From an uncultured Armatimonadetes bacterium (lineage in GTDB: Bacteria > Armatimonadota > UBA5829 > DTJY01): a DNA stretch of 64,000 nucleotides. The notes beneath the pieces are model-generated. The model was not told the DNA's origin, did not search any database, and saw only the letters and a program-made list of their open reading frames with translations. The translations under genes were made by a program, and so were the position numbers. The stretch covers positions 4,960,001 to 5,024,000 of the forward strand of contig OY970325.1 of the NCBI GenBank assembly GCA_963717145.1, read 5' to 3'. Of the stretch, positions 1 through 64,000 are shown piece after piece (within the stretch, counting starts at the first letter, position 1; the number at the start of each line of letters is the position of its first letter).

Positions 1-153
1 GCAGAATTCCTTCTCGATGAAGGAAACAGGTTTCGCAAGGGGGCGTCACTGTTGGGCACCTATGGGCTTCACATGGGCTATGTCTTCACCGGAATGACCC
101 TCCGCGCAGCTCATCTGCGGTCTATCTTGGCTCCGAATCGGCTGGAGATCTGA
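1..153 (+). CDS. 3' end of an upstream gene, truncated by the window edge (hypothetical)
   Basis: Frame 1 is open from base 1 (AEFLLDEGNRFRKG...APNRLEI) to TGA at 151-153, 10 nt before the ABC ATPase. Confidence 0.4.
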   Translation, partial: AEFLLDEGNRFRKGASLLGTYGLHMGYVFTGMTLRAAHLRSILAPNRLEI

Positions 154-163
154 TCTTAGCCAG

Positions 164-1255
164 GTGAGTTCTGGCCCAAGCCCGGGAAGGCGGAATCAGG
201 GACACGTGCAGTATAGCACTCAGGCTACGATCAACGCAGAGAAATCGGACGCAGTTGTACAAGTCTCGGGATTGTGCAAGAACCTCCCTAAACGGCGACC
301 AATGGTGGCGGCCATCCTTCATCCGTTCAGATGGCAGTGGCTGCCCGTACTTAGCGATATAGATCTTGAACTGCGCTGTGGGGAGATTCTGGGAGTCGTT
401 GGCCCGAATGGTGCAGGGAAAAGCACGCTCCTTCGCATCCTGTGCGGCCTCCTGCTGCCGGATTCCGGGAGTGTGCGCGTTTGCGGAGTTGATCTTGCGC
501 ACGAAGGACATGAGATCAAGCGTAAGGTTGGCTATGTCCCTGCTGATGAGAGGGGTCTCCTAGGGAGAATCTCCGGTTTTGAGAATCTAGAGTTCTTTGC
601 ACGACTGAATGATCTATCTGGCAAGGAATTGCAGTCGAGGGTGATGCGATCCTTGGAGCGGGTGGGGCTGGCTGAACAAGCTGACAAGCAGTTCATGAAC
701 TATTCCAGCGGCATGAAGCAAAGGTTGCTAATTGCTAGAGGTTTGCTGATCGCACCAGAAGTGCTGCTCCTTGATGAGCCGACCAGAAGCCTTGATCCAT
801 TTTCCGCCAGCACCGTGCGAGCACTGGTAAACGAGATACGATCATCTCAGAAGTGCAGCGTGATCATAGCGAGCCATAACCTGGTGGAGATCGAGGCGAT
901 ATGTGATCGTGTGGTTGTTCTGAGCGGCGGGCGTATACTGGTCTCGGGCACGATCGATGAAGTAGTGAACGTCTGCCCGGAATCCGATCAAGATTCATAT
1001 CAGATCGCTTTTCGCGGGTGCCCCAAGCGTCTCTTGGAACTAGCTGATGCGTTGGGTCTCTCGGGTCTTCAGATGTCCGTAGTAGCGGGCAACCAGATCT
1101 GTTTGAGGGTAAGGGCGGACTCAGGGAGATTAGTCGGCCAATTGATTGCAGATCTCCTTAAAGCCGGCTTTGAAGTAGATTCATTAGCCAAGAGTTTCTC
1201 CACTCTTGAAGACACATTCTTGAGGATTACCCGTGAGCTTTCGGATTCCCAATAG
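164..1255 (+). CDS. ABC-2 type exporter, ATP-binding subunit
   Basis: Walker A GPNGAGKST, signature YSSGMKQR, Walker B LLLDEP, H-loop SHN. Exact start uncertain. Confidence 0.93.
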   Translation: MSSGPSPGRRNQGHVQYSTQATINAEKSDAVVQVSGLCKNLPKRRPMVAAILHPFRWQWLPVLSDIDLELRCGEILGVVGPNGAGKSTLLRILCGLLLPDSGSVRVCGVDLAHEGHEIKRKVGYVPADERGLLGRISGFENLEFFARLNDLSGKELQSRVMRSLERVGLAEQADKQFMNYSSGMKQRLLIARGLLIAPEVLLLDEPTRSLDPFSASTVRALVNEIRSSQKCSVIIASHNLVEIEAICDRVVVLSGGRILVSGTIDEVVNVCPESDQDSYQIAFRGCPKRLLELADALGLSGLQMSVVAGNQICLRVRADSGRLVGQLIADLLKAGFEVDSLAKSFSTLEDTFLRITRELSDSQ

Positions 1256-2051
1256 GTTGTTTGCCTATCTTAAGCGCGAATTTGCCTTTGCCTGCAGCTA
1301 TCCGGCTGGTTTTGGAATAGACATCGTCGGCGCCTTCGGATCGGTGTTCTCATTCTACTTCTTGTCGCTGATCGTGGGTGGCAGCGCCGAAAAGTGGCTG
1401 GCAGCGTATGGAGGTGACTACTTCACTTTCGCGTTAATAGGTGTAGCCTTCTCGAAGTATCTGGATGTATCCCTCAACTCATTTAGGCTGATCATACGGC
1501 GCGAGCAATTCACTGGCTCGCTCGAATTGATCATGCAGAGCCCAATCAATACTTATGAAGTGATTGTCTACTCCTCAGTCTATCAGTTTGTGTGGGCAAC
1601 CCTTGTGGTCTTACTCTATCTGGCGATTGGGGCTTGGGTGTTTGGCGTCAGATTCGATCACGCAGACTTGCTATCTGTAAGCGTTCTGTTCTTGCTTATG
1701 CTTCTGTCGCTCTGCAGCCTGGGCATTATGTCCGCTGCCTTTACCCTCGTGATAAAGGAAACCGATCCCTTTACGTGGCTGGTCGGCACCGTGTCCACGG
1801 TGTTGGGAGGCGTGATCTATCCTATCAGCGTCTTGCCAGGGTTTCTGCGCTTGTTTGCCGAGTCATTGCCGTTTACTATAGCCCTGAGCGGGCTGCGCCG
1901 AGCCCTTCTGCAAGGGATGCCTATTCAGGCGCTGGGGAACGAGGTACTGGGTTTGGCGGTCTGGGCACTATTGCTCACTCCTCTGGGATTCCTGGCACTG
2001 CAGTACAGCCTGAGATTCGCCAGGAGACACGGTGTGCTGGCCCAGTACTGA
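1233..2051 (+). CDS. ABC-2 type exporter, permease
   Basis: About six hydrophobic segments with REQFTGSLE and GGVIYPISVLP motifs. Overlaps the ATPase gene. Confidence 0.9.
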   Translation: MSFRIPNRLFAYLKREFAFACSYPAGFGIDIVGAFGSVFSFYFLSLIVGGSAEKWLAAYGGDYFTFALIGVAFSKYLDVSLNSFRLIIRREQFTGSLELIMQSPINTYEVIVYSSVYQFVWATLVVLLYLAIGAWVFGVRFDHADLLSVSVLFLLMLLSLCSLGIMSAAFTLVIKETDPFTWLVGTVSTVLGGVIYPISVLPGFLRLFAESLPFTIALSGLRRALLQGMPIQALGNEVLGLAVWALLLTPLGFLALQYSLRFARRHGVLAQY

Positions 2052-2123
2052 ATTGCGATATCTGTGCTCTCGAGTTCACGCATACAGACCTAGTCCGCGG
2101 AGTTGGCTGCTGTCAAGGAAACC

Positions 2124-2909
2124 ATGGAACCGTTGTATTTTTGCAAGGAATCTAGAAGGCTCTTCGGCGTATACCATCCGCCGATCGCCAACCCGCCGCA
2201 CGAGATAGGTGTTATCCTATGTTATCCCATAGGATGGGAATATCTATCTGCTCACCATGCCTATGTCCGGCTGGCAAGTATGATCGCGTCCAGTGGGATA
2301 CCCACGCTCCGCTTTGACTACTTTGGTTGCGGGGATTCAGAAGGCGACAGCACGGAGGGCACAGCTAGTCAATGGATAGATGACATTTCTGCTGCCATCC
2401 GTGAACTCGAAGCCGGTACAGGTATAACGAGACTGTTCCTGATAGGCTGTCAGTTTGGAGCGACACTATCTCTCATGGCTGGCGCTCTGCAAGAGGACGT
2501 CAGCGGCGTTGTGCTCTGGGAACCGGTCGTCAACGGCCGTGCATACATCAGGCACTTGCATCGGCAGCAAGAGGACTGGCAACGAAGTTACATGTCACCC
2601 TCGTGTCGCCAGGAACAACTATCAGAGGTACTGGGATTTCCACTGGTAGAGACCTTAATGCAGGAGATAATGAATATTGATCTCACCACGTTTCGCGAAC
2701 CTCTGCTGCGCAACGCACTCATTCTCGAGAGTCGCAAGACTATTGCAGCCAGGAGGCTTACCGGGGTACTGCGAGCAGGCGGTACTCAGGTGAGCTATAA
2801 GCGTATACCCGAGATGAGAGAGTCAATAAGGCAGGACGGCACTCGGAGTTTCATGAATCCCCAAGTGTTCCAATGTATCCTGGACTGGCTACTGAAGGTA
2901 GGCTCATGA
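2124..2909 (+). CDS. alpha/beta hydrolase resembling exosortase A-associated hydrolase 2
   Basis: LRFDYFGCGDSEG and LVLWEPV-like motifs. The nucleophile elbow is GCQFG (no Ser). RBS aagga precedes ATG 2124. Confidence 0.75.
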   Translation: MEPLYFCKESRRLFGVYHPPIANPPHEIGVILCYPIGWEYLSAHHAYVRLASMIASSGIPTLRFDYFGCGDSEGDSTEGTASQWIDDISAAIRELEAGTGITRLFLIGCQFGATLSLMAGALQEDVSGVVLWEPVVNGRAYIRHLHRQQEDWQRSYMSPSCRQEQLSEVLGFPLVETLMQEIMNIDLTTFREPLLRNALILESRKTIAARRLTGVLRAGGTQVSYKRIPEMRESIRQDGTRSFMNPQVFQCILDWLLKVGS

Positions 2910-3781
2910 GAGAAAGGGCTGTGTGTTTCGGAGAGAGCCAGTCGTTGATCGGAATCCTTGCCGAACCCGCGTCGACCCAGTCCCCCCCAGATCTCCCCGG
3001 TATACTCTTTCTCAATGCTGGGTGGCTACACCGGGTTGGACCCAATCGTATATATGTTGGTATGGCAAGGAGTATGGCGGACTTGGGATTTGCCACCTTA
3101 AGGTTTGATCTCTCAGGGATAGGCGACAGCCGCAACCGCCATGATCATCTACAGTCTAAGCAATCTGCAACCAGTGATGTGCGTGACGCAATGGCATATT
3201 TGTCCTCGGCTCAGGGCGTAGAGCGGTTTATCCTTATCGGACATTGCTCAGGAGCGGATCTCGCACTAGACGTCGCCGTAACCGATGCAGCGGTTGTAGG
3301 CGCAGTGTTGATCAACGGTTTCTACTTCAGCGAGATGCCCGAGGAATCCACGCCAGCCATGTATGCACATTTCCTCGCAAGAAACATCGGAAGACATCTC
3401 CTCAACGTCCAGAGCTGGCGAAGGGTTCTCACACGGAGACACGATTTACGGAGGTTGTTGCTTGCCCTCCGTTACAGGCTCAGCAGAGGGAAGGGAAGAG
3501 ATGTTCCGGCTCACGGCGAGGTCGAACGGCGATCCGTATGGCAAACACTGACTGAGCGAGACACTGAGCTGCTTCTCGTGTACTCGGAAGGTAGCGCAGC
3601 CTACGATAGGTTCCGATTAGCATTCGAGGAGCATTGCAGGGCTTTGGAAGCATCTCGCAAGCTGCAGGTGGAAGTAATATTGCAGACGGACCACTTATTT
3701 ACGCCCATATCTCAGCAACAGTATCTAATGAAACTGGTCAGTCGATGGATTGGCGATGATACGAGGGGTTGGAGGCTATGA
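2906..3781 (+). CDS. alpha/beta hydrolase resembling exosortase A-associated hydrolase 1, with a Cys nucleophile
   Basis: HRVGPNR, LRFDLSGIGDS, elbow GHCSG and C-terminal DHLF His. ATGA overlap with the previous gene. Confidence 0.78.
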   Translation: MRERAVCFGESQSLIGILAEPASTQSPPDLPGILFLNAGWLHRVGPNRIYVGMARSMADLGFATLRFDLSGIGDSRNRHDHLQSKQSATSDVRDAMAYLSSAQGVERFILIGHCSGADLALDVAVTDAAVVGAVLINGFYFSEMPEESTPAMYAHFLARNIGRHLLNVQSWRRVLTRRHDLRRLLLALRYRLSRGKGRDVPAHGEVERRSVWQTLTERDTELLLVYSEGSAAYDRFRLAFEEHCRALEASRKLQVEVILQTDHLFTPISQQQYLMKLVSRWIGDDTRGWRL

Positions 3782-4039
3782 CAGATAGCACTCCGGCATT
3801 TCCAGTGTTCTCGTCAGCTATTGTGAATCCCTGGGGGCCATGGAGACTCATGGCAAGGTTCATCTCATGGAGCTTACCGATCACTGCAGGGCTCAACGGA
3901 CAATCTATCCTTGGACAGGCTACCTGGACACCCTGTGCAACCTGGGCGCTTGGGTGACACCGCCGAATATCTGCACAGTTTGATGACCCATCGATGGTAT
4001 AACTGCATTTGTTGTGCACTACGTATGGGGCGCTGAGGG

Positions 4040-4437
4040 CACTTCTTGGTCGGTTGGTCCAGCGGAGTAACCAGGAAGAGTGTCTGGCGGGCATGAAACG
4101 GATTTACAATCAGCCTAACCGGCAGGAAGCTGTTCGAGCATACCATGAGTGGGGGGCAAGATGGAGGGCGAAGGAACCACGCGGTAGAGTGTCTGGCAAA
4201 GGACCTGGAAGAACTGCTCACCTTCTACCAGATGCCGGAGCATCATTGGAAGAAGATTAGGATCACCAACCCCATCGGGGGATCATTCAGAGAAGTCCGG
4301 CGAAGGACTCGGCGGATGATCTGCTCTGCGAACAAGGCCAGCTGCGATCGGATCACCTTAACAGTGTTCGATTCCTTCAACGAGCAATAGGACTCACGCC
4401 CCATTCGCCGTTCTACAAAGAAGGATTTGACACTACC
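4040..4437 (+). mobile_element. IS256-family remnant: frameshifted transposase C-terminus plus right end
   Basis: Two frames join to give ...AVECLAKDLEELLTFY...IRITNPIGGSFREVRRRTR, a degenerate RTTNxxERxxREVRRR motif. Ends in ctacaaagaaggatttgacactacc (4413-4437), resembling IS256 termini. Confidence 0.8.
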
Positions 4438-4535
4438 AGCAAGAACAAGGCATTGACAGCCAAGGCAAAGCAGGTTAGTATGGAAGCGCGCCTTCAGCGA
4501 CTCTTCACTGGGGCAGGAAGCAGAGGGACAGTGAC

Positions 4536-5549
4536 GTGGCTGGTTTCTTCTTGGGACTAGATATCGGTGGAACGAACGTCCGGATCGCATCATATGACGT
4601 CTCCACGTTTCATGTGTTCACCACGGAACAGGATTCCTTCAAGAGAGTCGGTGATGCTAGGACCGAAGTCGATCATAATGTGTGCCGACCGGTAGAGAGG
4701 CTAGTTAGAGAGAAGTCCAAAAAGGGAGGAAGACTGGCAGGCATCGGGCTGTCACTGGCTGCGCTGTTTGACAGGATCAGTGGCGACATCACGATGTGGC
4801 CGAACAATGGGACCTGGAACGGGTTTCCACTGAAGAGGTACTTGACAGACAAGTTCAGAGTTCCGATTCTGCTGGAGGACGATGCAAATGCCGCTGCCGT
4901 CGGCGAGCACCAGATGGGGGCCGGCAGAGGACACCGCGACCTGGCATACATTACGATAAGCACCGGAATCGGCTGCGGACTGATACTCCGCGACTCGCTC
5001 TATATTGGCTCCAACGGCTGGGCAGGAGAGATCGGACATATCGGAGTTGCCGAGGATGGACAGGAATGTAGTTGTGGCATGAGAGGCTGTCTTCAGTCCA
5101 TAGCTTCTGCGCCTGCGATCGTGAGGACATTCAATGGACCGGGCAGGACAGACGGCCATGAGGGACCGGAGGCTCTAGACCTGAGAGATGTAGTCAGTGT
5201 GGCAGCGCATGGGAACGCAAAGGCTGTCGACGTTCTCTTGCAGGCCGGTGCCTATGTCGGCAAGATGATAGCTGGTCTCGTCATGACGCTGGATCTGTCC
5301 CTGATCATACTTGGGGGTGGCGCCACGGGCGCAGGTGATCTGCTATCGGAACCTGTCCGAGACAGCGTCCGTCGCTGCCTTGGGGTTCATCAGCGTGACG
5401 TCAAGATAGTACGCTGTCACCTGGGAGACAGCAGTGGGACGATCGGCGCGCTGAACCTTATTCACCAGTATGTCAACAACAAGGCAGTGCCCGTCTGGGG
5501 TGGAATCATCGGAGGGGGCGCATCAATTGCTGACCGTCGCTGTGATTAA
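4536..5549 (+). CDS. rifN: ROK-family sugar kinase, kanosamine kinase (RifN-like)
   Basis: GLDIGGT, EDDANAAA and GEIGH..CSCG..GCLQ motifs. Gln replaces the usual ROK Glu, and WP...W.G is present, as recalled for RifN. Lies next to rifK. Confidence 0.75.
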   Translation: MAGFFLGLDIGGTNVRIASYDVSTFHVFTTEQDSFKRVGDARTEVDHNVCRPVERLVREKSKKGGRLAGIGLSLAALFDRISGDITMWPNNGTWNGFPLKRYLTDKFRVPILLEDDANAAAVGEHQMGAGRGHRDLAYITISTGIGCGLILRDSLYIGSNGWAGEIGHIGVAEDGQECSCGMRGCLQSIASAPAIVRTFNGPGRTDGHEGPEALDLRDVVSVAAHGNAKAVDVLLQAGAYVGKMIAGLVMTLDLSLIILGGGATGAGDLLSEPVRDSVRRCLGVHQRDVKIVRCHLGDSSGTIGALNLIHQYVNNKAVPVWGGIIGGGASIADRRCD

Positions 5550-5985
5550 TGGTCCGAACCTCAAGTTGCTTGGCATAAGAGAGCCACAGATATACGGTCA
5601 CGAGCGGTGGAGCGATATCGAGAACCGACTGGAAACAGAGGCAGGGGAGATGGGAGTCAAGTTGCTGTTTTTTCAGTCCAATTACGAAGGTGCCATTGTC
5701 GAGTTCATCCAGGGCAATCTCTTCACCATGGATGGCGTAGTGATAAACCCTGCAGCTTACACCAAGACGGGATACGCGATCCTGGATGCGCTAACCTCTG
5801 TCGATCTACCATTTGTGGAAGTTCATCTTTCGAACATCCTCGCGAGAGGCGGCTGGCATTCGGAATCGGTATTCTCCGCCAATGCTGTTGGTCAGATCAT
5901 GGGATTTGGAGGGTATGTCTACTCCCTGGGTGTTAGAGCGGTGAGAAATCACCTTGATGGAATGGAGAAAAGAAAACATGAATGA
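5527..5985 (+). CDS. rifJ: type II dehydroquinase, probable aminodehydroquinate dehydratase (RifJ-like)
   Basis: NGPNL..LG.REP.IYG, NPAAY and EVHLSN motifs. TTG start at 5527 follows RBS ggagggg. Cluster context. Confidence 0.75.
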   Translation: MLTVAVINGPNLKLLGIREPQIYGHERWSDIENRLETEAGEMGVKLLFFQSNYEGAIVEFIQGNLFTMDGVVINPAAYTKTGYAILDALTSVDLPFVEVHLSNILARGGWHSESVFSANAVGQIMGFGGYVYSLGVRAVRNHLDGMEKRKHE

Positions 5986-7195
5986 GTTGGCGATATCCGG
6001 CGGCAGGCCCCATAAAAGCAAGCCCTTTCCTCAATGGCCTATGCACGATGAGAGAGAGCTTGAGCTGGTTCAAGAGGTTGTAACCAGTGGGCAATGGTGG
6101 AGGATGAGCGGCAGCAGAGTGGACGCGTTTGAAAGCCAGTTTGCGGCCTTCCAAGGCGCGAGATACTGCCTTGGCGTAACCAATGGAACGCAGGCCATCG
6201 AGCTTGCGTTGTATGCTTTGGGGATAGGTGCGGGCGACCAGGTCATCGTACCGGCCTTTACCTTCATCTCGACTGGCTCAGCAGTGGCATGGTGCAACGC
6301 CACACCAGTTCTGGTTGATGTCGATCCGCGAACATTCTGCATGAAGCCCGAAGCCTTCGAAGAGGCCATCACTCCAAGAACCCAGGCCGTTATTCCGGTG
6401 CATATGGCCGGACATTCATGCGATATGGACGCTATCTGTGAGATCGCTCGCAGAGCTGGCATAAAGGTGATAGAGGACGCAGCACACGCTCACGGGGCAG
6501 AATGGAAGAACCGAAGGCTGGGCACGTTTGGGGACATATCGATCTTCAGCTTCCAAAACGGCAAGCTCATGACCTGTGGAGAGGGCGGAGCTATCCTAAC
6601 CAATGATGAGGATCTCTACGAAACCGTCTATCTTGCGCATGGGGTAGGGAGGCCAAAACAGGATAGAGTCTACGCCCATGTCATACTCGGGTCTAACTGC
6701 CGCATGAATGAGTTCCAGGCGGCTGTTCTCATCGCGCAGCTGGAACGACTCGACGGTCTGAACCGAAGAAGAGAAGAGAACGCTCGTGTGCTCGATGAGC
6801 TATTCGCTGGGATCCCTGGAACACGGCCCCAAGGAAGAAGTGCCGACGTCACCTTGCATTCGCATTACATGTACATGTTTCGATATGATGCTAACCACTT
6901 TGGTGGCCTGCCAAGACAGGACTTTGTTGATTGTCTGATAGCAGAGGGAATACCCGCCTTCATCGCGTACCCCGTTCTCTCTGATACGGTATGTTTCAGA
7001 GAGAACAGGTTCGGTGGACGTATCTCGGATTATTGTAGCGAGAATGAATCTGATCTGTCCAATGCAAGAAGCATAGCAGCCGACACTGTCTGGCTCCCCC
7101 ATTTAACTCTACTAGGCGACAGGCAGGATCTGGAAGAGATTGGAGGTGCGGTGCAGAAGATTCAGCATGCCTCGTCCGGATTCAGCAGAGCCTAA
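5978..7195 (+). CDS. rifK: 3-amino-5-hydroxybenzoate (AHBA) synthase, PLP-dependent DegT family
   Basis: RifK-type motifs FP.WP, GQWWRM, VPAFTFIS, DAAHAHGA, FSFQNGKLMT.GEGG (PLP Lys), GRP..DR.Y.H and SHYM.MFR. Confidence 0.85.
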   Translation: MNELAISGGRPHKSKPFPQWPMHDERELELVQEVVTSGQWWRMSGSRVDAFESQFAAFQGARYCLGVTNGTQAIELALYALGIGAGDQVIVPAFTFISTGSAVAWCNATPVLVDVDPRTFCMKPEAFEEAITPRTQAVIPVHMAGHSCDMDAICEIARRAGIKVIEDAAHAHGAEWKNRRLGTFGDISIFSFQNGKLMTCGEGGAILTNDEDLYETVYLAHGVGRPKQDRVYAHVILGSNCRMNEFQAAVLIAQLERLDGLNRRREENARVLDELFAGIPGTRPQGRSADVTLHSHYMYMFRYDANHFGGLPRQDFVDCLIAEGIPAFIAYPVLSDTVCFRENRFGGRISDYCSENESDLSNARSIAADTVWLPHLTLLGDRQDLEEIGGAVQKIQHASSGFSRA

Positions 7196-7213
7196 ACCAA
7201 AAGGAAGGTAGTA

Positions 7214-7885
7214 TTGTTGAACAACTGTGTGATCTGCGACTTCGATGGGGTCATCATAAAGTCATCTCATATCCAGAAGTGGGCGCTACAGGAGAGTTAC
7301 CGCCTAGTTGTTGGCAGAGGCAGTCCATCCGTTGACGAGTTCTTCAGCCATAGCGGCGATAGTTTGGAGAACATCTTCGCCAAAATGGGGTTTCCCTCAG
7401 AGATGGTGGAGATCTATAGAAGAATCAGCTGGGAGAGAATGGGTGAGATCATTGTCTACGATGGGATGAGGGAGCTGCTCGCAAAGCTAAATGCGGTCGG
7501 TTACAGATGTGCGCTATGCACGGGCAAGGAGCGCCGTCGAACTATGGAGATGCTCAGGAAGTTCTCTCTCGACCAGTACTTTGATGCAGTCGTCTGTTCG
7601 GACGATGTGGAACACCCCAAGCCGGCGCCAGATAGCTTGCTTCTGGCCATGACAAGGATAGGCGCGAGGATTGAGGACTCTGTCATGGTGGGTGACGCCA
7701 GGAATGATATCCTCTGCGCAAGGAACGCAGGAATGACGATAATCGCAGTAACTTGGGGAGACGCTCCTAGGGAGGTCATTGAGCAGTCGCTTCCAGATTA
7801 TATAGTCGACAATGTGGATCAGCTCTGGGTGACCATTACCAGTCACCCTGTACCGATCAAGGCATCGGTTCGCACAGCCTCGTGA
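7214..7885 (+). CDS. rifM: HAD phosphatase (RifM-like)
   Basis: DFDGV, TGK, KPAPD and MVGDARND HAD motifs. RBS aaggaagg. Directly follows rifK. Confidence 0.78.
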   Translation: MLNNCVICDFDGVIIKSSHIQKWALQESYRLVVGRGSPSVDEFFSHSGDSLENIFAKMGFPSEMVEIYRRISWERMGEIIVYDGMRELLAKLNAVGYRCALCTGKERRRTMEMLRKFSLDQYFDAVVCSDDVEHPKPAPDSLLLAMTRIGARIEDSVMVGDARNDILCARNAGMTIIAVTWGDAPREVIEQSLPDYIVDNVDQLWVTITSHPVPIKASVRTAS

Positions 7886-8441
7886 ATGCGCTGCTGAGAT
7901 GATCGGCGGCTATATCTTGGAGCGTTTCTGATCTGGAGGACAAGAAGGATGATGCTGTTGTGGACACGATGAGAGTGCTTCTGCAGGAACACGCGGCATC
8001 CCTGGTGTCTGTCCCGTCTCCGCGGGAACAGCACCCAGATCACTGTGCGACATTTCAGATGTTCATGGATGGAATCGCCAGGGCATACATGCTCAAGGAT
8101 CCTCGAGAACTAGCGTGTGCTTTTCAGCGTATCGACCGGTTGCATCACCGACTGCTGGAACGAGAAAGCCGGACTATTGGCACTGTATGAGAGTGAGGCA
8201 GATTGCAGGATTCTGAGCTTAGCTTCGCTAAGCAACAGGTTGGGTGCCGTGCGGACAGGTATGACTGACCCATCGTATGCTGAACCGTTCCGTGTCGTCC
8301 AAGGCGGATTGCTGGCATGAACTCACTGGTGTGTCTATGCCAGAGCTCCCTGAGTCCAATCGGTAGATAAGTAGAGCAGTTCCAGGGCGTGCGGTGTGGT
8401 CCCAGGCGAAAATGACCGGCATGGTATCGTTGGGGGTAGTG

Positions 8442-8699
8442 ATGGTTGACAGAAGGCGTATACAAGGCATTGTCCTGGAAACCCTGAAAGATCATCTGCC
8501 TGCGAAAGGCGTTGCTGTGGACGTTGACGTAGACTTGGGACCACTTGGCCAAGGCATGAATTCGGTGAATCATCTCGAACTCCTCATTGCTCTGGAAACG
8601 CGATTCGAGGTGTGCATCCAGGACGATTGTTGGGACAGTAAGTCACTGAACACGGTCACAAAGATCGTGGACTACTTCTGCAATGCATTGAATCAATGA
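8442..8699 (+). CDS. stand-alone acyl/aryl carrier protein
   Basis: 85-aa protein with GMNSVNHLELLIALETRFEV (phosphopantetheine Ser, NS variant) and TVTKIVDY. Confidence 0.85.
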   Translation: MVDRRRIQGIVLETLKDHLPAKGVAVDVDVDLGPLGQGMNSVNHLELLIALETRFEVCIQDDCWDSKSLNTVTKIVDYFCNALNQ

Positions 8700-9072
8700 A
8701 TACTGAATGGGTTAGGGGTAGTATTGCAGTCAGGTACACGTGGCTAGCTGTTGAGTGATGATAACTCGCACCAAGATGGCTGGCTTCTGCATGTCCTTAG
8801 TTCATGTGCAAACGAGAAAGCGGCCGATCGATAGACTTTGTTGGGATTGGTGAGAGGTCCCACAAGAAATGAATGAACTTCCGTGAGTAAACATCACCCG
8901 ATTCTTTGGAGACTGGTAGCACTGTGTCAGCAACCAGGCTGCCTGCAAACGGCCAGGTGATCCTGACGATGATCACGATCACCAACGGTTTCAGACATGA
9001 CGAGTGCGATGGCAAGCAGACCAGAGACATTGGCAGGGACTTGGTGCGAGGTGTAGGAAATCGGAGTGGCTA

Positions 9073-10506
9073 GTGGACCTATGGGACTACATCGAGTCGA
9101 ATGCAGTTTGTGACCCGGATGGCGTTTCGCTCAGGGACGACCAGAGCATCATGACGCATAGGCAATTGTATGCATGTCTGCCATACTATCAAGCGCTGCT
9201 TGAGAAAGCTGGCTACCAACCTGGGGATAGAGTGGTACTAACAACATGCGGTCAGCGAGATTCGGTCATAGCTTTCCTCAGTCTTCTGTCGGTAGGCTGT
9301 TGGGTGATACCCGTTCCCCCGAGCATTACTGATTTCGAGCTGAAGCGACTCATTGATCATACTGGGGCCAAGGTCTATGACAGTGGCCGGCTCGAACCGC
9401 CTGGTGTAGGAGCGCAAGGAAGGAAGCGTCTTTCCAGGCCAAGAGCAGAAAATACTGGTATATATCATCTAAGCTCAGGCTCTCTCGGGAAACCTAAGCT
9501 ATGTATCCGAACACTCAATGCGCTGCTTAAGGAAGGCCTGAGTTACTCTGACACCTTCAATATCTCCGGACGGGATAGAATACTAAGTGTTTCGCCACTG
9601 CATCACTCTTTCGCCATGGGGGCCTGTCTTTGTGCCTCCATCGTAACGGGCGCATGCTTGTACGTGATGGACCGCTTTGTCCCAAGGAGAGTCCTGCAGG
9701 TGGCTCGAGATGCCGAGATCTCCATCCTTGTCATGGTACCCATTATGGCCAGGGCACTCTGCGATGTCTACTCTGATGCAGAGGTTGGTCTGCCCTCTGC
9801 ACGGGTTGTTCTTGTAGGGGCAGGCGCGATAACCACCGACTTGCACAACGCCTTCAAGCGCCGGTATGGCATTTCGCTGTTGAGCAACTACGGAAGTACA
9901 GAAACTGGGGGAGTCATCTCGCGAACGGAGCCGACTCCGCATACGTCAATCGGAAAGCCCATGAAGGGCGTAAGCGTTAAGCTGTGCGATGAGTGTGGCA
10001 GGCGCGTTGCAGTAGGTTTGGAGGGCGAGATACGACTAAAGTGTGAAAGCATGCTGTCTGGGTATTATGGAGACGATGCCTTGCCATTTGATGCCGAGGG
10101 CTATTTCCCGACGGGAGACATAGCCGTAGAGGACGGAGCTGGCAATCTGTTTCTGCGATACCGAAAGGCACGATTGATTAACCTGGGCGGCAGAAAGATC
10201 AATCCGCATGAAGTCGAAGAAGCAATATTGGGCTTTCCAGGTATCGAAGACTGCGTTGTCTTTGGTATGGGTGCTGAACAGGAGCAGAAGAGGGTCGCGG
10301 CTGTCGTTGTCGGCAAGAACGTAGAGGAACCCCCATTGAGGGAGCATCTCGCAATGAGGCTAGATAACTACAAAATCCCAGCTGTAATAATGTTCCACCA
10401 AGAGATCCCCAGGACTGAGTTGGGCAAAGTTCGGATGGATGCAATCCTGAACAGTGTACCTTCACAGAACAATGGATCCGCAACACTCGGACGACATAAG
10501 GCTTGA
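9073..10506 (+). CDS. ANL-superfamily adenylating enzyme (acyl-AMP / acyl-ACP ligase)
   Basis: SSGSLGKPK P-loop, YGSTE, TGD, GGRKINP and PRTELGK motifs. GTG 9073 follows ggag. Confidence 0.88.
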   Translation: MDLWDYIESNAVCDPDGVSLRDDQSIMTHRQLYACLPYYQALLEKAGYQPGDRVVLTTCGQRDSVIAFLSLLSVGCWVIPVPPSITDFELKRLIDHTGAKVYDSGRLEPPGVGAQGRKRLSRPRAENTGIYHLSSGSLGKPKLCIRTLNALLKEGLSYSDTFNISGRDRILSVSPLHHSFAMGACLCASIVTGACLYVMDRFVPRRVLQVARDAEISILVMVPIMARALCDVYSDAEVGLPSARVVLVGAGAITTDLHNAFKRRYGISLLSNYGSTETGGVISRTEPTPHTSIGKPMKGVSVKLCDECGRRVAVGLEGEIRLKCESMLSGYYGDDALPFDAEGYFPTGDIAVEDGAGNLFLRYRKARLINLGGRKINPHEVEEAILGFPGIEDCVVFGMGAEQEQKRVAAVVVGKNVEEPPLREHLAMRLDNYKIPAVIMFHQEIPRTELGKVRMDAILNSVPSQNNGSATLGRHKA

Positions 10507-10657
10507 AGAGGAAGCGCTATCAGGTTGCCATTCCCTAGACACTCTACCGGACTACTGCCTTCTAGGCACAAGTGGTTGTTCTCAGAAGAAGAGAGGGGAG
10601 AGACCACGGAAATGTTCACTAGCTGAGTAATGTGAAGACCCAGCTAAAGCGGGTGAG

Positions 10658-11463
10658 GTGGTGCTGAACGCCACGATCGACAAGTACGTCACCGGCAAGA
10701 TGGAGGTCTTCGACGGCACGTCGTCGAATGACAGTCCCGAAGGCGTCACCGCGTCGTATCATCCGACCTTCCTTCGGGTCGGGGCTGGGCACATCTTCCT
10801 CGCTCATCATCAAGTTGCATATCTCCTCTCCGGAGGACCGAATGATCATAGAAAACCTGGCCTACGACCTGGAGACGATTTTCGGGATACCAGGAGGCAA
10901 GCGAGTTCAGTATGCCCGGGCCATAGGTGGGTTCAACTATATGACGTTCGGCGAAAGAATCGAGGTCGTTCGGACAGAAATCGTTCCGGAGACTGTTGCA
11001 GAGATGGAAGACCAGCTTGCCCTCGTCTCCACTGGCAAGCCGAGGCTCTCGGGTAGTATCCACGTGCATGTATGGGGAGCGTATCATGCGGGTGTACCGG
11101 GCATAGTCAAAGGGCTTTACAGCCTCAGAAACGTCGCCATCCGGATGAGGACAACGATCGAGAACGGCACCTGGACGTGTTTGCCGAGTTGTTGAACCAG
11201 AACCGGAGGCATCAGAAGCGGCTCGACGCGGCCAATGCCAATGAGCAGGCCGAAGACCTGTCGCACAGGCATTCAAGCATGACGTTATCCTCGGAAAGGC
11301 CTGTACCACAGGAGGAGGTTGTGTGCTCTTCTTTGTGAAGGCAGATAGTCGTATGGACGTAGAGCAAATAGCGGAGCAACTCGGCAGCCGGGTCATCCCG
11401 TTTGGGCTTGGGTTGGATGGTATCCACGTGTAGCCCGGTTTCAGCGTACCCATGCGGCAATAG
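10658..11463 (+). pseudogene. fragmented GHMP kinase (HddA-like sugar-phosphate kinase)
   Basis: Pieces in different frames: VLNATIDKYV, GSGLGTSSS, GGK..QYA..IGGFN, TGKPRLSG and GGGCVLF. The N-terminus is missing. Confidence 0.7.
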
Positions 11464-11656
11464 GAGCTCTCGGGACACAAACATGCACGACATGTCTGTC
11501 TCCGGTTGCTGAAGATGCTCGTTGCTTACGTGCTGGGTATGGTGGCCCTCACTCTAAGAGTGCATCGGGATCTATGTTGTCCAATCGCCAAAGCCGGGGA
11601 GCCAGTAATCAACCACTAAGTCGGCTGCTATCCCAACATCCGATCCGGATGCCCTC

Positions 11657-14600
11657 TCATTCTCCCGCCTTCCACTTTTCATACACTCTGCGGGACTCGT
11701 GCCAGTCGCCGTCGTGGAAGCGGATGAAGACGGGCGCGGCCACGTAGTCCTTGCCGACCGCGCCGCCTAAGCAGTCAACGAACGAAAGCTCGACGCCCAC
11801 CGGCATGCCCTTGAGTTCGTCCTGCCGGGGCCAGTTGCCGTCCTCGCGCGCAGTGCCCGACCCGCTCGGAACGAGTTCCATGCGCACGACGTTCTTGCGG
11901 TCTAAGGGGTCGCGTGCGCCGACGTAGACGGACCGGCCGAGCTTGCCTGACTGGAACGCTATCCACGGCTCCGGCTGGGCGTCCGGATACGCATAGAACT
12001 GCTCCGGCCCCTGATCGCCGAACGACGACATATTGCCGAACGTGCGGAAGATGTCCGAGGTCGCAGCCGACCCGCCTACGGACGGCCTTACGAATTCGGT
12101 GGACTTGAGTTGCCCGCGTGTCGTGCCGAGGCCCTGGATGCCGCCGATCATGGGGAAGTAGGTCTCGCCGACCTGGTAGGTCGTCCGGTTGTCGATCTCG
12201 AGGCTGAGAAGCGCGCCGCCGTCCATCAGCTCGATGGTCTCGGTGACGGAGGCGTCGTACTTCTCGCCCAGGTAGTTGGTCAGCGGACCGTTCCATCGCA
12301 GGGTCAGCTTCGTTCCCTGAAGATCGAGCGACGAGAGCTTCTGCTGACGGCCGATGATCCAGTTGGCCTCGATCGTCTGCCACGGCTCCTTGCCCGGCAG
12401 CGGCAGCGCGAACTTCCAGCTTCCGGCCAGGCGCGGCTCGAGGATCAGTTCCAGTCCGGTCTTCTTGTCCTGGATTCGGGTGAGCGACCCGTTTGCGCGG
12501 CTGACCTCAACCAGGAGATTCTCGTCCTCCAGCTTGACCGATCGCTTCGGGTCGAACGCGGGAAGTCTGGGCGCGGGCGTGGCGTAGTCCGCGGGCAGGT
12601 CGGCAGTGCGAACGTCGTCGATGCAGAGCATCGAGAACGTGGGTTGGTCGGCGTCGTCCACCGCCTGCACGTAGACCATCTTGCCCTTGTGCTTCGAGCC
12701 ATCCAGGAATGCCGGAGACGAATGCCGTCGTGTTGGGCGCGTAGATGCGGTCGATCTCCGTGCCGTCCGCGAGGTTCAGCGTCACGTAGTTCCACTTGCG
12801 CGGGCTGCCGGTGCCGCGCACCGAGTTCCAGCCCGAGATGAGGAGGCGCACGCCGTCCTTGTCGAGCACGAACGGCTTCGACGTGAGCTTGCCCATCGCG
12901 GCCTCGCCCGTGCCGCCGCTCCAGGCCCAGTACTTGCCCTGCCAGCCGGAGTAGTAGACGCGGGAGTCGTTGGCGACCACCCAGTTCGGGTCGGCCGTCC
13001 AGCCCTCGAAAGCCGCCGGACTCGAAGTCGCCGTTCGGGATGCTCGACCCACGGTCCGATGGTTCGATGGTCCGAGGGCTTGACGGCGCGCTCTGTGCGG
13101 TGATCTTCGTCTCCTGTGCCAACTCCTCGACGAACACGATCCGCTCGGCGGGAACGTCGATCGCGGCCGGGCAGGTTCACCTCGAAGCTCTTGCGGCCCG
13201 GCACGTGCACGCGCGCTCCGCCGCCGGGCTTGGCGAACCCCTCGATGATCTGCTCTTGCGGCGTCCATGCTGCTGTTGGTGAGGATGCAGACGCGGTGGC
13301 CGGTGTTGCGGTTGCGGAAGACGTTGTACTCGACGCCCTGCGGAAGCTGCCCGCCGATCATGACTCCATCCCGGCCGAGCGCCTCGCCGAAGAAGACGGT
13401 CTCCTGCAAGCTGTCCCGGATGCGCTTGACCTCGCGGATGTAGTCGCGAGGCCGGCGAACGGCGCCCAGTCCAGGCCACGGCGAAAAGTTCATCGGCGCG
13501 AGCATCACATCGTGGCCGTCGCGCACCGCGTTGTTGACGCCGAGGTAGTCGTAGGCATTGGTGATCGCCAGGGTCTCGGCGTTCTCCGGGAAGACCGTCC
13601 GCGTGACGAGCTGGTTGCCGACCCACCACGTGCATCCGCCGAACTGCAGCATGCGGTCCCAGTTGCACTCGAAGGACATCGCCCAGTCCGGGTTGAGCTT
13701 GCCGGCACGCCGCGATGATCTCCTTGCGAGAGCAGGATCGCGCCCTCCCAGGTGGAGGTGTCCGGGCTCATCGGGATGTCCGGGTTGTAGTCGATGGCGG
13801 CGGGGAACATCTTGTCCACGTGCACGCCGTCCGCGCCGATCTGCGGCCAGCTTCGCGAACTGGTCCACGATGATCTTGCGGAACTGCGGGAACGCCAGGT
13901 CGGCCCAGGTCATCAGCTTTGGATGACCCATCCTGGCCCAGAGCGTGCCCATGCCCCAGCCGGCGTTCCAGGTGAGGCCGCCGTCCGGCGTTCCACTCGC
14001 GGTACTTGTGCAGCTCCGTTCTTGTACCAGTCGGACTCGACCATCATCGGCTGGTAGTTGACGAAGAAGAAGACCTTGAGGCCCATCTTGTGGCAGGCGC
14101 GGATGCCGTCTTCGAGTTCCTTCCACGTGCCCAGGCGCGGGTCGGGCATGTAGTAGGGGTAGCCGTTGTCGTGGCCGCCAACCTGCCAGCCGCTGATCTG
14201 AACGGCGTTGACCCCATGGTCCTTGGCCGCCTTGGCCCAGCGTGGGATGTCCTTGAACGTGTAGTTGATCGTGCCTTCGGGGAGCATGAACATGGTCATG
14301 AGGAAGAACGACTGCCTGCGGATCCAGTCGGTCCTGGGGTCGGCCAGCCCGAATGCGTTGGTGAAGCAATCGCGGTAGACCTTTCCCGCCGCGCGCCAGT
14401 CGCCCTCGACGAATCGCAGCACGACCGGAGACCCGCTGAAGCTCTCTGCCCGGCGGTGTGAGCGGGACGTGGTGGATGCAGGCGAAGACATCCTCGCCAT
14501 CTTTGCCCGGCACACCCATGAGGTGATACACCTTGTACCGCGCGATCTCGTCCTCCGACGCGAAGTAGATCGCCCTGCCCGCGGACTTGCTCCCAACGCA

Positions 14601-15182
14601 CACGAATGACATGTTCATATGCCCAGGGTAGCCGAACGCATTCGCGCCGAACGGCGACTCGAGCGGCTTCTGCCATGGGTTGGACGTTGGGACCCAGGCG
14701 GAGGCGTCCGCGCCGAGCTTCTGGAGCCCGCCGATGAGCGGGTACCACGCTTCCTGGAGCTTGTACTCGGCGCCGTTGTCGAGATCCAGCGTGAACTCCA
14801 GCCTGCCACCGGAGACCCGTATTCCCATCCGGACATCGATCTTGTGCTCGTCTCCCTTGGTGTCCTTGAGGGGACCGTCCCATCGCAGCCGCATCACGCC
14901 GGGCTCAGTCGCGGAGTCCGAGAGCGTCTGGTCCTTGCCCAAAATCGTGACGGTGGTCTTGTCAGGCTTCACCAGCACAAGCCGGAAGTTCTCGGCCGGC
15001 GCGTGATCCGGCGCGAGCGTGGCGCCGGAGGGCCTGTCCACGATGCGCGTGATCGCCCCGTTATCCGGCGAAACCTCCACCAGGACGCGGCTGTCCTCCA
15101 CAACGAGCGGTGCGGAGTTGCATGCTCCTGTCACTAGCACGATCAGAACGATTGCGGCACAAAGCCTTGCGGGGAATCTCAT
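11657..15182 (-). CDS. secreted multidomain glycoside-hydrolase-like protein (DUF6259-like), interrupted by several frameshifts
   Basis: Signal peptide at ATG 15182. Coherent protein text passes between frames (ISGWQVGGHDNGYPYY.PDPRLG, HVDKMF, NGDFE...LTSKPF), followed by a 340-aa C-terminal ORF. Confidence 0.65.
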
Positions 15183-15192
15183 CGGCTCTCTC

Positions 15193-16407
15193 CTATCCAT
15201 TCGGGTTGACAGTCTTCGGCACGTCGGGATGGTTCGGGCCGAAGTGCTTGAGCATGACCAGCGGCTCGAAGCGGCTGTGATTGGTTATCCTCACCCCGGC
15301 CTTCGCTGAAGGTTCGCCCACGAAGAACTCGTCCTGCGAGAGCTGGCCATAGCGCAGCATTATCGCGGCCTCCGCGTCGTGGACGCCGAGCGTGCCGTGT
15401 CCCTGCAGCAGGATACAGCCGTATGCCGCTCCGTCCTTGATCGTCACCGTTTGTCCCGGGTTCACCGTAAGCTCCTTCGCGGCGATGTAGTCGTTTGCGT
15501 AGGCAATCCACTTCTCGGTATAGGCCGCGTCCGAGTGAATGAGCACCGGCGGACGGAAGTAGGTTCTCTTGAAATGCGAGTCGATGTTGCGCTCCCAGTC
15601 CATCAGACCGAGGATGTAATCCACATCGCGCATTCTGTCCTCCGGGCAGTTCTCAGCCAGGAACTCGTATGGATAGACCTCTCCGCCCGCGATGTTCTCA
15701 TAGACGGAGTTCACATCGCTGTTCCACTGCGGCTCGTAGGTCAGCACCGATCCGGGCGAATGGAGTACGCCAGGCGGGACATACCATCCGGTGCCGAGCA
15801 CTATCCGGTACGCCCGCGAAAGCTCGGTGATGCGGTTGTCCGCGTCCTCGTACTGCAGCAGCCTCTCGCGGACCTCGTCGATGGTGACGTCCGGGTCGAA
15901 GCCGAAATAAGTGGCCGGAAACTCGCCCATGTAGTTGTTGAGCTGAGGGGGGAAGTAGTAAGCCTCGGGCTTGCCGAGCCTGCCCACCCGGCCCGCGGAG
16001 TCGAAGTCCAGGTGCAGATGGTGAAAGAGCGGCTTCGAGTAATCGAAGAACTTCGAGTACATCGGCCAGCCGCCGTACTCGCTCATCAGCTTCTCGCCGA
16101 CGATATCCCTGCCCAGGTGGTCGATCGCCTCTTTGAGCGTGAACTTGTCCCTGAGATCGTCCGTGGGGACGACGTAGCTCATCCCCTCGTCCTCAGGCGC
16201 GAGTGGGCCGTTCATCGCAGGGATCACCGAGGCAAACCATCGCTCCTTGATGGCTCCGCGAGCCGTGCCGAGCGCGAAGTAGTCGTCCGGGTGCAGCCGC
16301 AGTCGGCACCCGGGCGAGCTGAACCGTCGCGGTACGAAGACCGGGGAGAGCCGGAGTATGCCCTTCCCCTGATCGAAAGCCCTCTCTATCTCATTGCGAG
16401 TTGCCAT
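15193..16407 (-). CDS. cupin protein, mannose-6-phosphate isomerase-like
   Basis: KFFD...LFHHLH, KPEAYYF and PPGVLHSPG..TYEPQ motifs. RBS gaggagg precedes ATG 16407. Confidence 0.75.
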   Translation of the reverse strand: MATRNEIERAFDQGKGILRLSPVFVPRRFSSPGCRLRLHPDDYFALGTARGAIKERWFASVIPAMNGPLAPEDEGMSYVVPTDDLRDKFTLKEAIDHLGRDIVGEKLMSEYGGWPMYSKFFDYSKPLFHHLHLDFDSAGRVGRLGKPEAYYFPPQLNNYMGEFPATYFGFDPDVTIDEVRERLLQYEDADNRITELSRAYRIVLGTGWYVPPGVLHSPGSVLTYEPQWNSDVNSVYENIAGGEVYPYEFLAENCPEDRMRDVDYILGLMDWERNIDSHFKRTYFRPPVLIHSDAAYTEKWIAYANDYIAAKELTVNPGQTVTIKDGAAYGCILLQGHGTLGVHDAEAAIMLRYGQLSQDEFFVGEPSAKAGVRITNHSRFEPLVMLKHFGPNHPDVPKTVNPNG

Positions 16408-16440
16408 CCGGACCTCCTCAGGGCCAACGCATCTGATAAC

Positions 16441-16607
16441 ACGATGCTTCGGTAGCAGAGGCCTGGCGGCGCTGCCGAAGCACACGGTCACCACGCCATG
16501 CTTCGGCTGCGCCGCCAGGCCTCTGCTACCGAAGCATCGTGGTGAAACGCACGGTCACCATGCCATGCCTCGGCAGCGCCGCCAGGCCTCTGCTACCGAA
16601 GCATCGT
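16441..16607. repeat. three copies of a 42-bp palindromic unit, one inverted (BIME/REP-like)
   Basis: 16441-16482 is the reverse complement of 16499-16540 and 16566-16607, with one mismatch each. 16483-16540 and 16550-16607 form a 58-bp direct repeat. Confidence 0.9.
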
Positions 16608-16632
16608 ACGCGGTTATTTCGAGCAGAAAGCG

Positions 16633-16702
16633 CCGATCTCCAGACGACTCCGTCGTCGTCCGCAGCCGGCCGCCGCCGCCGACGGAGTCGTCTGGAGATC
16701 GG
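16633..16702. repeat. perfect 23-bp inverted repeat (REP-like)
   Basis: ccgatctccagacgactccgtcg (16633-16655) pairs with cgacggagtcgtctggagatcgg (16680-16702). Confidence 0.9.
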
Positions 16703-16734
16703 GCTTCCGTCCCCTTGTTCTTGCCCGAAGACAT

Positions 16735-17484
16735 CTAGTTAGCCACGATGATGTCGGTGAGTTCCTGAATGCTTGTCTGATCCCTCGGCACGTCCAGGAC
16801 CTGGCGTCCGTGACTCAGCACCACGAAGCGGTCGCACGTCTTGTAGCCATGGTACATGTTGTGCGTTACCAGGACGCTGGAGATGCCTTCGTGCTTGAGT
16901 TGAAGTATATAGTCAAGCGTCTTCTCGGTCTCGCGCACCGACAGCGCGCTGGTCGGCTCGTCGAGCAGCAGTATCTTGTTCTTGAAGTAGACAGCTCTCG
17001 CCAGCGCCACGGCCTGCTTCTGCCCGCCGGACAGCCCCTTGACGATCTGGTCCGGAGAAGTGATGCCGGATATCCCGACCGTGTGCTCGAGCACCTGCAT
17101 CGCCTTCGCCCTCATGCTCTTGATGTTCATGAAGCCCAGCGGGCCGGTTTCCTCGCGTCCCAGGAAGATGTTGCGCATGATATCCATCTGGTCCACGAGC
17201 GCGATGTCCTGGTAGATCGTCTCGATACCCAGGTTGTAGGAGTCGCGCCTCGACGTGATGCGGACTTCCTTGCCCATATGGATGAACTTGCCCTCGGTGG
17301 GTTCCACAACACCGGAGAGGATCTTGATGAGCGTAGACTTGCCAGCGCCGTTGTCTCCCAGCAGTCCCACTACCTCGCCCGGAGCGATGTGGAAGTCAAT
17401 GCTCTCCAGCGCGGTCACGGCGCCGTAGCACTTGGTCATACCGCGAAGCTCAACGAGCCAATGCGTGTCTGAGGACTGCTCCAT
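16735..17484 (-). CDS. monosaccharide ABC transporter, ATP-binding protein
   Basis: GDNGAGKST, LSGGQKQ and LLDEPT motifs. Confidence 0.93.
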   Translation of the reverse strand: MEQSSDTHWLVELRGMTKCYGAVTALESIDFHIAPGEVVGLLGDNGAGKSTLIKILSGVVEPTEGKFIHMGKEVRITSRRDSYNLGIETIYQDIALVDQMDIMRNIFLGREETGPLGFMNIKSMRAKAMQVLEHTVGISGITSPDQIVKGLSGGQKQAVALARAVYFKNKILLLDEPTSALSVRETEKTLDYILQLKHEGISSVLVTHNMYHGYKTCDRFVVLSHGRQVLDVPRDQTSIQELTDIIVAN

Positions 17485-17485
17485 A

Positions 17486-18454
17486 CTAACCTCTCTCTTT
17501 CTTGGTCAGCCGGTTGAAGATAACGGCGATGACGATGAGAATGCCCATGAACATGTCCAGGTAGAACCCCGGCGCCCTGAGGAGCAGCAGCACGTTCTGA
17601 ATGGCGAAGAGAAGCGCCGTGCCGAGCAGGATGCCGAGCACGCTGCCTTCACCGCCGGTCAGACTCAAGCCACCGATCACGCACGCCGCTATCGCCTGCA
17701 GCTCATATCCGCGCCCTTGGTCGGGCGATACTGAGTGCACCCGCGCGGTGCTGATCACCCCCGCAAAGGCTGCGAGAATGCCGACTATAACGAAGCAGAC
17801 CATCTTGACCCGGGCCGGGTAGACGCCAATCGCCCGGGCGGACTCCACGTTCCCACCGACGCTGAATATGTGGTTGCCCAGCTTGTGACGCTCCAGAAGC
17901 AGGTAGCCCAGAATCACTATGGCAATCGCCCAGATGAACTGGGCCTGGATCGGGCCGATGTTGCCGGCAAACAGCATCTCGAACGTTCCGCCCGGCGACA
18001 TGGACTCGGTCTGGCCGGCGGACACAATCTGCAGCATCCCGCGCCAGAACATCAATGCCCCGAGTGTGGCGATGAACGAGGGTATCTTCGCCTTGAGTGT
18101 GATAAGCCCATTGACCAACCCGATCAGTGCTCCCAAGCCCAGAGCGCACGCAACACCCGCCCACTCCGAGTAGTTGCACTGGTAGACCAGAGCCATCATG
18201 TAGGCCGTGAACGCGAAGTTGGAGCCCACAGACAGGTCGAACTCGCCCGCTATCATCAGAATTCCGACACCAACGGCCATTATCGCTATCGGTGAGAGCG
18301 ATCTCAGGAGCGTCTGGATGCTGGACATGCTGGTGTAAGCGAACCTGTCGGGGATGATCAGCGACGCGATGATGAAGGCGATCTGAGTCACGGCAAAGAC
18401 TATGACTATGTTGCCCGCCTTGTGGTTTCTAAGCGCTGCCCAAAGAGCCTTCAT
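17486..18454 (-). CDS. monosaccharide ABC transporter, permease (RbsC-like)
   Basis: GEFDLSVG, IPSFIATLG and ELQAIAACVIGG motifs. Confidence 0.93.
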   Translation of the reverse strand: MKALWAALRNHKAGNIVIVFAVTQIAFIIASLIIPDRFAYTSMSSIQTLLRSLSPIAIMAVGVGILMIAGEFDLSVGSNFAFTAYMMALVYQCNYSEWAGVACALGLGALIGLVNGLITLKAKIPSFIATLGALMFWRGMLQIVSAGQTESMSPGGTFEMLFAGNIGPIQAQFIWAIAIVILGYLLLERHKLGNHIFSVGGNVESARAIGVYPARVKMVCFVIVGILAAFAGVISTARVHSVSPDQGRGYELQAIAACVIGGLSLTGGEGSVLGILLGTALLFAIQNVLLLLRAPGFYLDMFMGILIVIAVIFNRLTKKERG

Positions 18455-18468
18455 TGGTTCACCATGCC

Positions 18469-19524
18469 TTATCTGACGCTGTCCGCGAGATCGACCACTC
18501 TGCTGACGTTGGTGGTATCCACGACTCCGCCGCCCGTGTTGATATCGCAGGGCAGCAGGCCGTACTTGCGGTTGTAGTAGAGTTCTGTTATGGACATGTA
18601 GCCCTGGTAGAACGGCTGCTGGTCGACTGTGGCTATCGACTTGCCGCTGATGATGTTCATCGCTATCCGGCGGGTAATGTCGAACCCCGCATTTGGTATG
18701 TTGAGCCCCACGTCTTTGATGGCCTGTGGAGTGACCTCCATCGGCATTCCGCCCATCGCCAACACCGCGGACGTGTCCTTGTGTCCGAGCAGATACTGCG
18801 TGAGCTTGTTGAGCGTGTCCTCCAGGGAGATTCCGCCGGTGTTCAGCACTTCCGACCGGATGCCGATCTCCTTGAAGGCCCGACTCGCCCCCGCATAGCG
18901 CTGGACCGCATACACGGCCTCGGGATACTCCACGGGACAGACTACCTTGTTGCCTTTCTCGAGCTTTCCATCGGCGATCAGCCGCTTGGCAATGATGTAG
19001 CCGGCCGCCTCCATGTCCTGGCCGATGTACGCCATGCGGGCATTGCCCTTGCCGCGCCTGGTGTCGTCGATGTTGAACGCGACGACCGGTACGCCCGACT
19101 GCACGGCCCTCTTGATGACCGCGTCATACGCGTCGTCCTGGTTGATCGAGAACGCGATGCCATCGACCCTGTTGGAGATGGCTGTCTCGAGAATGTTGTT
19201 TTGTCTGGCGGCATCGTTATCGGCGAACTGGATGTCTACACTGCAGCCGAGCTTTTGCGCCGCCTCATTCGCGCCGGCGACGACCTTAGCGAAGAAAGGG
19301 TTGCCGGCGGTACCGTAGATCACGAGAGTGAACCTGTAGTTCCCGCCGGAGCCGGGCTCCGCGCGCTTCCCGGCCGATGCCCCGCTGGTAACCGCATTCG
19401 CGCCCCCTTCCGCCTCCGCCTTGCGCCTGGCATTGCGATCACATGAAGTCAGCGCGCCCAACGTGACGGTCAGTGCCAGGAGTGAGAGAATAAGCCTTGT
19501 TCTCACGGATAGTCCTCCGATCAC
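18469..19524 (-). CDS. sugar ABC transporter substrate-binding lipoprotein (RbsB-like)
   Basis: Lipobox-like LTSC, NPFF, YIGQD and DQQPFYQGY motifs. Start may lie slightly downstream. Confidence 0.9.
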   Translation of the reverse strand: MIGGLSVRTRLILSLLALTVTLGALTSCDRNARRKAEAEGGANAVTSGASAGKRAEPGSGGNYRFTLVIYGTAGNPFFAKVVAGANEAAQKLGCSVDIQFADNDAARQNNILETAISNRVDGIAFSINQDDAYDAVIKRAVQSGVPVVAFNIDDTRRGKGNARMAYIGQDMEAAGYIIAKRLIADGKLEKGNKVVCPVEYPEAVYAVQRYAGASRAFKEIGIRSEVLNTGGISLEDTLNKLTQYLLGHKDTSAVLAMGGMPMEVTPQAIKDVGLNIPNAGFDITRRIAMNIISGKSIATVDQQPFYQGYMSITELYYNRKYGLLPCDINTGGGVVDTTNVSRVVDLADSVR

Positions 19525-20756
19525 TTGCCAATCCTATCGATCATCTCATTGAGTCGCGTGCGGTAGTAGACGAAGTCCTCCCAACTCACATCGGGCGGGA
19601 TCAAATGGTCGCCAAACGGGATGTAGCCCCCCGACTTCAGTACCTCTTCGGCAGGCCTCAGGGCCGCGTCTATAGCCGTCCTGCCCTTGGCGATTTCTGC
19701 CTTGGGAATGCCGCCCATGATCTGCAACTCCGGATACTGCCGCCGGACCTTGACTATGTCCATCCCGCAATGCGCCTCGAACGGATACATCCCCGTCACA
19801 CCGACCTCCAGGTACAGCGGAATGAGTGCGTTGCAGTCACCGTCCGTGTCCAGCAGGATGATCTTCACTCCACGGGCATTCAGAAAGTCGATGATGCGCT
19901 TGTAGTAGGGCATCATGAACTCGCGCACGATCGACGGCGAGACCATCGGCCCTTTGCCGAAGCTGATGTCTTCCCAGAAGTGTATGTGATCCACCTCGAC
20001 CTGCGCAAGTACCTCTTCGAATATCGCAAGCCAGACCTCGGTGAACGTGTTCTGGATGTCGTGGACCAGCGCGGGATCGTCATAGTATAGCTCGAAGAGC
20101 TTCTCGTAGCCCATCAGATGGCTTGGCGTGCCGAACAGACCGAACGGATAGCCGCCGATCGCAAGCGGGTAGTCCCGGGTCCGATATTCGTTGACGAGGT
20201 CGCTCCAGTGGGCGGGGAAGCGGTCCTTGACATTTGAGAGGTTGAGTCGCTCGGACTTCAGTTTCTCCCAACCGGCCTTGTCTTTGATCGGCCAATCCAT
20301 GCCGGCGGGGATCGTCGCCTGCGCCTTGAGGAACTTGCGGGTCACTCCATCGATATCCGTGTAGGTCAGCGTGTCCTCGTCCTCAGCGACCGTCCCGCTT
20401 TCGAACATCGGGCAGAAGTGGAGGTTCACGTCCACCATCTGCTGGGTGGCGTCCAGGGCGAGGTGATCTCGCACATCCGTGTCCAGCGGGAAGCCCTGCG
20501 TCGGCCAGTACAGTCCCCCGGCCATCACGCCGATGCCGTTGGGAAGGACGGTCTTGCTCCGGCACGTCCACGCGGGAATATACAGCGAGGAGGTAGGCGT
20601 AGTGACCTGAGTGGGAAGCCTGGGGTAGTTGTGTTGAGGGAGGCCGGACTCATACCAGTTCTTTATGGTCTCGCCCCAGTAGCCGAACTCCCACTTGACA
20701 CTGTGGACATCCCTGTTGAAGCTCATGACCTCGAGGAATCGCTGTCTGAGGTTCAT
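19521..20756 (-). CDS. uroporphyrinogen decarboxylase / MtaA-like superfamily protein
   Basis: LMGYE, WEDI, DTDG, GGI.K and GGYIP..DH.IPPDVS motifs. RBS gggag. Confidence 0.85.
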   Translation of the reverse strand: MNLRQRFLEVMSFNRDVHSVKWEFGYWGETIKNWYESGLPQHNYPRLPTQVTTPTSSLYIPAWTCRSKTVLPNGIGVMAGGLYWPTQGFPLDTDVRDHLALDATQQMVDVNLHFCPMFESGTVAEDEDTLTYTDIDGVTRKFLKAQATIPAGMDWPIKDKAGWEKLKSERLNLSNVKDRFPAHWSDLVNEYRTRDYPLAIGGYPFGLFGTPSHLMGYEKLFELYYDDPALVHDIQNTFTEVWLAIFEEVLAQVEVDHIHFWEDISFGKGPMVSPSIVREFMMPYYKRIIDFLNARGVKIILLDTDGDCNALIPLYLEVGVTGMYPFEAHCGMDIVKVRRQYPELQIMGGIPKAEIAKGRTAIDAALRPAEEVLKSGGYIPFGDHLIPPDVSWEDFVYYRTRLNEMIDRIGK

Positions 20757-20862
20757 CCAAAGTCACTCCCTTAACCGCCTCGTTTGATTCCCTGTTCTCC
20801 TGCAGCCTGACGAACTCCTCCGGCGTCATGTTTCCAGGCGAGGTGCCGTTGCCGCCTGGAGT

Positions 20863-23661
20863 TCAAGGCCCATAGCTGGTGACAACGACCGCCTTTCCGG
20901 CTAATCCCTCTAGCTCGATAACCTCTCTGCCCGGGTCGAATCTCTTCCACGGCCGGCCGTTGACCGTCACGCTCCTGATCGGCTTTGCCTGCGGGTGACG
21001 GAATCGCAGAAGGATGCTCTTGGCCGGATTGCGACTCGGTATCTCGATGGTGGCGGTGATCTTTCCGTTGTCTACATCCGAGACGATTTCATACGCCAGA
21101 GTTCCAAAGTGGGTTGGAGCGTTCTTGACCGCAGATTCTCTTGCCCTGTTCCAGCCAGACCCGAGGTGTGGCCCGCGCGATCCACAGGGATCGGCCCTCC
21201 TCCATCACCAACATGTTGCGGAAGCGTTCGAGAAAGGCGGCTTCCTCGAAGATCTTGTCCGGCGGGCCGTGGACCGCGTGCTCATTGAAGATGTACCCGT
21301 CGTTTGGAAGGATATCGACGGCATAGCAGTTGAAGAACGAGCGGAGGAAGACCGGAATGTCATCGCCGGCCAGGTGCATATTCGCGGTGCGTTCCAGGCC
21401 ACCCTGATACTGCCAACCCGCCATGAACCAATCGCCCTTGGCTCGCTGGCCGACATACCGGTTCTCCAGGAGCAGCCTGTCCTCCAACACATCGAGGTAG
21501 CCCTGCACCCGCACATCGTCCGCGGGCAAGAGGCCCGCCGGGCTTATCAGCGCCGCCGCCGACTGGACCGTCTCCCAATACAGGGGTCCGACATGCTCGC
21601 CGGAACCATCGCGCTGCCATCCCCAGGCCCCAGTGCCCAACCCGCGCACGTAACATGCGAATGGAACGACCGAATGGAAGGTGCCGTCGCGCACCGGAAC
21701 CACCGGCGAGAGCGCGATGGACCGCTCCACTGCCGCGCGCAGGTCCTTGCGATACGCTTCCGCCTCGGCCATGAGTTTGGCGCCGCCATCGGGATCGACC
21801 ACGCTCAACGCAGCCGCCAGGCGCGAGATGGAGGCCCAGTAGTAGGCCTCGCACTCGTAGAACTGCATCCACAATCCACCGCTGTCCGGAGTCACCTGGA
21901 GCGCCGGCTGCAACCCCTTGCACCAGAGTCGGTCACCGCCCGGAACCAGCATTCGAAATCACTCGCCGTTGACGCAGCATCCATTCGGCGTTGGCCTTGA
22001 TCCGGGGCGCGGAGGCTCTCAGCCACTCGGTGTCGCCGGTCATCCAGTAGTGCTCGGTCAGGGCCAGACCGATGGATCCCGGGCCGAATGCATGGACTCC
22101 ATCCATCTGTCCGCCGGCGCCTTCGGGACCTACGGCGTGCGTCAGGCATCCGTGGCCTTCCGAGAAGAGTCCGTTGGGACGGTCAGGAAGCGCCCAGGGG
22201 TGATGACCGGCGGAGTTGGGATCCATCGGCAGGGAAACCCATTGGTCGAATCCGTCTTCGGCAGCCTTATGCGAGCCCATCAGGTCCAGCACCGCGAGGA
22301 TCATGTAGGTCTCCGCGCCGAGGATGCCGTAGGGATAATCGTCGAACCACAGCCGCCCGTTCTTCGGGTTCTTCTGCGCGTGCCGGAGGAGATGCCAGGC
22401 TCCCAGGTTCCATTGGGCCGTCAATCGCTCCGAAGGAACCTCCACCTGCATCGTCGGCTCGAATCCCGCCGGGGGCGTGGGATGCGGCGGCAGGTTGTCA
22501 CCACACATCGCGGTGACCGCGCCTTCCCAGGTCTGTTCTTCGCGGGCGCGGGTCTGCTCGCGGATGGTGGTCAGTTTCCTGGTCTCGAGTTCCTTGATGA
22601 ACGCCTTCGCGCTCGTGGCCTGCGAGGCCAGCGCAATGGGAGGCTGCGAGGGATCTCCGGGAGTGGACGCCAGGTTTGGAAGTCCGACGGACGAAGAATC
22701 CGTACTCGGGCGCAAGGATCGGACCGTTCTCCAGGTCCGCCGCCAGGAACGAGAAGTTGCCCGCCTTTGTCCACAGGGTGACGATGGTGCGCGCCACGTC
22801 GTCCGGTTGGGTCGTGAACGGCTGTTCCCTCCGCCACTTCGACGTGCCCATGTACAAGCAGGGAGAGCCTGTATGCCCCGGCGGCCGGAGCCCTTGCCGA
22901 CGGAATGCCACGAACTCGAGGTCCGCTACTCGAGGTACCTGCGTCGCCGTCCAGGGGGCGCAGTCCGGCCACGATGCCGTCATAGCTTTCGACCCGCCCG
23001 CTGTAGTCCTTCTTGGCGGTAGTCCGGTCGAACCCCCACTCGATCTCGACTGTCCATCTTCTTCCAGGTGTCGGCCACCAGTACTCGCACTGCGGGCACA
23101 TCGTATTCTGAGGCGTTCTTGTCGCCGACTACACTGACAACGATGCCGCAGGTGTTCTCATCCAGAGCATAGACGTAGGTCATTCCATCGCCGGACACCG
23201 TTGGCTTGACAGCCTGTTGGACGGAGATCAGGTTATTCCACCACGAGCTGGCAGAACCCTCGTTGTTCAGCGTCGCGACTGCCAATTCCTCGGGCGCGGG
23301 CCGGCGCTTGGCGTTGGCCGCCCAGGTCAACTCCAATTGTCTGCACCGGGCGAATTTCCTCCCAGAGCAATCCGCACAGAGCCTGCTTGATCGCCGGATC
23401 GTTCACGTCCACGGGCTTGTTCAGCGGCAGTTTGGCGTAACGCATGAGGGCAAGCCAGCTCTCCGGTGGATTGTCCTCTGCCTCACGGTCCGCACGGTAC
23501 TGATAGGCACTCGGCGCAATGTCGACAGGCTGTCCCGCAAGTCCGTCCAGATCACTCCCCGACTTCCTAACGTCCGACGATGCATCACCTTGAGTGACGA
23601 CGGTGATCAGCAGCGCAATGAGAACGATCGCGAATGTGCTCAATATCCCTCTACCTTCCAT
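20863..23661 (-). CDS. secreted putative (alpha/alpha)6 glycoside hydrolase, frameshifted; paralogue of 37932-40607
   Basis: Fragments in several frames (PVDIAP, EIEWGF, DLENGPIL.PEYG, LWIARATPR.WLEQG, ...YGP*) are collinear with 37932-40607. Confidence 0.7.
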
Positions 23662-23720
23662 GTCAGCAATCCTTGGAGCTTGTCCCTACAGTAGTGGAAA
23701 GTGGCAGGTGACTTGCCAGT

Positions 23721-23749
23721 ATTCTATGCCGCTTTCTCGAAGTTGTCAA
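23721..23749 (-). promoter_or_regulatory. sigma70-type promoter, leftward
   Basis: On the minus strand: TTGACA (23749-23744), 17 nt, TAGAAT (23726-23721). Confidence 0.7.
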
Positions 23750-23774
23750 AACCTTCCATCTGTTGGTAACATGA

Positions 23775-23803
23775 TTGACAGGCTGGGCTGCCAATGCTAT
23801 GCT
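23775..23803 (+). promoter_or_regulatory. sigma70-type promoter, rightward, with extended -10
   Basis: TTGACA (23775-23780), 17 nt, TATGCT (23798-23803), preceded by TGn. Confidence 0.7.
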
Positions 23804-23862
23804 GCCTTCAGAAGCGAGCCCAGACAACTTCGCGCGCTACACGGCTGGTTGGACAGAACGCA

Positions 23863-26163
23863 GTGAAGAACCTTCTTGCTCATCGGAAGACAACAGGAAA
23901 CGCGCAGAGTGTTTACCATGCGGTCGCATTGATCCTTGTCGCCTGCGTGATCGCGCCGGAAGGATTGGCGCAGCCAATGAGTTCGAATCAATCGAGTAAC
24001 CAGGCAGCTTTGCATAGGGCCATCTCGGCAAAGATAGACGTCTACGGCGAGGCTGCGATGCGCCAGGTTAACGGCGCGAGCTATGAGTTCTTTGCCGATC
24101 TGATCCCACCGATCCGCTACGCCCGACTGGCAGGGTTCGAGCACTACCCGATAGTATTGGGCTTGCCCGGAGGAGAGCACAAGGCAAGGCTGGTCAGCAA
24201 CGGCAGCGCAATCAATGCTCGGGCAAACAGCGATGCCTGGCTGGACACAGGATTCCCCGTCACGTTCTCCCTGGGAGACGGGGCCGTTTTCGGTGGTGAC
24301 TTGGGGCGACTCGACGGCCCCCGCTACTCGCTCGGCTATCTTCCAATCGTGGAAACGGTCTATCGAGACGGAGGGTCGTCATACCGAGAAGAGGTGTTTG
24401 TGGGCGTCTCCGCCCCGTTCGGCGCGCACGTGGCGTGTGTTGTGCGATTCAGCCTGGCGGATGGTAAGAGCGGTAAGGTCATCGCCAAGGTCGGAGCGGA
24501 GGGAGAGATCGCACAGTCCGGGTCCCTGCTCACCGATCCCGGCGGGAAAGCTTTGGTCTGGTCCAGCGGCAACTGGAAATGGGACCAGAAAGCCCGCGAA
24601 ATGAGTGTTCGGATCACAGCCGGACGAGACGCTTACCTTGTGATTTTCACTCAGCCGGCTGAGTTCAAACCGAGTGACTCTCTCACCGCAGCCGCCTACC
24701 GAGGCGAGCGGACCAAGTGCGTTCGTTACTGGGACGAGAAACTGAAGACGGGCTGTCTTGTGGAGACCCCCGAGCTGCGTGTAAACCAATGCCTGAAGTC
24801 GCTGCAGATCGGAACTATGGTGCTCCGCAGGGGCGATACGATCTACTACAGCAACACGAATGTCTACCAGGCCCTCTGCGAAGCGGAATGCAGTGACTCC
24901 GCCCTGTCACTTCTGCTCTTCGGGCACGTGAAAGGCACGAGAGAAGTGCTCCCGTCACTGATGGAGTACCTCCAGCCGGGCATCGAGTTCCACGACATGG
25001 CGTTCAAGCTTCAGACACTCTCGCGCTACTACTGGCTCACCCGCGACGCGGACTTCATCCGCTCACAGAAACAGCATTGGACGGCGGCGCTGGACCGAAT
25101 CATGCAGGGCCGCGACCCGAAGACCGGTCTGCTTCCGCGTGAGGACTACTGCGGAGACATCAAGACCCCGATTTTCTCGCTCAACTCAAACGCCAGCAGT
25201 TGGCGTGGGCTGCGCGACTTTGCCGTGGTGCTCGAGGAGATCGGCGAGAAAGAACTGGCGGAGCGGGTCTCAAACGAAGCCAGGGAGTACCGCAGCTTCA
25301 TCCTGGACGCAGTGGAGAAGAGTGTGCGCAAGGACGTGGATCCTCCGTTCATGCCAATTGCCCTGTTTGGCGAAGAGGAACCTTATGAGGAGCTGACGGA
25401 GACACGGATGGGCAGCTACTGGGATCTGATGATCCCATATGTTCTCGGCTCAGGAGTGCTCGGCGATGATTCCGAGCAGACGGGCTGGGTGCTCGACTAC
25501 CTGCACAAGCGCGGTGGCATCTTTATGGGGATGATTCGTTTCCATGAGGCCACGACCGATGACCTCTACGGTCTCCGATATGTCCTGGCGCTGTTGAGGC
25601 GCGACGAAACCGAGCGAGCGCTGGTCTCATTCTACGGAAAGATGGCTCAGGGACTGACGCGGGACACGTACGTCGGAGGGGAGAGGGTCGAATTGAACCC
25701 GACCACTCCTTTTGGCCGTTGGGAGGACCAGCCGCCGAACAGCTCCAGCAACGCGCTCTGGCTGTGGAACCTACGGTACTTGATGGTACAGGACTGGGAC
25801 ATGGACGACGACGGCCGCCCTGACACGCTCCGGTTGATGTTTGCCACGCCGCAACGCTGGCTCGAAGACGGGAAGACCATCCGGCTGGAGCAAGTCCCGA
25901 CGGCATTCGGAGCAGTATCCATACGCATGACTTCGTATGTGAAACAGGGTGAAGTGCTTGCGGAGGTGACACTCCCCCAGTATGCTCCAAAGCGGACGCT
26001 TCTCCGTGCCCGCCTGCCGGATGGGTTGGTCGCCGCGTCAGCGCAGGTCGCCGGCAAGACAGTTGCGGTAGACGATCACGGCACCGTGGACATCACCGGC
26101 CTGGACGGGAGGGTGACTTTGCGGTTTGCGGTGAAACCGCGGAACGGACCGAATGCCGAATGA
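23863..26163 (+). CDS. putative (alpha/alpha)6 glycoside-hydrolase-like protein
   Basis: YYWLTRDADF and GLLP motifs. C-terminal LMFATPQRWL..G...VPTAFG is shared with the two paralogues. Start placed downstream of the promoter. Confidence 0.7.
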   Translation: MKNLLAHRKTTGNAQSVYHAVALILVACVIAPEGLAQPMSSNQSSNQAALHRAISAKIDVYGEAAMRQVNGASYEFFADLIPPIRYARLAGFEHYPIVLGLPGGEHKARLVSNGSAINARANSDAWLDTGFPVTFSLGDGAVFGGDLGRLDGPRYSLGYLPIVETVYRDGGSSYREEVFVGVSAPFGAHVACVVRFSLADGKSGKVIAKVGAEGEIAQSGSLLTDPGGKALVWSSGNWKWDQKAREMSVRITAGRDAYLVIFTQPAEFKPSDSLTAAAYRGERTKCVRYWDEKLKTGCLVETPELRVNQCLKSLQIGTMVLRRGDTIYYSNTNVYQALCEAECSDSALSLLLFGHVKGTREVLPSLMEYLQPGIEFHDMAFKLQTLSRYYWLTRDADFIRSQKQHWTAALDRIMQGRDPKTGLLPREDYCGDIKTPIFSLNSNASSWRGLRDFAVVLEEIGEKELAERVSNEAREYRSFILDAVEKSVRKDVDPPFMPIALFGEEEPYEELTETRMGSYWDLMIPYVLGSGVLGDDSEQTGWVLDYLHKRGGIFMGMIRFHEATTDDLYGLRYVLALLRRDETERALVSFYGKMAQGLTRDTYVGGERVELNPTTPFGRWEDQPPNSSSNALWLWNLRYLMVQDWDMDDDGRPDTLRLMFATPQRWLEDGKTIRLEQVPTAFGAVSIRMTSYVKQGEVLAEVTLPQYAPKRTLLRARLPDGLVAASAQVAGKTVAVDDHGTVDITGLDGRVTLRFAVKPRNGPNAE

Positions 26164-29100
26164 ACTCAGCGCGAGGCTGTGGCAGATCGAGAGCAGCTAT
26201 CACACACCTGAGGTGTGAGTATCTGGTCAACCCCCAAGGCGTTGATGTGACGAACCCTCGTCTGAGCTGGGTGCTGGAATCAGCCCAACGGGGCGTGGTT
26301 CAAACCGCCTATCAGATACTCGTGTCACGAAGCGAAGATGCCCTCGCTCGCGACAAAGGCGATCTCTGGGACAGCAGCAAGGTCGAGTCGGACCAGTCTA
26401 TCCACGTCGTGTACGCGGGCAGCCCCTTGACATCCCGCCTTGGGTGCTGGTGGAAGGTCCGGGTCTGGGACAATCATGGAGATCTCTCGAAATGGAGCAT
26501 TCCTGTCTCGTGGACGATGGGCCTCCTCGATGGATCGGACTGGAAGGCCGGGTGGATCGGCCTCGATGGCGGCGACAACCCCGACTGCTTGGCGGACGCA
26601 CAGTGGATCTGGTTCCCGGGCGAATCCGTGCAGATGGCAGAGACGGCCGGCAAGACACGGTACTTCCGCCGAACGGTAGACATACCCAATGGGGACGAGA
26701 TCAGCGGCGCCCGTCTGACGATCGGCACACAAGGTAGGTTCGCGGTCTCAGTCAACGGCGAGCGGGTCGCGCAATGGGCGCGGACGGTCTTCGCGCCGGT
26801 TTCTGAGGTCGATCTGGAGAGATATCTGAGGCCGGGGGCGAATATCATCGCGGTGGCGGCTTCGGTGAGCGACCAGAGCGATCATCCCTCGGGGCTCATC
26901 TGCGCGCTGACTGCCGAGTTTGAACCCGGCGAGCCGCTGATGATTACCTCCGACTCGAGATGGAAAGTCTGCGCAAGCGAGATGGATGGGTGGGAAGATC
27001 CGGGATTCGACGACTCCGGCTGGCCGAGCGCCGAAGAGCTTGGCAGGAACGGAACACCCCCATTCCCCACAGTCCCGGGAGACGACTATCGGCGGCTGCC
27101 CGCGCGCATGCTCCGCCGGGAGTTCAATGTGGGCGGGGCGATAAGGCGAGCCACCGCCTATATGTGCGGCCTCGGGCTCTCCGAGTTGTACATCAACGGC
27201 AGCAGGATCGGCGATCACGTTCTCTCGCCGGGCCTCACCGACTACAACAAGCGCGCTCTCTACGTCACGTATGACGTTACAGACGACCTCCGGGCCGGCG
27301 TCAATGCACTCGGAGTGATCCTCGGCAACGGACGGTATTTCGCGCCCCGCCGGAGTGCGCCAACGAACACCATCAACTACGGCTATCCCAAGCTCCTCTT
27401 GCAGTTGGAGATCGAGTATCACGATGGCTCGATCGAGACCGTTCTGAGCGATGAGTCATGGAAGCTTACCGACAAGGGCCCTATCCGCGCGAACAGCGAA
27501 TACGATGGCGAGATCTACGACGCCAGGAGGGAACTGAACGGCTGGAACAGGCCGGGATTCCAGGATTCAGGCTGGCAGAAGGCCGAGATGGTCGATGCGC
27601 CGGCGGGCGCGCTGAGTTCCGAGATGGCCGAGCCGATCCGGGTGATGGATACGCTGCGTCCGATAGCGATCACCAGTCCGAGGTCCGGAGTCCACATCTT
27701 CGACATGGGGCAGAACATGGTTGGTTGGTGCCGCCTGCGGGTCGAGGGGCCAGCGGGAACCAGGGTCTATATGAAGCATGCCGAGAAGCTGAGACCCGAC
27801 GGCACGCTCTACCTCGACAATCTACGATCGGCCAAAGTCACCGACGTCTATACCCTCAGGGGCGAAGGAATCGAGGTCTATGAACCCAGGTTCACGTATC
27901 ACGGCTTTAGATACGTCGAGATAACAGGGTTCCCGGGCACGTCTGATCTCTCCGCGCTTCAGGGAGTAGTCGTACACGATGCCTTGGAGCGAACAGGTGA
28001 GTTCTCATGCTCAAACCCGCTCCTGAATCGGATCTACCGCAACATCTACTGGGGCGTGAGAGGGAACTACCGAAGCATTCCCACGGACTGTCCGCAGAGA
28101 GACGAGCGACAGGGATGGTTTGGAGACAGGGCGCAGGTATCGAAGGGCGAGATGTACATCTTCGACACCGCCGCGCTCGATACCAAGTGGATCAGGGACA
28201 TGGAAGACTCTCAGGTCTCAGACGGAAGCCTTCCGGATATCGCGCCCGCCTTCTGGCCTTTCTACACCGGCAGCATCACGTTTCCTACCGCCGCGCTCGT
28301 CATTCCAGGGCATCTCTACCACGTGTACGGCGACCTGCGGATACTGGAGACTCACTATGCCTGCATGCGACGGTGGGTCGAGAAGATGATCCCGAACCTG
28401 ACCGACTTCACGATGCCCAGGGACACGTATGGGGATTGGTGCGTGCCGCCCGAATCGCTGGAGATGATCTGGTCGGCTGACCCAAACCGGGTGACCGACC
28501 GGGCGCTGGTTTCCACGGCCTACTTCTACTACGACCTGCGTCTGATGGCCCGTTACGCCCTGCTTCTGGGTATGAATGATGACGCCTCTCGCTACAACGA
28601 TTTCGCCGACCACGTCAGGGTCGCGTTCAACGCCAAGTTCTTCGATCCCGTGACTAGTGTTTACGACAACGGCACTCAGACATCGAGCGTCCTCCCTCTG
28701 GCATACGGCCTTGTTCCGGACGATCACAAGGCGCGTGTCTTCGCCAATCTGGTCGAGAACATACTGGTCAAGACTGATTGTCACATCGGTACGGGCATGA
28801 TCGGCTGCCAATGGCTCATGCGGGCGCTCTCGGACAACGGGAGGCCTGATGTCGCCTGCAGTTTGGCCGTACAGACGAGCTACCCGAGTTGGGGTTACAT
28901 GGTGGAGCAGGGCGCGACTACGGTCTGGGAGCTGTGGAATGGCGATCATGGTGACCCCTTGATGAACTCCGGCAACCACGTCATGCAGATCGGGGATCTC
29001 CTGACGTGGCTGCACGAGTATGTCGGAGGCATAGCGCCGGACGAGGCTTGCCCGGGGTTCAAGCATACGATCATGCGCCCCCGGGTCATGGGGGACCTGA

Positions 29101-29384
29101 CGTCCGCTAAGGCGTATCACAAGTCCATGTACGGCAGGATATTGAGCGACTGGAAGATCGAGAACGGAACCTCTGAGTGGCGGATCGAGGTCCCGGCAAA
29201 TACGACGGCCACTGTCTATATGCCCTCAGATGACCCCGAGAGCATCCTGGAGAGCGGCAAATCCGCGAAGGACGCAGTTGGCGTAGAATTCCTGCGGATG
29301 GAGGACGGCCGGGCGGTCTTCGAGGTGGGATCCGGCTGCTACGTGTTCACTTCTCCGGCTACTTCTGCTCGAAGTGGTAGTTGA
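26160..29384 (+). CDS. alpha-L-rhamnosidase, GH78
   Basis: LRCEYL.NP.G, DMGQNMVG, FTYHGFRY, PTDCPQRDERQGW.GD, GATTVWELW and SGNH motifs. Confidence 0.93.
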   Translation: MNSARGCGRSRAAITHLRCEYLVNPQGVDVTNPRLSWVLESAQRGVVQTAYQILVSRSEDALARDKGDLWDSSKVESDQSIHVVYAGSPLTSRLGCWWKVRVWDNHGDLSKWSIPVSWTMGLLDGSDWKAGWIGLDGGDNPDCLADAQWIWFPGESVQMAETAGKTRYFRRTVDIPNGDEISGARLTIGTQGRFAVSVNGERVAQWARTVFAPVSEVDLERYLRPGANIIAVAASVSDQSDHPSGLICALTAEFEPGEPLMITSDSRWKVCASEMDGWEDPGFDDSGWPSAEELGRNGTPPFPTVPGDDYRRLPARMLRREFNVGGAIRRATAYMCGLGLSELYINGSRIGDHVLSPGLTDYNKRALYVTYDVTDDLRAGVNALGVILGNGRYFAPRRSAPTNTINYGYPKLLLQLEIEYHDGSIETVLSDESWKLTDKGPIRANSEYDGEIYDARRELNGWNRPGFQDSGWQKAEMVDAPAGALSSEMAEPIRVMDTLRPIAITSPRSGVHIFDMGQNMVGWCRLRVEGPAGTRVYMKHAEKLRPDGTLYLDNLRSAKVTDVYTLRGEGIEVYEPRFTYHGFRYVEITGFPGTSDLSALQGVVVHDALERTGEFSCSNPLLNRIYRNIYWGVRGNYRSIPTDCPQRDERQGWFGDRAQVSKGEMYIFDTAALDTKWIRDMEDSQVSDGSLPDIAPAFWPFYTGSITFPTAALVIPGHLYHVYGDLRILETHYACMRRWVEKMIPNLTDFTMPRDTYGDWCVPPESLEMIWSADPNRVTDRALVSTAYFYYDLRLMARYALLLGMNDDASRYNDFADHVRVAFNAKFFDPVTSVYDNGTQTSSVLPLAYGLVPDDHKARVFANLVENILVKTDCHIGTGMIGCQWLMRALSDNGRPDVACSLAVQTSYPSWGYMVEQGATTVWELWNGDHGDPLMNSGNHVMQIGDLLTWLHEYVGGIAPDEACPGFKHTIMRPRVMGDLTSAKAYHKSMYGRILSDWKIENGTSEWRIEVPANTTATVYMPSDDPESILESGKSAKDAVGVEFLRMEDGRAVFEVGSGCYVFTSPATSARSGS

Positions 29385-31062
29385 ACCGCCTGTCCGGGGC
29401 GCTATCGCCGCTGACAGCGAACTCGATGACGTCATCCGTCTTCTGGATGTTGTCCGCCCAGTGGAAGTCGAGCACGACCTTCTTCCCATACAGCCCGAGT
29501 TCCTTGCGCGGAATGCCGATCTCCATCTTGTTGCCGGCCACCCGGTACTTCACGGCCGACACCGGCTTCCAGTTCCAGCCGTCGGACGTTCCCATGAGCG
29601 AAGTTATTGAGGAACCCGGCTGGTAGTTCGCAAGGTAGTTGTAGCCGTGCCAACCGGTCGAGGGATCGCAGTCCCCATCGATGAAGAGTAGCATCCAGTT
29701 GCCCTCCTCGGGCGGCGTGATCGCGTCCTTCGTCTCCACGTGGAAGTAGACGTTCTCCGCATCATAGGCCACCTTGGCACGTGCGAAGTCGTTCCGCCCG
29801 GTGGTGTTGACATACGGACCCGCGCTGCCCCAGCCTTTCCAATCGCGGTGCTCGGTGTCGCCGATCCAGTCGCGGAACTCCGGCTTGATGAGCGTCCAGT
29901 CGGCGAACCGGCCGTCGATCTGCATCGTCCTTGGCGCACTCGGCATCTCGGGCTCGCGGACACCTTTGTAGCGCCGGATACCGTCGATCATCTGGTAGTA
30001 GTAGTTGTCGGTATGGCCGCCCTGCATCGGTTCGGCATCCCGACTGTACTCCTGGTTGTATTCATCCACGAAGTAGGAGAGCCCGCTCTTTGGTTCGATG
30101 TACCGCATGGCGACCCACTCGTTCCATCCCGTGATGAAGATGAACTTGGGGTCTATCTTCAACGCCCGCTCCCACTGTTTGGCGAAGTATATCCCCTTGC
30201 CTGTCTCCGACGTGTCGGCCGGCTGTTTCGTGCCGTCGTTGCTGCGTCCCACCTGTGCGAGTGCAAGTGTCGCGCTGCCGACCGACATCTCCTCCGCGAC
30301 GCCCTTCTCGTGCCAGCCCGGCTCCTGAGGATAAGGATCGAGCCACGTCCACCTGTCCTGTCCATCGCCGAACCAGGCCCAGTCCTTCGGATCGTGTCCA
30401 AACCAGGTGTATCGCACAGTGAAGTATTCCTTCAACTCGGGTGTCAACTCATCAGGCGTGGCGAGGATGAGTGGCTTCCCCTGCCAGCGAAACCACAGCT
30501 CGGGGTACAGGTTCTTGGAGTAGAAGTTGTCATATAGCTCCTGAACCACTTTGCCGCTGTACGAGTGGGTAAGGAAGCATATCTGAGGAGTGTGTCCGCC
30601 TTCTCTGCGTATCTGCGAAAAGATGCCGCAAATCCTGAGATAGTTGGCGGGATATGTGAATGCGTTCGTGACGTCGAAGATCAGGGTATCGACTCCGGCA
30701 TTGGTCAGCATCGCGCAGTGCTTGCGGATGACGTACGGGTCGGTGGAAAGATAGTAGCCGAGTTCCGATTCGCCCCAGTGATGGAAGGCATTCTCGGGTC
30801 CGTATTGCGGGTCAGTCGGGTTGGCTGAGAGGATCCTGGTGATATCGTACGGGCCACCCTGTCCGTGCTCACCGAGCCAGATGAAGTAGAATACTCCGAC
30901 GTACCTGTCCTTTCTCGGAGGCCCGCACTCTTTGTATTGGGGGAGTCTGCGTCCGAGGGCATCGGTTGCAGTCCAGGTATCACTTCTTAGGTCCCAATCC
31001 ACCGCGAAGGCGCTCGCAGCCAGTGACAATACGATCGTCGTGCACAGAAGCAATCTTGCCAT
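29359..31062 (-). CDS. secreted glycoside-hydrolase-like protein (GH99-like TIM barrel plus beta-sandwich)
   Basis: Signal peptide with VGVFYFIW, HHWGE..LGYY, AGVD..IFD and ITGWNEW motifs. Confidence 0.65.
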   Translation of the reverse strand: MARLLLCTTIVLSLAASAFAVDWDLRSDTWTATDALGRRLPQYKECGPPRKDRYVGVFYFIWLGEHGQGGPYDITRILSANPTDPQYGPENAFHHWGESELGYYLSTDPYVIRKHCAMLTNAGVDTLIFDVTNAFTYPANYLRICGIFSQIRREGGHTPQICFLTHSYSGKVVQELYDNFYSKNLYPELWFRWQGKPLILATPDELTPELKEYFTVRYTWFGHDPKDWAWFGDGQDRWTWLDPYPQEPGWHEKGVAEEMSVGSATLALAQVGRSNDGTKQPADTSETGKGIYFAKQWERALKIDPKFIFITGWNEWVAMRYIEPKSGLSYFVDEYNQEYSRDAEPMQGGHTDNYYYQMIDGIRRYKGVREPEMPSAPRTMQIDGRFADWTLIKPEFRDWIGDTEHRDWKGWGSAGPYVNTTGRNDFARAKVAYDAENVYFHVETKDAITPPEEGNWMLLFIDGDCDPSTGWHGYNYLANYQPGSSITSLMGTSDGWNWKPVSAVKYRVAGNKMEIGIPRKELGLYGKKVVLDFHWADNIQKTDDVIEFAVSGDSAPDRRFNYHFEQK

Positions 31063-32268
31063 TCATTGCCCCACGATCTCGTGCTCGGTGCTCACGGTCG
31101 CGCCCCGGTCGTCGGTTATCGTGAGGAAATACATGACCGGCCGTGCGTCGCAGAGCCGGGCTTTTATCTTAGAGCCATCGATTGTCGCATCGACGGAAGT
31201 CCACTTCCGCTCGAATGACTTCGCGGTCAGGTCGGTTGTGTAGTGCAGGGACGCCGTCACGATCGGTCTTCGCGACGTGAATGTTCCGCTTACTTCGGAG
31301 CCGCGGCGTTTGCCGGCCCGTATCGCGGCGAGCGGCATGCCGCCCCTGAGGTGCTGGTCAACGAACAGGCCGATCTCCACGGGCGCCCAGCCGTCCTCGT
31401 GCGAATGCTTGAGGTCCGTGGTAATGCGGATGGTGCGGTTCTTCACGAGGCGATAGGTCTTCTGGTAGATGTCCATCCAGTACGCGAAGTCATTGGTTCC
31501 GTTGACAAACATCACCGGCATAGTGGCCTGGCCCACATACACGGACGGATCATAGTTGGCGATCCAGAGCTTGTTCTGCTCCGCGGTCAGTTTGCCGGGC
31601 GCTCCGGGCGATGTGAACAGATCGCTCCACGCGGATGGCTGATAGATAAACCCACAGCCATAGACGGGAACGGCCACCTTCAGCCGCTGGTCCAGACCGG
31701 CCACTATGCAGGTCAGAAATCCGCCCCAGGAAATACCTGTGATGCCGATCCTGTTCGGGTCCACCTCGGGCAATGACGAGAGCAGCGACACGCCCCTGAT
31801 CACTGAGGCCACCGCGTGGTACGTCCAGAACTCCTTGAGCTGATCCTGGAAGAAGACCGACTCATCCGTCTGCTCGGGTCCGCCGTCGGGGAGGTGCTGC
31901 CCATCCGGCCCGTTTCCGCGACAGTCCATGGCGATGGCAACGTACCCACGGTCCGCCCACATCTTCGCCCATTCGGCGAAGGCCTTGCCTCCCCCGCCGT
32001 GGACCAGCACCATGCCTGACGCGCGCCCGTCTGTCTTCTCGGGATAGGCGACGTATGCGAACACACGAGTCGGCTTGCCATGGTAAGGTTCACCCGTGTA
32101 GTAGATCGACGCCAGGTTGCCATCGCGATCGGCCACGGTGAACTCCGGGGCCTTCTGCAGAGAAGCGAGGTCCCATGGACCTGTGTTCGGCCGGCTCCGG
32201 GCGTCACACGCGCCAGTGAGAGCCGCCACTGCGGAGGCACAGCATAAGACACAGGCAACAAGGTGCAT
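31063..32268 (-). CDS. alpha/beta-hydrolase esterase (acetylxylan esterase / PhoPQ-activated-like)
   Basis: HGGGG, GITGISWGG nucleophile, GTND and HSH motifs. RBS gggag precedes ATG 32268. Confidence 0.8.
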   Translation of the reverse strand: MHLVACVLCCASAVAALTGACDARSRPNTGPWDLASLQKAPEFTVADRDGNLASIYYTGEPYHGKPTRVFAYVAYPEKTDGRASGMVLVHGGGGKAFAEWAKMWADRGYVAIAMDCRGNGPDGQHLPDGGPEQTDESVFFQDQLKEFWTYHAVASVIRGVSLLSSLPEVDPNRIGITGISWGGFLTCIVAGLDQRLKVAVPVYGCGFIYQPSAWSDLFTSPGAPGKLTAEQNKLWIANYDPSVYVGQATMPVMFVNGTNDFAYWMDIYQKTYRLVKNRTIRITTDLKHSHEDGWAPVEIGLFVDQHLRGGMPLAAIRAGKRRGSEVSGTFTSRRPIVTASLHYTTDLTAKSFERKWTSVDATIDGSKIKARLCDARPVMYFLTITDDRGATVSTEHEIVGQ

Positions 32269-32650
32269 GATCCACTCCCATCCGATGAACACCATCTCAT
32301 ACACAGCGTTCACGAAAACCGCCAACGTTCAGCTTCACCATTGAATTGGGCAAGAAGCCCTTCTTGTCCTTCCGGACACGCACTCCACGCTCAAGACGCC
32401 AAAAGCACCGGATCATACCTCACCGGCGCTTTCCCTGTTGAGGATCCTCGTATTCGGCTGTTGTGGTGGAGGAAGTGTTCCTTCCGCAGAAGGCGACGGC
32501 GGTCTTCTCTCAAGTCCAAAGGCGAACTCTCATCTGCATTTCCACCGCGTGCAACCCACGGTCGGTGCAGTTGCCGAGCCTAGTCGACGAACCCAAGTAC
32601 TGTTGCAGCCCATTTGCCCGCACATTTGAGCTTGATACGCCACTTTCCGG

Positions 32651-34042
32651 CTATCGACTAGTCTTGCGGTCCCTGCTCAGCCCTTCTAGCAGTTTTCTTT
32701 CTTGTTCGCAGTCTTTTGGTGTTCTTAGGAGTTGGTAAAGCTCCACATGGCCATTCTTTGCCGCAATCCGTGAGGCAGTTTGCATGCCATGCTCATCTAT
32801 AGATGCGCTAACATCTGCGCCCCTTGCCATGAGAAGTTGGCAAACCTCCACGTGGCCATTTGACGCTGCCAGATGGAGGGGCGTTACCCTACCTGCATTA
32901 ACATCTGCGCCCTTTGCCGCTAGGAGCTTGACAATCTGCACATACCCATTTGATGCCGCAATGTGCAGGGCCGTTAGATTGCCATCACTCATCGCATTAG
33001 CATATGCGCCATTTGCCATAAGCAGCTTGACTATCTCTGCGTAGCCATTGGATGCCGCCATGTGGAGGGGCGCTCTCAGACTGACATCGTGCGCATTGAC
33101 ATCCGCACCATGTTTTAATAGCACTTTGACAATGTCCAAATGGCCATTACCGGATGCGGTACACAGAGCAGTAGCTCCATCTGGGCCAGTCTTCGCATTG
33201 ACATCCGCACCTCTCTGCAGAAGCAATCCAACAGCGTTCGCGTTACCATCACGCGACGCATCATATAGGTCAGTGTTGGTACATCTGACGCCCAAACCGC
33301 GAACATACTCGGCAACGCTCATATGTAACGTTGATGTAGCCTGCGGATCACCAAAGTAGTGCCTCGCGAGCCGCAACTGACGCTCACCGAACTTGAGCGG
33401 ATTGTCAGCGAGTTCTGATCGGAGCTTCTCGCCGCATTCGGCACAGGCCATTCTCATCTCCTCCCCGCAGGGACCATAGTTGAATCCGGTACCCGGTGGG
33501 ATGGTCTTCTCGCAGGTGAAACAAGTAACCTTGGAGACAGCCCCGCTAGACCAACACCCCTCGGCTATAGAGCGCAGGTAACTCAGCACTGCGTCCGCAT
33601 CGCTCGGAAGAATATCTGCTGCGCTTATCTCATCGAACAGCAGGACGGCTGTCGTGCTACCGCAGTTTGAGCATGCTGGGAGCGAAGCCTCGTCAACTAG
33701 AGCTGGAGTGACTTCGCTGGTCATATAGTTCTGTCCGCACTTGCCGCAGTCAATCTCCATCCTGGTGAAGAGCATATAGCGTTGCGGTACCTCAAATGAC
33801 TGTGAAATCTCCCTCAACCCCGGGCCTCGGCCCGTGAGGCATTCTGCGACAAACGAACGAATACGGTTCACTTCAAGTGCGAGCGACAACGGTCGCTCGC
33901 CGCCTATGAGGAGGTCGGCAAACTCGGCCTCGTCATACGCGATGCGGTTTTCGACGGGGACATGCAGCGGGAAATTGATGACCAACTCCGGATCACGAGG
34001 GGTCGAAGGCCCGCTGCCAAAAAACCTCTTCAAGAAGCTCAT
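32651..34042 (-). CDS. ankyrin-repeat protein with N-terminal CxxC (zinc-ribbon-like) motifs
   Basis: 5-6 repeats of T(A/P)LH.AA.NG...IVKLL...GADVNA. N-terminal half has CGKC, CSNC, CFTC and CAEC. RBS aaaggag. Confidence 0.9.
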   Translation of the reverse strand: MSFLKRFFGSGPSTPRDPELVINFPLHVPVENRIAYDEAEFADLLIGGERPLSLALEVNRIRSFVAECLTGRGPGLREISQSFEVPQRYMLFTRMEIDCGKCGQNYMTSEVTPALVDEASLPACSNCGSTTAVLLFDEISAADILPSDADAVLSYLRSIAEGCWSSGAVSKVTCFTCEKTIPPGTGFNYGPCGEEMRMACAECGEKLRSELADNPLKFGERQLRLARHYFGDPQATSTLHMSVAEYVRGLGVRCTNTDLYDASRDGNANAVGLLLQRGADVNAKTGPDGATALCTASGNGHLDIVKVLLKHGADVNAHDVSLRAPLHMAASNGYAEIVKLLMANGAYANAMSDGNLTALHIAASNGYVQIVKLLAAKGADVNAGRVTPLHLAASNGHVEVCQLLMARGADVSASIDEHGMQTASRIAAKNGHVELYQLLRTPKDCEQERKLLEGLSRDRKTSR

Positions 34043-34231
34043 GCTACGCTCCTTTCTGCGCGTTCGGTGCTGTCTAGCGAAGCGATCACGCTGACGTTCA
34101 GATTCACTCCTTGATTCTGCAGGAGGCTGTGTTTGTCCTTCTGAACGTGACATACACGCGTAGTATCACAAGGGCCCCGGCAATCACATCGCCCTAGCTC
34201 TCGGTAGAGAGAATCCTTGTACTGACCTATT

Positions 34232-34320
34232 TGGTGGAGTCGCAGGGACTCGAACCTCGGTCCAGAGAGCAGCACAGTTCAGCATTTGCGAGCGTATCCC
34301 GAGATTTGGTTCTCGCACTT
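34232..34320 (-). ncRNA. ssrA: degenerate 3' fragment of tmRNA (probable integration scar)
   Basis: Minus strand reads accaaatctcgggatacgctcgcaaatgctg...ggac cgagg ttcgagt ccctg cgactcc ACCA, a tmRNA-like 3' end with T-arm and CCA. No 5' half was seen. Confidence 0.7.
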
Positions 34321-34332
34321 CGGTCCCGCTCG

Positions 34333-36306
34333 CTACTGCTTCTGCTGGTTCCACCCCACCGAGCCCGAGTCCGGGATGCCGGGCGACTCGTACCATGAAG
34401 CCAGGAAGCGGGCCATCGAGCCGGGCCAGGTGGCTGACTTGATATTCATCCAAGTCCGCTGGTCTCCCACGGCGAAGTAGAGCAGCGTCTTGCCATTCCA
34501 CTCGATCAGATCGGGGTCGGATGCGTTCACGCCCTCGTCGAGCCCTTCGGGGGTGAGCACGGGATTCGCCGGGCTGAGTTCCCAGTGCCGGAGGTCCTTG
34601 GACCTCGTGATGTAGGTCTCGAAGAACCAGCGAGGGGTCCGGTGCTCCAGGTACAGCACGTAGTAGTAGCCACCCGCATATCGGATGCAGGGGCATGCCG
34701 TGTAGCGATTCGTGCCGAACGTCGCGTCCGGCAGCTTCGTCCAGTGGAGCAGGTCCTTCGAGCGCGCAAACTTGATGGTGAACGCCGGATAGGCCGGATC
34801 GTCTGTCTCGTACGCGATGACGAAACCATCCGGCCCCTTGCAGACCGACGTGTTGAAGACCCCCTCGTTCTCGCCCTCCAGAACGAGCGACGACTCCCAC
34901 TTGCTCAGGTCTGACGAGTGGAATGCGGTCACGTTGCGCCACTGGCCGTCCTCCCACTTCGAGGCAAAGACATACAATCTGCCGTCGTGCACCAGCGCCG
35001 ACGCCAGCCCGTAGCCCTCGCCGCACCGTCCGATCTCCTTGCCGCTCTCAACATCCTTGAGCCTGAGGTAGTAGTCCTTCACCGTACCGCCGGATGCGGG
35101 TCGAACGGACTCCAGCAGGCAGAGGCGTCCCTTCCATTCGACGGGCGTCACCTCGCACATGTCCTTGCTTACGAGCCGACGCTCAGTGAGCCTCGACGGA
35201 CGGGCAAGTGAGGGTGGGGCGACCGACTGGAAGATGTCGGCCGGCCAGTGACCGAGCCTGGTCATCTCCCTAAGCGTTTCCTGCTGGTACTGCACGTAGG
35301 CTCTGACATCGCCCTTGACGGTGTATTCGATGTCGCCGGCAGTCTCCGGATGCACCTTCACGCCGAAGACCTTGTAGCCCATGAGAGCCGAGTCTTCCAG
35401 GTCCACGTGCAGGAGGCGTCCTTCCTCCATGCTTTGGATGATGCCGTCGGAAGGCGTCCCGACCGGTTGCGAGAAGTTGAGCACGATCAGCCGGCAGCCC
35501 TTGATGGCCACCCGCGTGAACGACTTCATACCGTAGTTGCTCACCTTGAGCGCGCACTGCGGGGAGACGAGGGTGCAGTCCTCGAACACGGCGTCGGGCT
35601 TCTCGGGCATGGACGAGTTCTCGCAGCGGACGTACGCGGCGGTGGTATCTCCCCACCAGTCGACGGCATAAAGGTGGCAGCGCCGGAAGGTGATCGGCTC
35701 AGCCGGTCGGGACAGGCAGCTCGCCACTCCGCCGCCGAATGCCCGCCCGATGCTGACACAGTCCTCGACGATGACGCTGAAAGGCTTGACCTGATCGGTG
35801 CAGTCGAAGAAGAGGCCGCCATCGCCGCCGGTCGCATACAGGCTTTTGAGATGCCAGCGATCCCAGCCGATGGCGGAGAAAGTGGACTCGGTATGCTCCG
35901 GCGACCATCCCTTGGAGTACGCCCGCACGTTGCCCCACCAGTCATAGCTCTTGAAGCCCTGCTGGCCCGGATCGCTTGAGTCGAGCACGACCCAGCCGGT
36001 CGTACCGGAGCCCAGCCGTCCGTCGGTGTCCCCGATCAGTTCGTTGTAGCGTCCCACCACACCCTTCTGCGATGGGAACAGGTTCGCCTCCATGTACGTA
36101 TCGGGGCGGACGATGATGCGGTGTCCGCCGGAGTCGTCCGGAAGTGCGCTGAGTGCGGTCTGGACGTTGTTGAAGGCGTGGGCCCACGATGAGCCGTCGG
36201 TGTTGTCACCGAGCTTGGAGACGTAGAGCGTTACGGGCCGAGCGGCAGCAGGGGTCATCATGGCGGAAACGGCAATCACGATCAGTCCAACGTACAGCGG
36301 GTTCAT
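34333..36306 (-). CDS. secreted protein: beta-helix-like N-terminus plus glycosidase-like beta-propeller C-terminus
   Basis: Signal peptide, LYVSK.GDN.DG.SW..AF, and SSDL..W / RSKDL..W blades with NASDPD. Confidence 0.6.
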   Translation of the reverse strand: MNPLYVGLIVIAVSAMMTPAAARPVTLYVSKLGDNTDGSSWAHAFNNVQTALSALPDDSGGHRIIVRPDTYMEANLFPSQKGVVGRYNELIGDTDGRLGSGTTGWVVLDSSDPGQQGFKSYDWWGNVRAYSKGWSPEHTESTFSAIGWDRWHLKSLYATGGDGGLFFDCTDQVKPFSVIVEDCVSIGRAFGGGVASCLSRPAEPITFRRCHLYAVDWWGDTTAAYVRCENSSMPEKPDAVFEDCTLVSPQCALKVSNYGMKSFTRVAIKGCRLIVLNFSQPVGTPSDGIIQSMEEGRLLHVDLEDSALMGYKVFGVKVHPETAGDIEYTVKGDVRAYVQYQQETLREMTRLGHWPADIFQSVAPPSLARPSRLTERRLVSKDMCEVTPVEWKGRLCLLESVRPASGGTVKDYYLRLKDVESGKEIGRCGEGYGLASALVHDGRLYVFASKWEDGQWRNVTAFHSSDLSKWESSLVLEGENEGVFNTSVCKGPDGFVIAYETDDPAYPAFTIKFARSKDLLHWTKLPDATFGTNRYTACPCIRYAGGYYYVLYLEHRTPRWFFETYITRSKDLRHWELSPANPVLTPEGLDEGVNASDPDLIEWNGKTLLYFAVGDQRTWMNIKSATWPGSMARFLASWYESPGIPDSGSVGWNQQKQ

Positions 36307-36559
36307 TCATCTCTCCTTCAACTCTCGCAGCGAATGCTTGCCCCATTATACCAGAAGATCCAGCAGCCAGAGCCGCTGAAGACTCATGGACGCCCGGAGC
36401 GTACCCGATGGCAAGCGTCCGACCCGACAACAGAGTGCTCCTCCCGGCGTGAAACAGGGAATGCCATCGATCGCGTAGAAGACCCATGGTGAGTCCGGAG
36501 ACACCATGCTATTCGCGTAGCGCGGACCGGATCAGCCTTGCGGGATGGAGGATGATACT

Positions 36560-37927
36560 ATGGGATGGATATGGACCTCGGTCGTCATTGTGACGGTGCT
36601 TGCCGTGTCGAACTGCCCGGCGGCGAGCACTCCCGCGCCTATTAGCAAGGAGGCGGCGATGGCGCAGCCCGAGCGACACGATATCGTCAAAGATCATCTT
36701 TGGATATGGGCGCATGACGCCGCATTCTACGGTTCCGGTTCCGGATTGCCGGAAGTCGCCCACATTACGCCGATAGAGGGGGCATTCTTCATGGGCATTC
36801 CCAACGTGATGTTCATTCGCTATCAGGGCATACCTGAGCCACCGTTCGAGCAGTACACTGTTCCTTTTCGCTCATTGCGGTCATTCGAGTGGTCGCTTCT
36901 AAATAACAGCAACGAGATGAGTCACCTGGGGAATGAGCAGGAGCACGTGTATCGACTCGCCGCGAAGCGTCCGAACATGACGGGAGTTGTCATGGACGAC
37001 TTCATCATGAGGCCGGGCGGTGAGGCGACTGCGGGTCCTTGGCTTGCGGACAACAATCCCAGGTTTCCCGTGGTACTCAGCCTCACACTACCAGAGCCCT
37101 GCCGCGTGACATCCATCGAACTGACGCAAACCTCATGGCCGTCAGGTGACTACAGGACCGGGCGTTTCGAGGTGGAGGCGTCGTCGGACGGCAGTCTATG
37201 GAAACAGGTGTTCAAAGGTGAGATGCCGAACACCCCCGGCGCCCGGGTCAGTATCCCACTCGGAGACATGATGCTTAGCAGTGTGAGAATAAGTGTGCTG
37301 AGCACGCACGACAAATCAGGTTCTTTGAGCTGCGGCCTGGGATCGGTCCGTCTCCTTGACGGAGACTCACCCGTTCCCGTACACGACGCCATAGTGTCGG
37401 CGACATCGGAGTTCCCTACGCACGAATCCATCTGTCTGACACTGGAGCCCGGTGAGAAGCGAACCATACTGCCGAAGCTGATGCTGACCCCGGAGGAGTT
37501 GGGGAAGGCCCGGAAACGGCTCGACAACATCGATGGGCGACGGCTGGATCTCTCTGTGGTCGTCTATACGCACCAGATGGAAGCCAGTCTGGCTCAAGTG
37601 CTGGATGCCTGTGACGTCATACTGCTCTGGACCTGGCGTCCGGAGGACATCAAGAACATGCCGGAGAATCTGGCCAAAGCGCGGAGGTTGTTCCCCGGCA
37701 AGAGGATCAGGCTCGGATGCTACATGTGGGACTTCAGCGTTGGCAAACCATTGTCCATGGAACTCATGAAGTGGCAGTGCGATTTCGCGCTTCGGAGCCT
37801 CAGGGCGGGGGAGATCGAGGGGATAATCTTCCTCGGGACCAATATCTGTGACCTCGGCATCGACACGGTCGAGTGGACCCGCGAGTGGGTCCTACGTGTG
37901 GGCGAGACTCCGCTGGAGGACTGGTAG
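36560..37927 (+). CDS. secreted hypothetical barrel protein with an inserted discoidin-like domain
   Basis: Signal peptide, GVVMDDF and FEVEASSDG..W motifs. RBS ggagg. Confidence 0.6.
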   Translation: MGWIWTSVVIVTVLAVSNCPAASTPAPISKEAAMAQPERHDIVKDHLWIWAHDAAFYGSGSGLPEVAHITPIEGAFFMGIPNVMFIRYQGIPEPPFEQYTVPFRSLRSFEWSLLNNSNEMSHLGNEQEHVYRLAAKRPNMTGVVMDDFIMRPGGEATAGPWLADNNPRFPVVLSLTLPEPCRVTSIELTQTSWPSGDYRTGRFEVEASSDGSLWKQVFKGEMPNTPGARVSIPLGDMMLSSVRISVLSTHDKSGSLSCGLGSVRLLDGDSPVPVHDAIVSATSEFPTHESICLTLEPGEKRTILPKLMLTPEELGKARKRLDNIDGRRLDLSVVVYTHQMEASLAQVLDACDVILLWTWRPEDIKNMPENLAKARRLFPGKRIRLGCYMWDFSVGKPLSMELMKWQCDFALRSLRAGEIEGIIFLGTNICDLGIDTVEWTREWVLRVGETPLEDW

Positions 37928-37931
37928 CATT

Positions 37932-40607
37932 ATGAAGACAGCACTTATCTTGATCGCCATGACAACGCTTGCGGCTATGGCCTGCAATGCAGGAGAGTGG
38001 GTAGGTAGCATGAACAAGGACAACGACATCCGCTTGCAGTCGGAACTGGTGGGCAAGCCGGTAGACATCGCGCCGTGGACCTACATCTGGCGTGCCGATC
38101 GTGCGGTCCAGGAGAAGCCGGAAGCGTATTTCATCCCGCGTCGCCTCGACCGGCTGGACAAGGTGTACCGGACGGCCTTCGATGCGCTACCTGAGCAAGA
38201 GTTGAAGAGCATATTCTACGACATGCCTGACCTGCTGAAACCGCTGCTCCCGAAACCGAAGGGCCGGCTAAGGGCAGGGCTGCTTTGGACCGGAGGATTG
38301 GTGGACTATGAGGTGGAACTGCATTGGCCCGCCGGTGCGATCCCTTCGCCGGATGCAGTGGAGGTCAGGGCCTATCCCACTTCGTTCGGCTGGTTTGGGT
38401 GGACCGTGGACAAAGTACTCAGTGGTCCGCAGATATCAGAGGACGGGCGTACCTGGACGTACAAGAGCGATCCTACCGCGAAAATGGACTCGTCGTACAG
38501 CACCCGGGTTCCTGCGGCTACGGAGATGGTGGCGGTGTTCTGCGAAGAGGATAAGTCCGGTGTTGAGCCTGCTGTGCCGAGTATCCGTATCGCCGGCCCG
38601 AGCATGGGCGTATGGAAACGGATGGACATAGAGATCGAATGGGGTTTCGAGACCGGGAAGAAGAAGGACTTCAGCGGCGGGCTCGAGCCCTACATGGCGA
38701 TGGTCGGCCCCGTGACCCCCTTGACCAATGCTCGACAAGGCATCGTCGTACCGCTACTGTATGCTCCCGACGCCCGCCCGGGTTTGGACAGCCGGATCAC
38801 CGTCCGGAGTGGGAAGTCCGGTTTCACGTTTCGCATCAGCGATCTGGAGAACGGGCCGATTCTGATACCGGAGCATGGTGTGTTCGTGACGAAAGCCGGC
38901 AGCGGGCAAACCGCACAGAAGTTCATTAAAGAATTGGCGGTGAGGAACCTCAAGAGCGTTAGCCAAATGACCCGCGAGCATCGTGAGGCTTCCTCGTGGG
39001 ACGAGCTTATGCAGGAGGTCAGGCTGTGGACGTGCCCGGAGGGAACGGCCGTGCCGCGGTTTCCGAAAGTGGACGAGCCTGCCATGCTGGTGCAGCTGCC
39101 TGACGAACGCTGGACGGACGCGTGGCGGGCAGCCTCGTTCCAGTTGACAGGCAAGCATATGTGGGGAGGGCTGGCGTTCGAGGTGGGACGCGTCGCCCAT
39201 GAGATGGATATGATAGGCCTGCATGAAGAAGCGGATAAAGTATATGAGCATTTCCTGAAGGCCCCGGGGGCGAAGTCCGACGGCGATTACTCGGATGGTG
39301 ATGGGGCACTGGAGTGGGCGACGGCCATGAGACACGACATGGGCTACAGCCACGATGGGACGCACGCCTCGACGGGCAGACTCCTGTTCGCCATGGCCGA
39401 GCGCTATTTCCTGACGGGTGATAAGGAGTGGTTTGGGCGGAACCGAGCCCGGCTTCAGGCGGCGGCTGATTGGATTATCCGGCAGCGGACACTCTACATG
39501 AAGGATGTTCCCAACCGGCAGGATCTCTTCGTCGCCGGTCTGATGCCGCCGCAGATGCTCGGCGATTATGCCCTTCCGACGTGCGACTGGCATTGGTACT
39601 ACGTAGACAATGCCTTATCTCTGCAGGGCCTACAGCGCTTCGCTGACGCGTTGACGCAGTTCGATCCGAGAGCAGGCCGGAAGTACCGCACACAGGCGGA
39701 GGCGTTTCGTAAGGACCTTCGCCGGGCGGTGGAGCAGGAAGCGACGCTTGCGCCGGTGCGGCTCGGGCGTGACGGCATGTACCACAGTTATATCCCGAGA
39801 ATGGCGTATGCCCGGGGACTGACCGGCCCGGAGTTGGGCGCTCCCCAGTTTCCGGATTGCGACAAGTTCATCGGGGCACTGCCACTGGCTGAACCATTCG
39901 CGGCACTCGATGCCGGCGACTTCCGCATGGTCGATACTCTGGATCTGATGGAAGAGATGGGAACGTCGGTCGAGGCCGTGCGGGAGAAGGAAGAAGCTCG
40001 GAGGCAGAAGGGCCTTTCCGCGGACGACGCCTGGTTCTGGAACTGTTTCGTGATCTTACCTAAGGCCTCACACAATGCCAATATCTACCTGCTGCAGGAC
40101 GATGTGCCGAACTTCCTGCGGTTCTGGATGAACTCCTATGCGTCGGTGGTGGGCGCAGATGGCAAGCTGTGGGAACACTGGCACTTGGGCGGCTACGGGG
40201 TGTGTGAAGCTCCCGACAACGGGACGGCGGGCTGGTTCATGGAGAATTTCCGCAACCTGCTCGTCATGGAGGAGGGCCGGTCACTGTGGATAGCGCGCGC
40301 CACACCCCGGTCCTGGCTGGAGCAGGGTAAGAGGATTGCCGTAGAGAACGCCCCGACCTACTTTGGAACTCTGGCGTATGAGATCATCTCGGACGCGGAC
40401 AACGGAAAGATCACTGCCACCATCGAGATACCGACTCGCAGTCCAGCCAAGACCATCATTCTGCGATTCCGTCACCCCCAGGCGAAGTCGATTAGGAGTG
40501 TGACGGTCAACGGCCGGCCGTGGAAAGGATTCAACCCGGGCAAGGAGATCATCGAACTGAAGGGATTGGCTGGGAAGGCGGTCGTCGTCGCCGGCTATGG
40601 ACCCTGA
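37932..40607 (+). CDS. secreted putative (alpha/alpha)6 glycoside hydrolase
   Basis: Intact 891-aa ORF with a signal peptide, YFLTGDKEW...AADWI..QR, GLMPP and LWIARATPR.WL. Confidence 0.75.
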   Translation: MKTALILIAMTTLAAMACNAGEWVGSMNKDNDIRLQSELVGKPVDIAPWTYIWRADRAVQEKPEAYFIPRRLDRLDKVYRTAFDALPEQELKSIFYDMPDLLKPLLPKPKGRLRAGLLWTGGLVDYEVELHWPAGAIPSPDAVEVRAYPTSFGWFGWTVDKVLSGPQISEDGRTWTYKSDPTAKMDSSYSTRVPAATEMVAVFCEEDKSGVEPAVPSIRIAGPSMGVWKRMDIEIEWGFETGKKKDFSGGLEPYMAMVGPVTPLTNARQGIVVPLLYAPDARPGLDSRITVRSGKSGFTFRISDLENGPILIPEHGVFVTKAGSGQTAQKFIKELAVRNLKSVSQMTREHREASSWDELMQEVRLWTCPEGTAVPRFPKVDEPAMLVQLPDERWTDAWRAASFQLTGKHMWGGLAFEVGRVAHEMDMIGLHEEADKVYEHFLKAPGAKSDGDYSDGDGALEWATAMRHDMGYSHDGTHASTGRLLFAMAERYFLTGDKEWFGRNRARLQAAADWIIRQRTLYMKDVPNRQDLFVAGLMPPQMLGDYALPTCDWHWYYVDNALSLQGLQRFADALTQFDPRAGRKYRTQAEAFRKDLRRAVEQEATLAPVRLGRDGMYHSYIPRMAYARGLTGPELGAPQFPDCDKFIGALPLAEPFAALDAGDFRMVDTLDLMEEMGTSVEAVREKEEARRQKGLSADDAWFWNCFVILPKASHNANIYLLQDDVPNFLRFWMNSYASVVGADGKLWEHWHLGGYGVCEAPDNGTAGWFMENFRNLLVMEEGRSLWIARATPRSWLEQGKRIAVENAPTYFGTLAYEIISDADNGKITATIEIPTRSPAKTIILRFRHPQAKSIRSVTVNGRPWKGFNPGKEIIELKGLAGKAVVVAGYGP

Positions 40608-40680
40608 ATTCGAGGATGCGACGCTGCCTGCCGGATAGCATCGAGGACCTGGCAATTATACCTGATTTGCGCCGACGGTA

Positions 40681-40709
40681 TTGACAGGAGGGCTTTATGC
40701 CAATATGAT
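40681..40709 (+). promoter_or_regulatory. sigma70-type promoter of the amidase gene
   Basis: TTGACA (40681-40686), 17 nt, TATGAT (40704-40709). Confidence 0.7.
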
Positions 40710-40797
40710 GAATACCAGGAGGCTTGTTGACTAGCCCCTGTTTCACCTGCAGTACTTGCGCACCATATCAGCCGAAATCGGCGAGAGGACATTCAAC

Positions 40798-43700
40798 ATG
40801 AAGAAAACCGTCGTTCTGCTAATCACGCTTGTTGCGATCTGCTCGCTTGCAGGCATAGCTTCCGCTTCGAACGTAGTATTCTACCTCGATGAGAACGGAA
40901 CACCCTATGGCTATCAGCGTGCGGATGCGTATGACGTCAGATCAGCGCTCAATCTGTTGCCGACCGCTCCAACACTGGAGGAAGCAGGAATCGTGCTGAC
41001 AAGCGCCGTTCCGGTCGGAACGGTGGTCGCCGATTTCGGCTTTGAGGAGGATACGGCAGTCGTCGCCTTCTCCGCGGACATCGTGGTAGGTCTGAGCGAG
41101 GCTCGCCTGGCGGCAATCTTCGATCAGGTGAGGAATACTCTGCGCCAGTTCGGGGTCGATCAGAGCATCAAGATGCTCGCCGATGGAAAGGCGTTGTCCG
41201 ACTACCTGCCGCCCACCCCGGTAGCTCCACAATCCATGGACATGGAGCTTGCTCCACCTCTGGTCGGCGTGAACAACCTGGCCGGCAGGATGATCACACT
41301 CTCACCGGGTCACGGCAAGCGATGGAACGGCAGCAGTTGGTCCACGGCTCGGCCGGTCTACTGCTCTCCCCTGAATCAGGAAGACTACCACAACCTGGAG
41401 AATGCTCAGTATCTGGAAACGTACCTGGCTCAGGACGGCGCGACTGTGAAGATGATGCGCTGTACGGATAAGAACTATGGGGCTTCACCCTGGGCAGGCG
41501 GTGAGCAGTGGTGGCGCATGGGCGCGTGCTACTGGTTGCAGCACTTGGGCTATCCAGGATGGGTGTATGGTCCGGGAGGAACGAATCTCGGCGAAGGAGG
41601 ATCAGACGATACCAACGAGATCCAGTCGCGGCCGCTTTCCTCCGACTATGACGGTTCGGATATCTACATATCCCTGCACACCAACGGTTCGGCAGGCGAC
41701 TGTGGAGGATTGAGCTGCCCGACCGGGACTTGCACGTACTATGACGCAGGGACCGAGCATGGCCCCTGGGGAGCCGTCAGCCAGGACCTTGCGACCGACG
41801 TGAACAATGCCATGATCGAGGCGATCCGAAACCGGTACCCGGACGCAGGCTGGTCCAACAGGGGCGTGCTTGATTCTAGCGGAGGCTTTGGCGAGATCAG
41901 GATTCCTGACCGAGCGGCCATCCTGATCGAGTTGGCATTCCACGACTCCTGCGACATGGATGCGCTCAAACTTCGGGACAACTTCTTCCGCTCGACCACC
42001 ATGTGGGCGGTCTACAAGGGCACGTGTGACTACTTCGGGACGACGCCGACCTGGGACTACTACTCCGATGAGTTCGTCAGCCATGACATTCCCGCCGCCA
42101 TGACGGTTGGTGAACGCTATACGGTCCATGTCACCATGAGAAACAGGGGCGTGCTCTGGAATGACGCCGCGGGATTCCATCTCGGTGCGGTCGGTGACTC
42201 CGATCCGTGTACGACAACTACCCGGCAGCCGATCAGCGGCGAGGTGAATCCTGGCTCGGAATACACGTTCACATTCCAGCTTAGAGCGCCACTGGCCACG
42301 GGAACTTACACTACGGACTGGCAGATGGTCAGGGACGGCTTTCAGTGGTTTGGCCCGACCGTTTCGCAGACCATCGAAGTCACCGGCATCCCCGACACCG
42401 AACCACCGACTGTCCCCACTGGTTTGACGGCTACCCCGGAGAACGAGATACGCGTCAACCTGTCCTGGACTGCCTCGACCGACGACCGAGTGGTCATCGG
42501 CTACAAGATCTACCGCGATAACGTCCAGATCGGCACCAGCGCGACGACCTCCTACTCTGATCTGACTTGTCAGCCGAGCACTGCCTACACATACGAGGTC
42601 AGCGCCTACGATGACTTCTTCAATGAATCAGGTAGAAGTCTCCCCGCCCTGGCTACTACTCCGGTTCCCTCGCCGCCAACCGTTCCGCAGAACCTGCATG
42701 GTACCGGCTCAACAACCAGCACCATCTCGATGGCGTGGGACGCCTCCACTGACAACGTGGCGGTCGTCGGCTACAGGGTCTATCGCAACGGTATCCAGGT
42801 GGGCACGACGGCAGGGACCACTTACACGGATACGGGCCTGAACTACACCACGTCGTATACCTACGAGGTCGATGCTTACGATGCCGTGCCCAGCTACTCG
42901 GCCAAGAGCACACCGGCCGTGCTGAGCACCCAGACACCTTCTTTCTACACATGGACACGCACGACGAGCAATGGCGACTGCTACATCCGAAGTGGCGCCA
43001 CCGGTACCACAGGCGACAACGCCGGCATACAGGCGGGCTGGAGTACGTCCACTGCTATAGCCGCTCGTCGCGGTCTCGTGCAGTGGAATATGACTGGCGC
43101 TCCGGCTCAGGCCGCGATCGTCAATGCCGGGAACAGTGTTCGGGTCAAGATGTACTGCTATCTTCGCTCATCCAACTCGGCGAGGAACATAGACCTGCGT
43201 AAGGTCAATGCGAACTGGACTGAGGGAACTGCGACTTGGGCCAACATGAGCGCGAACTACTCCGGGGTGTTTGCCACCACTCCCGTCGGCGCTGTGGGGG
43301 ACTACACGTGGTCGTGGAACGGATTCAACGCCGGCTTACCAGAGCAGAGTCGAGGCGTTCAGGTCTACAACCAGGCGGAGACTGAGGGCTCTATGGTCAA
43401 GATATTCAATGATTTGGAGAATTTTGGCGGCACCGGCGGCGCAACTCTCCCGAGGTTGGAGGTCGACTACTACGACATCGTCGCGCCCACTAGCTGCACC
43501 ATCAGCATCAACGGCGGAGCGGCGTACACCTCCGGCGCCGCGGTCACTCTGACTCTGTCGGCGGCGGACTTCCCGAGCGGCATGTCCCAGATGCAGTTCA
43601 GCAACGATGGTACCAACTACTCGGCCCCGGAGACGTATGCGACCGGCAAGAGTTATACGCTTCCCGAGGGCGATGGGCTGAAGACCGTGTATGTGAAGTA

Positions 43701-44646
43701 CAAGGACGTATCGGGCAACTGGTCCGCCCCCGTTTCCGATACCATAACAGTCGATACGTCTCCCCCGACGGGAACGATTGAGATCAATGACGGCGCGCCT
43801 TATGCGGCCTCGAGCACTGTGACGCTGAGCTTGTCTTCCACGGATTCCGCGCAGATGCAGTTCAACAATGAGGGCGGCGCATGGAGTGGCTGGGAGGCTT
43901 ACGCGGCGAGCAGGAGTTGGTCCCTAAGCGCGGGCGCCGGCGACAAGACCGTGTACGCGCAGCTCAAAGATGCGGCCGGCAACGTCACAACCGAGCCGAT
44001 AAGCGCCGACATCAGGGTAGTCGCGGATACCGGCACTATCCCGGCCGCAAAGGCGCTGGACAACGCCGGTGACAAGGAAGTAGCGCTCTTGAACAAGGCC
44101 GTTACTGCGGACTTCGGTGGTCACTTGTACATCCAGGAGCCTGGAGACGGATTCTCCGGAATCAGAGTAGACAAGGGCGGATTCGCGCAGGGCAGCTTCG
44201 TCAACGTGGCGGGGGTCATGAACCTGCTGAACGGCGAGCGAATCATCCAGAACGCGTCCGTGACCGCCGGAGTTGTCGGAGTAATGCCTCAACCGGTGCT
44301 CCTCTTGAATAAGAACCTCGGCGGCGCGAGTCTGAACGCGTACACGCCCGGCATAGCCGGACTGTATGGTCTGAACAACATCGGACTGCTCGTGACCGTC
44401 ACGGGCAGACTGACCAAGACCGAGAGCGGTTTCTGGTTCGTGGACGACGGATCAGCCATGCCATACGATGCGGTGATCGTCGGGATACCTGTGGACGTAT
44501 CACTCCTGAGTGCATCGAAGAAGGCTGAACTCGCGAGCCTGGATAACGTGGTTGTCACCGGCATCTGCCAGGTCGGTACGGTGAACGGTCTGCAGGCGCC
44601 GGTAGCCAAGCTGAGAGGCGACGGGGACATAGTCTACTACCGGTAA
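40798..44646 (+). CDS. secreted N-acetylmuramoyl-L-alanine amidase (GerMN, Amidase_3, NBR1-Ig, 2x FN3, DNRLRE-like, Ig-like, C-terminal domain)
   Basis: Signal peptide. Zn motifs SPGHG, EDY, ISLHTN and AILIELAFHD. FN3 repeats PPTVP.GL...WTASTD. Confidence 0.85.
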   Translation: MKKTVVLLITLVAICSLAGIASASNVVFYLDENGTPYGYQRADAYDVRSALNLLPTAPTLEEAGIVLTSAVPVGTVVADFGFEEDTAVVAFSADIVVGLSEARLAAIFDQVRNTLRQFGVDQSIKMLADGKALSDYLPPTPVAPQSMDMELAPPLVGVNNLAGRMITLSPGHGKRWNGSSWSTARPVYCSPLNQEDYHNLENAQYLETYLAQDGATVKMMRCTDKNYGASPWAGGEQWWRMGACYWLQHLGYPGWVYGPGGTNLGEGGSDDTNEIQSRPLSSDYDGSDIYISLHTNGSAGDCGGLSCPTGTCTYYDAGTEHGPWGAVSQDLATDVNNAMIEAIRNRYPDAGWSNRGVLDSSGGFGEIRIPDRAAILIELAFHDSCDMDALKLRDNFFRSTTMWAVYKGTCDYFGTTPTWDYYSDEFVSHDIPAAMTVGERYTVHVTMRNRGVLWNDAAGFHLGAVGDSDPCTTTTRQPISGEVNPGSEYTFTFQLRAPLATGTYTTDWQMVRDGFQWFGPTVSQTIEVTGIPDTEPPTVPTGLTATPENEIRVNLSWTASTDDRVVIGYKIYRDNVQIGTSATTSYSDLTCQPSTAYTYEVSAYDDFFNESGRSLPALATTPVPSPPTVPQNLHGTGSTTSTISMAWDASTDNVAVVGYRVYRNGIQVGTTAGTTYTDTGLNYTTSYTYEVDAYDAVPSYSAKSTPAVLSTQTPSFYTWTRTTSNGDCYIRSGATGTTGDNAGIQAGWSTSTAIAARRGLVQWNMTGAPAQAAIVNAGNSVRVKMYCYLRSSNSARNIDLRKVNANWTEGTATWANMSANYSGVFATTPVGAVGDYTWSWNGFNAGLPEQSRGVQVYNQAETEGSMVKIFNDLENFGGTGGATLPRLEVDYYDIVAPTSCTISINGGAAYTSGAAVTLTLSAADFPSGMSQMQFSNDGTNYSAPETYATGKSYTLPEGDGLKTVYVKYKDVSGNWSAPVSDTITVDTSPPTGTIEINDGAPYAASSTVTLSLSSTDSAQMQFNNEGGAWSGWEAYAASRSWSLSAGAGDKTVYAQLKDAAGNVTTEPISADIRVVADTGTIPAAKALDNAGDKEVALLNKAVTADFGGHLYIQEPGDGFSGIRVDKGGFAQGSFVNVAGVMNLLNGERIIQNASVTAGVVGVMPQPVLLLNKNLGGASLNAYTPGIAGLYGLNNIGLLVTVTGRLTKTESGFWFVDDGSAMPYDAVIVGIPVDVSLLSASKKAELASLDNVVVTGICQVGTVNGLQAPVAKLRGDGDIVYYR

Positions 44647-44670
44647 ACCTCGGCTCAACCGACTAACGAC

Positions 44671-44706
44671 AAATGCCGCCTGGTGAAAACCAGGCGGCAT
44701 TTTCTT
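44671..44706. terminator. intrinsic terminator, probably bidirectional
   Basis: aaatgccgcctggt-gaaa-accaggcggcattt followed by T-rich bases, between convergent genes. Confidence 0.85.
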
Positions 44707-44751
44707 GCGCGCCACGCCCGGCGGCGATTCGGCGGACTCCTGGTTGTGGAA

Positions 44752-47361
44752 TCATCGCACCTCATCCGCCGGAGAACTCGGCGTGGCTGTTCGTGCCTCG
44801 CTATGCACTGAGAGGCCGAGTGTGCCGCCCACTTGCAGCACCCCGCGCCATTCAGTCACGCCACCCTCGGCCTTTTCGGCACGGAATCCCTTCGGGAGCG
44901 CGAGATAGCGCAGCCCCTTGCCGGTGATCATGACGCCGTCGCCTCTGGGGTCGAAGCTCACGTCGATACGGGATCCGCGGACACTGAGATTGCTCACACC
45001 CGAGGCGTTCGGCAGGCGGACAAGAACCGGCGCGCCGTCCCCGTACATGATGCCGTTGTGCCACAGTGAGGCGTCGATGATGCTCGCTGCCCCAAAGATC
45101 GATGGAGCGACGCCTATCGGGCGCGGCGGGTACGCGTCCTGGTTGTACCATTCGGAGAACTCCCCGGCGGCGACGATGTCGCGCATGATCGACTCGGCGT
45201 ACTGGGCCGTCTCCTGCACGAGACCATACTGCCATGCGCCTCTCAGGGTGTAGCTCATGCTCGGATGTTTGCTGAGATTCCAGATCATGAACGGCGTCTC
45301 CGAGCTGAGGCTCGACTTGAAGAGCTTGACCAGGCTGTCCTTCTCGGGCTGTTGAAGGATGCCTATGGGCAGCACGATGGCTGGGACTGACCACGCGTTG
45401 TCAGGCGCGGCCCGCTGCTTCGTCTGATCATCGTAGATGCGATAGACCGGACCTCCCGGCGTCTCCCAGAACCATTGCCGGAACTTGCCCGCAAGCTCCA
45501 CAGTCTGCGCCTGCCAGTACTTGGACTCCTGGGGCATTCCCAGAGCATCCGTGATGTAACCGGCATACCGCATGTCCATGAGGTCGTGAACGACGAACTC
45601 GATGTCTTTCATCCCGGGCGAGGTGAGGCCCTTGAAGATCCAGCGGGGATCGTCGATCTTCCACTGAAGCAGGCGCTTGATGGCCGGGTAGCATTTCCGC
45701 AGGCGCTCCTTGTCCGGAGTCTCCGAGTACAGCGTCCAGGCCACCTGTGCATGGCGCGACGGGAGTCCCTCTCCTCCCATAGTCCCGTTTGCGTCCACCA
45801 GTGACATCATGCCCTCGAACGCCCGCCAAGTCGTCTCGGAATCGATGCAGGCGTAGAACAGCATGGCGATCATGCTTTCCCACTGAGCGGAGGCGCGTGA
45901 CTTGGGGTGACCCTCGGCCCAGAGCGAGGGCTTGCCGGCTGCCAACTGCGGGTACGGATAGCCATTCTCGGGCATCGGCGGCAGGACATTCGCCGCCAGA
46001 AAGACCCATGCGCGGTAGTAGGTGCGCCTGATCTGCTCGGGAGTGACGCCTCGGTACTTCATGAGATGCAGATCGAAGTCCGCCGGACGCGGCGCGCGGC
46101 TGAGCATCGTGTTCCAGGTCGCCTCCCGTTCCTGCAGGGATTTCTTGAGAGCAGGGACCTCCGCCATTCCCGCCGCCTGCGAGACCAGATCCGCAGTCGC
46201 TCCGGTACCAGGGGCAAATCGCGCGACAACGGCGATATCGTCGCCGGACTTCACTCCGTCGAGGGCCAGCGCCCACGTGCCCTCGGCGACATCAGGGCTG
46301 AGGTCGCCGGTCAGTGCCTTCACAGGTGAAGTCGCCGCCCCCAGCCATCTCGCAGGTCTGTTCAACGCAATCACGGCGCGCAGTCGCTCGGACGCGAGTA
46401 CCAATGCCTGACGTTTGCCATCCCATCGAACGCTGCCGTCCGGGAAGCAGCCTCGCAGGATAAGCGACGTGGAGGACGCCCGGCTGATGTGGATCATCTG
46501 CGCGACGGTCGATTCGTCGGGGAAGAATGTCGTGGTCTGCAGATCGAGCCGTATCTCGGGGCACTCGGCCTCGCAGACGATCTCATGCGGCGCCCAGACG
46601 GTGCGCTTCAGTGACAGCGTGGGGAAGTCGCTGCTCAAACCGACCCACCGGAGTGTCGAGCAGTCGATGCTCGCGCCGGGCTCTCCAACCACGAAGAGCT
46701 TAACGGCTAGCTTCTTCTTCCCGTGCCAGCCGGTGACGGCGCGCACATCGGCCGCGAAATCTCCGGAGTCCGCGGTGTCGCCTTTCAGGTACGTATCGGC
46801 GGCTTGCGTACCATCGCTCACCTTGAGCGCCCATCGCGATCCGTCATGGCTTTGGACACTGAACAGGAGATACGGAGTCTCATCCAGATCAACCGTAAGT
46901 GTCCCCGCAACGTGTCCGAAACTCCGGCCACTGAGGGTCACGTGAACCCCGGACTCGGCGAAATCGGCGCTGACATCCTGGTTGTGCCAGGCAATCGGCT
47001 TGCCTCTCAGCAGATCGATCGATCTCCCAACGATCCCTGTGGAAGAATCGACCCCTTTCCTTGAGGGCTGCCATGACCAGAACATCGGCAGCTTCACCGG
47101 CTCATCTCCGCCGACCCAATAGGCAAGGTTCACGGGCAGCGCGGGTCCGAATCCCTCGGCAATCGGCGATTTCATGGGGAGGAAGTCATATCCCCCGGCG
47201 GGATTGATGACCAGTCGGCTCTGCGGAATGCTGAGCCATCGAGGCCCGTTGATCGATTCCCGCAGCATCCGACAATCGATCTTCTGCGGCGAACCTGCAA
47301 CGGAAGGCATGCTAAAGATGAGAAGGGCAGCGGCGGCGAGGAGTGCGCATTTGATGACCAT
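44752..47361 (-). CDS. secreted putative glycoside hydrolase with (alpha/alpha)6 C-terminus (GH63/trehalase-like)
   Basis: 869-aa ORF with a signal peptide, GKPSLW, AQWES and GEFSEWY. Confidence 0.6.
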   Translation of the reverse strand: MVIKCALLAAAALLIFSMPSVAGSPQKIDCRMLRESINGPRWLSIPQSRLVINPAGGYDFLPMKSPIAEGFGPALPVNLAYWVGGDEPVKLPMFWSWQPSRKGVDSSTGIVGRSIDLLRGKPIAWHNQDVSADFAESGVHVTLSGRSFGHVAGTLTVDLDETPYLLFSVQSHDGSRWALKVSDGTQAADTYLKGDTADSGDFAADVRAVTGWHGKKKLAVKLFVVGEPGASIDCSTLRWVGLSSDFPTLSLKRTVWAPHEIVCEAECPEIRLDLQTTTFFPDESTVAQMIHISRASSTSLILRGCFPDGSVRWDGKRQALVLASERLRAVIALNRPARWLGAATSPVKALTGDLSPDVAEGTWALALDGVKSGDDIAVVARFAPGTGATADLVSQAAGMAEVPALKKSLQEREATWNTMLSRAPRPADFDLHLMKYRGVTPEQIRRTYYRAWVFLAANVLPPMPENGYPYPQLAAGKPSLWAEGHPKSRASAQWESMIAMLFYACIDSETTWRAFEGMMSLVDANGTMGGEGLPSRHAQVAWTLYSETPDKERLRKCYPAIKRLLQWKIDDPRWIFKGLTSPGMKDIEFVVHDLMDMRYAGYITDALGMPQESKYWQAQTVELAGKFRQWFWETPGGPVYRIYDDQTKQRAAPDNAWSVPAIVLPIGILQQPEKDSLVKLFKSSLSSETPFMIWNLSKHPSMSYTLRGAWQYGLVQETAQYAESIMRDIVAAGEFSEWYNQDAYPPRPIGVAPSIFGAASIIDASLWHNGIMYGDGAPVLVRLPNASGVSNLSVRGSRIDVSFDPRGDGVMITGKGLRYLALPKGFRAEKAEGGVTEWRGVLQVGGTLGLSVHSEARTATPSSPADEVR

Positions 47362-47464
47362 TATTCTTGTTTGACTCCCATGGATGACTCACTGTGCGTT
47401 TCTTCGCGATTGGCTGCACTTCCTCTTCCACGTCGGGCTGGGGTACTTTGCCCTTGAGAAAGTG

Positions 47465-47498
47465 CGATCCCCTGACGACTCCCGTCGTCAGGGGATCG
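47465..47498. repeat. 15-bp perfect hairpin (REP-like)
   Basis: cgatcccctgacgac-tccc-gtcgtcaggggatcg. Confidence 0.85.
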
Positions 47499-47550
47499 TG
47501 CTTTGCCATCCGCTCTCGGGCTTGTCGGCAAAAGTCTTTTCGGAAAGAGT

Positions 47551-47668
47551 TCACGATCAAGGATAGTGGTTGTCATTCTGAGCGAAGTGAAGAATCTGGC
47601 CGAGCGCAGACAGATTCTTCACTTCGCTCAGAATGACATCCGCGAAGCGAAAGTATCAATGATCGTGA
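47551..47668. repeat. nested palindromic element: 28-bp perfect inverted repeat inside a 9-bp outer inverted repeat
   Basis: tgtcattctgagcgaagtgaagaatctg (47571-47598) pairs with 47611-47638. The outer pair is tcacgatca / tgatcgtga. Confidence 0.85.
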
Positions 47669-47686
47669 GTTTTTTTTCGCAAAGTG

Positions 47687-47740
47687 TTGACAAACCGGAC
47701 AAGATGGGGTATAACTATACCATACCCCGGTAGGGTATGG
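47687..47740 (+). promoter_or_regulatory. sigma70 promoter plus CsoR-family operator
   Basis: TTGACA (47687-47692), 17 nt, TATAAC (47710-47715). Palindrome ccataccc-cggta-gggtatgg (47720-47740) matches the TAC-C-tract...G-tract-GTA CsoR/CstR box. Confidence 0.8.
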
Positions 47741-47751
47741 AGGATCATGTC

Positions 47752-48024
47752 ATGTCAGAGAAGGACGAGTTGTTGGCGCGATTGCGCAAAGTCGAAGGCC
47801 AGATAAGAGGCCTTCAGAAGATGATCGAAGAGGAACGCGCATGTTCCGACGTGATCACACAGGTTGTTGCCGCGAGCAAAGCATTGGACAAGGTCGGATT
47901 CATGGTGGTGAGTCACAGCGTGCAGGATTGCGCGACTCGGAGCATGGCGACGGGCGAGGAACCGACCGCCGCTCTGGGCGATGCCATCAAGACGCTGATC
48001 GATCTCGCCAAGCGGGGACTATAG
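47752..48024 (+). CDS. csoR: CsoR/RcnR-family repressor, possibly CstR-like
   Basis: RLRKVEGQIRGLQKMIEE.R.C.DV..Q motif, with a second Cys in SVQDC. Confidence 0.88.
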   Translation: MSEKDELLARLRKVEGQIRGLQKMIEEERACSDVITQVVAASKALDKVGFMVVSHSVQDCATRSMATGEEPTAALGDAIKTLIDLAKRGL

Positions 48025-48038
48025 CAGGGGGTGTCTCG

Positions 48039-49349
48039 ATGTTCAACAAGCATCTCATTCTCATATCGGCGCTGGCAATCCTGAGCGCGTCAGGGTTCGC
48101 CGATACTACCGGGCCGCTCGATCTGCAGGAGGTCTGCAGGATGGCGGCTCAGACGAATCCTGCCTTGGCAGGCGCCCGTGCGAATGTGGAGCTGTCCGCT
48201 GCAGCCGCTAAGAAGGCGCGCGGAGTGATGCGGCCGTCGGTGTCGGTCAGCAGCGGGTACCAGTACGTGAGCAAGGAGACGGTGTTCGGCAGCACGCCGA
48301 TTCTCGAGCAGAACACCGTCGTCAACAGGGTCGAACTCATGCAGCCGATCTTCACCGGTGGGGCACAGCAAGCAGCAGCCCGCTCCGCCGAACAGGGATT
48401 GTATGCCGCCAGGAGTAACCAGTCGGTGGTCAAGAGTCAGGTCGTGACGGGCGCCGCCGCGGCCTACTTCCGGGCAAAGCAGGCCAGGGAAGCGATCAAG
48501 GTGGCGGAGAGCAGCATCAAGTACCTGGAGTCGAGCTACGATGCCGCCCGAAAGATGCACGTCGAAGGTGTCGTGACCAATTCGGATGTGCTTCGCTCGG
48601 AGGTAGCGCTTACAACGGCGAAAGACCGGCTGATCCGGTCGCAGAATGACTACGCCACGGCCCTCGCCGCGCTCAAAACGGCCATCGGGCTGCCGCAATC
48701 GGCAGCGATAGAACTCAGTACCGACTCGCCCGACGCGGCGCTTCGAGGCATCGACGCTCTCCCCGCTCGTCGCCGGCCGGAGGTCGAAGCAGCGGAGTAC
48801 TCAGTGAAGGCGGTGGGTGAGCAACTGCGAGCTGCTCGGGCGGCAAGACAGCCGCAAGTGGGGCTGGTGGCCGACTTCCAGAACCAACCCACGGGCGCGG
48901 AGTTCCCCCGTCTTTCGAACACTTTCGGAATAGGTGTCGTGGCGAGAATCAATATCCTGGACGGCGGTCAGATCAAGGCGGGCGAACACGAGGCGCAGGC
49001 CTCGGTAGACCGAGCCAGGGCCGATCTGATGAGCGTGACTCAGTCAACCGAGTTCCAACTCGAGTCGGCGAGACTCACGGCAAACTCCGCCAGAGAAAGA
49101 GTGAACGCGTTGGCCACACAGGTCAAGTCAGCCGAGGACAGCCTCCGCGTCGTCCAGGCCGGGTACACGGAAGGCATCAACGTGATGACCGACGTTCTGT
49201 CCGTCGAATCCATGGTTACGGCGGCCAAGGTCTCCGTGCTCGCCGCGGAGTACGACCTCAAGATCGCCGAATTGAACCTGCTCCTCGCGTTGGGGCAGAC
49301 CGACATCCTGAATCGAGTTCAGGATGACAGAATAGGAGGAATATTATGA
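48039..49349 (+). CDS. TolC-family outer membrane protein
   Basis: Signal peptide, helical repeats, QPIFTGG and RRPE motifs. Operon context. Confidence 0.85.
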   Translation: MFNKHLILISALAILSASGFADTTGPLDLQEVCRMAAQTNPALAGARANVELSAAAAKKARGVMRPSVSVSSGYQYVSKETVFGSTPILEQNTVVNRVELMQPIFTGGAQQAAARSAEQGLYAARSNQSVVKSQVVTGAAAAYFRAKQAREAIKVAESSIKYLESSYDAARKMHVEGVVTNSDVLRSEVALTTAKDRLIRSQNDYATALAALKTAIGLPQSAAIELSTDSPDAALRGIDALPARRRPEVEAAEYSVKAVGEQLRAARAARQPQVGLVADFQNQPTGAEFPRLSNTFGIGVVARINILDGGQIKAGEHEAQASVDRARADLMSVTQSTEFQLESARLTANSARERVNALATQVKSAEDSLRVVQAGYTEGINVMTDVLSVESMVTAAKVSVLAAEYDLKIAELNLLLALGQTDILNRVQDDRIGGIL

Positions 49350-49537
49350 CTATCAACCGCATGCTGAGGCTTATCGCCGGTTCGTTCATCATACTGAGCG
49401 TTGCGCTCGCCTACTTCGTGAACATGAAGTGGCTCTTCTTCACCGCATTTGTCGGGGTCAACCTGGTGCAGTCCGCCTTCACTGACTGGTGCCCCATGAT
49501 CACCTTACTCCGCAAGCTTGGCGCGCGGGAAGGATAG
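49346..49537 (+). CDS. DUF2892 (YgaP-like) membrane protein
   Basis: 63 aa, two transmembrane segments, FVG.NL.QSAFT.WCPM motif. Confidence 0.85.
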   Translation: MTINRMLRLIAGSFIILSVALAYFVNMKWLFFTAFVGVNLVQSAFTDWCPMITLLRKLGAREG

Positions 49538-49550
49538 GATTGGAGGTCCG

Positions 49551-50995
49551 ATGATGGGCAAGAGACAGAAGACTATCGGAATCGCCTTGGCGGTTGTCGC
49601 ATGCCTGGTCGCGGTACTGTGGATGATGACGCGCAGGGGTGGGGGCGTGGAGAACGCGTCTGAGAGCACTGAGCGACCTGTGAAAGTGGCGGCCATCGTG
49701 GTCACGTCGCGTCCGATCGCCGACGAGGCATCGGCTTCCGGGACGATCAGGCCTCTCCAGGATGCGCAGTTGGCGGCCAAGATCATGAGCACCGTGACCG
49801 AGGTCTACGTCAAGGAAGGCGACCACGTCCGCAAGGGGCAGGTGCTCGTCCGCCTGGAAGCGAGAGACCTCTCGACTCAGGTGTCATCCGCGAGTGCCGC
49901 AGTCAACTCGGCGCAGTCGATGAGCAGGAAGGCTCAGGCCGCGATCGAGCTTCAGGCTGCTCAGACCAGCGCGAGCATAGCCAGCGCTCAGGCTACCTTG
50001 GAGATGGCCCGCCAGCAGTTGTCATCTGCCAAGGAGGGCCCGCGCAAACAGGAGAAGACCCAGGCCGACCTCGCCGTCGTACAGGCGGAAGCGCAGTACA
50101 ATCACGCGCAGACCGAGCTTGGGCGCATGACCAGGCTCTATGAGCAGGACGTGATCCCCAAGCAGCGGCTCGATTCGACACAGACGCAGTTCGAGGTCGC
50201 GAAGGCCCAACTCGGAATAGCGAGACAGCAGGCGGAGATGTCCCGGGAAGGTGGACGCAGCCAGGATGTGCAGGCCGCGCAGGAGCGGGTCAGACAGGCG
50301 GAGGAGGCTCTGCGTCTGGCGAAGGCTTCTGCGGTGCAGAACAAAATGGCGAAGCGCGACGCTCAGGCATCCGCCGCCATGGTCTCCCAGGCGCGGGCAG
50401 GTGAGTCCGCGGCCAGAGTGCAACTGGGTTACGCCACGATCGTTGCCCCGTTCTCAGGAGTCGTCGCCGCTCGATTTGTGGACAAAGGAGATATGGTCTC
50501 GCCCAGCGTTCCCGTGATGATGATCGAGGATGATTCTCTGTACAGACTGGAAGCGACCGTGGCCGCCAGGGACATCGGTGTGGTATTCAAAGGCATGACC
50601 GTCGGCCTGGAGTTGGGGACCGCCAAGCGACTCGGCCGGGGCCGGGTCAGCGTCCTGTCGCCATCCGGTGATCCTGCCTCCCGCAAGTTCCTGGTGAAGG
50701 TCGATATCCCCGATTCGATGCCGGCACTGACGGGTGACTTCGGCCGAATGTCGTTCGCGAGGGGCCATACGCAGGGGGTCGTGTGCCTCAGACCGCAGTC
50801 CACGATGAGGGCGGCATCCTGAACGTCTATGTCGTCGGTCCGAACAATCGCGCCGACATGCGGATAGTGCGCACAGGTCGAACCACAAGCGAGGGTGTCG
50901 AGGTGATCACGGGCCTCAAGTCGGGCGACAGAGTCATCGTCGCCGCCTCTTCCTCGCTGCACGATGATGCTCCCGTTGAGATCATGGGGAGGTAG
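49551..50995 (+). CDS. RND efflux membrane fusion protein, frameshift near 50780
   Basis: VKEGDHV.KGQ.L and I.APFSGVV motifs. The C-terminus (P..AV...GLKSGDRVI) is in another frame. Confidence 0.85.
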
Positions 50996-51001
50996 GCTGT
51001 A

Positions 51002-54220
<3,219 letters not shown>

Positions 54221-54232
54221 CCCCGATGAAGA

Positions 54233-54268
54233 AGTGAGGGCCGGCGACTGCCGGCCCTCACTCTCTTT
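54233..54268 (+). terminator. intrinsic terminator of the RND operon
   Basis: agtgagggccggc-gact-gccggccctcact followed by ctcttt. Confidence 0.75.
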
Positions 54269-54371
54269 CAGGCTCGTGCGGTGTGCCTCAACCTGATGGC
54301 ATCGGCGAGCACCCCACGGTCTGTCTTTATCATGCGGGGGCGCTTAGCGTAGCTCCCCCGACTTCAGTCGG

Positions 54372-57300
54372 TTAGTCACCATTGATCTGCTGGAACCTGG
54401 CGCCGTCAGCGACAACGATCTTACCGGTCGCTCCCGTGCCGTTGCCGAGCTTCAGGTAGCCGGCAGTCCCAATGGCGAAGTGCTTGTTACCAAGCAGCAG
54501 TCTCCAAGCTCCACCGTTTATCGACTGATTCCAGTTCACGAGCTGTGAACCGCCGTCCCAATAGACAGTGAACTTCGAGTTGGTCGCCCTGTTGGATCCC
54601 TGCGCATACCAGATGTAGGTATCGTAGTATCCGGCATAAGCGATCGTCGGCCGCCATACCGCCGTCTTGCCCTCGGTCACGGCAGTACTGGCGTACTTGT
54701 AGTTAGTCAGGTACTTATCCGTGCCTGACGTAGATGTCGTCCACACACCCGTGAAGGTAGCAGCCGGGTTGTCGATGATGATGTTTGCATACGCAGGAGT
54801 GGTGATCTGGAACGGAGCGCTAAGACCAGATGTATTTCCCGCCGCGTCGTAGGCATTTACCGTGAAGGTATATGTCGTACTCGGCGTGAGGAAACCACTC
54901 TCGCAGATCTCGTCCACTGATGTAGTCAGCCAGACACCGTTCTTGTACAGGTTGTACCCGGTGACTGCGACGTTATCCGTGGAAGGATTCCAGTTCAGAC
55001 TGACCCTTCTCGGCCCAACGACATGACCGGTAAGACCGGTCGGAACGCTGGGCGGTATGGGGTCAGTAGTTGAGGTCAACAGGAAGCGCATTGCATCAGC
55101 AACGACGATAAAGCCTGTCGCTCCTGTGCCATTATGCAGCTCGACCGAGTTTCCCGAACCCTGCAGCATGTGCGTGTTCGTGCGCAAGGTCACCCATGCT
55201 CCGCCGCCCGCCTGCTGGTTGATGTTGACGGTCTGCGTACCGCCACCCGTGCCAGTCCACGTGACGACATGCGGAGCGTTAGTCGCTCTGTTGGCTCCCT
55301 GAGTGTACCAGCAGTACACGGTGTACCAGCCGTTTACGTCAATCGGTGCAGTGAAGGTCGCCGAACCAGTTTCGGCAACAGCAGTGCTCCGGAAGACATA
55401 GTCGGCGCCGTACTTACCGGTCGTCGAGGTACCTGAGGTCCATGCGCCCACGTATGTGCCCGCAGGGTTGTCCATGATGATGTCCGTCACTGACGGAGTC
55501 GTGATGACCTTCGCCGTACTCTGCGCGGAGTTATTTGACCGCGCATCGTAGGCGCTCACGGTGTAGCTGTACGTGGTGTTACCCCAGCAGGTGAGGTCGG
55601 AGTAGCTGGTCGTGGCGCTGGTGCCGATCTGCACACCACCGCGGAAGACCTTGTATCCGGTCACACCGACGTAGTCCGTGGAAGCGGTCCACGTCAGGTT
55701 CACCTGGGTCCGCGAGATCGCAGTCCCGTTCAGGTTCGTTGGTACGGTCGGAGGAGTCACGTCCGTGGTGGTCGTGCCCTGTACGCCGGTGCACAGCGCG
55801 GACAGGTTGTGGTCTGCATCTTCGGCCTGCACCTGATAGGTGTAAGTAGTAGATGCGATCAGACCGGTATTCGAGAAGGAGTTCGTCGTCGTAACGGCGA
55901 TCTCCACGCCATCGCGAACAACCCTGTAGCCGGTTACGCCCACGTTATCGGTGGATGCGGTCCAACTCAGGTTGATCTGTGTCTCGGATATCGGTGTCGC
56001 GGCCAGACCGGTCGGTACGCTCGGAGGCGTGCCATCCAAGGTCCTGGCCTGTATAGGCCGGGCTCTTGGCCGACTCGTTATCCTCCGCGTCGTAAGCCGA
56101 CACCTCATAGGAGTACTCGGTGTACTCCGTCAGGCCGGTGTCTGAATACGACGTGACAGTGCTCGTGCCAACCTGTACGCTATTGCGGAAGATCTTGTAT
56201 CCGGTGACTTCGGTATCATCGGTCGAAGTCGTCCAGGCAAGATCGATCGCGGTGGTAGACACGGCGTTTGCCACAGTGATGGTCGGCACGGAAGGAGGCT
56301 CGATATCGGCGCCGGGCATCAGTATGTCGACAGCAACGCTCTTCGCCGATTCGTTTCCTACAGTGTCGTAGGCCGATACTTCGTACACGTACCTGGCTCT
56401 TGCTACACAGGTCATATCCGAGTAGGAGTTCGTCGCGCTGGTGCCGATCTGAACGCTGTCCCGGAAGACCTTGTAACCGGTGACTCCGACGTTGTCGGTC
56501 GAAGCCGTCCAGGTCAGGTTGGCCTGGGTCTCAGACGCGGCCGTCGCGGCCAGGTTGGTCGGAACGGTCGGCGCGGTCGTGTCGGTGTACGACAGCTTGA
56601 TCGCGTCGGCCATGATGCTCAGCGCGGTCTCGCCCGTACCGTTGTGGACCTTTATATTCCCTGCAGTACCGACAGCGAACGGATGCCTGCCGAGCAGGTT
56701 CCATCGGCCTCCGCCTGATGTCTGGTTGACATAGTAGGTCTGGGTGCCACCGTTGTATGAGACCACGTACGGCGCCGCCAGCGAGCGATTCGCGCCCTGC
56801 GGGTACCAGCATGAGAGGTCATAGGTACCACCGACGAGGATATTCGGTCTCCACGTCGCGGACTTGGTCTCAGTGGCTGCAGAGGTGCAGTAGGCGTAGT
56901 CTGCTCCATACTTATCAGTGGAGGCAGTACCCGTGGACCACGAACCAACATACGTGCATGCCGGGTTGTCGACGATGATGTCTGCAACCACGTCATTGCC
57001 GAGTGTTGTGAACGTGTAGTCAGTTGACTGCGCCAGATTCCCTGCGCCGTCTCTGCTCTTCACTCGGTAGTGATAGAGGGTGTTCGGCGAGAGGCTGACG
57101 AGCTGAACCTGATGGTTCAGTACGAGCTGCGAATCCTCGGTAGTCTGACTACCGTAGCCGGTCGTCAACCCGTACTCGACCTGGCTCTTCGCTCCCTCGT
57201 TCGTATCCCACTTCACCTGTGCATTCGATCCCCAGACATTCTGAGTACCGACATTCGAGATCACAGGCGCTGTGGAGTCCGTTCCGAGAACGATGTCCAG

Positions 57301-60300
57301 GTTCGCCACCTGACCGGCAACTATCGTTGCCTGTCCGCTGTTCTGGCTGTAACCAGGCGCGTTAACCGTGACTGTGTAGACGCCCGGAGCGAGGTCCACG
57401 AAGCCGTAGAAACCAGTTCCACTGTTCTTCGTAGTCGAGGTCTGGACGGCGACGGTCGCCGGATAGATCGCCACGCCGGCGCCGGTCTTCACGAAGCCCT
57501 TCAGCATGCCGAGGGTCGGGTTATCGATCCAGGACATGGGGGCAACGCTCTTCTCATACGAGAAGGGGCCGATTGCTGCTGCGTCGATCAACGCGTTCTT
57601 GAAAGCGGTCCTGTCAACGGTACCGCTGTTAGTGATCCTGTAGGTGTACAGCGACACACCCGGGAAGCCCAGGGCCTGCGCCGAAGCGATCTGCGTCATC
57701 GAGTTGCTGATCGTGTTCAGGTAAGAGCCCTGTGCCGGGTACATGTGCCGGCCGTACATCCTGCCGACGTTGTCCTGATTGTCGCCGTCGAAGGTGGAAT
57801 TGCTTGTCGTGTAGTTCATCGGACAAGCATAGTCCAGCCAGTGGTTCATCATCCACTGATCCCAGTTCTGGAACCAGCCGGAGTTACCGCTGCTGGCCGG
57901 GCTCCAAACGGCGGCGCCGATCTTGATCGATGGCTTGATAGCCTTGGCCTCGAGATAGATCCTCTTCACCATGTTGGTGACCTGATCTCTGCGCCAGTTC
58001 GCCCATCGGAGATCGCCGGACGAAGGACTCCCGGACGTACCGTACTCGGCATTGTACCGGGACACGGCCGTGGCGTTGTAGCCGTAGCTCGTGCTCGGGT
58101 AGCGGATGTAATCCAGACAGAAGCCGTCGATGGCGTAGTTCTGGATTATCTGCATGAAGACGTCCTTGTGGAAATTCTCGACCCCGGGATGTCCCGGATC
58201 GAGCCAGGTGTCGTCTGCATAGAATTGCGCACCCGTGTCGCTCAGCGAGAACCACTCCGGATGTACATTATAGACATGGTTCGGTGATGTGACCGCCGGA
58301 GCAGTCTGGCTGGTCCATATTCGGTTGACCACCACCCATGCGTGTACTTCCAGGTTGCGGGCATGTCCCTGAGTGACAAGGTCCGCGAGACAGTCATAGC
58401 CGCCCTGCGGTGTAATGTTAATACCGGTCGGCTCATATGTAGAGGTGTAGTATGCGTCACCACGCTTCCTGACTTCAGGGATAACCGCGTTGGCGTTGCA
58501 TGCCACGACGTAGTCCAGCATTGCCGCGGTGGCGGTGGCATTCTCGAATCCGGATCCCCACGAATCCACCCAGAATGCACGGAACTCGTCCTTGCCGGCC
58601 GTATTGGCAGGCGCACTCTGCGCGGACTCATTGCCGTCCGCATCGTAGGCGCTTACCGTGTAGGTGTAGTTGATGTTCGCAACGACAGTCGTGTCCGAAT
58701 ATGCCGTTCCAGCGCACGATGCCAGGTATACGGCATTGCGATAGACTTTGTACCCGGTGACTGCGACGTTGTCGCTCGAGGCCGACCAGGTCAGGTCAAC
58801 CTGCGTTGGAGCCACTGTTGTTGCCAACAGGTTAGTCGGAACGCTCGGTGCGATGGTATCGGGACCATTGTCGACCGAGATCGTTACGTAACGAACGGCA
58901 TCGGCGCTGACGATGAAGCCCGTCGCCCCTGTGCCATTGCCCAGTCTAACGTAACCGGCCGTACCTGCTGCGAAGATGTTCCCTGAACGCAGGAGGTTCC
59001 AATGTCCGCCGTTGCCCTGCTGGTTGGTGTTCACGACCACCGATCCACCATAGTAGTTGATGGTATACGGTGCGTTGGTAGCTCTGTTAGTTCCCTGAGT
59101 CCACCAGGCGTAGGCGTCATAAGTACCGCCGTACGCGAAGTTGGGCCTCCAGGTAACGGTCTTGCCCTCGGCCACCGCTGTACTGGCGAAGATGAAATCC
59201 GCGCCATACTTGTCGGTCGAGGCAGTTGCCGTAGTCCATACGCCGGAGATTTCGGCGGCTGGGTTGTCGATGATGTATTCGGCCGCAGGGGTCGTCGCCG
59301 AAGCAGGCGAACTCTGGGCTGAATTGTTACCCGCTGCATCATATGCGCTCACGGTGTAGCTGTAGTTTGTGCTCGGCGCACACGTCGTGTCGTTGTAACC
59401 GTCCGCATTGGGAGCGGTACCGATCTGGACGCCACCCCGGAAGATCTTGTATCCGGTGACTCCGACGTTGTCGCTTGACGACGTCCAGTCGAGGCTGATC
59501 CTGTTCGGTCCGCCTGCGATCGCGACCAGGCCTGTCGGCACGGTCGGCGCGGTGGTCTCACTCGGCACCAGTGCGAAGTTCCTGGTTGCCGTCTGGCCCG
59601 CTGTCACGGCGACGGATGCGCTCTGTGTGGCGTATCCGGCCTTGCTCGCGGTTACTGTGTAGGTCCCCGAACTCAGCCCGGTGAACGTGTACACTCCCGA
59701 GGCATTCGCGGTCGTGGAAGGTCCGCCGGAGACGGCTACTGCCGCCCACGGAAGGGCCTCACCACTGCCGGAACGGGTCACCGTGCCGCTGATGTTTCCG
59801 GTCGCCGCGGTGACGTTGATGTTCCATGTGATCTCGGGGCCGAACCAGGCCACGCCCTCCTGAACCAGACGGAACTTCTCCGCGTATGCGGCCGGACTAG
59901 CCGGCGCCTTCAGGATGAACGTGAAGCGTCCTACCTGACCCGTGGAGACGGCGCTCTGGTCGACTTCACTGGGTCGGTTGCAGCCGATCCAGTTTGGAGT
60001 GTTGCAGAATGCGCTCGACCGGTCGTTAGGGCTCGAAGTACCCAGCCTCGTGCCGGCATGGCCCCACGTACCCGTGCCCTGGTTCGTGAACTCGGCCCAC
60101 ACCACTGCGGTCGAGCCGGCCACCATGCTGGACGGATAAGACGCCGCATGGTAGGTGCTGTTCCACGTGGGAGGAGGAGGTGGTGGTGGCGGAGGAGGAG
60201 GAGGCGGAGTTCCCCCCGTCACAACTGCTATGAAGGCGGACCAGTTCCAGCCGCCGCCCGGATCCCAGTGAGTTCCGCCGCAGTGACAGTTGTTGGCATC

Positions 60301-61413
60301 ATTGTGGCCCAGGATTCCGGGAGCACAACCTCGATGCGCCTTGGGGATGCCCCAGCTGTTGCAGATGTCGCGGGTCAGCAGACCGGCCACATTGTACAGA
60401 CTCTGGGGGTGGCTGGACGATCCGGCATATCCCTCGTTCTCGATCCCGACGGAGCGCGAGTTGAGGCAGCCGACGTGCCATGCCCTGTACATCTCTCGTA
60501 CCATCTGCCAGCAACCGCCTGCTTCCGATGTGACATAGTGAGAGGTCACGCTGGAGTTGCAGTTCTTCATCCAGGAACGAGCGCCCGCAGCGGACCCCTC
60601 GATCGTGTGGATGACGACGGTGTCCTTCGAAGTGGAGACCGCAGTCCAGTTGCATGAGGGCGCAGGATCCCAGATCGCAGGCCCGTAGTCCGTGGACAGG
60701 ATCCCGCCAATCGCGTCCCTCAACGCCACGATCGCCTCAGACTTGGCCGCTGAGTCCTCCGGGGATACTTCCGCGCCTTTTGGCCACAGGTCGCCGATGT
60801 CTATCCCGCTGATGTCCTGCGGCGGGAAGTAGAACTTCTCCCCGTCGGTGTTGGTCTTCTCCAGACCTATGAGAAGTCTCTCGAAGATCTCAGCAGCGAA
60901 GAAGCGACTGTTCTCCTCGTCAAGGCCGGCGAACTTGATGACGGGTTCGACCCATCCCGCATAGCCCTGACTCGTGTCTACCTTCATCTGCTTCGCATAG
61001 GAAGCCAGCACCGCGGCGCACGCATTGATGTTTGCCTCGGGGTTGACCTTGAGATGAGCCATTGGAGTTGCGACTAGTGATGCCGCCTCGCCAAGTGAGT
61101 TGGCTCCCATGAAGTTGTTATCACGGAGCGCCATAACTCCGTAGCCGCCTTCGACGGTGGGAGCATCGCCGCGGTTTTCGAAGCCGCAGCCGAAGTTGGC
61201 GAGTGTGATGAGGAGAGGTAGAGGAACACCGTGTTTCTCTGCGGCTCTCTGGAGCATTGGCATGAGCGGAGCTGCCCATGGCCCGCCAGGCACTTTGGCA
61301 TGGAATACGGCATCGGGTTGCGACCCTTCGTCGCACAGGACCGGAGGCGCGTTTGCCGCCGCCAGCAGGGCGAATCCCACCAGCAGCGCGATCAGGATAC
61401 CTGATCTTCGCAC
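54372..61413 (-). CDS. giant (~2350 aa) secreted cell-wall hydrolase: lysozyme-like domain, Amidase_2, NBR1-Ig, FN3 and golvesin-like repeats, GHL10; one frameshift near 56055
   Basis: GTG 61413 follows aaaggag. Amidase_2 motifs IHTIEG, SHY, AWHVG, GIENEG, GH and DPG. GHL10 motifs EFRAFWV, LEVHAW, WLDPGHP, DG..LDYIRY and PMNY. The 578-aa ORF continues the FN3 pattern. Confidence 0.85.
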
Positions 61414-61800
61414 GTTTCGTTCTCCTTTCAGAGCACATACGGGTCGCCCATTCATGTGCTCATTCACGGAGAAGCGTTTCGGCAGCAGAGAAATCCGCTG
61501 TTCGAAGTCCCGCCGTTGTTACAAGCCCGGTTCGGTTCGTCAGGTGGCGTTACTTCCGCCGGAGGACAATGTCACCTCGTCTAACCTGACTGTTCGGAAA
61601 CGAGCCTGGAATGCGCATATGTGGGCAACCTTCTTGCTGGCTGGTGGCCGAGCCAAATCGGTAGCACATAATACAGATTGTCGAGAACTCCGGCCCTTAG
61701 AACTGATTCTAGGGCCTGGTCATATGGATCATTCCCCCCTCCATCACCCTGAGCGCTATACGCCCTGGGCAAAGAACTACGGTATCGAACTACAACAAGT

Positions 61801-61829
61801 ATTGTAGTCCTCCGTTACCGGTCCGTCAA
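61801..61829 (-). promoter_or_regulatory. sigma70-type promoter ~380 nt upstream of the giant hydrolase
   Basis: On the minus strand: TTGACG (61829-61824), 17 nt, TACAAT (61806-61801). Confidence 0.6.
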
Positions 61830-61927
61830 GTACTGTCTCAACTATTTTTCGGTTGCTCTGAAAAAATGTTAAGCCCGGTGAGTGTCGCGGAGTACCAAAG
61901 ATACAGTAACCAGCAGGTGACGCGATT

Positions 61928-64000
61928 CTAGTCCCGTATCTGAATCAGGTCGGACGTGGTTGTCAGAGATGCGTCCGTTGGCGATAACCGGCTGAGAATG
62001 CCCCGAACAGTCACGTACTGGCCGGTGGCCAAGCCGTGATCTGTCGCATACACTGTGACCGGCATGCCCGACCCGTCGTCGACGGTGAAGGAGCCGCTGT
62101 CCAGCCTGTGCACCTCACCCCAGGTCATGAACAGGAATCTCGATTGTACGTCGAGGGTAAGCGCGTCAAAGACGGCTCGGTTGGTCAAGGAGACCACGGC
62201 GGCAGTGGTATACGCGTGGTTCGCGTCGACTGTGGTGTTGCCCCCCGCATCACGGACTTCCACCTGAACGAAATGAAGACCGAGCGCTCCGTCCGCAGGT
62301 ATCGAGCCCGACCAACTTCCGCCCCCGTTGTCGGTGAGCGGCAATGAGTTGGCGGTCACCGTCTGGATCGCCACGTTATCGGACGCACTCACTTGTACCC
62401 GCACCTGGTCCCCGTCCGCGGCGAGAGATGGAGTCACCGCTATTGAGCTGATCACTGGCGGCGTCACATCAGCGAAGTAAGCTGGGCTTAGCGCCGTCCA
62501 GGTCCCCCATACTCCTCCGCTCACTTGCGACTTGCCCCACATCTTGCCGTCCGCCTGGTAGATGAAGATCTGCAGGCGACCATGGTCGTGGTGCCCGACT
62601 ATAGGCATTCCGATTGCGGAGCCGCCGAGTGATTGCCAGGCAGACCAGCCACCGTCCACTGCCGTCTGCGCGCTTCGCATGACCTGCCCGGCCGCGTCGG
62701 TGTAGAACATCTCCTGCAGACCGGAAGATGGACGGGCGAGCACGGGATCCGAACCGGCAGAGGCACTGAGCGTAGTCCATCCGCCCCAGGACGTGCCGAC
62801 ATTCGTGCTGGACTGGCGATTGTACCGCAGAGTACCGTCGGCGAACCGGCAGTAGACCTCAGTGCGACCGTCGGAGGCCCTGCCCGTCGAAGGTTGCCCG
62901 GCGATCGGTCCGCCGAGGGAAGCCCATCCGGACCACGATCCATCGTTGAGCTGGTATTTCCAGTAGAGCAGGTTGTCGGTTCCGCGCGCGTACAGCTCTT
63001 GTCGGCCCTCCCATGACAGCGCGACCACAGGATCACCGGCCGAACTGCCGCCAAGTGATTCCCAAGCCTGCCATCCGCCGCCCGAGGCCTCCCACCTGTG
63101 CTGAATGCTTCCGTCGGGCATCCTGCAGAAGACGTCCAAGCGGCCGTCGGGGCTCTTGCCTACAGCGGGCTTGCCCTCAATCGGTCCGCCGAAACTTGTC
63201 CATGCCGACCAGCTTCCGTTCGGAGTGCTCTGCATACGGTAGTAGAGGTTGCCGTCACCGAATCTCGCGAAGACGGTATTGCCCTTGCTGATGTTGGTGG
63301 CCGTAACCGGCTCGGAGGCCGCCGTGCCGCCCATGGCATACCATGCAATCCAGCCGCCATTCGGAGTCGCCTGCCGCATCACGTAGATCGCGCCGTCAAT
63401 GCCGCGCGCGAAAACATACATCTGTCCTTTGGTGTTCGTGGCGACCGGATCCACCGAGCGGTACGTGTAGTACGGATACCGGCCGTACACGAGATTCGGC
63501 ATCACCGCGATGAGGACGCCGCCTGCGTGGTAGAGCCAAACATGGGCGATCTGAGTCGCATTGTAGACCACATGATCCCAGCGCGAGTCTGCGCCGGCCG
63601 GGTCGTTGCAGATGTAGTCGCCGGAAGCAGTCACGCCGACCATCAGCACAAGGTGCCCGTTGGTGGAGGTGATCGGCGAGTTCGTGAGTTCGCCTGCGCC
63701 GTAGGCCATGCTCATGATCACAGCGTTCCCGGCGGCGAACTGGTCCCTCAGGGGCTGCTGACCGTTCGCGCGGAACGTATATGCCTTGAACCCACGCTTG
63801 GCCGCCGCCTGCGCGATGAACGGCCAGTTGCCGTAGGCATGGTAGTACTCGTCATAGCAATCGTCCGCGACGGTTTCCGTGGGCAGATCACAGCCGTAGT
63901 AGTCCTCGGCCATGGTGAGTGATGTGGGGCCGCAGATGACGTCGCCGATCCCGGGGACCCAGTACTGCGAGCGCCACGGAACCGGCAGAGAGGTCGTGAC
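61928..64000 (-). CDS. C39-like cysteine peptidase fused to a PLL-like lectin beta-propeller and C-terminal domain (5' truncated)
   Basis: LPVPWRSQ...CGPTSLTM at the window edge, then GHLVLMVG and NDP. About seven W.SLGG....P repeats follow. Confidence 0.8.
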   Translation of the reverse strand, partial: VTTSLPVPWRSQYWVPGIGDVICGPTSLTMAEDYYGCDLPTETVADDCYDEYYHAYGNWPFIAQAAAKRGFKAYTFRANGQQPLRDQFAAGNAVIMSMAYGAGELTNSPITSTNGHLVLMVGVTASGDYICNDPAGADSRWDHVVYNATQIAHVWLYHAGGVLIAVMPNLVYGRYPYYTYRSVDPVATNTKGQMYVFARGIDGAIYVMRQATPNGGWIAWYAMGGTAASEPVTATNISKGNTVFARFGDGNLYYRMQSTPNGSWSAWTSFGGPIEGKPAVGKSPDGRLDVFCRMPDGSIQHRWEASGGGWQAWESLGGSSAGDPVVALSWEGRQELYARGTDNLLYWKYQLNDGSWSGWASLGGPIAGQPSTGRASDGRTEVYCRFADGTLRYNRQSSTNVGTSWGGWTTLSASAGSDPVLARPSSGLQEMFYTDAAGQVMRSAQTAVDGGWSAWQSLGGSAIGMPIVGHHDHGRLQIFIYQADGKMWGKSQVSGGVWGTWTALSPAYFADVTPPVISSIAVTPSLAADGDQVRVQVSASDNVAIQTVTANSLPLTDNGGGSWSGSIPADGALGLHFVQVEVRDAGGNTTVDANHAYTTAAVVSLTNRAVFDALTLDVQSRFLFMTWGEVHRLDSGSFTVDDGSGMPVTVYATDHGLATGQYVTVRGILSRLSPTDASLTTTSDLIQIRD

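Follow-up and report, generated by a model that had tools for sequence, protein, structure and literature searches.

A hydrolase-pair and exporter gene set abutting a RifK-type aminoshikimate cassette in an Armatimonadetes bacterium: a possible mosaic of two carrier-protein-dependent modules

We analysed a window of 64,000 nucleotides (the whole stretch of DNA under study) from an uncultured Armatimonadetes bacterium, and find that the 10 kb near its start are best explained as a seam joining two carrier-protein-dependent modules, A and B. The stretch would be a mosaic of module A, a set found across many phyla that consists of a GT2, a PPTase, an ABC-2 exporter, hyd2 and hyd1, and of module B (4536-10506), a truncated version of an aminoshikimate starter-unit cassette of Bacillota type. 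Both lie in an IS-rich, low-GC island of ~72 kb (genome 4.900-4.972 Mb), which in this explanation is horizontally acquired. We hold this explanation, taken as a whole, with evenly balanced confidence.

Gene content of the locus

Every gene type that the original prediction had listed for 164-10506 was found there with Pfam/NCBIfam, all co-oriented on the + strand; a PPTase gene and an IS256 transposase remnant had escaped it. The features are as follows.

1..150, + strand: 3' end of an EntD/Sfp-type PPTase gene; GSISH, GIGLDAE and FSAKECTYK in the translation, which we take to be motifs of such PPTases
164..1255, + strand: ABC transporter ATPase, DrrA-like (PF00005 8e-32; TIGR01188 210 bits, cut-off of 312 not reached)
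1233..2051, + strand: ABC-2 type permease (PF01061 3.5e-12), overlapping the ATPase gene
2103..2909, + strand: hyd2, alpha/beta fold, no nucleophile (TIGR03101 99.1 bits, cut-off of 202.75 not reached)
2873..3781, + strand: hyd1, Cys-nucleophile alpha/beta hydrolase or acyltransferase (TIGR03100 105.4 bits, cut-off of 168.45 not reached)
4009..4390, + strand: frameshifted 3' remnant of an IS256/Mutator-family transposase gene (PF00872, two frames)
4536..5549, + strand: ROK-family sugar kinase, RifN-like by position (PF00480 2.4e-60)
5470..5985, + strand: type II 3-dehydroquinate dehydratase, RifJ-like by position (PF01220 4.9e-48; homology from ~5536)
5954..7195, + strand: RifK-like PLP enzyme, DegT-family aminotransferase (339 bits to 1B9H)
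7214..7885, + strand: HAD phosphatase, RifM-like (TIGR01454 best family at 156.6 bits, cut-off of 246.65 not reached)
8442..8699, + strand (ORF 8394/8442-8699): free acyl carrier protein, divergent NS type, with the Ser in GMNSV
9004..10506, + strand: stand-alone ANL adenylating ligase (PF00501 5.2e-46; homology from 9079)

The island has a GC content of 52-58%, against 60.6% for the genome, and holds many IS copies. GT9/GT2/LCP genes adjoin the stretch, and a GT2 in the island is 47% identical to that of RifK locus L088 (surveyed loci are numbered with the prefix L). A TolC-like gene lies inside the window at 48123-49295, as had been noted. Three free ACPs and one stand-alone ANL are present in the island, and further RifK-cluster-type pieces are dispersed in it: B12-radical SAM genes, BtrH_N-like genes, NS-type ACPs and an o563 homologue. 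These dispersed genes suggest that module B may belong to a larger, still working system, which speaks against the mosaic reading.

Module A and its usual partner

The PPTase frame opens outside the window, ~570-690 bp ahead of its first base (genome 4959431-4960150 in the alignment), and over 221 aa its product shares 45% identity with the PPTase beside hyd2/hyd1 in L165. The island PPTase and the island's sole stand-alone ANL are shared resources, a point that we count against the mosaic reading.

When 80 hyd1 loci were compared for their neighbours, a hyd2 homologue was found beside hyd1 in 78, ~1 kb upstream in most. ABC ATPase homologues of 27-42% identity are present in 10/80 (39-42% in L162, L183, L187 and L190), permease homologues of 27-37% in five and PPT homologues near hyd2/hyd1 in four. 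The hyd1 family comprises 478 relatives at E<=1e-10, and hyd1 was found in none of ten searched genomes of the same family as ours. In relatives from the phylum, hyd2 and hyd1 also occur fused, as ~620-aa proteins in EPS-type loci. The pair is thus conserved as a pair and occurs in glycan contexts, as the original prediction had proposed.

Its description as two Cys-nucleophile hydrolases holds for hyd1, in which Cys125 (GxCSG) and His274 are invariant in 20/20 family members and Glu239 is nearly so; it fails for hyd2, whose elbow reads GCQFG, with Gln at the nucleophile position where relatives have Arg. From these residues, hyd2 is probably a non-catalytic partner of hyd1, and the two together look like a pseudo-enzyme with a Cys-His-Glu acyltransferase.

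TIGR03100 and TIGR03101, which give hyd1 and hyd2 their highest scores, are hypothetical equivalogs named 'hydrolase 1/2, exosortase A system-associated', and their members, too, stand side by side in glycan settings. Our proteins differ in scoring under the curated cut-offs, and the genome's exosortase gene lies 171 kb off. The set was expected to occur otherwise with a free ACP and an acyl-CoA ligase; the neighbour found is a one-module NRPS, in 59-62 of the 80 loci. An adenylation-domain match is present in 59/80, and in all four loci scanned (L162, L165, L185, L198) this domain belongs to a C-A-PCP protein with a PPTase or polysaccharide deacetylase near its gene. The protein has ~1060-1100 aa except in L162, where it carries a GT4 fused to its N-terminus and has 1515 aa.

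The genome under study has a single NRPS module, with its sole condensation domain, in the same island 37 kb upstream of the stretch; several IS elements lie in between. Aligned from end to end with the C-A-PCP proteins of hyd1 loci, this NRPS shows 32-36% identity. It matches 62/80 of these loci at 540-593 bits, against only 350-457 bits for the NRPSs of RifK loci. The island NRPS is the most likely acyl donor for the transfer proposed for hyd2/hyd1 in this genome.

Module B is a RifK-type cassette

The best solved relative of the RifK-like enzyme is the AHBA synthase 1B9H, at 339 bits (next family, 247 bits), and its SFQNGK lysine motif aligns to the 1B9H counterpart. In the tree, the enzyme falls inside a clade of 82 rows, 43 of them actinomycete (support 100), and, within that, in a 14-row clade (support 99) of which 12 rows are Bacillota. 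The aminotransferase thus groups with RifK, as predicted, and not with sugar DegT/NtdA enzymes.

Its neighbours resemble cassette copies too. Identity to such copies is 52-58% for the ROK kinase (compared with those of L003 and L086-L088; 34% to its best paralogue in this genome), 59-64% for the dehydroquinase (41% to the housekeeping copy at genome 999933) and 54-58% for the HAD phosphatase (28% to its best paralogue here), whose best family TIGR01454 is named 'AHBA synthesis associated protein'. Among the 82 RifK loci compared for neighbours, the order ROK-AroQ-RifK-HAD recurs in L003-L005 and L086-L088, so that the four-gene order picked out at the outset is a conserved cassette. L086 reads PKS - ACP - ANL - ROK - AroQ - RifK - HAD - GT2 - class I DAHPS.

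The ACP ORF (8442-8699) has no Pfam PP-binding match. All of its 41 PDB matches at E<=10 are carrier proteins, weak DltC-family matches were obtained, and a 12-sequence profile reaches ACPs down to 3e-11, which bears out the ACP assignment. The ORF at 7960-8190 is not an ACP. In L086 a free ACP lies directly 5' of the ANL (profile E 1.6e-10), and the closest ACP (P0208, 46%) and an ANL relative (P0127, 53%) each have a longest contig of 38717 bp.

The ANL itself has a best PDB match of a mere 119 bits. It belongs to a small subfamily of ~31 relatives at 285-509 bits, after which scores drop to 216 bits; a search of 400 further genomes from the phylum yielded no member. At least 13 of the ~31 have a longest contig of the same size as in RifK-clade matches, and identity to the ANLs of L086-L088 is 46-48%. 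The ligase was therefore rightly placed with the AHBA cassette, with which its subfamily travels.

Missing functions and the transposase remnant

The aminoshikimate genes of rifamycin are RifG, H, J, K, L, M and N, of which RifL and RifH perform the nitrogen-entry and aminoDAHP steps, according to PMC8788734. The proposed AHBA-making set stands as far as the RifN/J/K/M-like genes go; equivalents of RifL, of the aminoDAHP synthase (RifH) and of the aminoDHQ synthase (RifG) were not found in the island. Class II DAHPS was not found in the genome, which holds one distant DHQS and four distant class I DAHPS-family genes. Lacking RifL and dedicated aminoDAHP/aminoDHQ synthases, de novo AHBA supply is doubtful unless these distant housekeeping genes substitute. 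The genome is also without a PKS, its sole KS being FabF; what had been noted as no PKS in view extends to the whole genome, and an ordinary ansamycin cluster with a modular PKS upstream gives way to one NRPS module.

RifL is present in 18/19 non-actinomycete loci having ROK, AroQ and RifK, and sits upstream of ROK, where an IS256 scar lies here; in L086 RifL was likewise not found within 10 kb. The scar is an IS256/Mutator remnant exactly between hyd1 and the ROK gene, covering PF00872 positions 263-305 (E 0.018) and 307-374 of 379 (E 2.9e-9). The sequence from 3782 to 4536 occurs nowhere else in the genome, so that the scar may predate acquisition.

Module B might be dead or an orphan: brought along with the island and severed by IS activity from its PKS/NRPS and from rifL, it would yield no product, and module A with the NRPS would be the functional part. 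The missing rifL, DAHPS and DHQS partners, the scar in RifL's place, the lack of a PKS and the unusually long non-coding gaps before the ACP (557 bp) and the ANL (~380 bp) all fit such a relic. We nevertheless think it improbable: all module B ORFs are full length, the six genes show no frameshifts or stops, and the ANL core, RifK lysine, HAD DxD and ROK zinc motifs are kept, which argues against simple decay, as do the RifK-cluster-type genes retained elsewhere in the island.

PctV of pactamycin biosynthesis is a RifK homologue. It is a PLP enzyme that converts 3-dehydroshikimate into 3-aminobenzoate (Hirayama 2013, as cited in PMC12836137). Were the RifK-like enzyme to act likewise on 3-dehydroshikimate made by AroQ from primary dehydroquinate, and the ANL to load the product onto the ACP, the absence of RifL, RifH and RifG would not matter. 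The window retains exactly AroQ, aminotransferase, ACP and ANL, and the pactamycin acid rides on the ACP PtmI and is glycosylated there, as described in PMC9092360. Yet the ROK kinase and HAD phosphatase kept here, and the RifL of the cassette relatives, are parts of the kanosamine route that would have no role; DHQS or class I DAHPS genes in several relatives point to a full aminoshikimate route, and the tree of RifK-like enzymes contained no PctV sequence. We regard this route as very improbable.

Do the two modules work together?

Modules A and B were found together in none of the 82 RifK loci and none of the 80 hyd1 loci, in line with the original remark that the combination was not recognised as described. 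The proposal of a hybrid system stands in that the genes are present and the combination is unmatched; it is weakened in that the modules abut at the IS256 remnant and the usual partner of the hydrolase pair is an NRPS.

In a purpose-built hybrid, an AHBA-type acid activated by the ANL and held on the ACP (primed by the PPTase of the locus) would pass to the hyd1 Cys or, in a variant of our own, first to the NRPS C domain, then to a glycan made by the GT9/GT2/LCP genes, and be exported by the ABC-2 system. By analogy with FAAL, ACP and starter C domain in lipopeptides, the C-domain route would be an aryl-initiation, and the outcome a Dlt-like decoration with an aryl acid. The GC content of modules A, B, NRPS and glycan genes is alike, at 52-54.5%; in relatives it spans 35-39% for Bacillota and 48-69% for hydrolase sets. 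Such uniformity would suit genes that had long resided together in a single donor, and hence possibly a functional unit. The genes are contiguous and co-oriented with intact motifs, and each module offers what the other lacks, A being without an adjoining NRPS and B without an adjoining PKS/NRPS. The first domain of the C-A-PCP protein is a C domain and requires an acyl donor, and one stand-alone ANL faces three free ACPs. Glycosylated ACP-tethered AHBA or 3-ABA intermediates are described for mitomycin and pactamycin (PMC8621148; PMC9092360), and lipo-initiation is a precedent (PMC9113097). On the other side stand the lack of a second locus with both sets, the scar at the joint, the distance and IS elements separating the NRPS, and the absent rifL, rifH and rifG functions. 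Moreover, canonical module A loci work without RifK-type genes, so that their normal donor differs. We therefore consider a purpose-built hybrid unlikely, though worth weighing.

Under the mosaic explanation, hyd2/hyd1 would accept an acyl group held as a thioester on a carrier protein and transfer it to a sugar or glycan, which would afterwards be exported. The ANL, by analogy with MitE/MmcB, would activate AHBA, or a closely similar meta-aminobenzoate, by adenylation and charge the ACP with it. That this aryl-ACP feeds module A is a tentative suggestion, less likely than not; it could do so straight to hyd1, or via the NRPS C domain as in lipo-initiation. That the hydrolase pair might transfer AHBA, as originally proposed, we purely infer, as we do every chemical step; what the sequence shows are the gene identities, their clades and conserved neighbourhoods, the intact catalytic motifs, the missing genes and the IS scar.

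Comparison with known systems

As in rifamycin biosynthesis, a RifK-clade aminotransferase, type II dehydroquinase, ROK kinase and HAD phosphatase form one co-oriented block. Unlike rifamycin, there is no RifL, RifH-type (class II) DAHP synthase, second DHQ synthase, PKS or amide synthase here, and the genes fall in a sister clade centred on Bacillota, with 46-47% identity to copies on Streptomyces plasmids. The early steps of mitomycin use MitE (ligase), MmcB (free ACP) and MitB (glycosyltransferase), as given in PMC8621148 and PMC8788734. The likeness, one of gene content, lies in a stand-alone ANL and ACP by AHBA genes, glycosyltransferase genes nearby and an aryl unit without PKS extension; the ACP here is of the divergent NS type, and the neighbours are the hydrolase pair and ABC-2 exporter rather than mitosane tailoring enzymes.

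In pactamycin biosynthesis, PtmS is a ligase and PtmO a hydrolase. Also described are PctV/PtmT, PtmI (ACP) and PtmJ (GT), with PtmO again among the genes named (PMC9092360; PMC12836137). Pactamycin similarly combines a RifK-like PLP enzyme, ligase, free ACP, glycosyltransferase and hydrolase, and its intermediates remain on the carrier, which we count as a likeness; here, however, there is no ketosynthase, and kanosamine-route kinase and phosphatase genes are found. The Dlt system carries out D-alanylation of teichoic acids, with DltA as ligase, DltC as carrier and transfer to an exported wall polymer. Our proposal resembles it in that an ANL would load a small free carrier whose acyl group would end on an exported glycopolymer, with LCP and ABC-2 exporter genes adjacent and an ACP that gives weak DltC-family matches; it differs in that the acyl group would be aromatic and the transfer enzymes are unrelated.

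Taken together, the pairing of modules A and B is unusual and may be a by-product of mobile-element rearrangement. Module A itself is a widespread, unstudied set whose probable role is the acylation of exported sugars.

Gene content at the right end of the island

The genome is a single contig of 5.37 Mb, and the 10506-bp stretch at the start of the window makes up the right-hand end of an island of low GC (genome 4,900,001 to ~4,972,000; 52-58% GC versus 60.6% genome-wide).

Features discussed in the text (window positions unless marked as genome positions)
..150, +, PPTase, EntD/Sfp-type, 3' end of the gene, with PPTase motifs
164-1255, +, ABC ATPase
1233-2051, +, ABC-2 permease
2103-2909, +, hyd2, alpha/beta-fold
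2873-3781, +, hyd1, alpha/beta-fold
4009-4390, +, IS256/Mutator transposase remnant, frameshifted
4536-5549, +, ROK kinase (PF00480)
5470-5985, +, type II dehydroquinase, AroQ (PF01220)
5954-7195, +, DegT-family PLP enzyme, RifK-like
7214-7885, +, HAD phosphatase (HAD family)
8442-8699, +, ACP, 85 aa, preceded by a 557 bp gap
homology from 9079, end 10506, +, ANL ligase, ~380 bp after the ACP gene
48123-49295, TolC-like outer-membrane factor, two OEP repeats in a 544-aa frame
genome 4921100-4924249, +, island NRPS, C-A-PCP

The genes up to hyd1 are referred to as module A, and those from the ROK kinase to the ANL ligase as module B. Motifs are intact in all ORFs, namely the RifK lysine, the hyd1 triad and what we take to be the ANL core, the HAD DxD, the ROK zinc and the PPTase motifs. 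The gaps on either side of the ACP gene (7886-8441 and 8700-9078) are non-coding and unusually long, and immediately 3' of the HAD stop codon, at 7890-7910, there is a hairpin with a T-tract. In a promoter and terminator scan, counts were not above those of shuffles (10 versus a mean of 9.0, and 6 versus 8.8); this hairpin and a promoter-like TTGACA-17-TAGTAT at 4453-4481 are leads only. An ORF at 7960-8190 was considered as a PIG-L remnant and rejected, its Pfam match being at chance level (E 0.02) and tblastn with two PIG-L proteins being negative there.

An AHBA-type cassette that lacks pathway genes

The RifK-like protein scores 339 bits against the AHBA synthase 1B9H, 247 against 2-deoxy-scyllo-inosose aminotransferases and 137 against NtdA, and its SFQNGK lysine motif aligns with 1B9H. 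In a tree of 96 rows, built by a quick method with SH-aLRT support, it falls within an 82-row clade (support 100) that holds 43 actinomycete rows; its inner placement is in a 14-row clade (support 99) with 12 Bacillota rows, the nearest being L086 (72%), L087 and Paenibacillus macquariensis. Outside the 82-row clade lie five DegT paralogues from this genome. Bit scores and tree thus place the aminotransferase with RifK, as originally predicted, and not with the sugar DegT or NtdA enzymes. Genome 3404206-3405405 holds a second DegT-family gene, whose product shares 45% identity with the RifK-like protein (363 bits). The tree puts it directly outside the AHBA-synthase clade, and no cassette genes are near it. 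A metagenome scan with RifK gave a best match of 59%, the contigs of the closest homologues (70-73% identical) not being among its returns.

Genes for a predicted RifJ-type dehydratase, RifN-type kinase and RifM-type phosphatase adjoin the RifK-like gene, TIGR01454 being the top match of the phosphatase but under its cut-off. The order ROK-AroQ-RifK-HAD recurs in L003-L005 and L086-L088, all RifK-gene loci, and constitutes a conserved cassette. The window's copies are 52-64% identical to those of other cassettes, versus 28-41% to the genome's own paralogues.

In the review PMC8788734, RifL, RifK, RifM and RifN are listed under the nitrogen-carrying precursor, and RifH, RifG, RifJ and RifK under the ring. 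The oxidoreductase RifL works with RifK in rifamycin biosynthesis to introduce nitrogen. A RifL equivalent is absent from the island: tblastn with four RifL-like queries found none there, the best match in the genome being 34% identical at 4443673. RifL is present in 18 of the 19 comparable non-actinomycete loci, directly upstream of ROK, the exception being L086; here, the position 5' of the ROK gene is taken by the IS256 remnant, and no rifL remnant was found in the 3782-4536 gap. The cassette also has no aminoDAHP synthase (RifH) or aminoDHQ synthase (RifG) of its own: a class II DAHP synthase of the RifH type (PF01474) has no match in the genome, the four class I DAHPS-family genes (PF00793) all lie more than 300 kb away, and the single DHQ synthase is at 4.366 Mb, distant from the island. 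Among the RifK loci, class I DAHPS is in-cluster in 6 of 82. Since RifL, DAHPS and DHQS are all missing from the island, de novo AHBA synthesis would need unlinked substitute genes. Alternatively, the RifK-like enzyme may resemble PctV, which, as cited in PMC12836137, converts 3-dehydroshikimate to 3-aminobenzoate. AroQ by itself would then supply the substrate; that the kinase and phosphatase genes are still kept argues against this alternative.

The free carrier protein and its ligase

The ACP has no Pfam PP-binding match. Nevertheless, all 41 matches at E<=10 in a PDB search are carrier proteins, the serine of its GMNSV motif aligns on the phosphopantetheine serine, and a profile built from 12 small relatives finds ACPs with E-values down to 3e-11, all 12 members being matched by NCBIfam ACP families. 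An exhaustive phmmer search returned only 25 relatives at E<=0.001. A single-sequence AlphaFold model was left unused (mean pLDDT 58.8, implausible strands).

The ANL ligase has ~31 relatives at 285-509 bits, beyond which scores fall to 216 bits, and its best PDB relative reaches 119 bits only. This private subfamily (at least 35% identical) is represented by ANLs of 35-48% identity in 10 of the 82 RifK loci, and NS-type ACPs occur in 14 of the 82; a locus scan with the ANL as single query gave only relatives of 23-28% identity. The subfamily and the RifK clade share at least 13 contigs, as inferred indirectly from equal size of the longest contig. A stand-alone ANL and a stand-alone ACP adjoin AHBA-type genes, with a PPTase available, and the pair would be the counterpart of mitomycin MmcB/MitE, as described in PMC8621148 and PMC8788734. 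The gene order of L086 is PKS(AT-KS-KR-ACP), free ACP, ANL, ROK, AroQ, RifK, HAD and GT2, followed by class I DAHP synthase, BtrH_N, a thioesterase and, farther on, an NRPS. This arrangement suggests that the cassette in relatives is a starter-unit supplier for assembly lines.

Non-actinomycete RifK cassettes form a large clade that extends over Bacillota, Bacteroidota, Acidobacteriota and Chloroflexota. Those of L003-L005, L026 and L086-L117 show two architectures. In the first, the cassette stands beside PKS/NRPS genes (L003, L086). The second comprises CysD/CysN-like, phosphodiesterase, ANL, methyltransferase, RifL, ROK, AroQ, RifK, PIG-L, HAD-radical SAM fusion and B12-radical SAM genes (L004, L005, L090, L092, L095, L099, L100), and presumably recalls pactamycin-type aminocyclitol genes. 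L005, labelled as a Caulobacteraceae MAG, has 38.5% GC and genes placed among Clostridia in the tree, and may be misbinned.

The hydrolase pair and its usual neighbours

At E<=1e-10 the hyd1 family has 478 proteins. An alignment of 20 members shows an invariant Cys in GxCSG, an invariant His and a nearly invariant Glu, the signature of Cys hydrolases or transferases that form an acyl-enzyme. At the nucleophile position hyd2 has Gln (Arg in relatives) and is probably non-catalytic. A hyd2 homologue adjoins hyd1 in 78 of 80 hyd1 loci, mostly ~1 kb upstream, and relatives in the phylum are fused proteins of ~620 aa, which argue for the pairing of hyd2 with hyd1. The loci of the fused proteins carry Wzz/tyrosine-kinase, Acyl_transf_3, DUF1839 and GH2-like genes. 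The pair has 561 matching stretches in the species-level genome collection, and we know of no experimentally assigned function or name for the set.

The pair does not lie in an exosortase/PEP-CTERM locus: the sole PF09721 match in the genome is at 4788648, and 171 kb separate it from the start of the window. The best models for the two proteins, the exosortase-A hydrolase families TIGR03100 and TIGR03101, score under their cut-offs (105.4 versus 168.45 for hyd1, 99.1 versus 202.75 for hyd2). Nor is the usual neighbour a free ACP with an acyl-CoA ligase, the company that the original prediction named for exosortase loci: it is a one-module NRPS, an adenylation-domain match lying near hyd1 in 59 of the 80 loci. 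In all four hyd1 loci scanned, this domain is within a C-A-PCP protein, once with an N-terminal GT4 fusion (L162), and a PPTase or polysaccharide deacetylase gene adjoins. The conserved set in L162-L241 consists of the C-A-PCP NRPS, PPTase, nucleophile-less hydrolase and Cys-hydrolase, sometimes with polysaccharide deacetylase or ABC-2 exporter genes, and is spread over Chloroflexota, Acidobacteriota, Planctomycetota, Gemmatimonadota and others. Between 5 and 10 of the 80 loci contain homologues of the window's ABC-2 exporter, and the PPTase that adjoins the module A genes is 45% identical to that of L165.

The island NRPS, which holds the only condensation domain in the genome, matches 62 of the 80 hyd1 loci, the top matches being 32-36% identical over full length (540-593 bits), and matches NRPSs of RifK loci at 350-457 bits. 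The genome's sole C-A-PCP protein is the best match to the NRPSs of the hyd1 set, but is encoded 37 kb upstream. Given the NRPS neighbourhood of the hyd1 loci, the canonical acyl donor of hyd2/hyd1 is most likely an NRPS-bound group.

Origin and composition of the island

At the right edge of the island GC climbs from 0.56 to 0.66 near window 12000. Two minus-strand ORFs (10746-11480 and 11657-12679) with no Pfam match occupy window 10507-12700, and no tRNA gene was found in window 1-20000. The plus strand upstream of the window genes carries three GT9 genes and genes for an FkbM methyltransferase, a PD40 protein, an LCP protein (LytR_cpsA_psr), an unknown protein of 621 aa and a GT2. The GT9 (heptosyltransferase-family) genes stand in tandem (L001 7780-11803; genome 4947780-4951800) and are mutually 96-97% identical, which looks like a recent triplication. 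Farther upstream are transposase genes of IS66, UPF0236-type and rve, a minus-strand block (BtrH_N-like, GT2, two B12-radical SAM, AP_endonuc_2, DegT) and a plus-strand block in the order ACP, o371, ACP, o563, NRPS.

This plus-strand block is operon-like from the NS-type ACP through the NRPS (genome 4916985-4924249; L242 16985-20000 and L002 1-4249). Within it, o371 (371 aa) shows a weak likeness to BtrH_N proteins and o563 (563 aa) is 46-57% identical to ORFs of RifK loci; a 639-aa gene 3' of the NRPS is 42% identical to the gene upstream of the GT4-C-A-PCP gene in L162. Three ORFs that precede the island NRPS had no match in PDB sequence searches, and two of them are IS genes. IS elements have expanded genome-wide, with 11 identical copies of the UPF0236-type transposase and ~40 copies of the IS66-type ORF (56-100% identity); copies in the island lie at genome 4915474, 4946245, 4910255-4911542, 4913923, 4929453 and 4940899-4946056.

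Hyd1 has no match in the 10 same-family genomes, its best match in the phylum being 32% identical, and the ANL subfamily was not found in 400 other genomes of the phylum, where the best match is 169 bits. Together with GC content and IS load, these absences from relatives indicate that the island was acquired horizontally. All A and B blocks have 52-54.5% GC, versus 35-39% in Bacillota relatives and 48-69% in hydrolase-set relatives. Such uniformity fits long co-residence of both modules in one donor, and this shared composition is the best argument against the A-B pairing being a recent accident. No other copy of the IS256 remnant was found in this genome; hence the scar may predate the island's arrival.

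Do the two modules work together?

The combination of A and B is unique among the 162 loci compared. Homologues of RifK, ROK and AroQ occur in none of the 80 hyd1 loci, one of which has a weak HAD match, and neither hyd1 nor hyd2 occurs in any of the 82 RifK loci. The original prediction that this combination had not been described agrees with these counts. Its further statement that no PKS is in view also holds: FabF is the only ketosynthase in the genome, which is therefore without a PKS. The TolC-like outer-membrane factor is consistent with the diderm host proposed.

Most probably, the ANL would adenylate an AHBA-type acid and load it onto the ACP, primed by the PPTase. Hyd2 and hyd1 would form a heterodimer, for which the island NRPS would be the normal donor; the hyd1 Cys would take the carrier-bound acyl group and pass it on to an acceptor, a sugar or glycan, and the ABC-2 pump would then export the acylated product. 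Entry of the aryl-ACP into this route, either directly to hyd1 or by way of the C domain of the NRPS, for which lipo-initiation offers a precedent (PMC9113097), is a tentative proposal that we consider possible but less likely than not. The transposase scar at the joint and the missing pathway genes lower the odds of a purpose-built system. The predicted interpretation is partly borne out, and the underlying gene observation stands with corrections. Module B may instead serve other genes of the RifK-cluster type scattered through the island, or may be an orphan. A complete working system would put an aminoshikimate-derived aryl acid, AHBA or 3-aminobenzoate, on a free carrier; the pseudo-hydrolase/Cys-acyltransferase pair would then join it to an exported surface glycan or glycoconjugate, perhaps once it has been condensed with an amino acid by the single NRPS module. 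We consider such a system unlikely. It would parallel D-alanylation with an aromatic acid, in a diderm host whose phylum has been little studied.

Implications

The two widespread gene sets exposed by the comparison are apparently undescribed: the non-actinomycete RifK clade was not found in the titles and abstracts that our literature searches covered or in the full text of PMC11213898, and supplementary cluster tables may bear on the novelty. Independently of any cooperation, this clade and the NRPS as the hydrolase pair's neighbour both stand. Should the modules cooperate, AHBA-type units would be used beyond polyketide and mitosane antibiotics, as a decoration of exported glycans, and the hyd2/hyd1 pair would gain a testable function. 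Aromatic acylation of glycans, if true, would give the widespread hyd2/hyd1 set its first assigned function.
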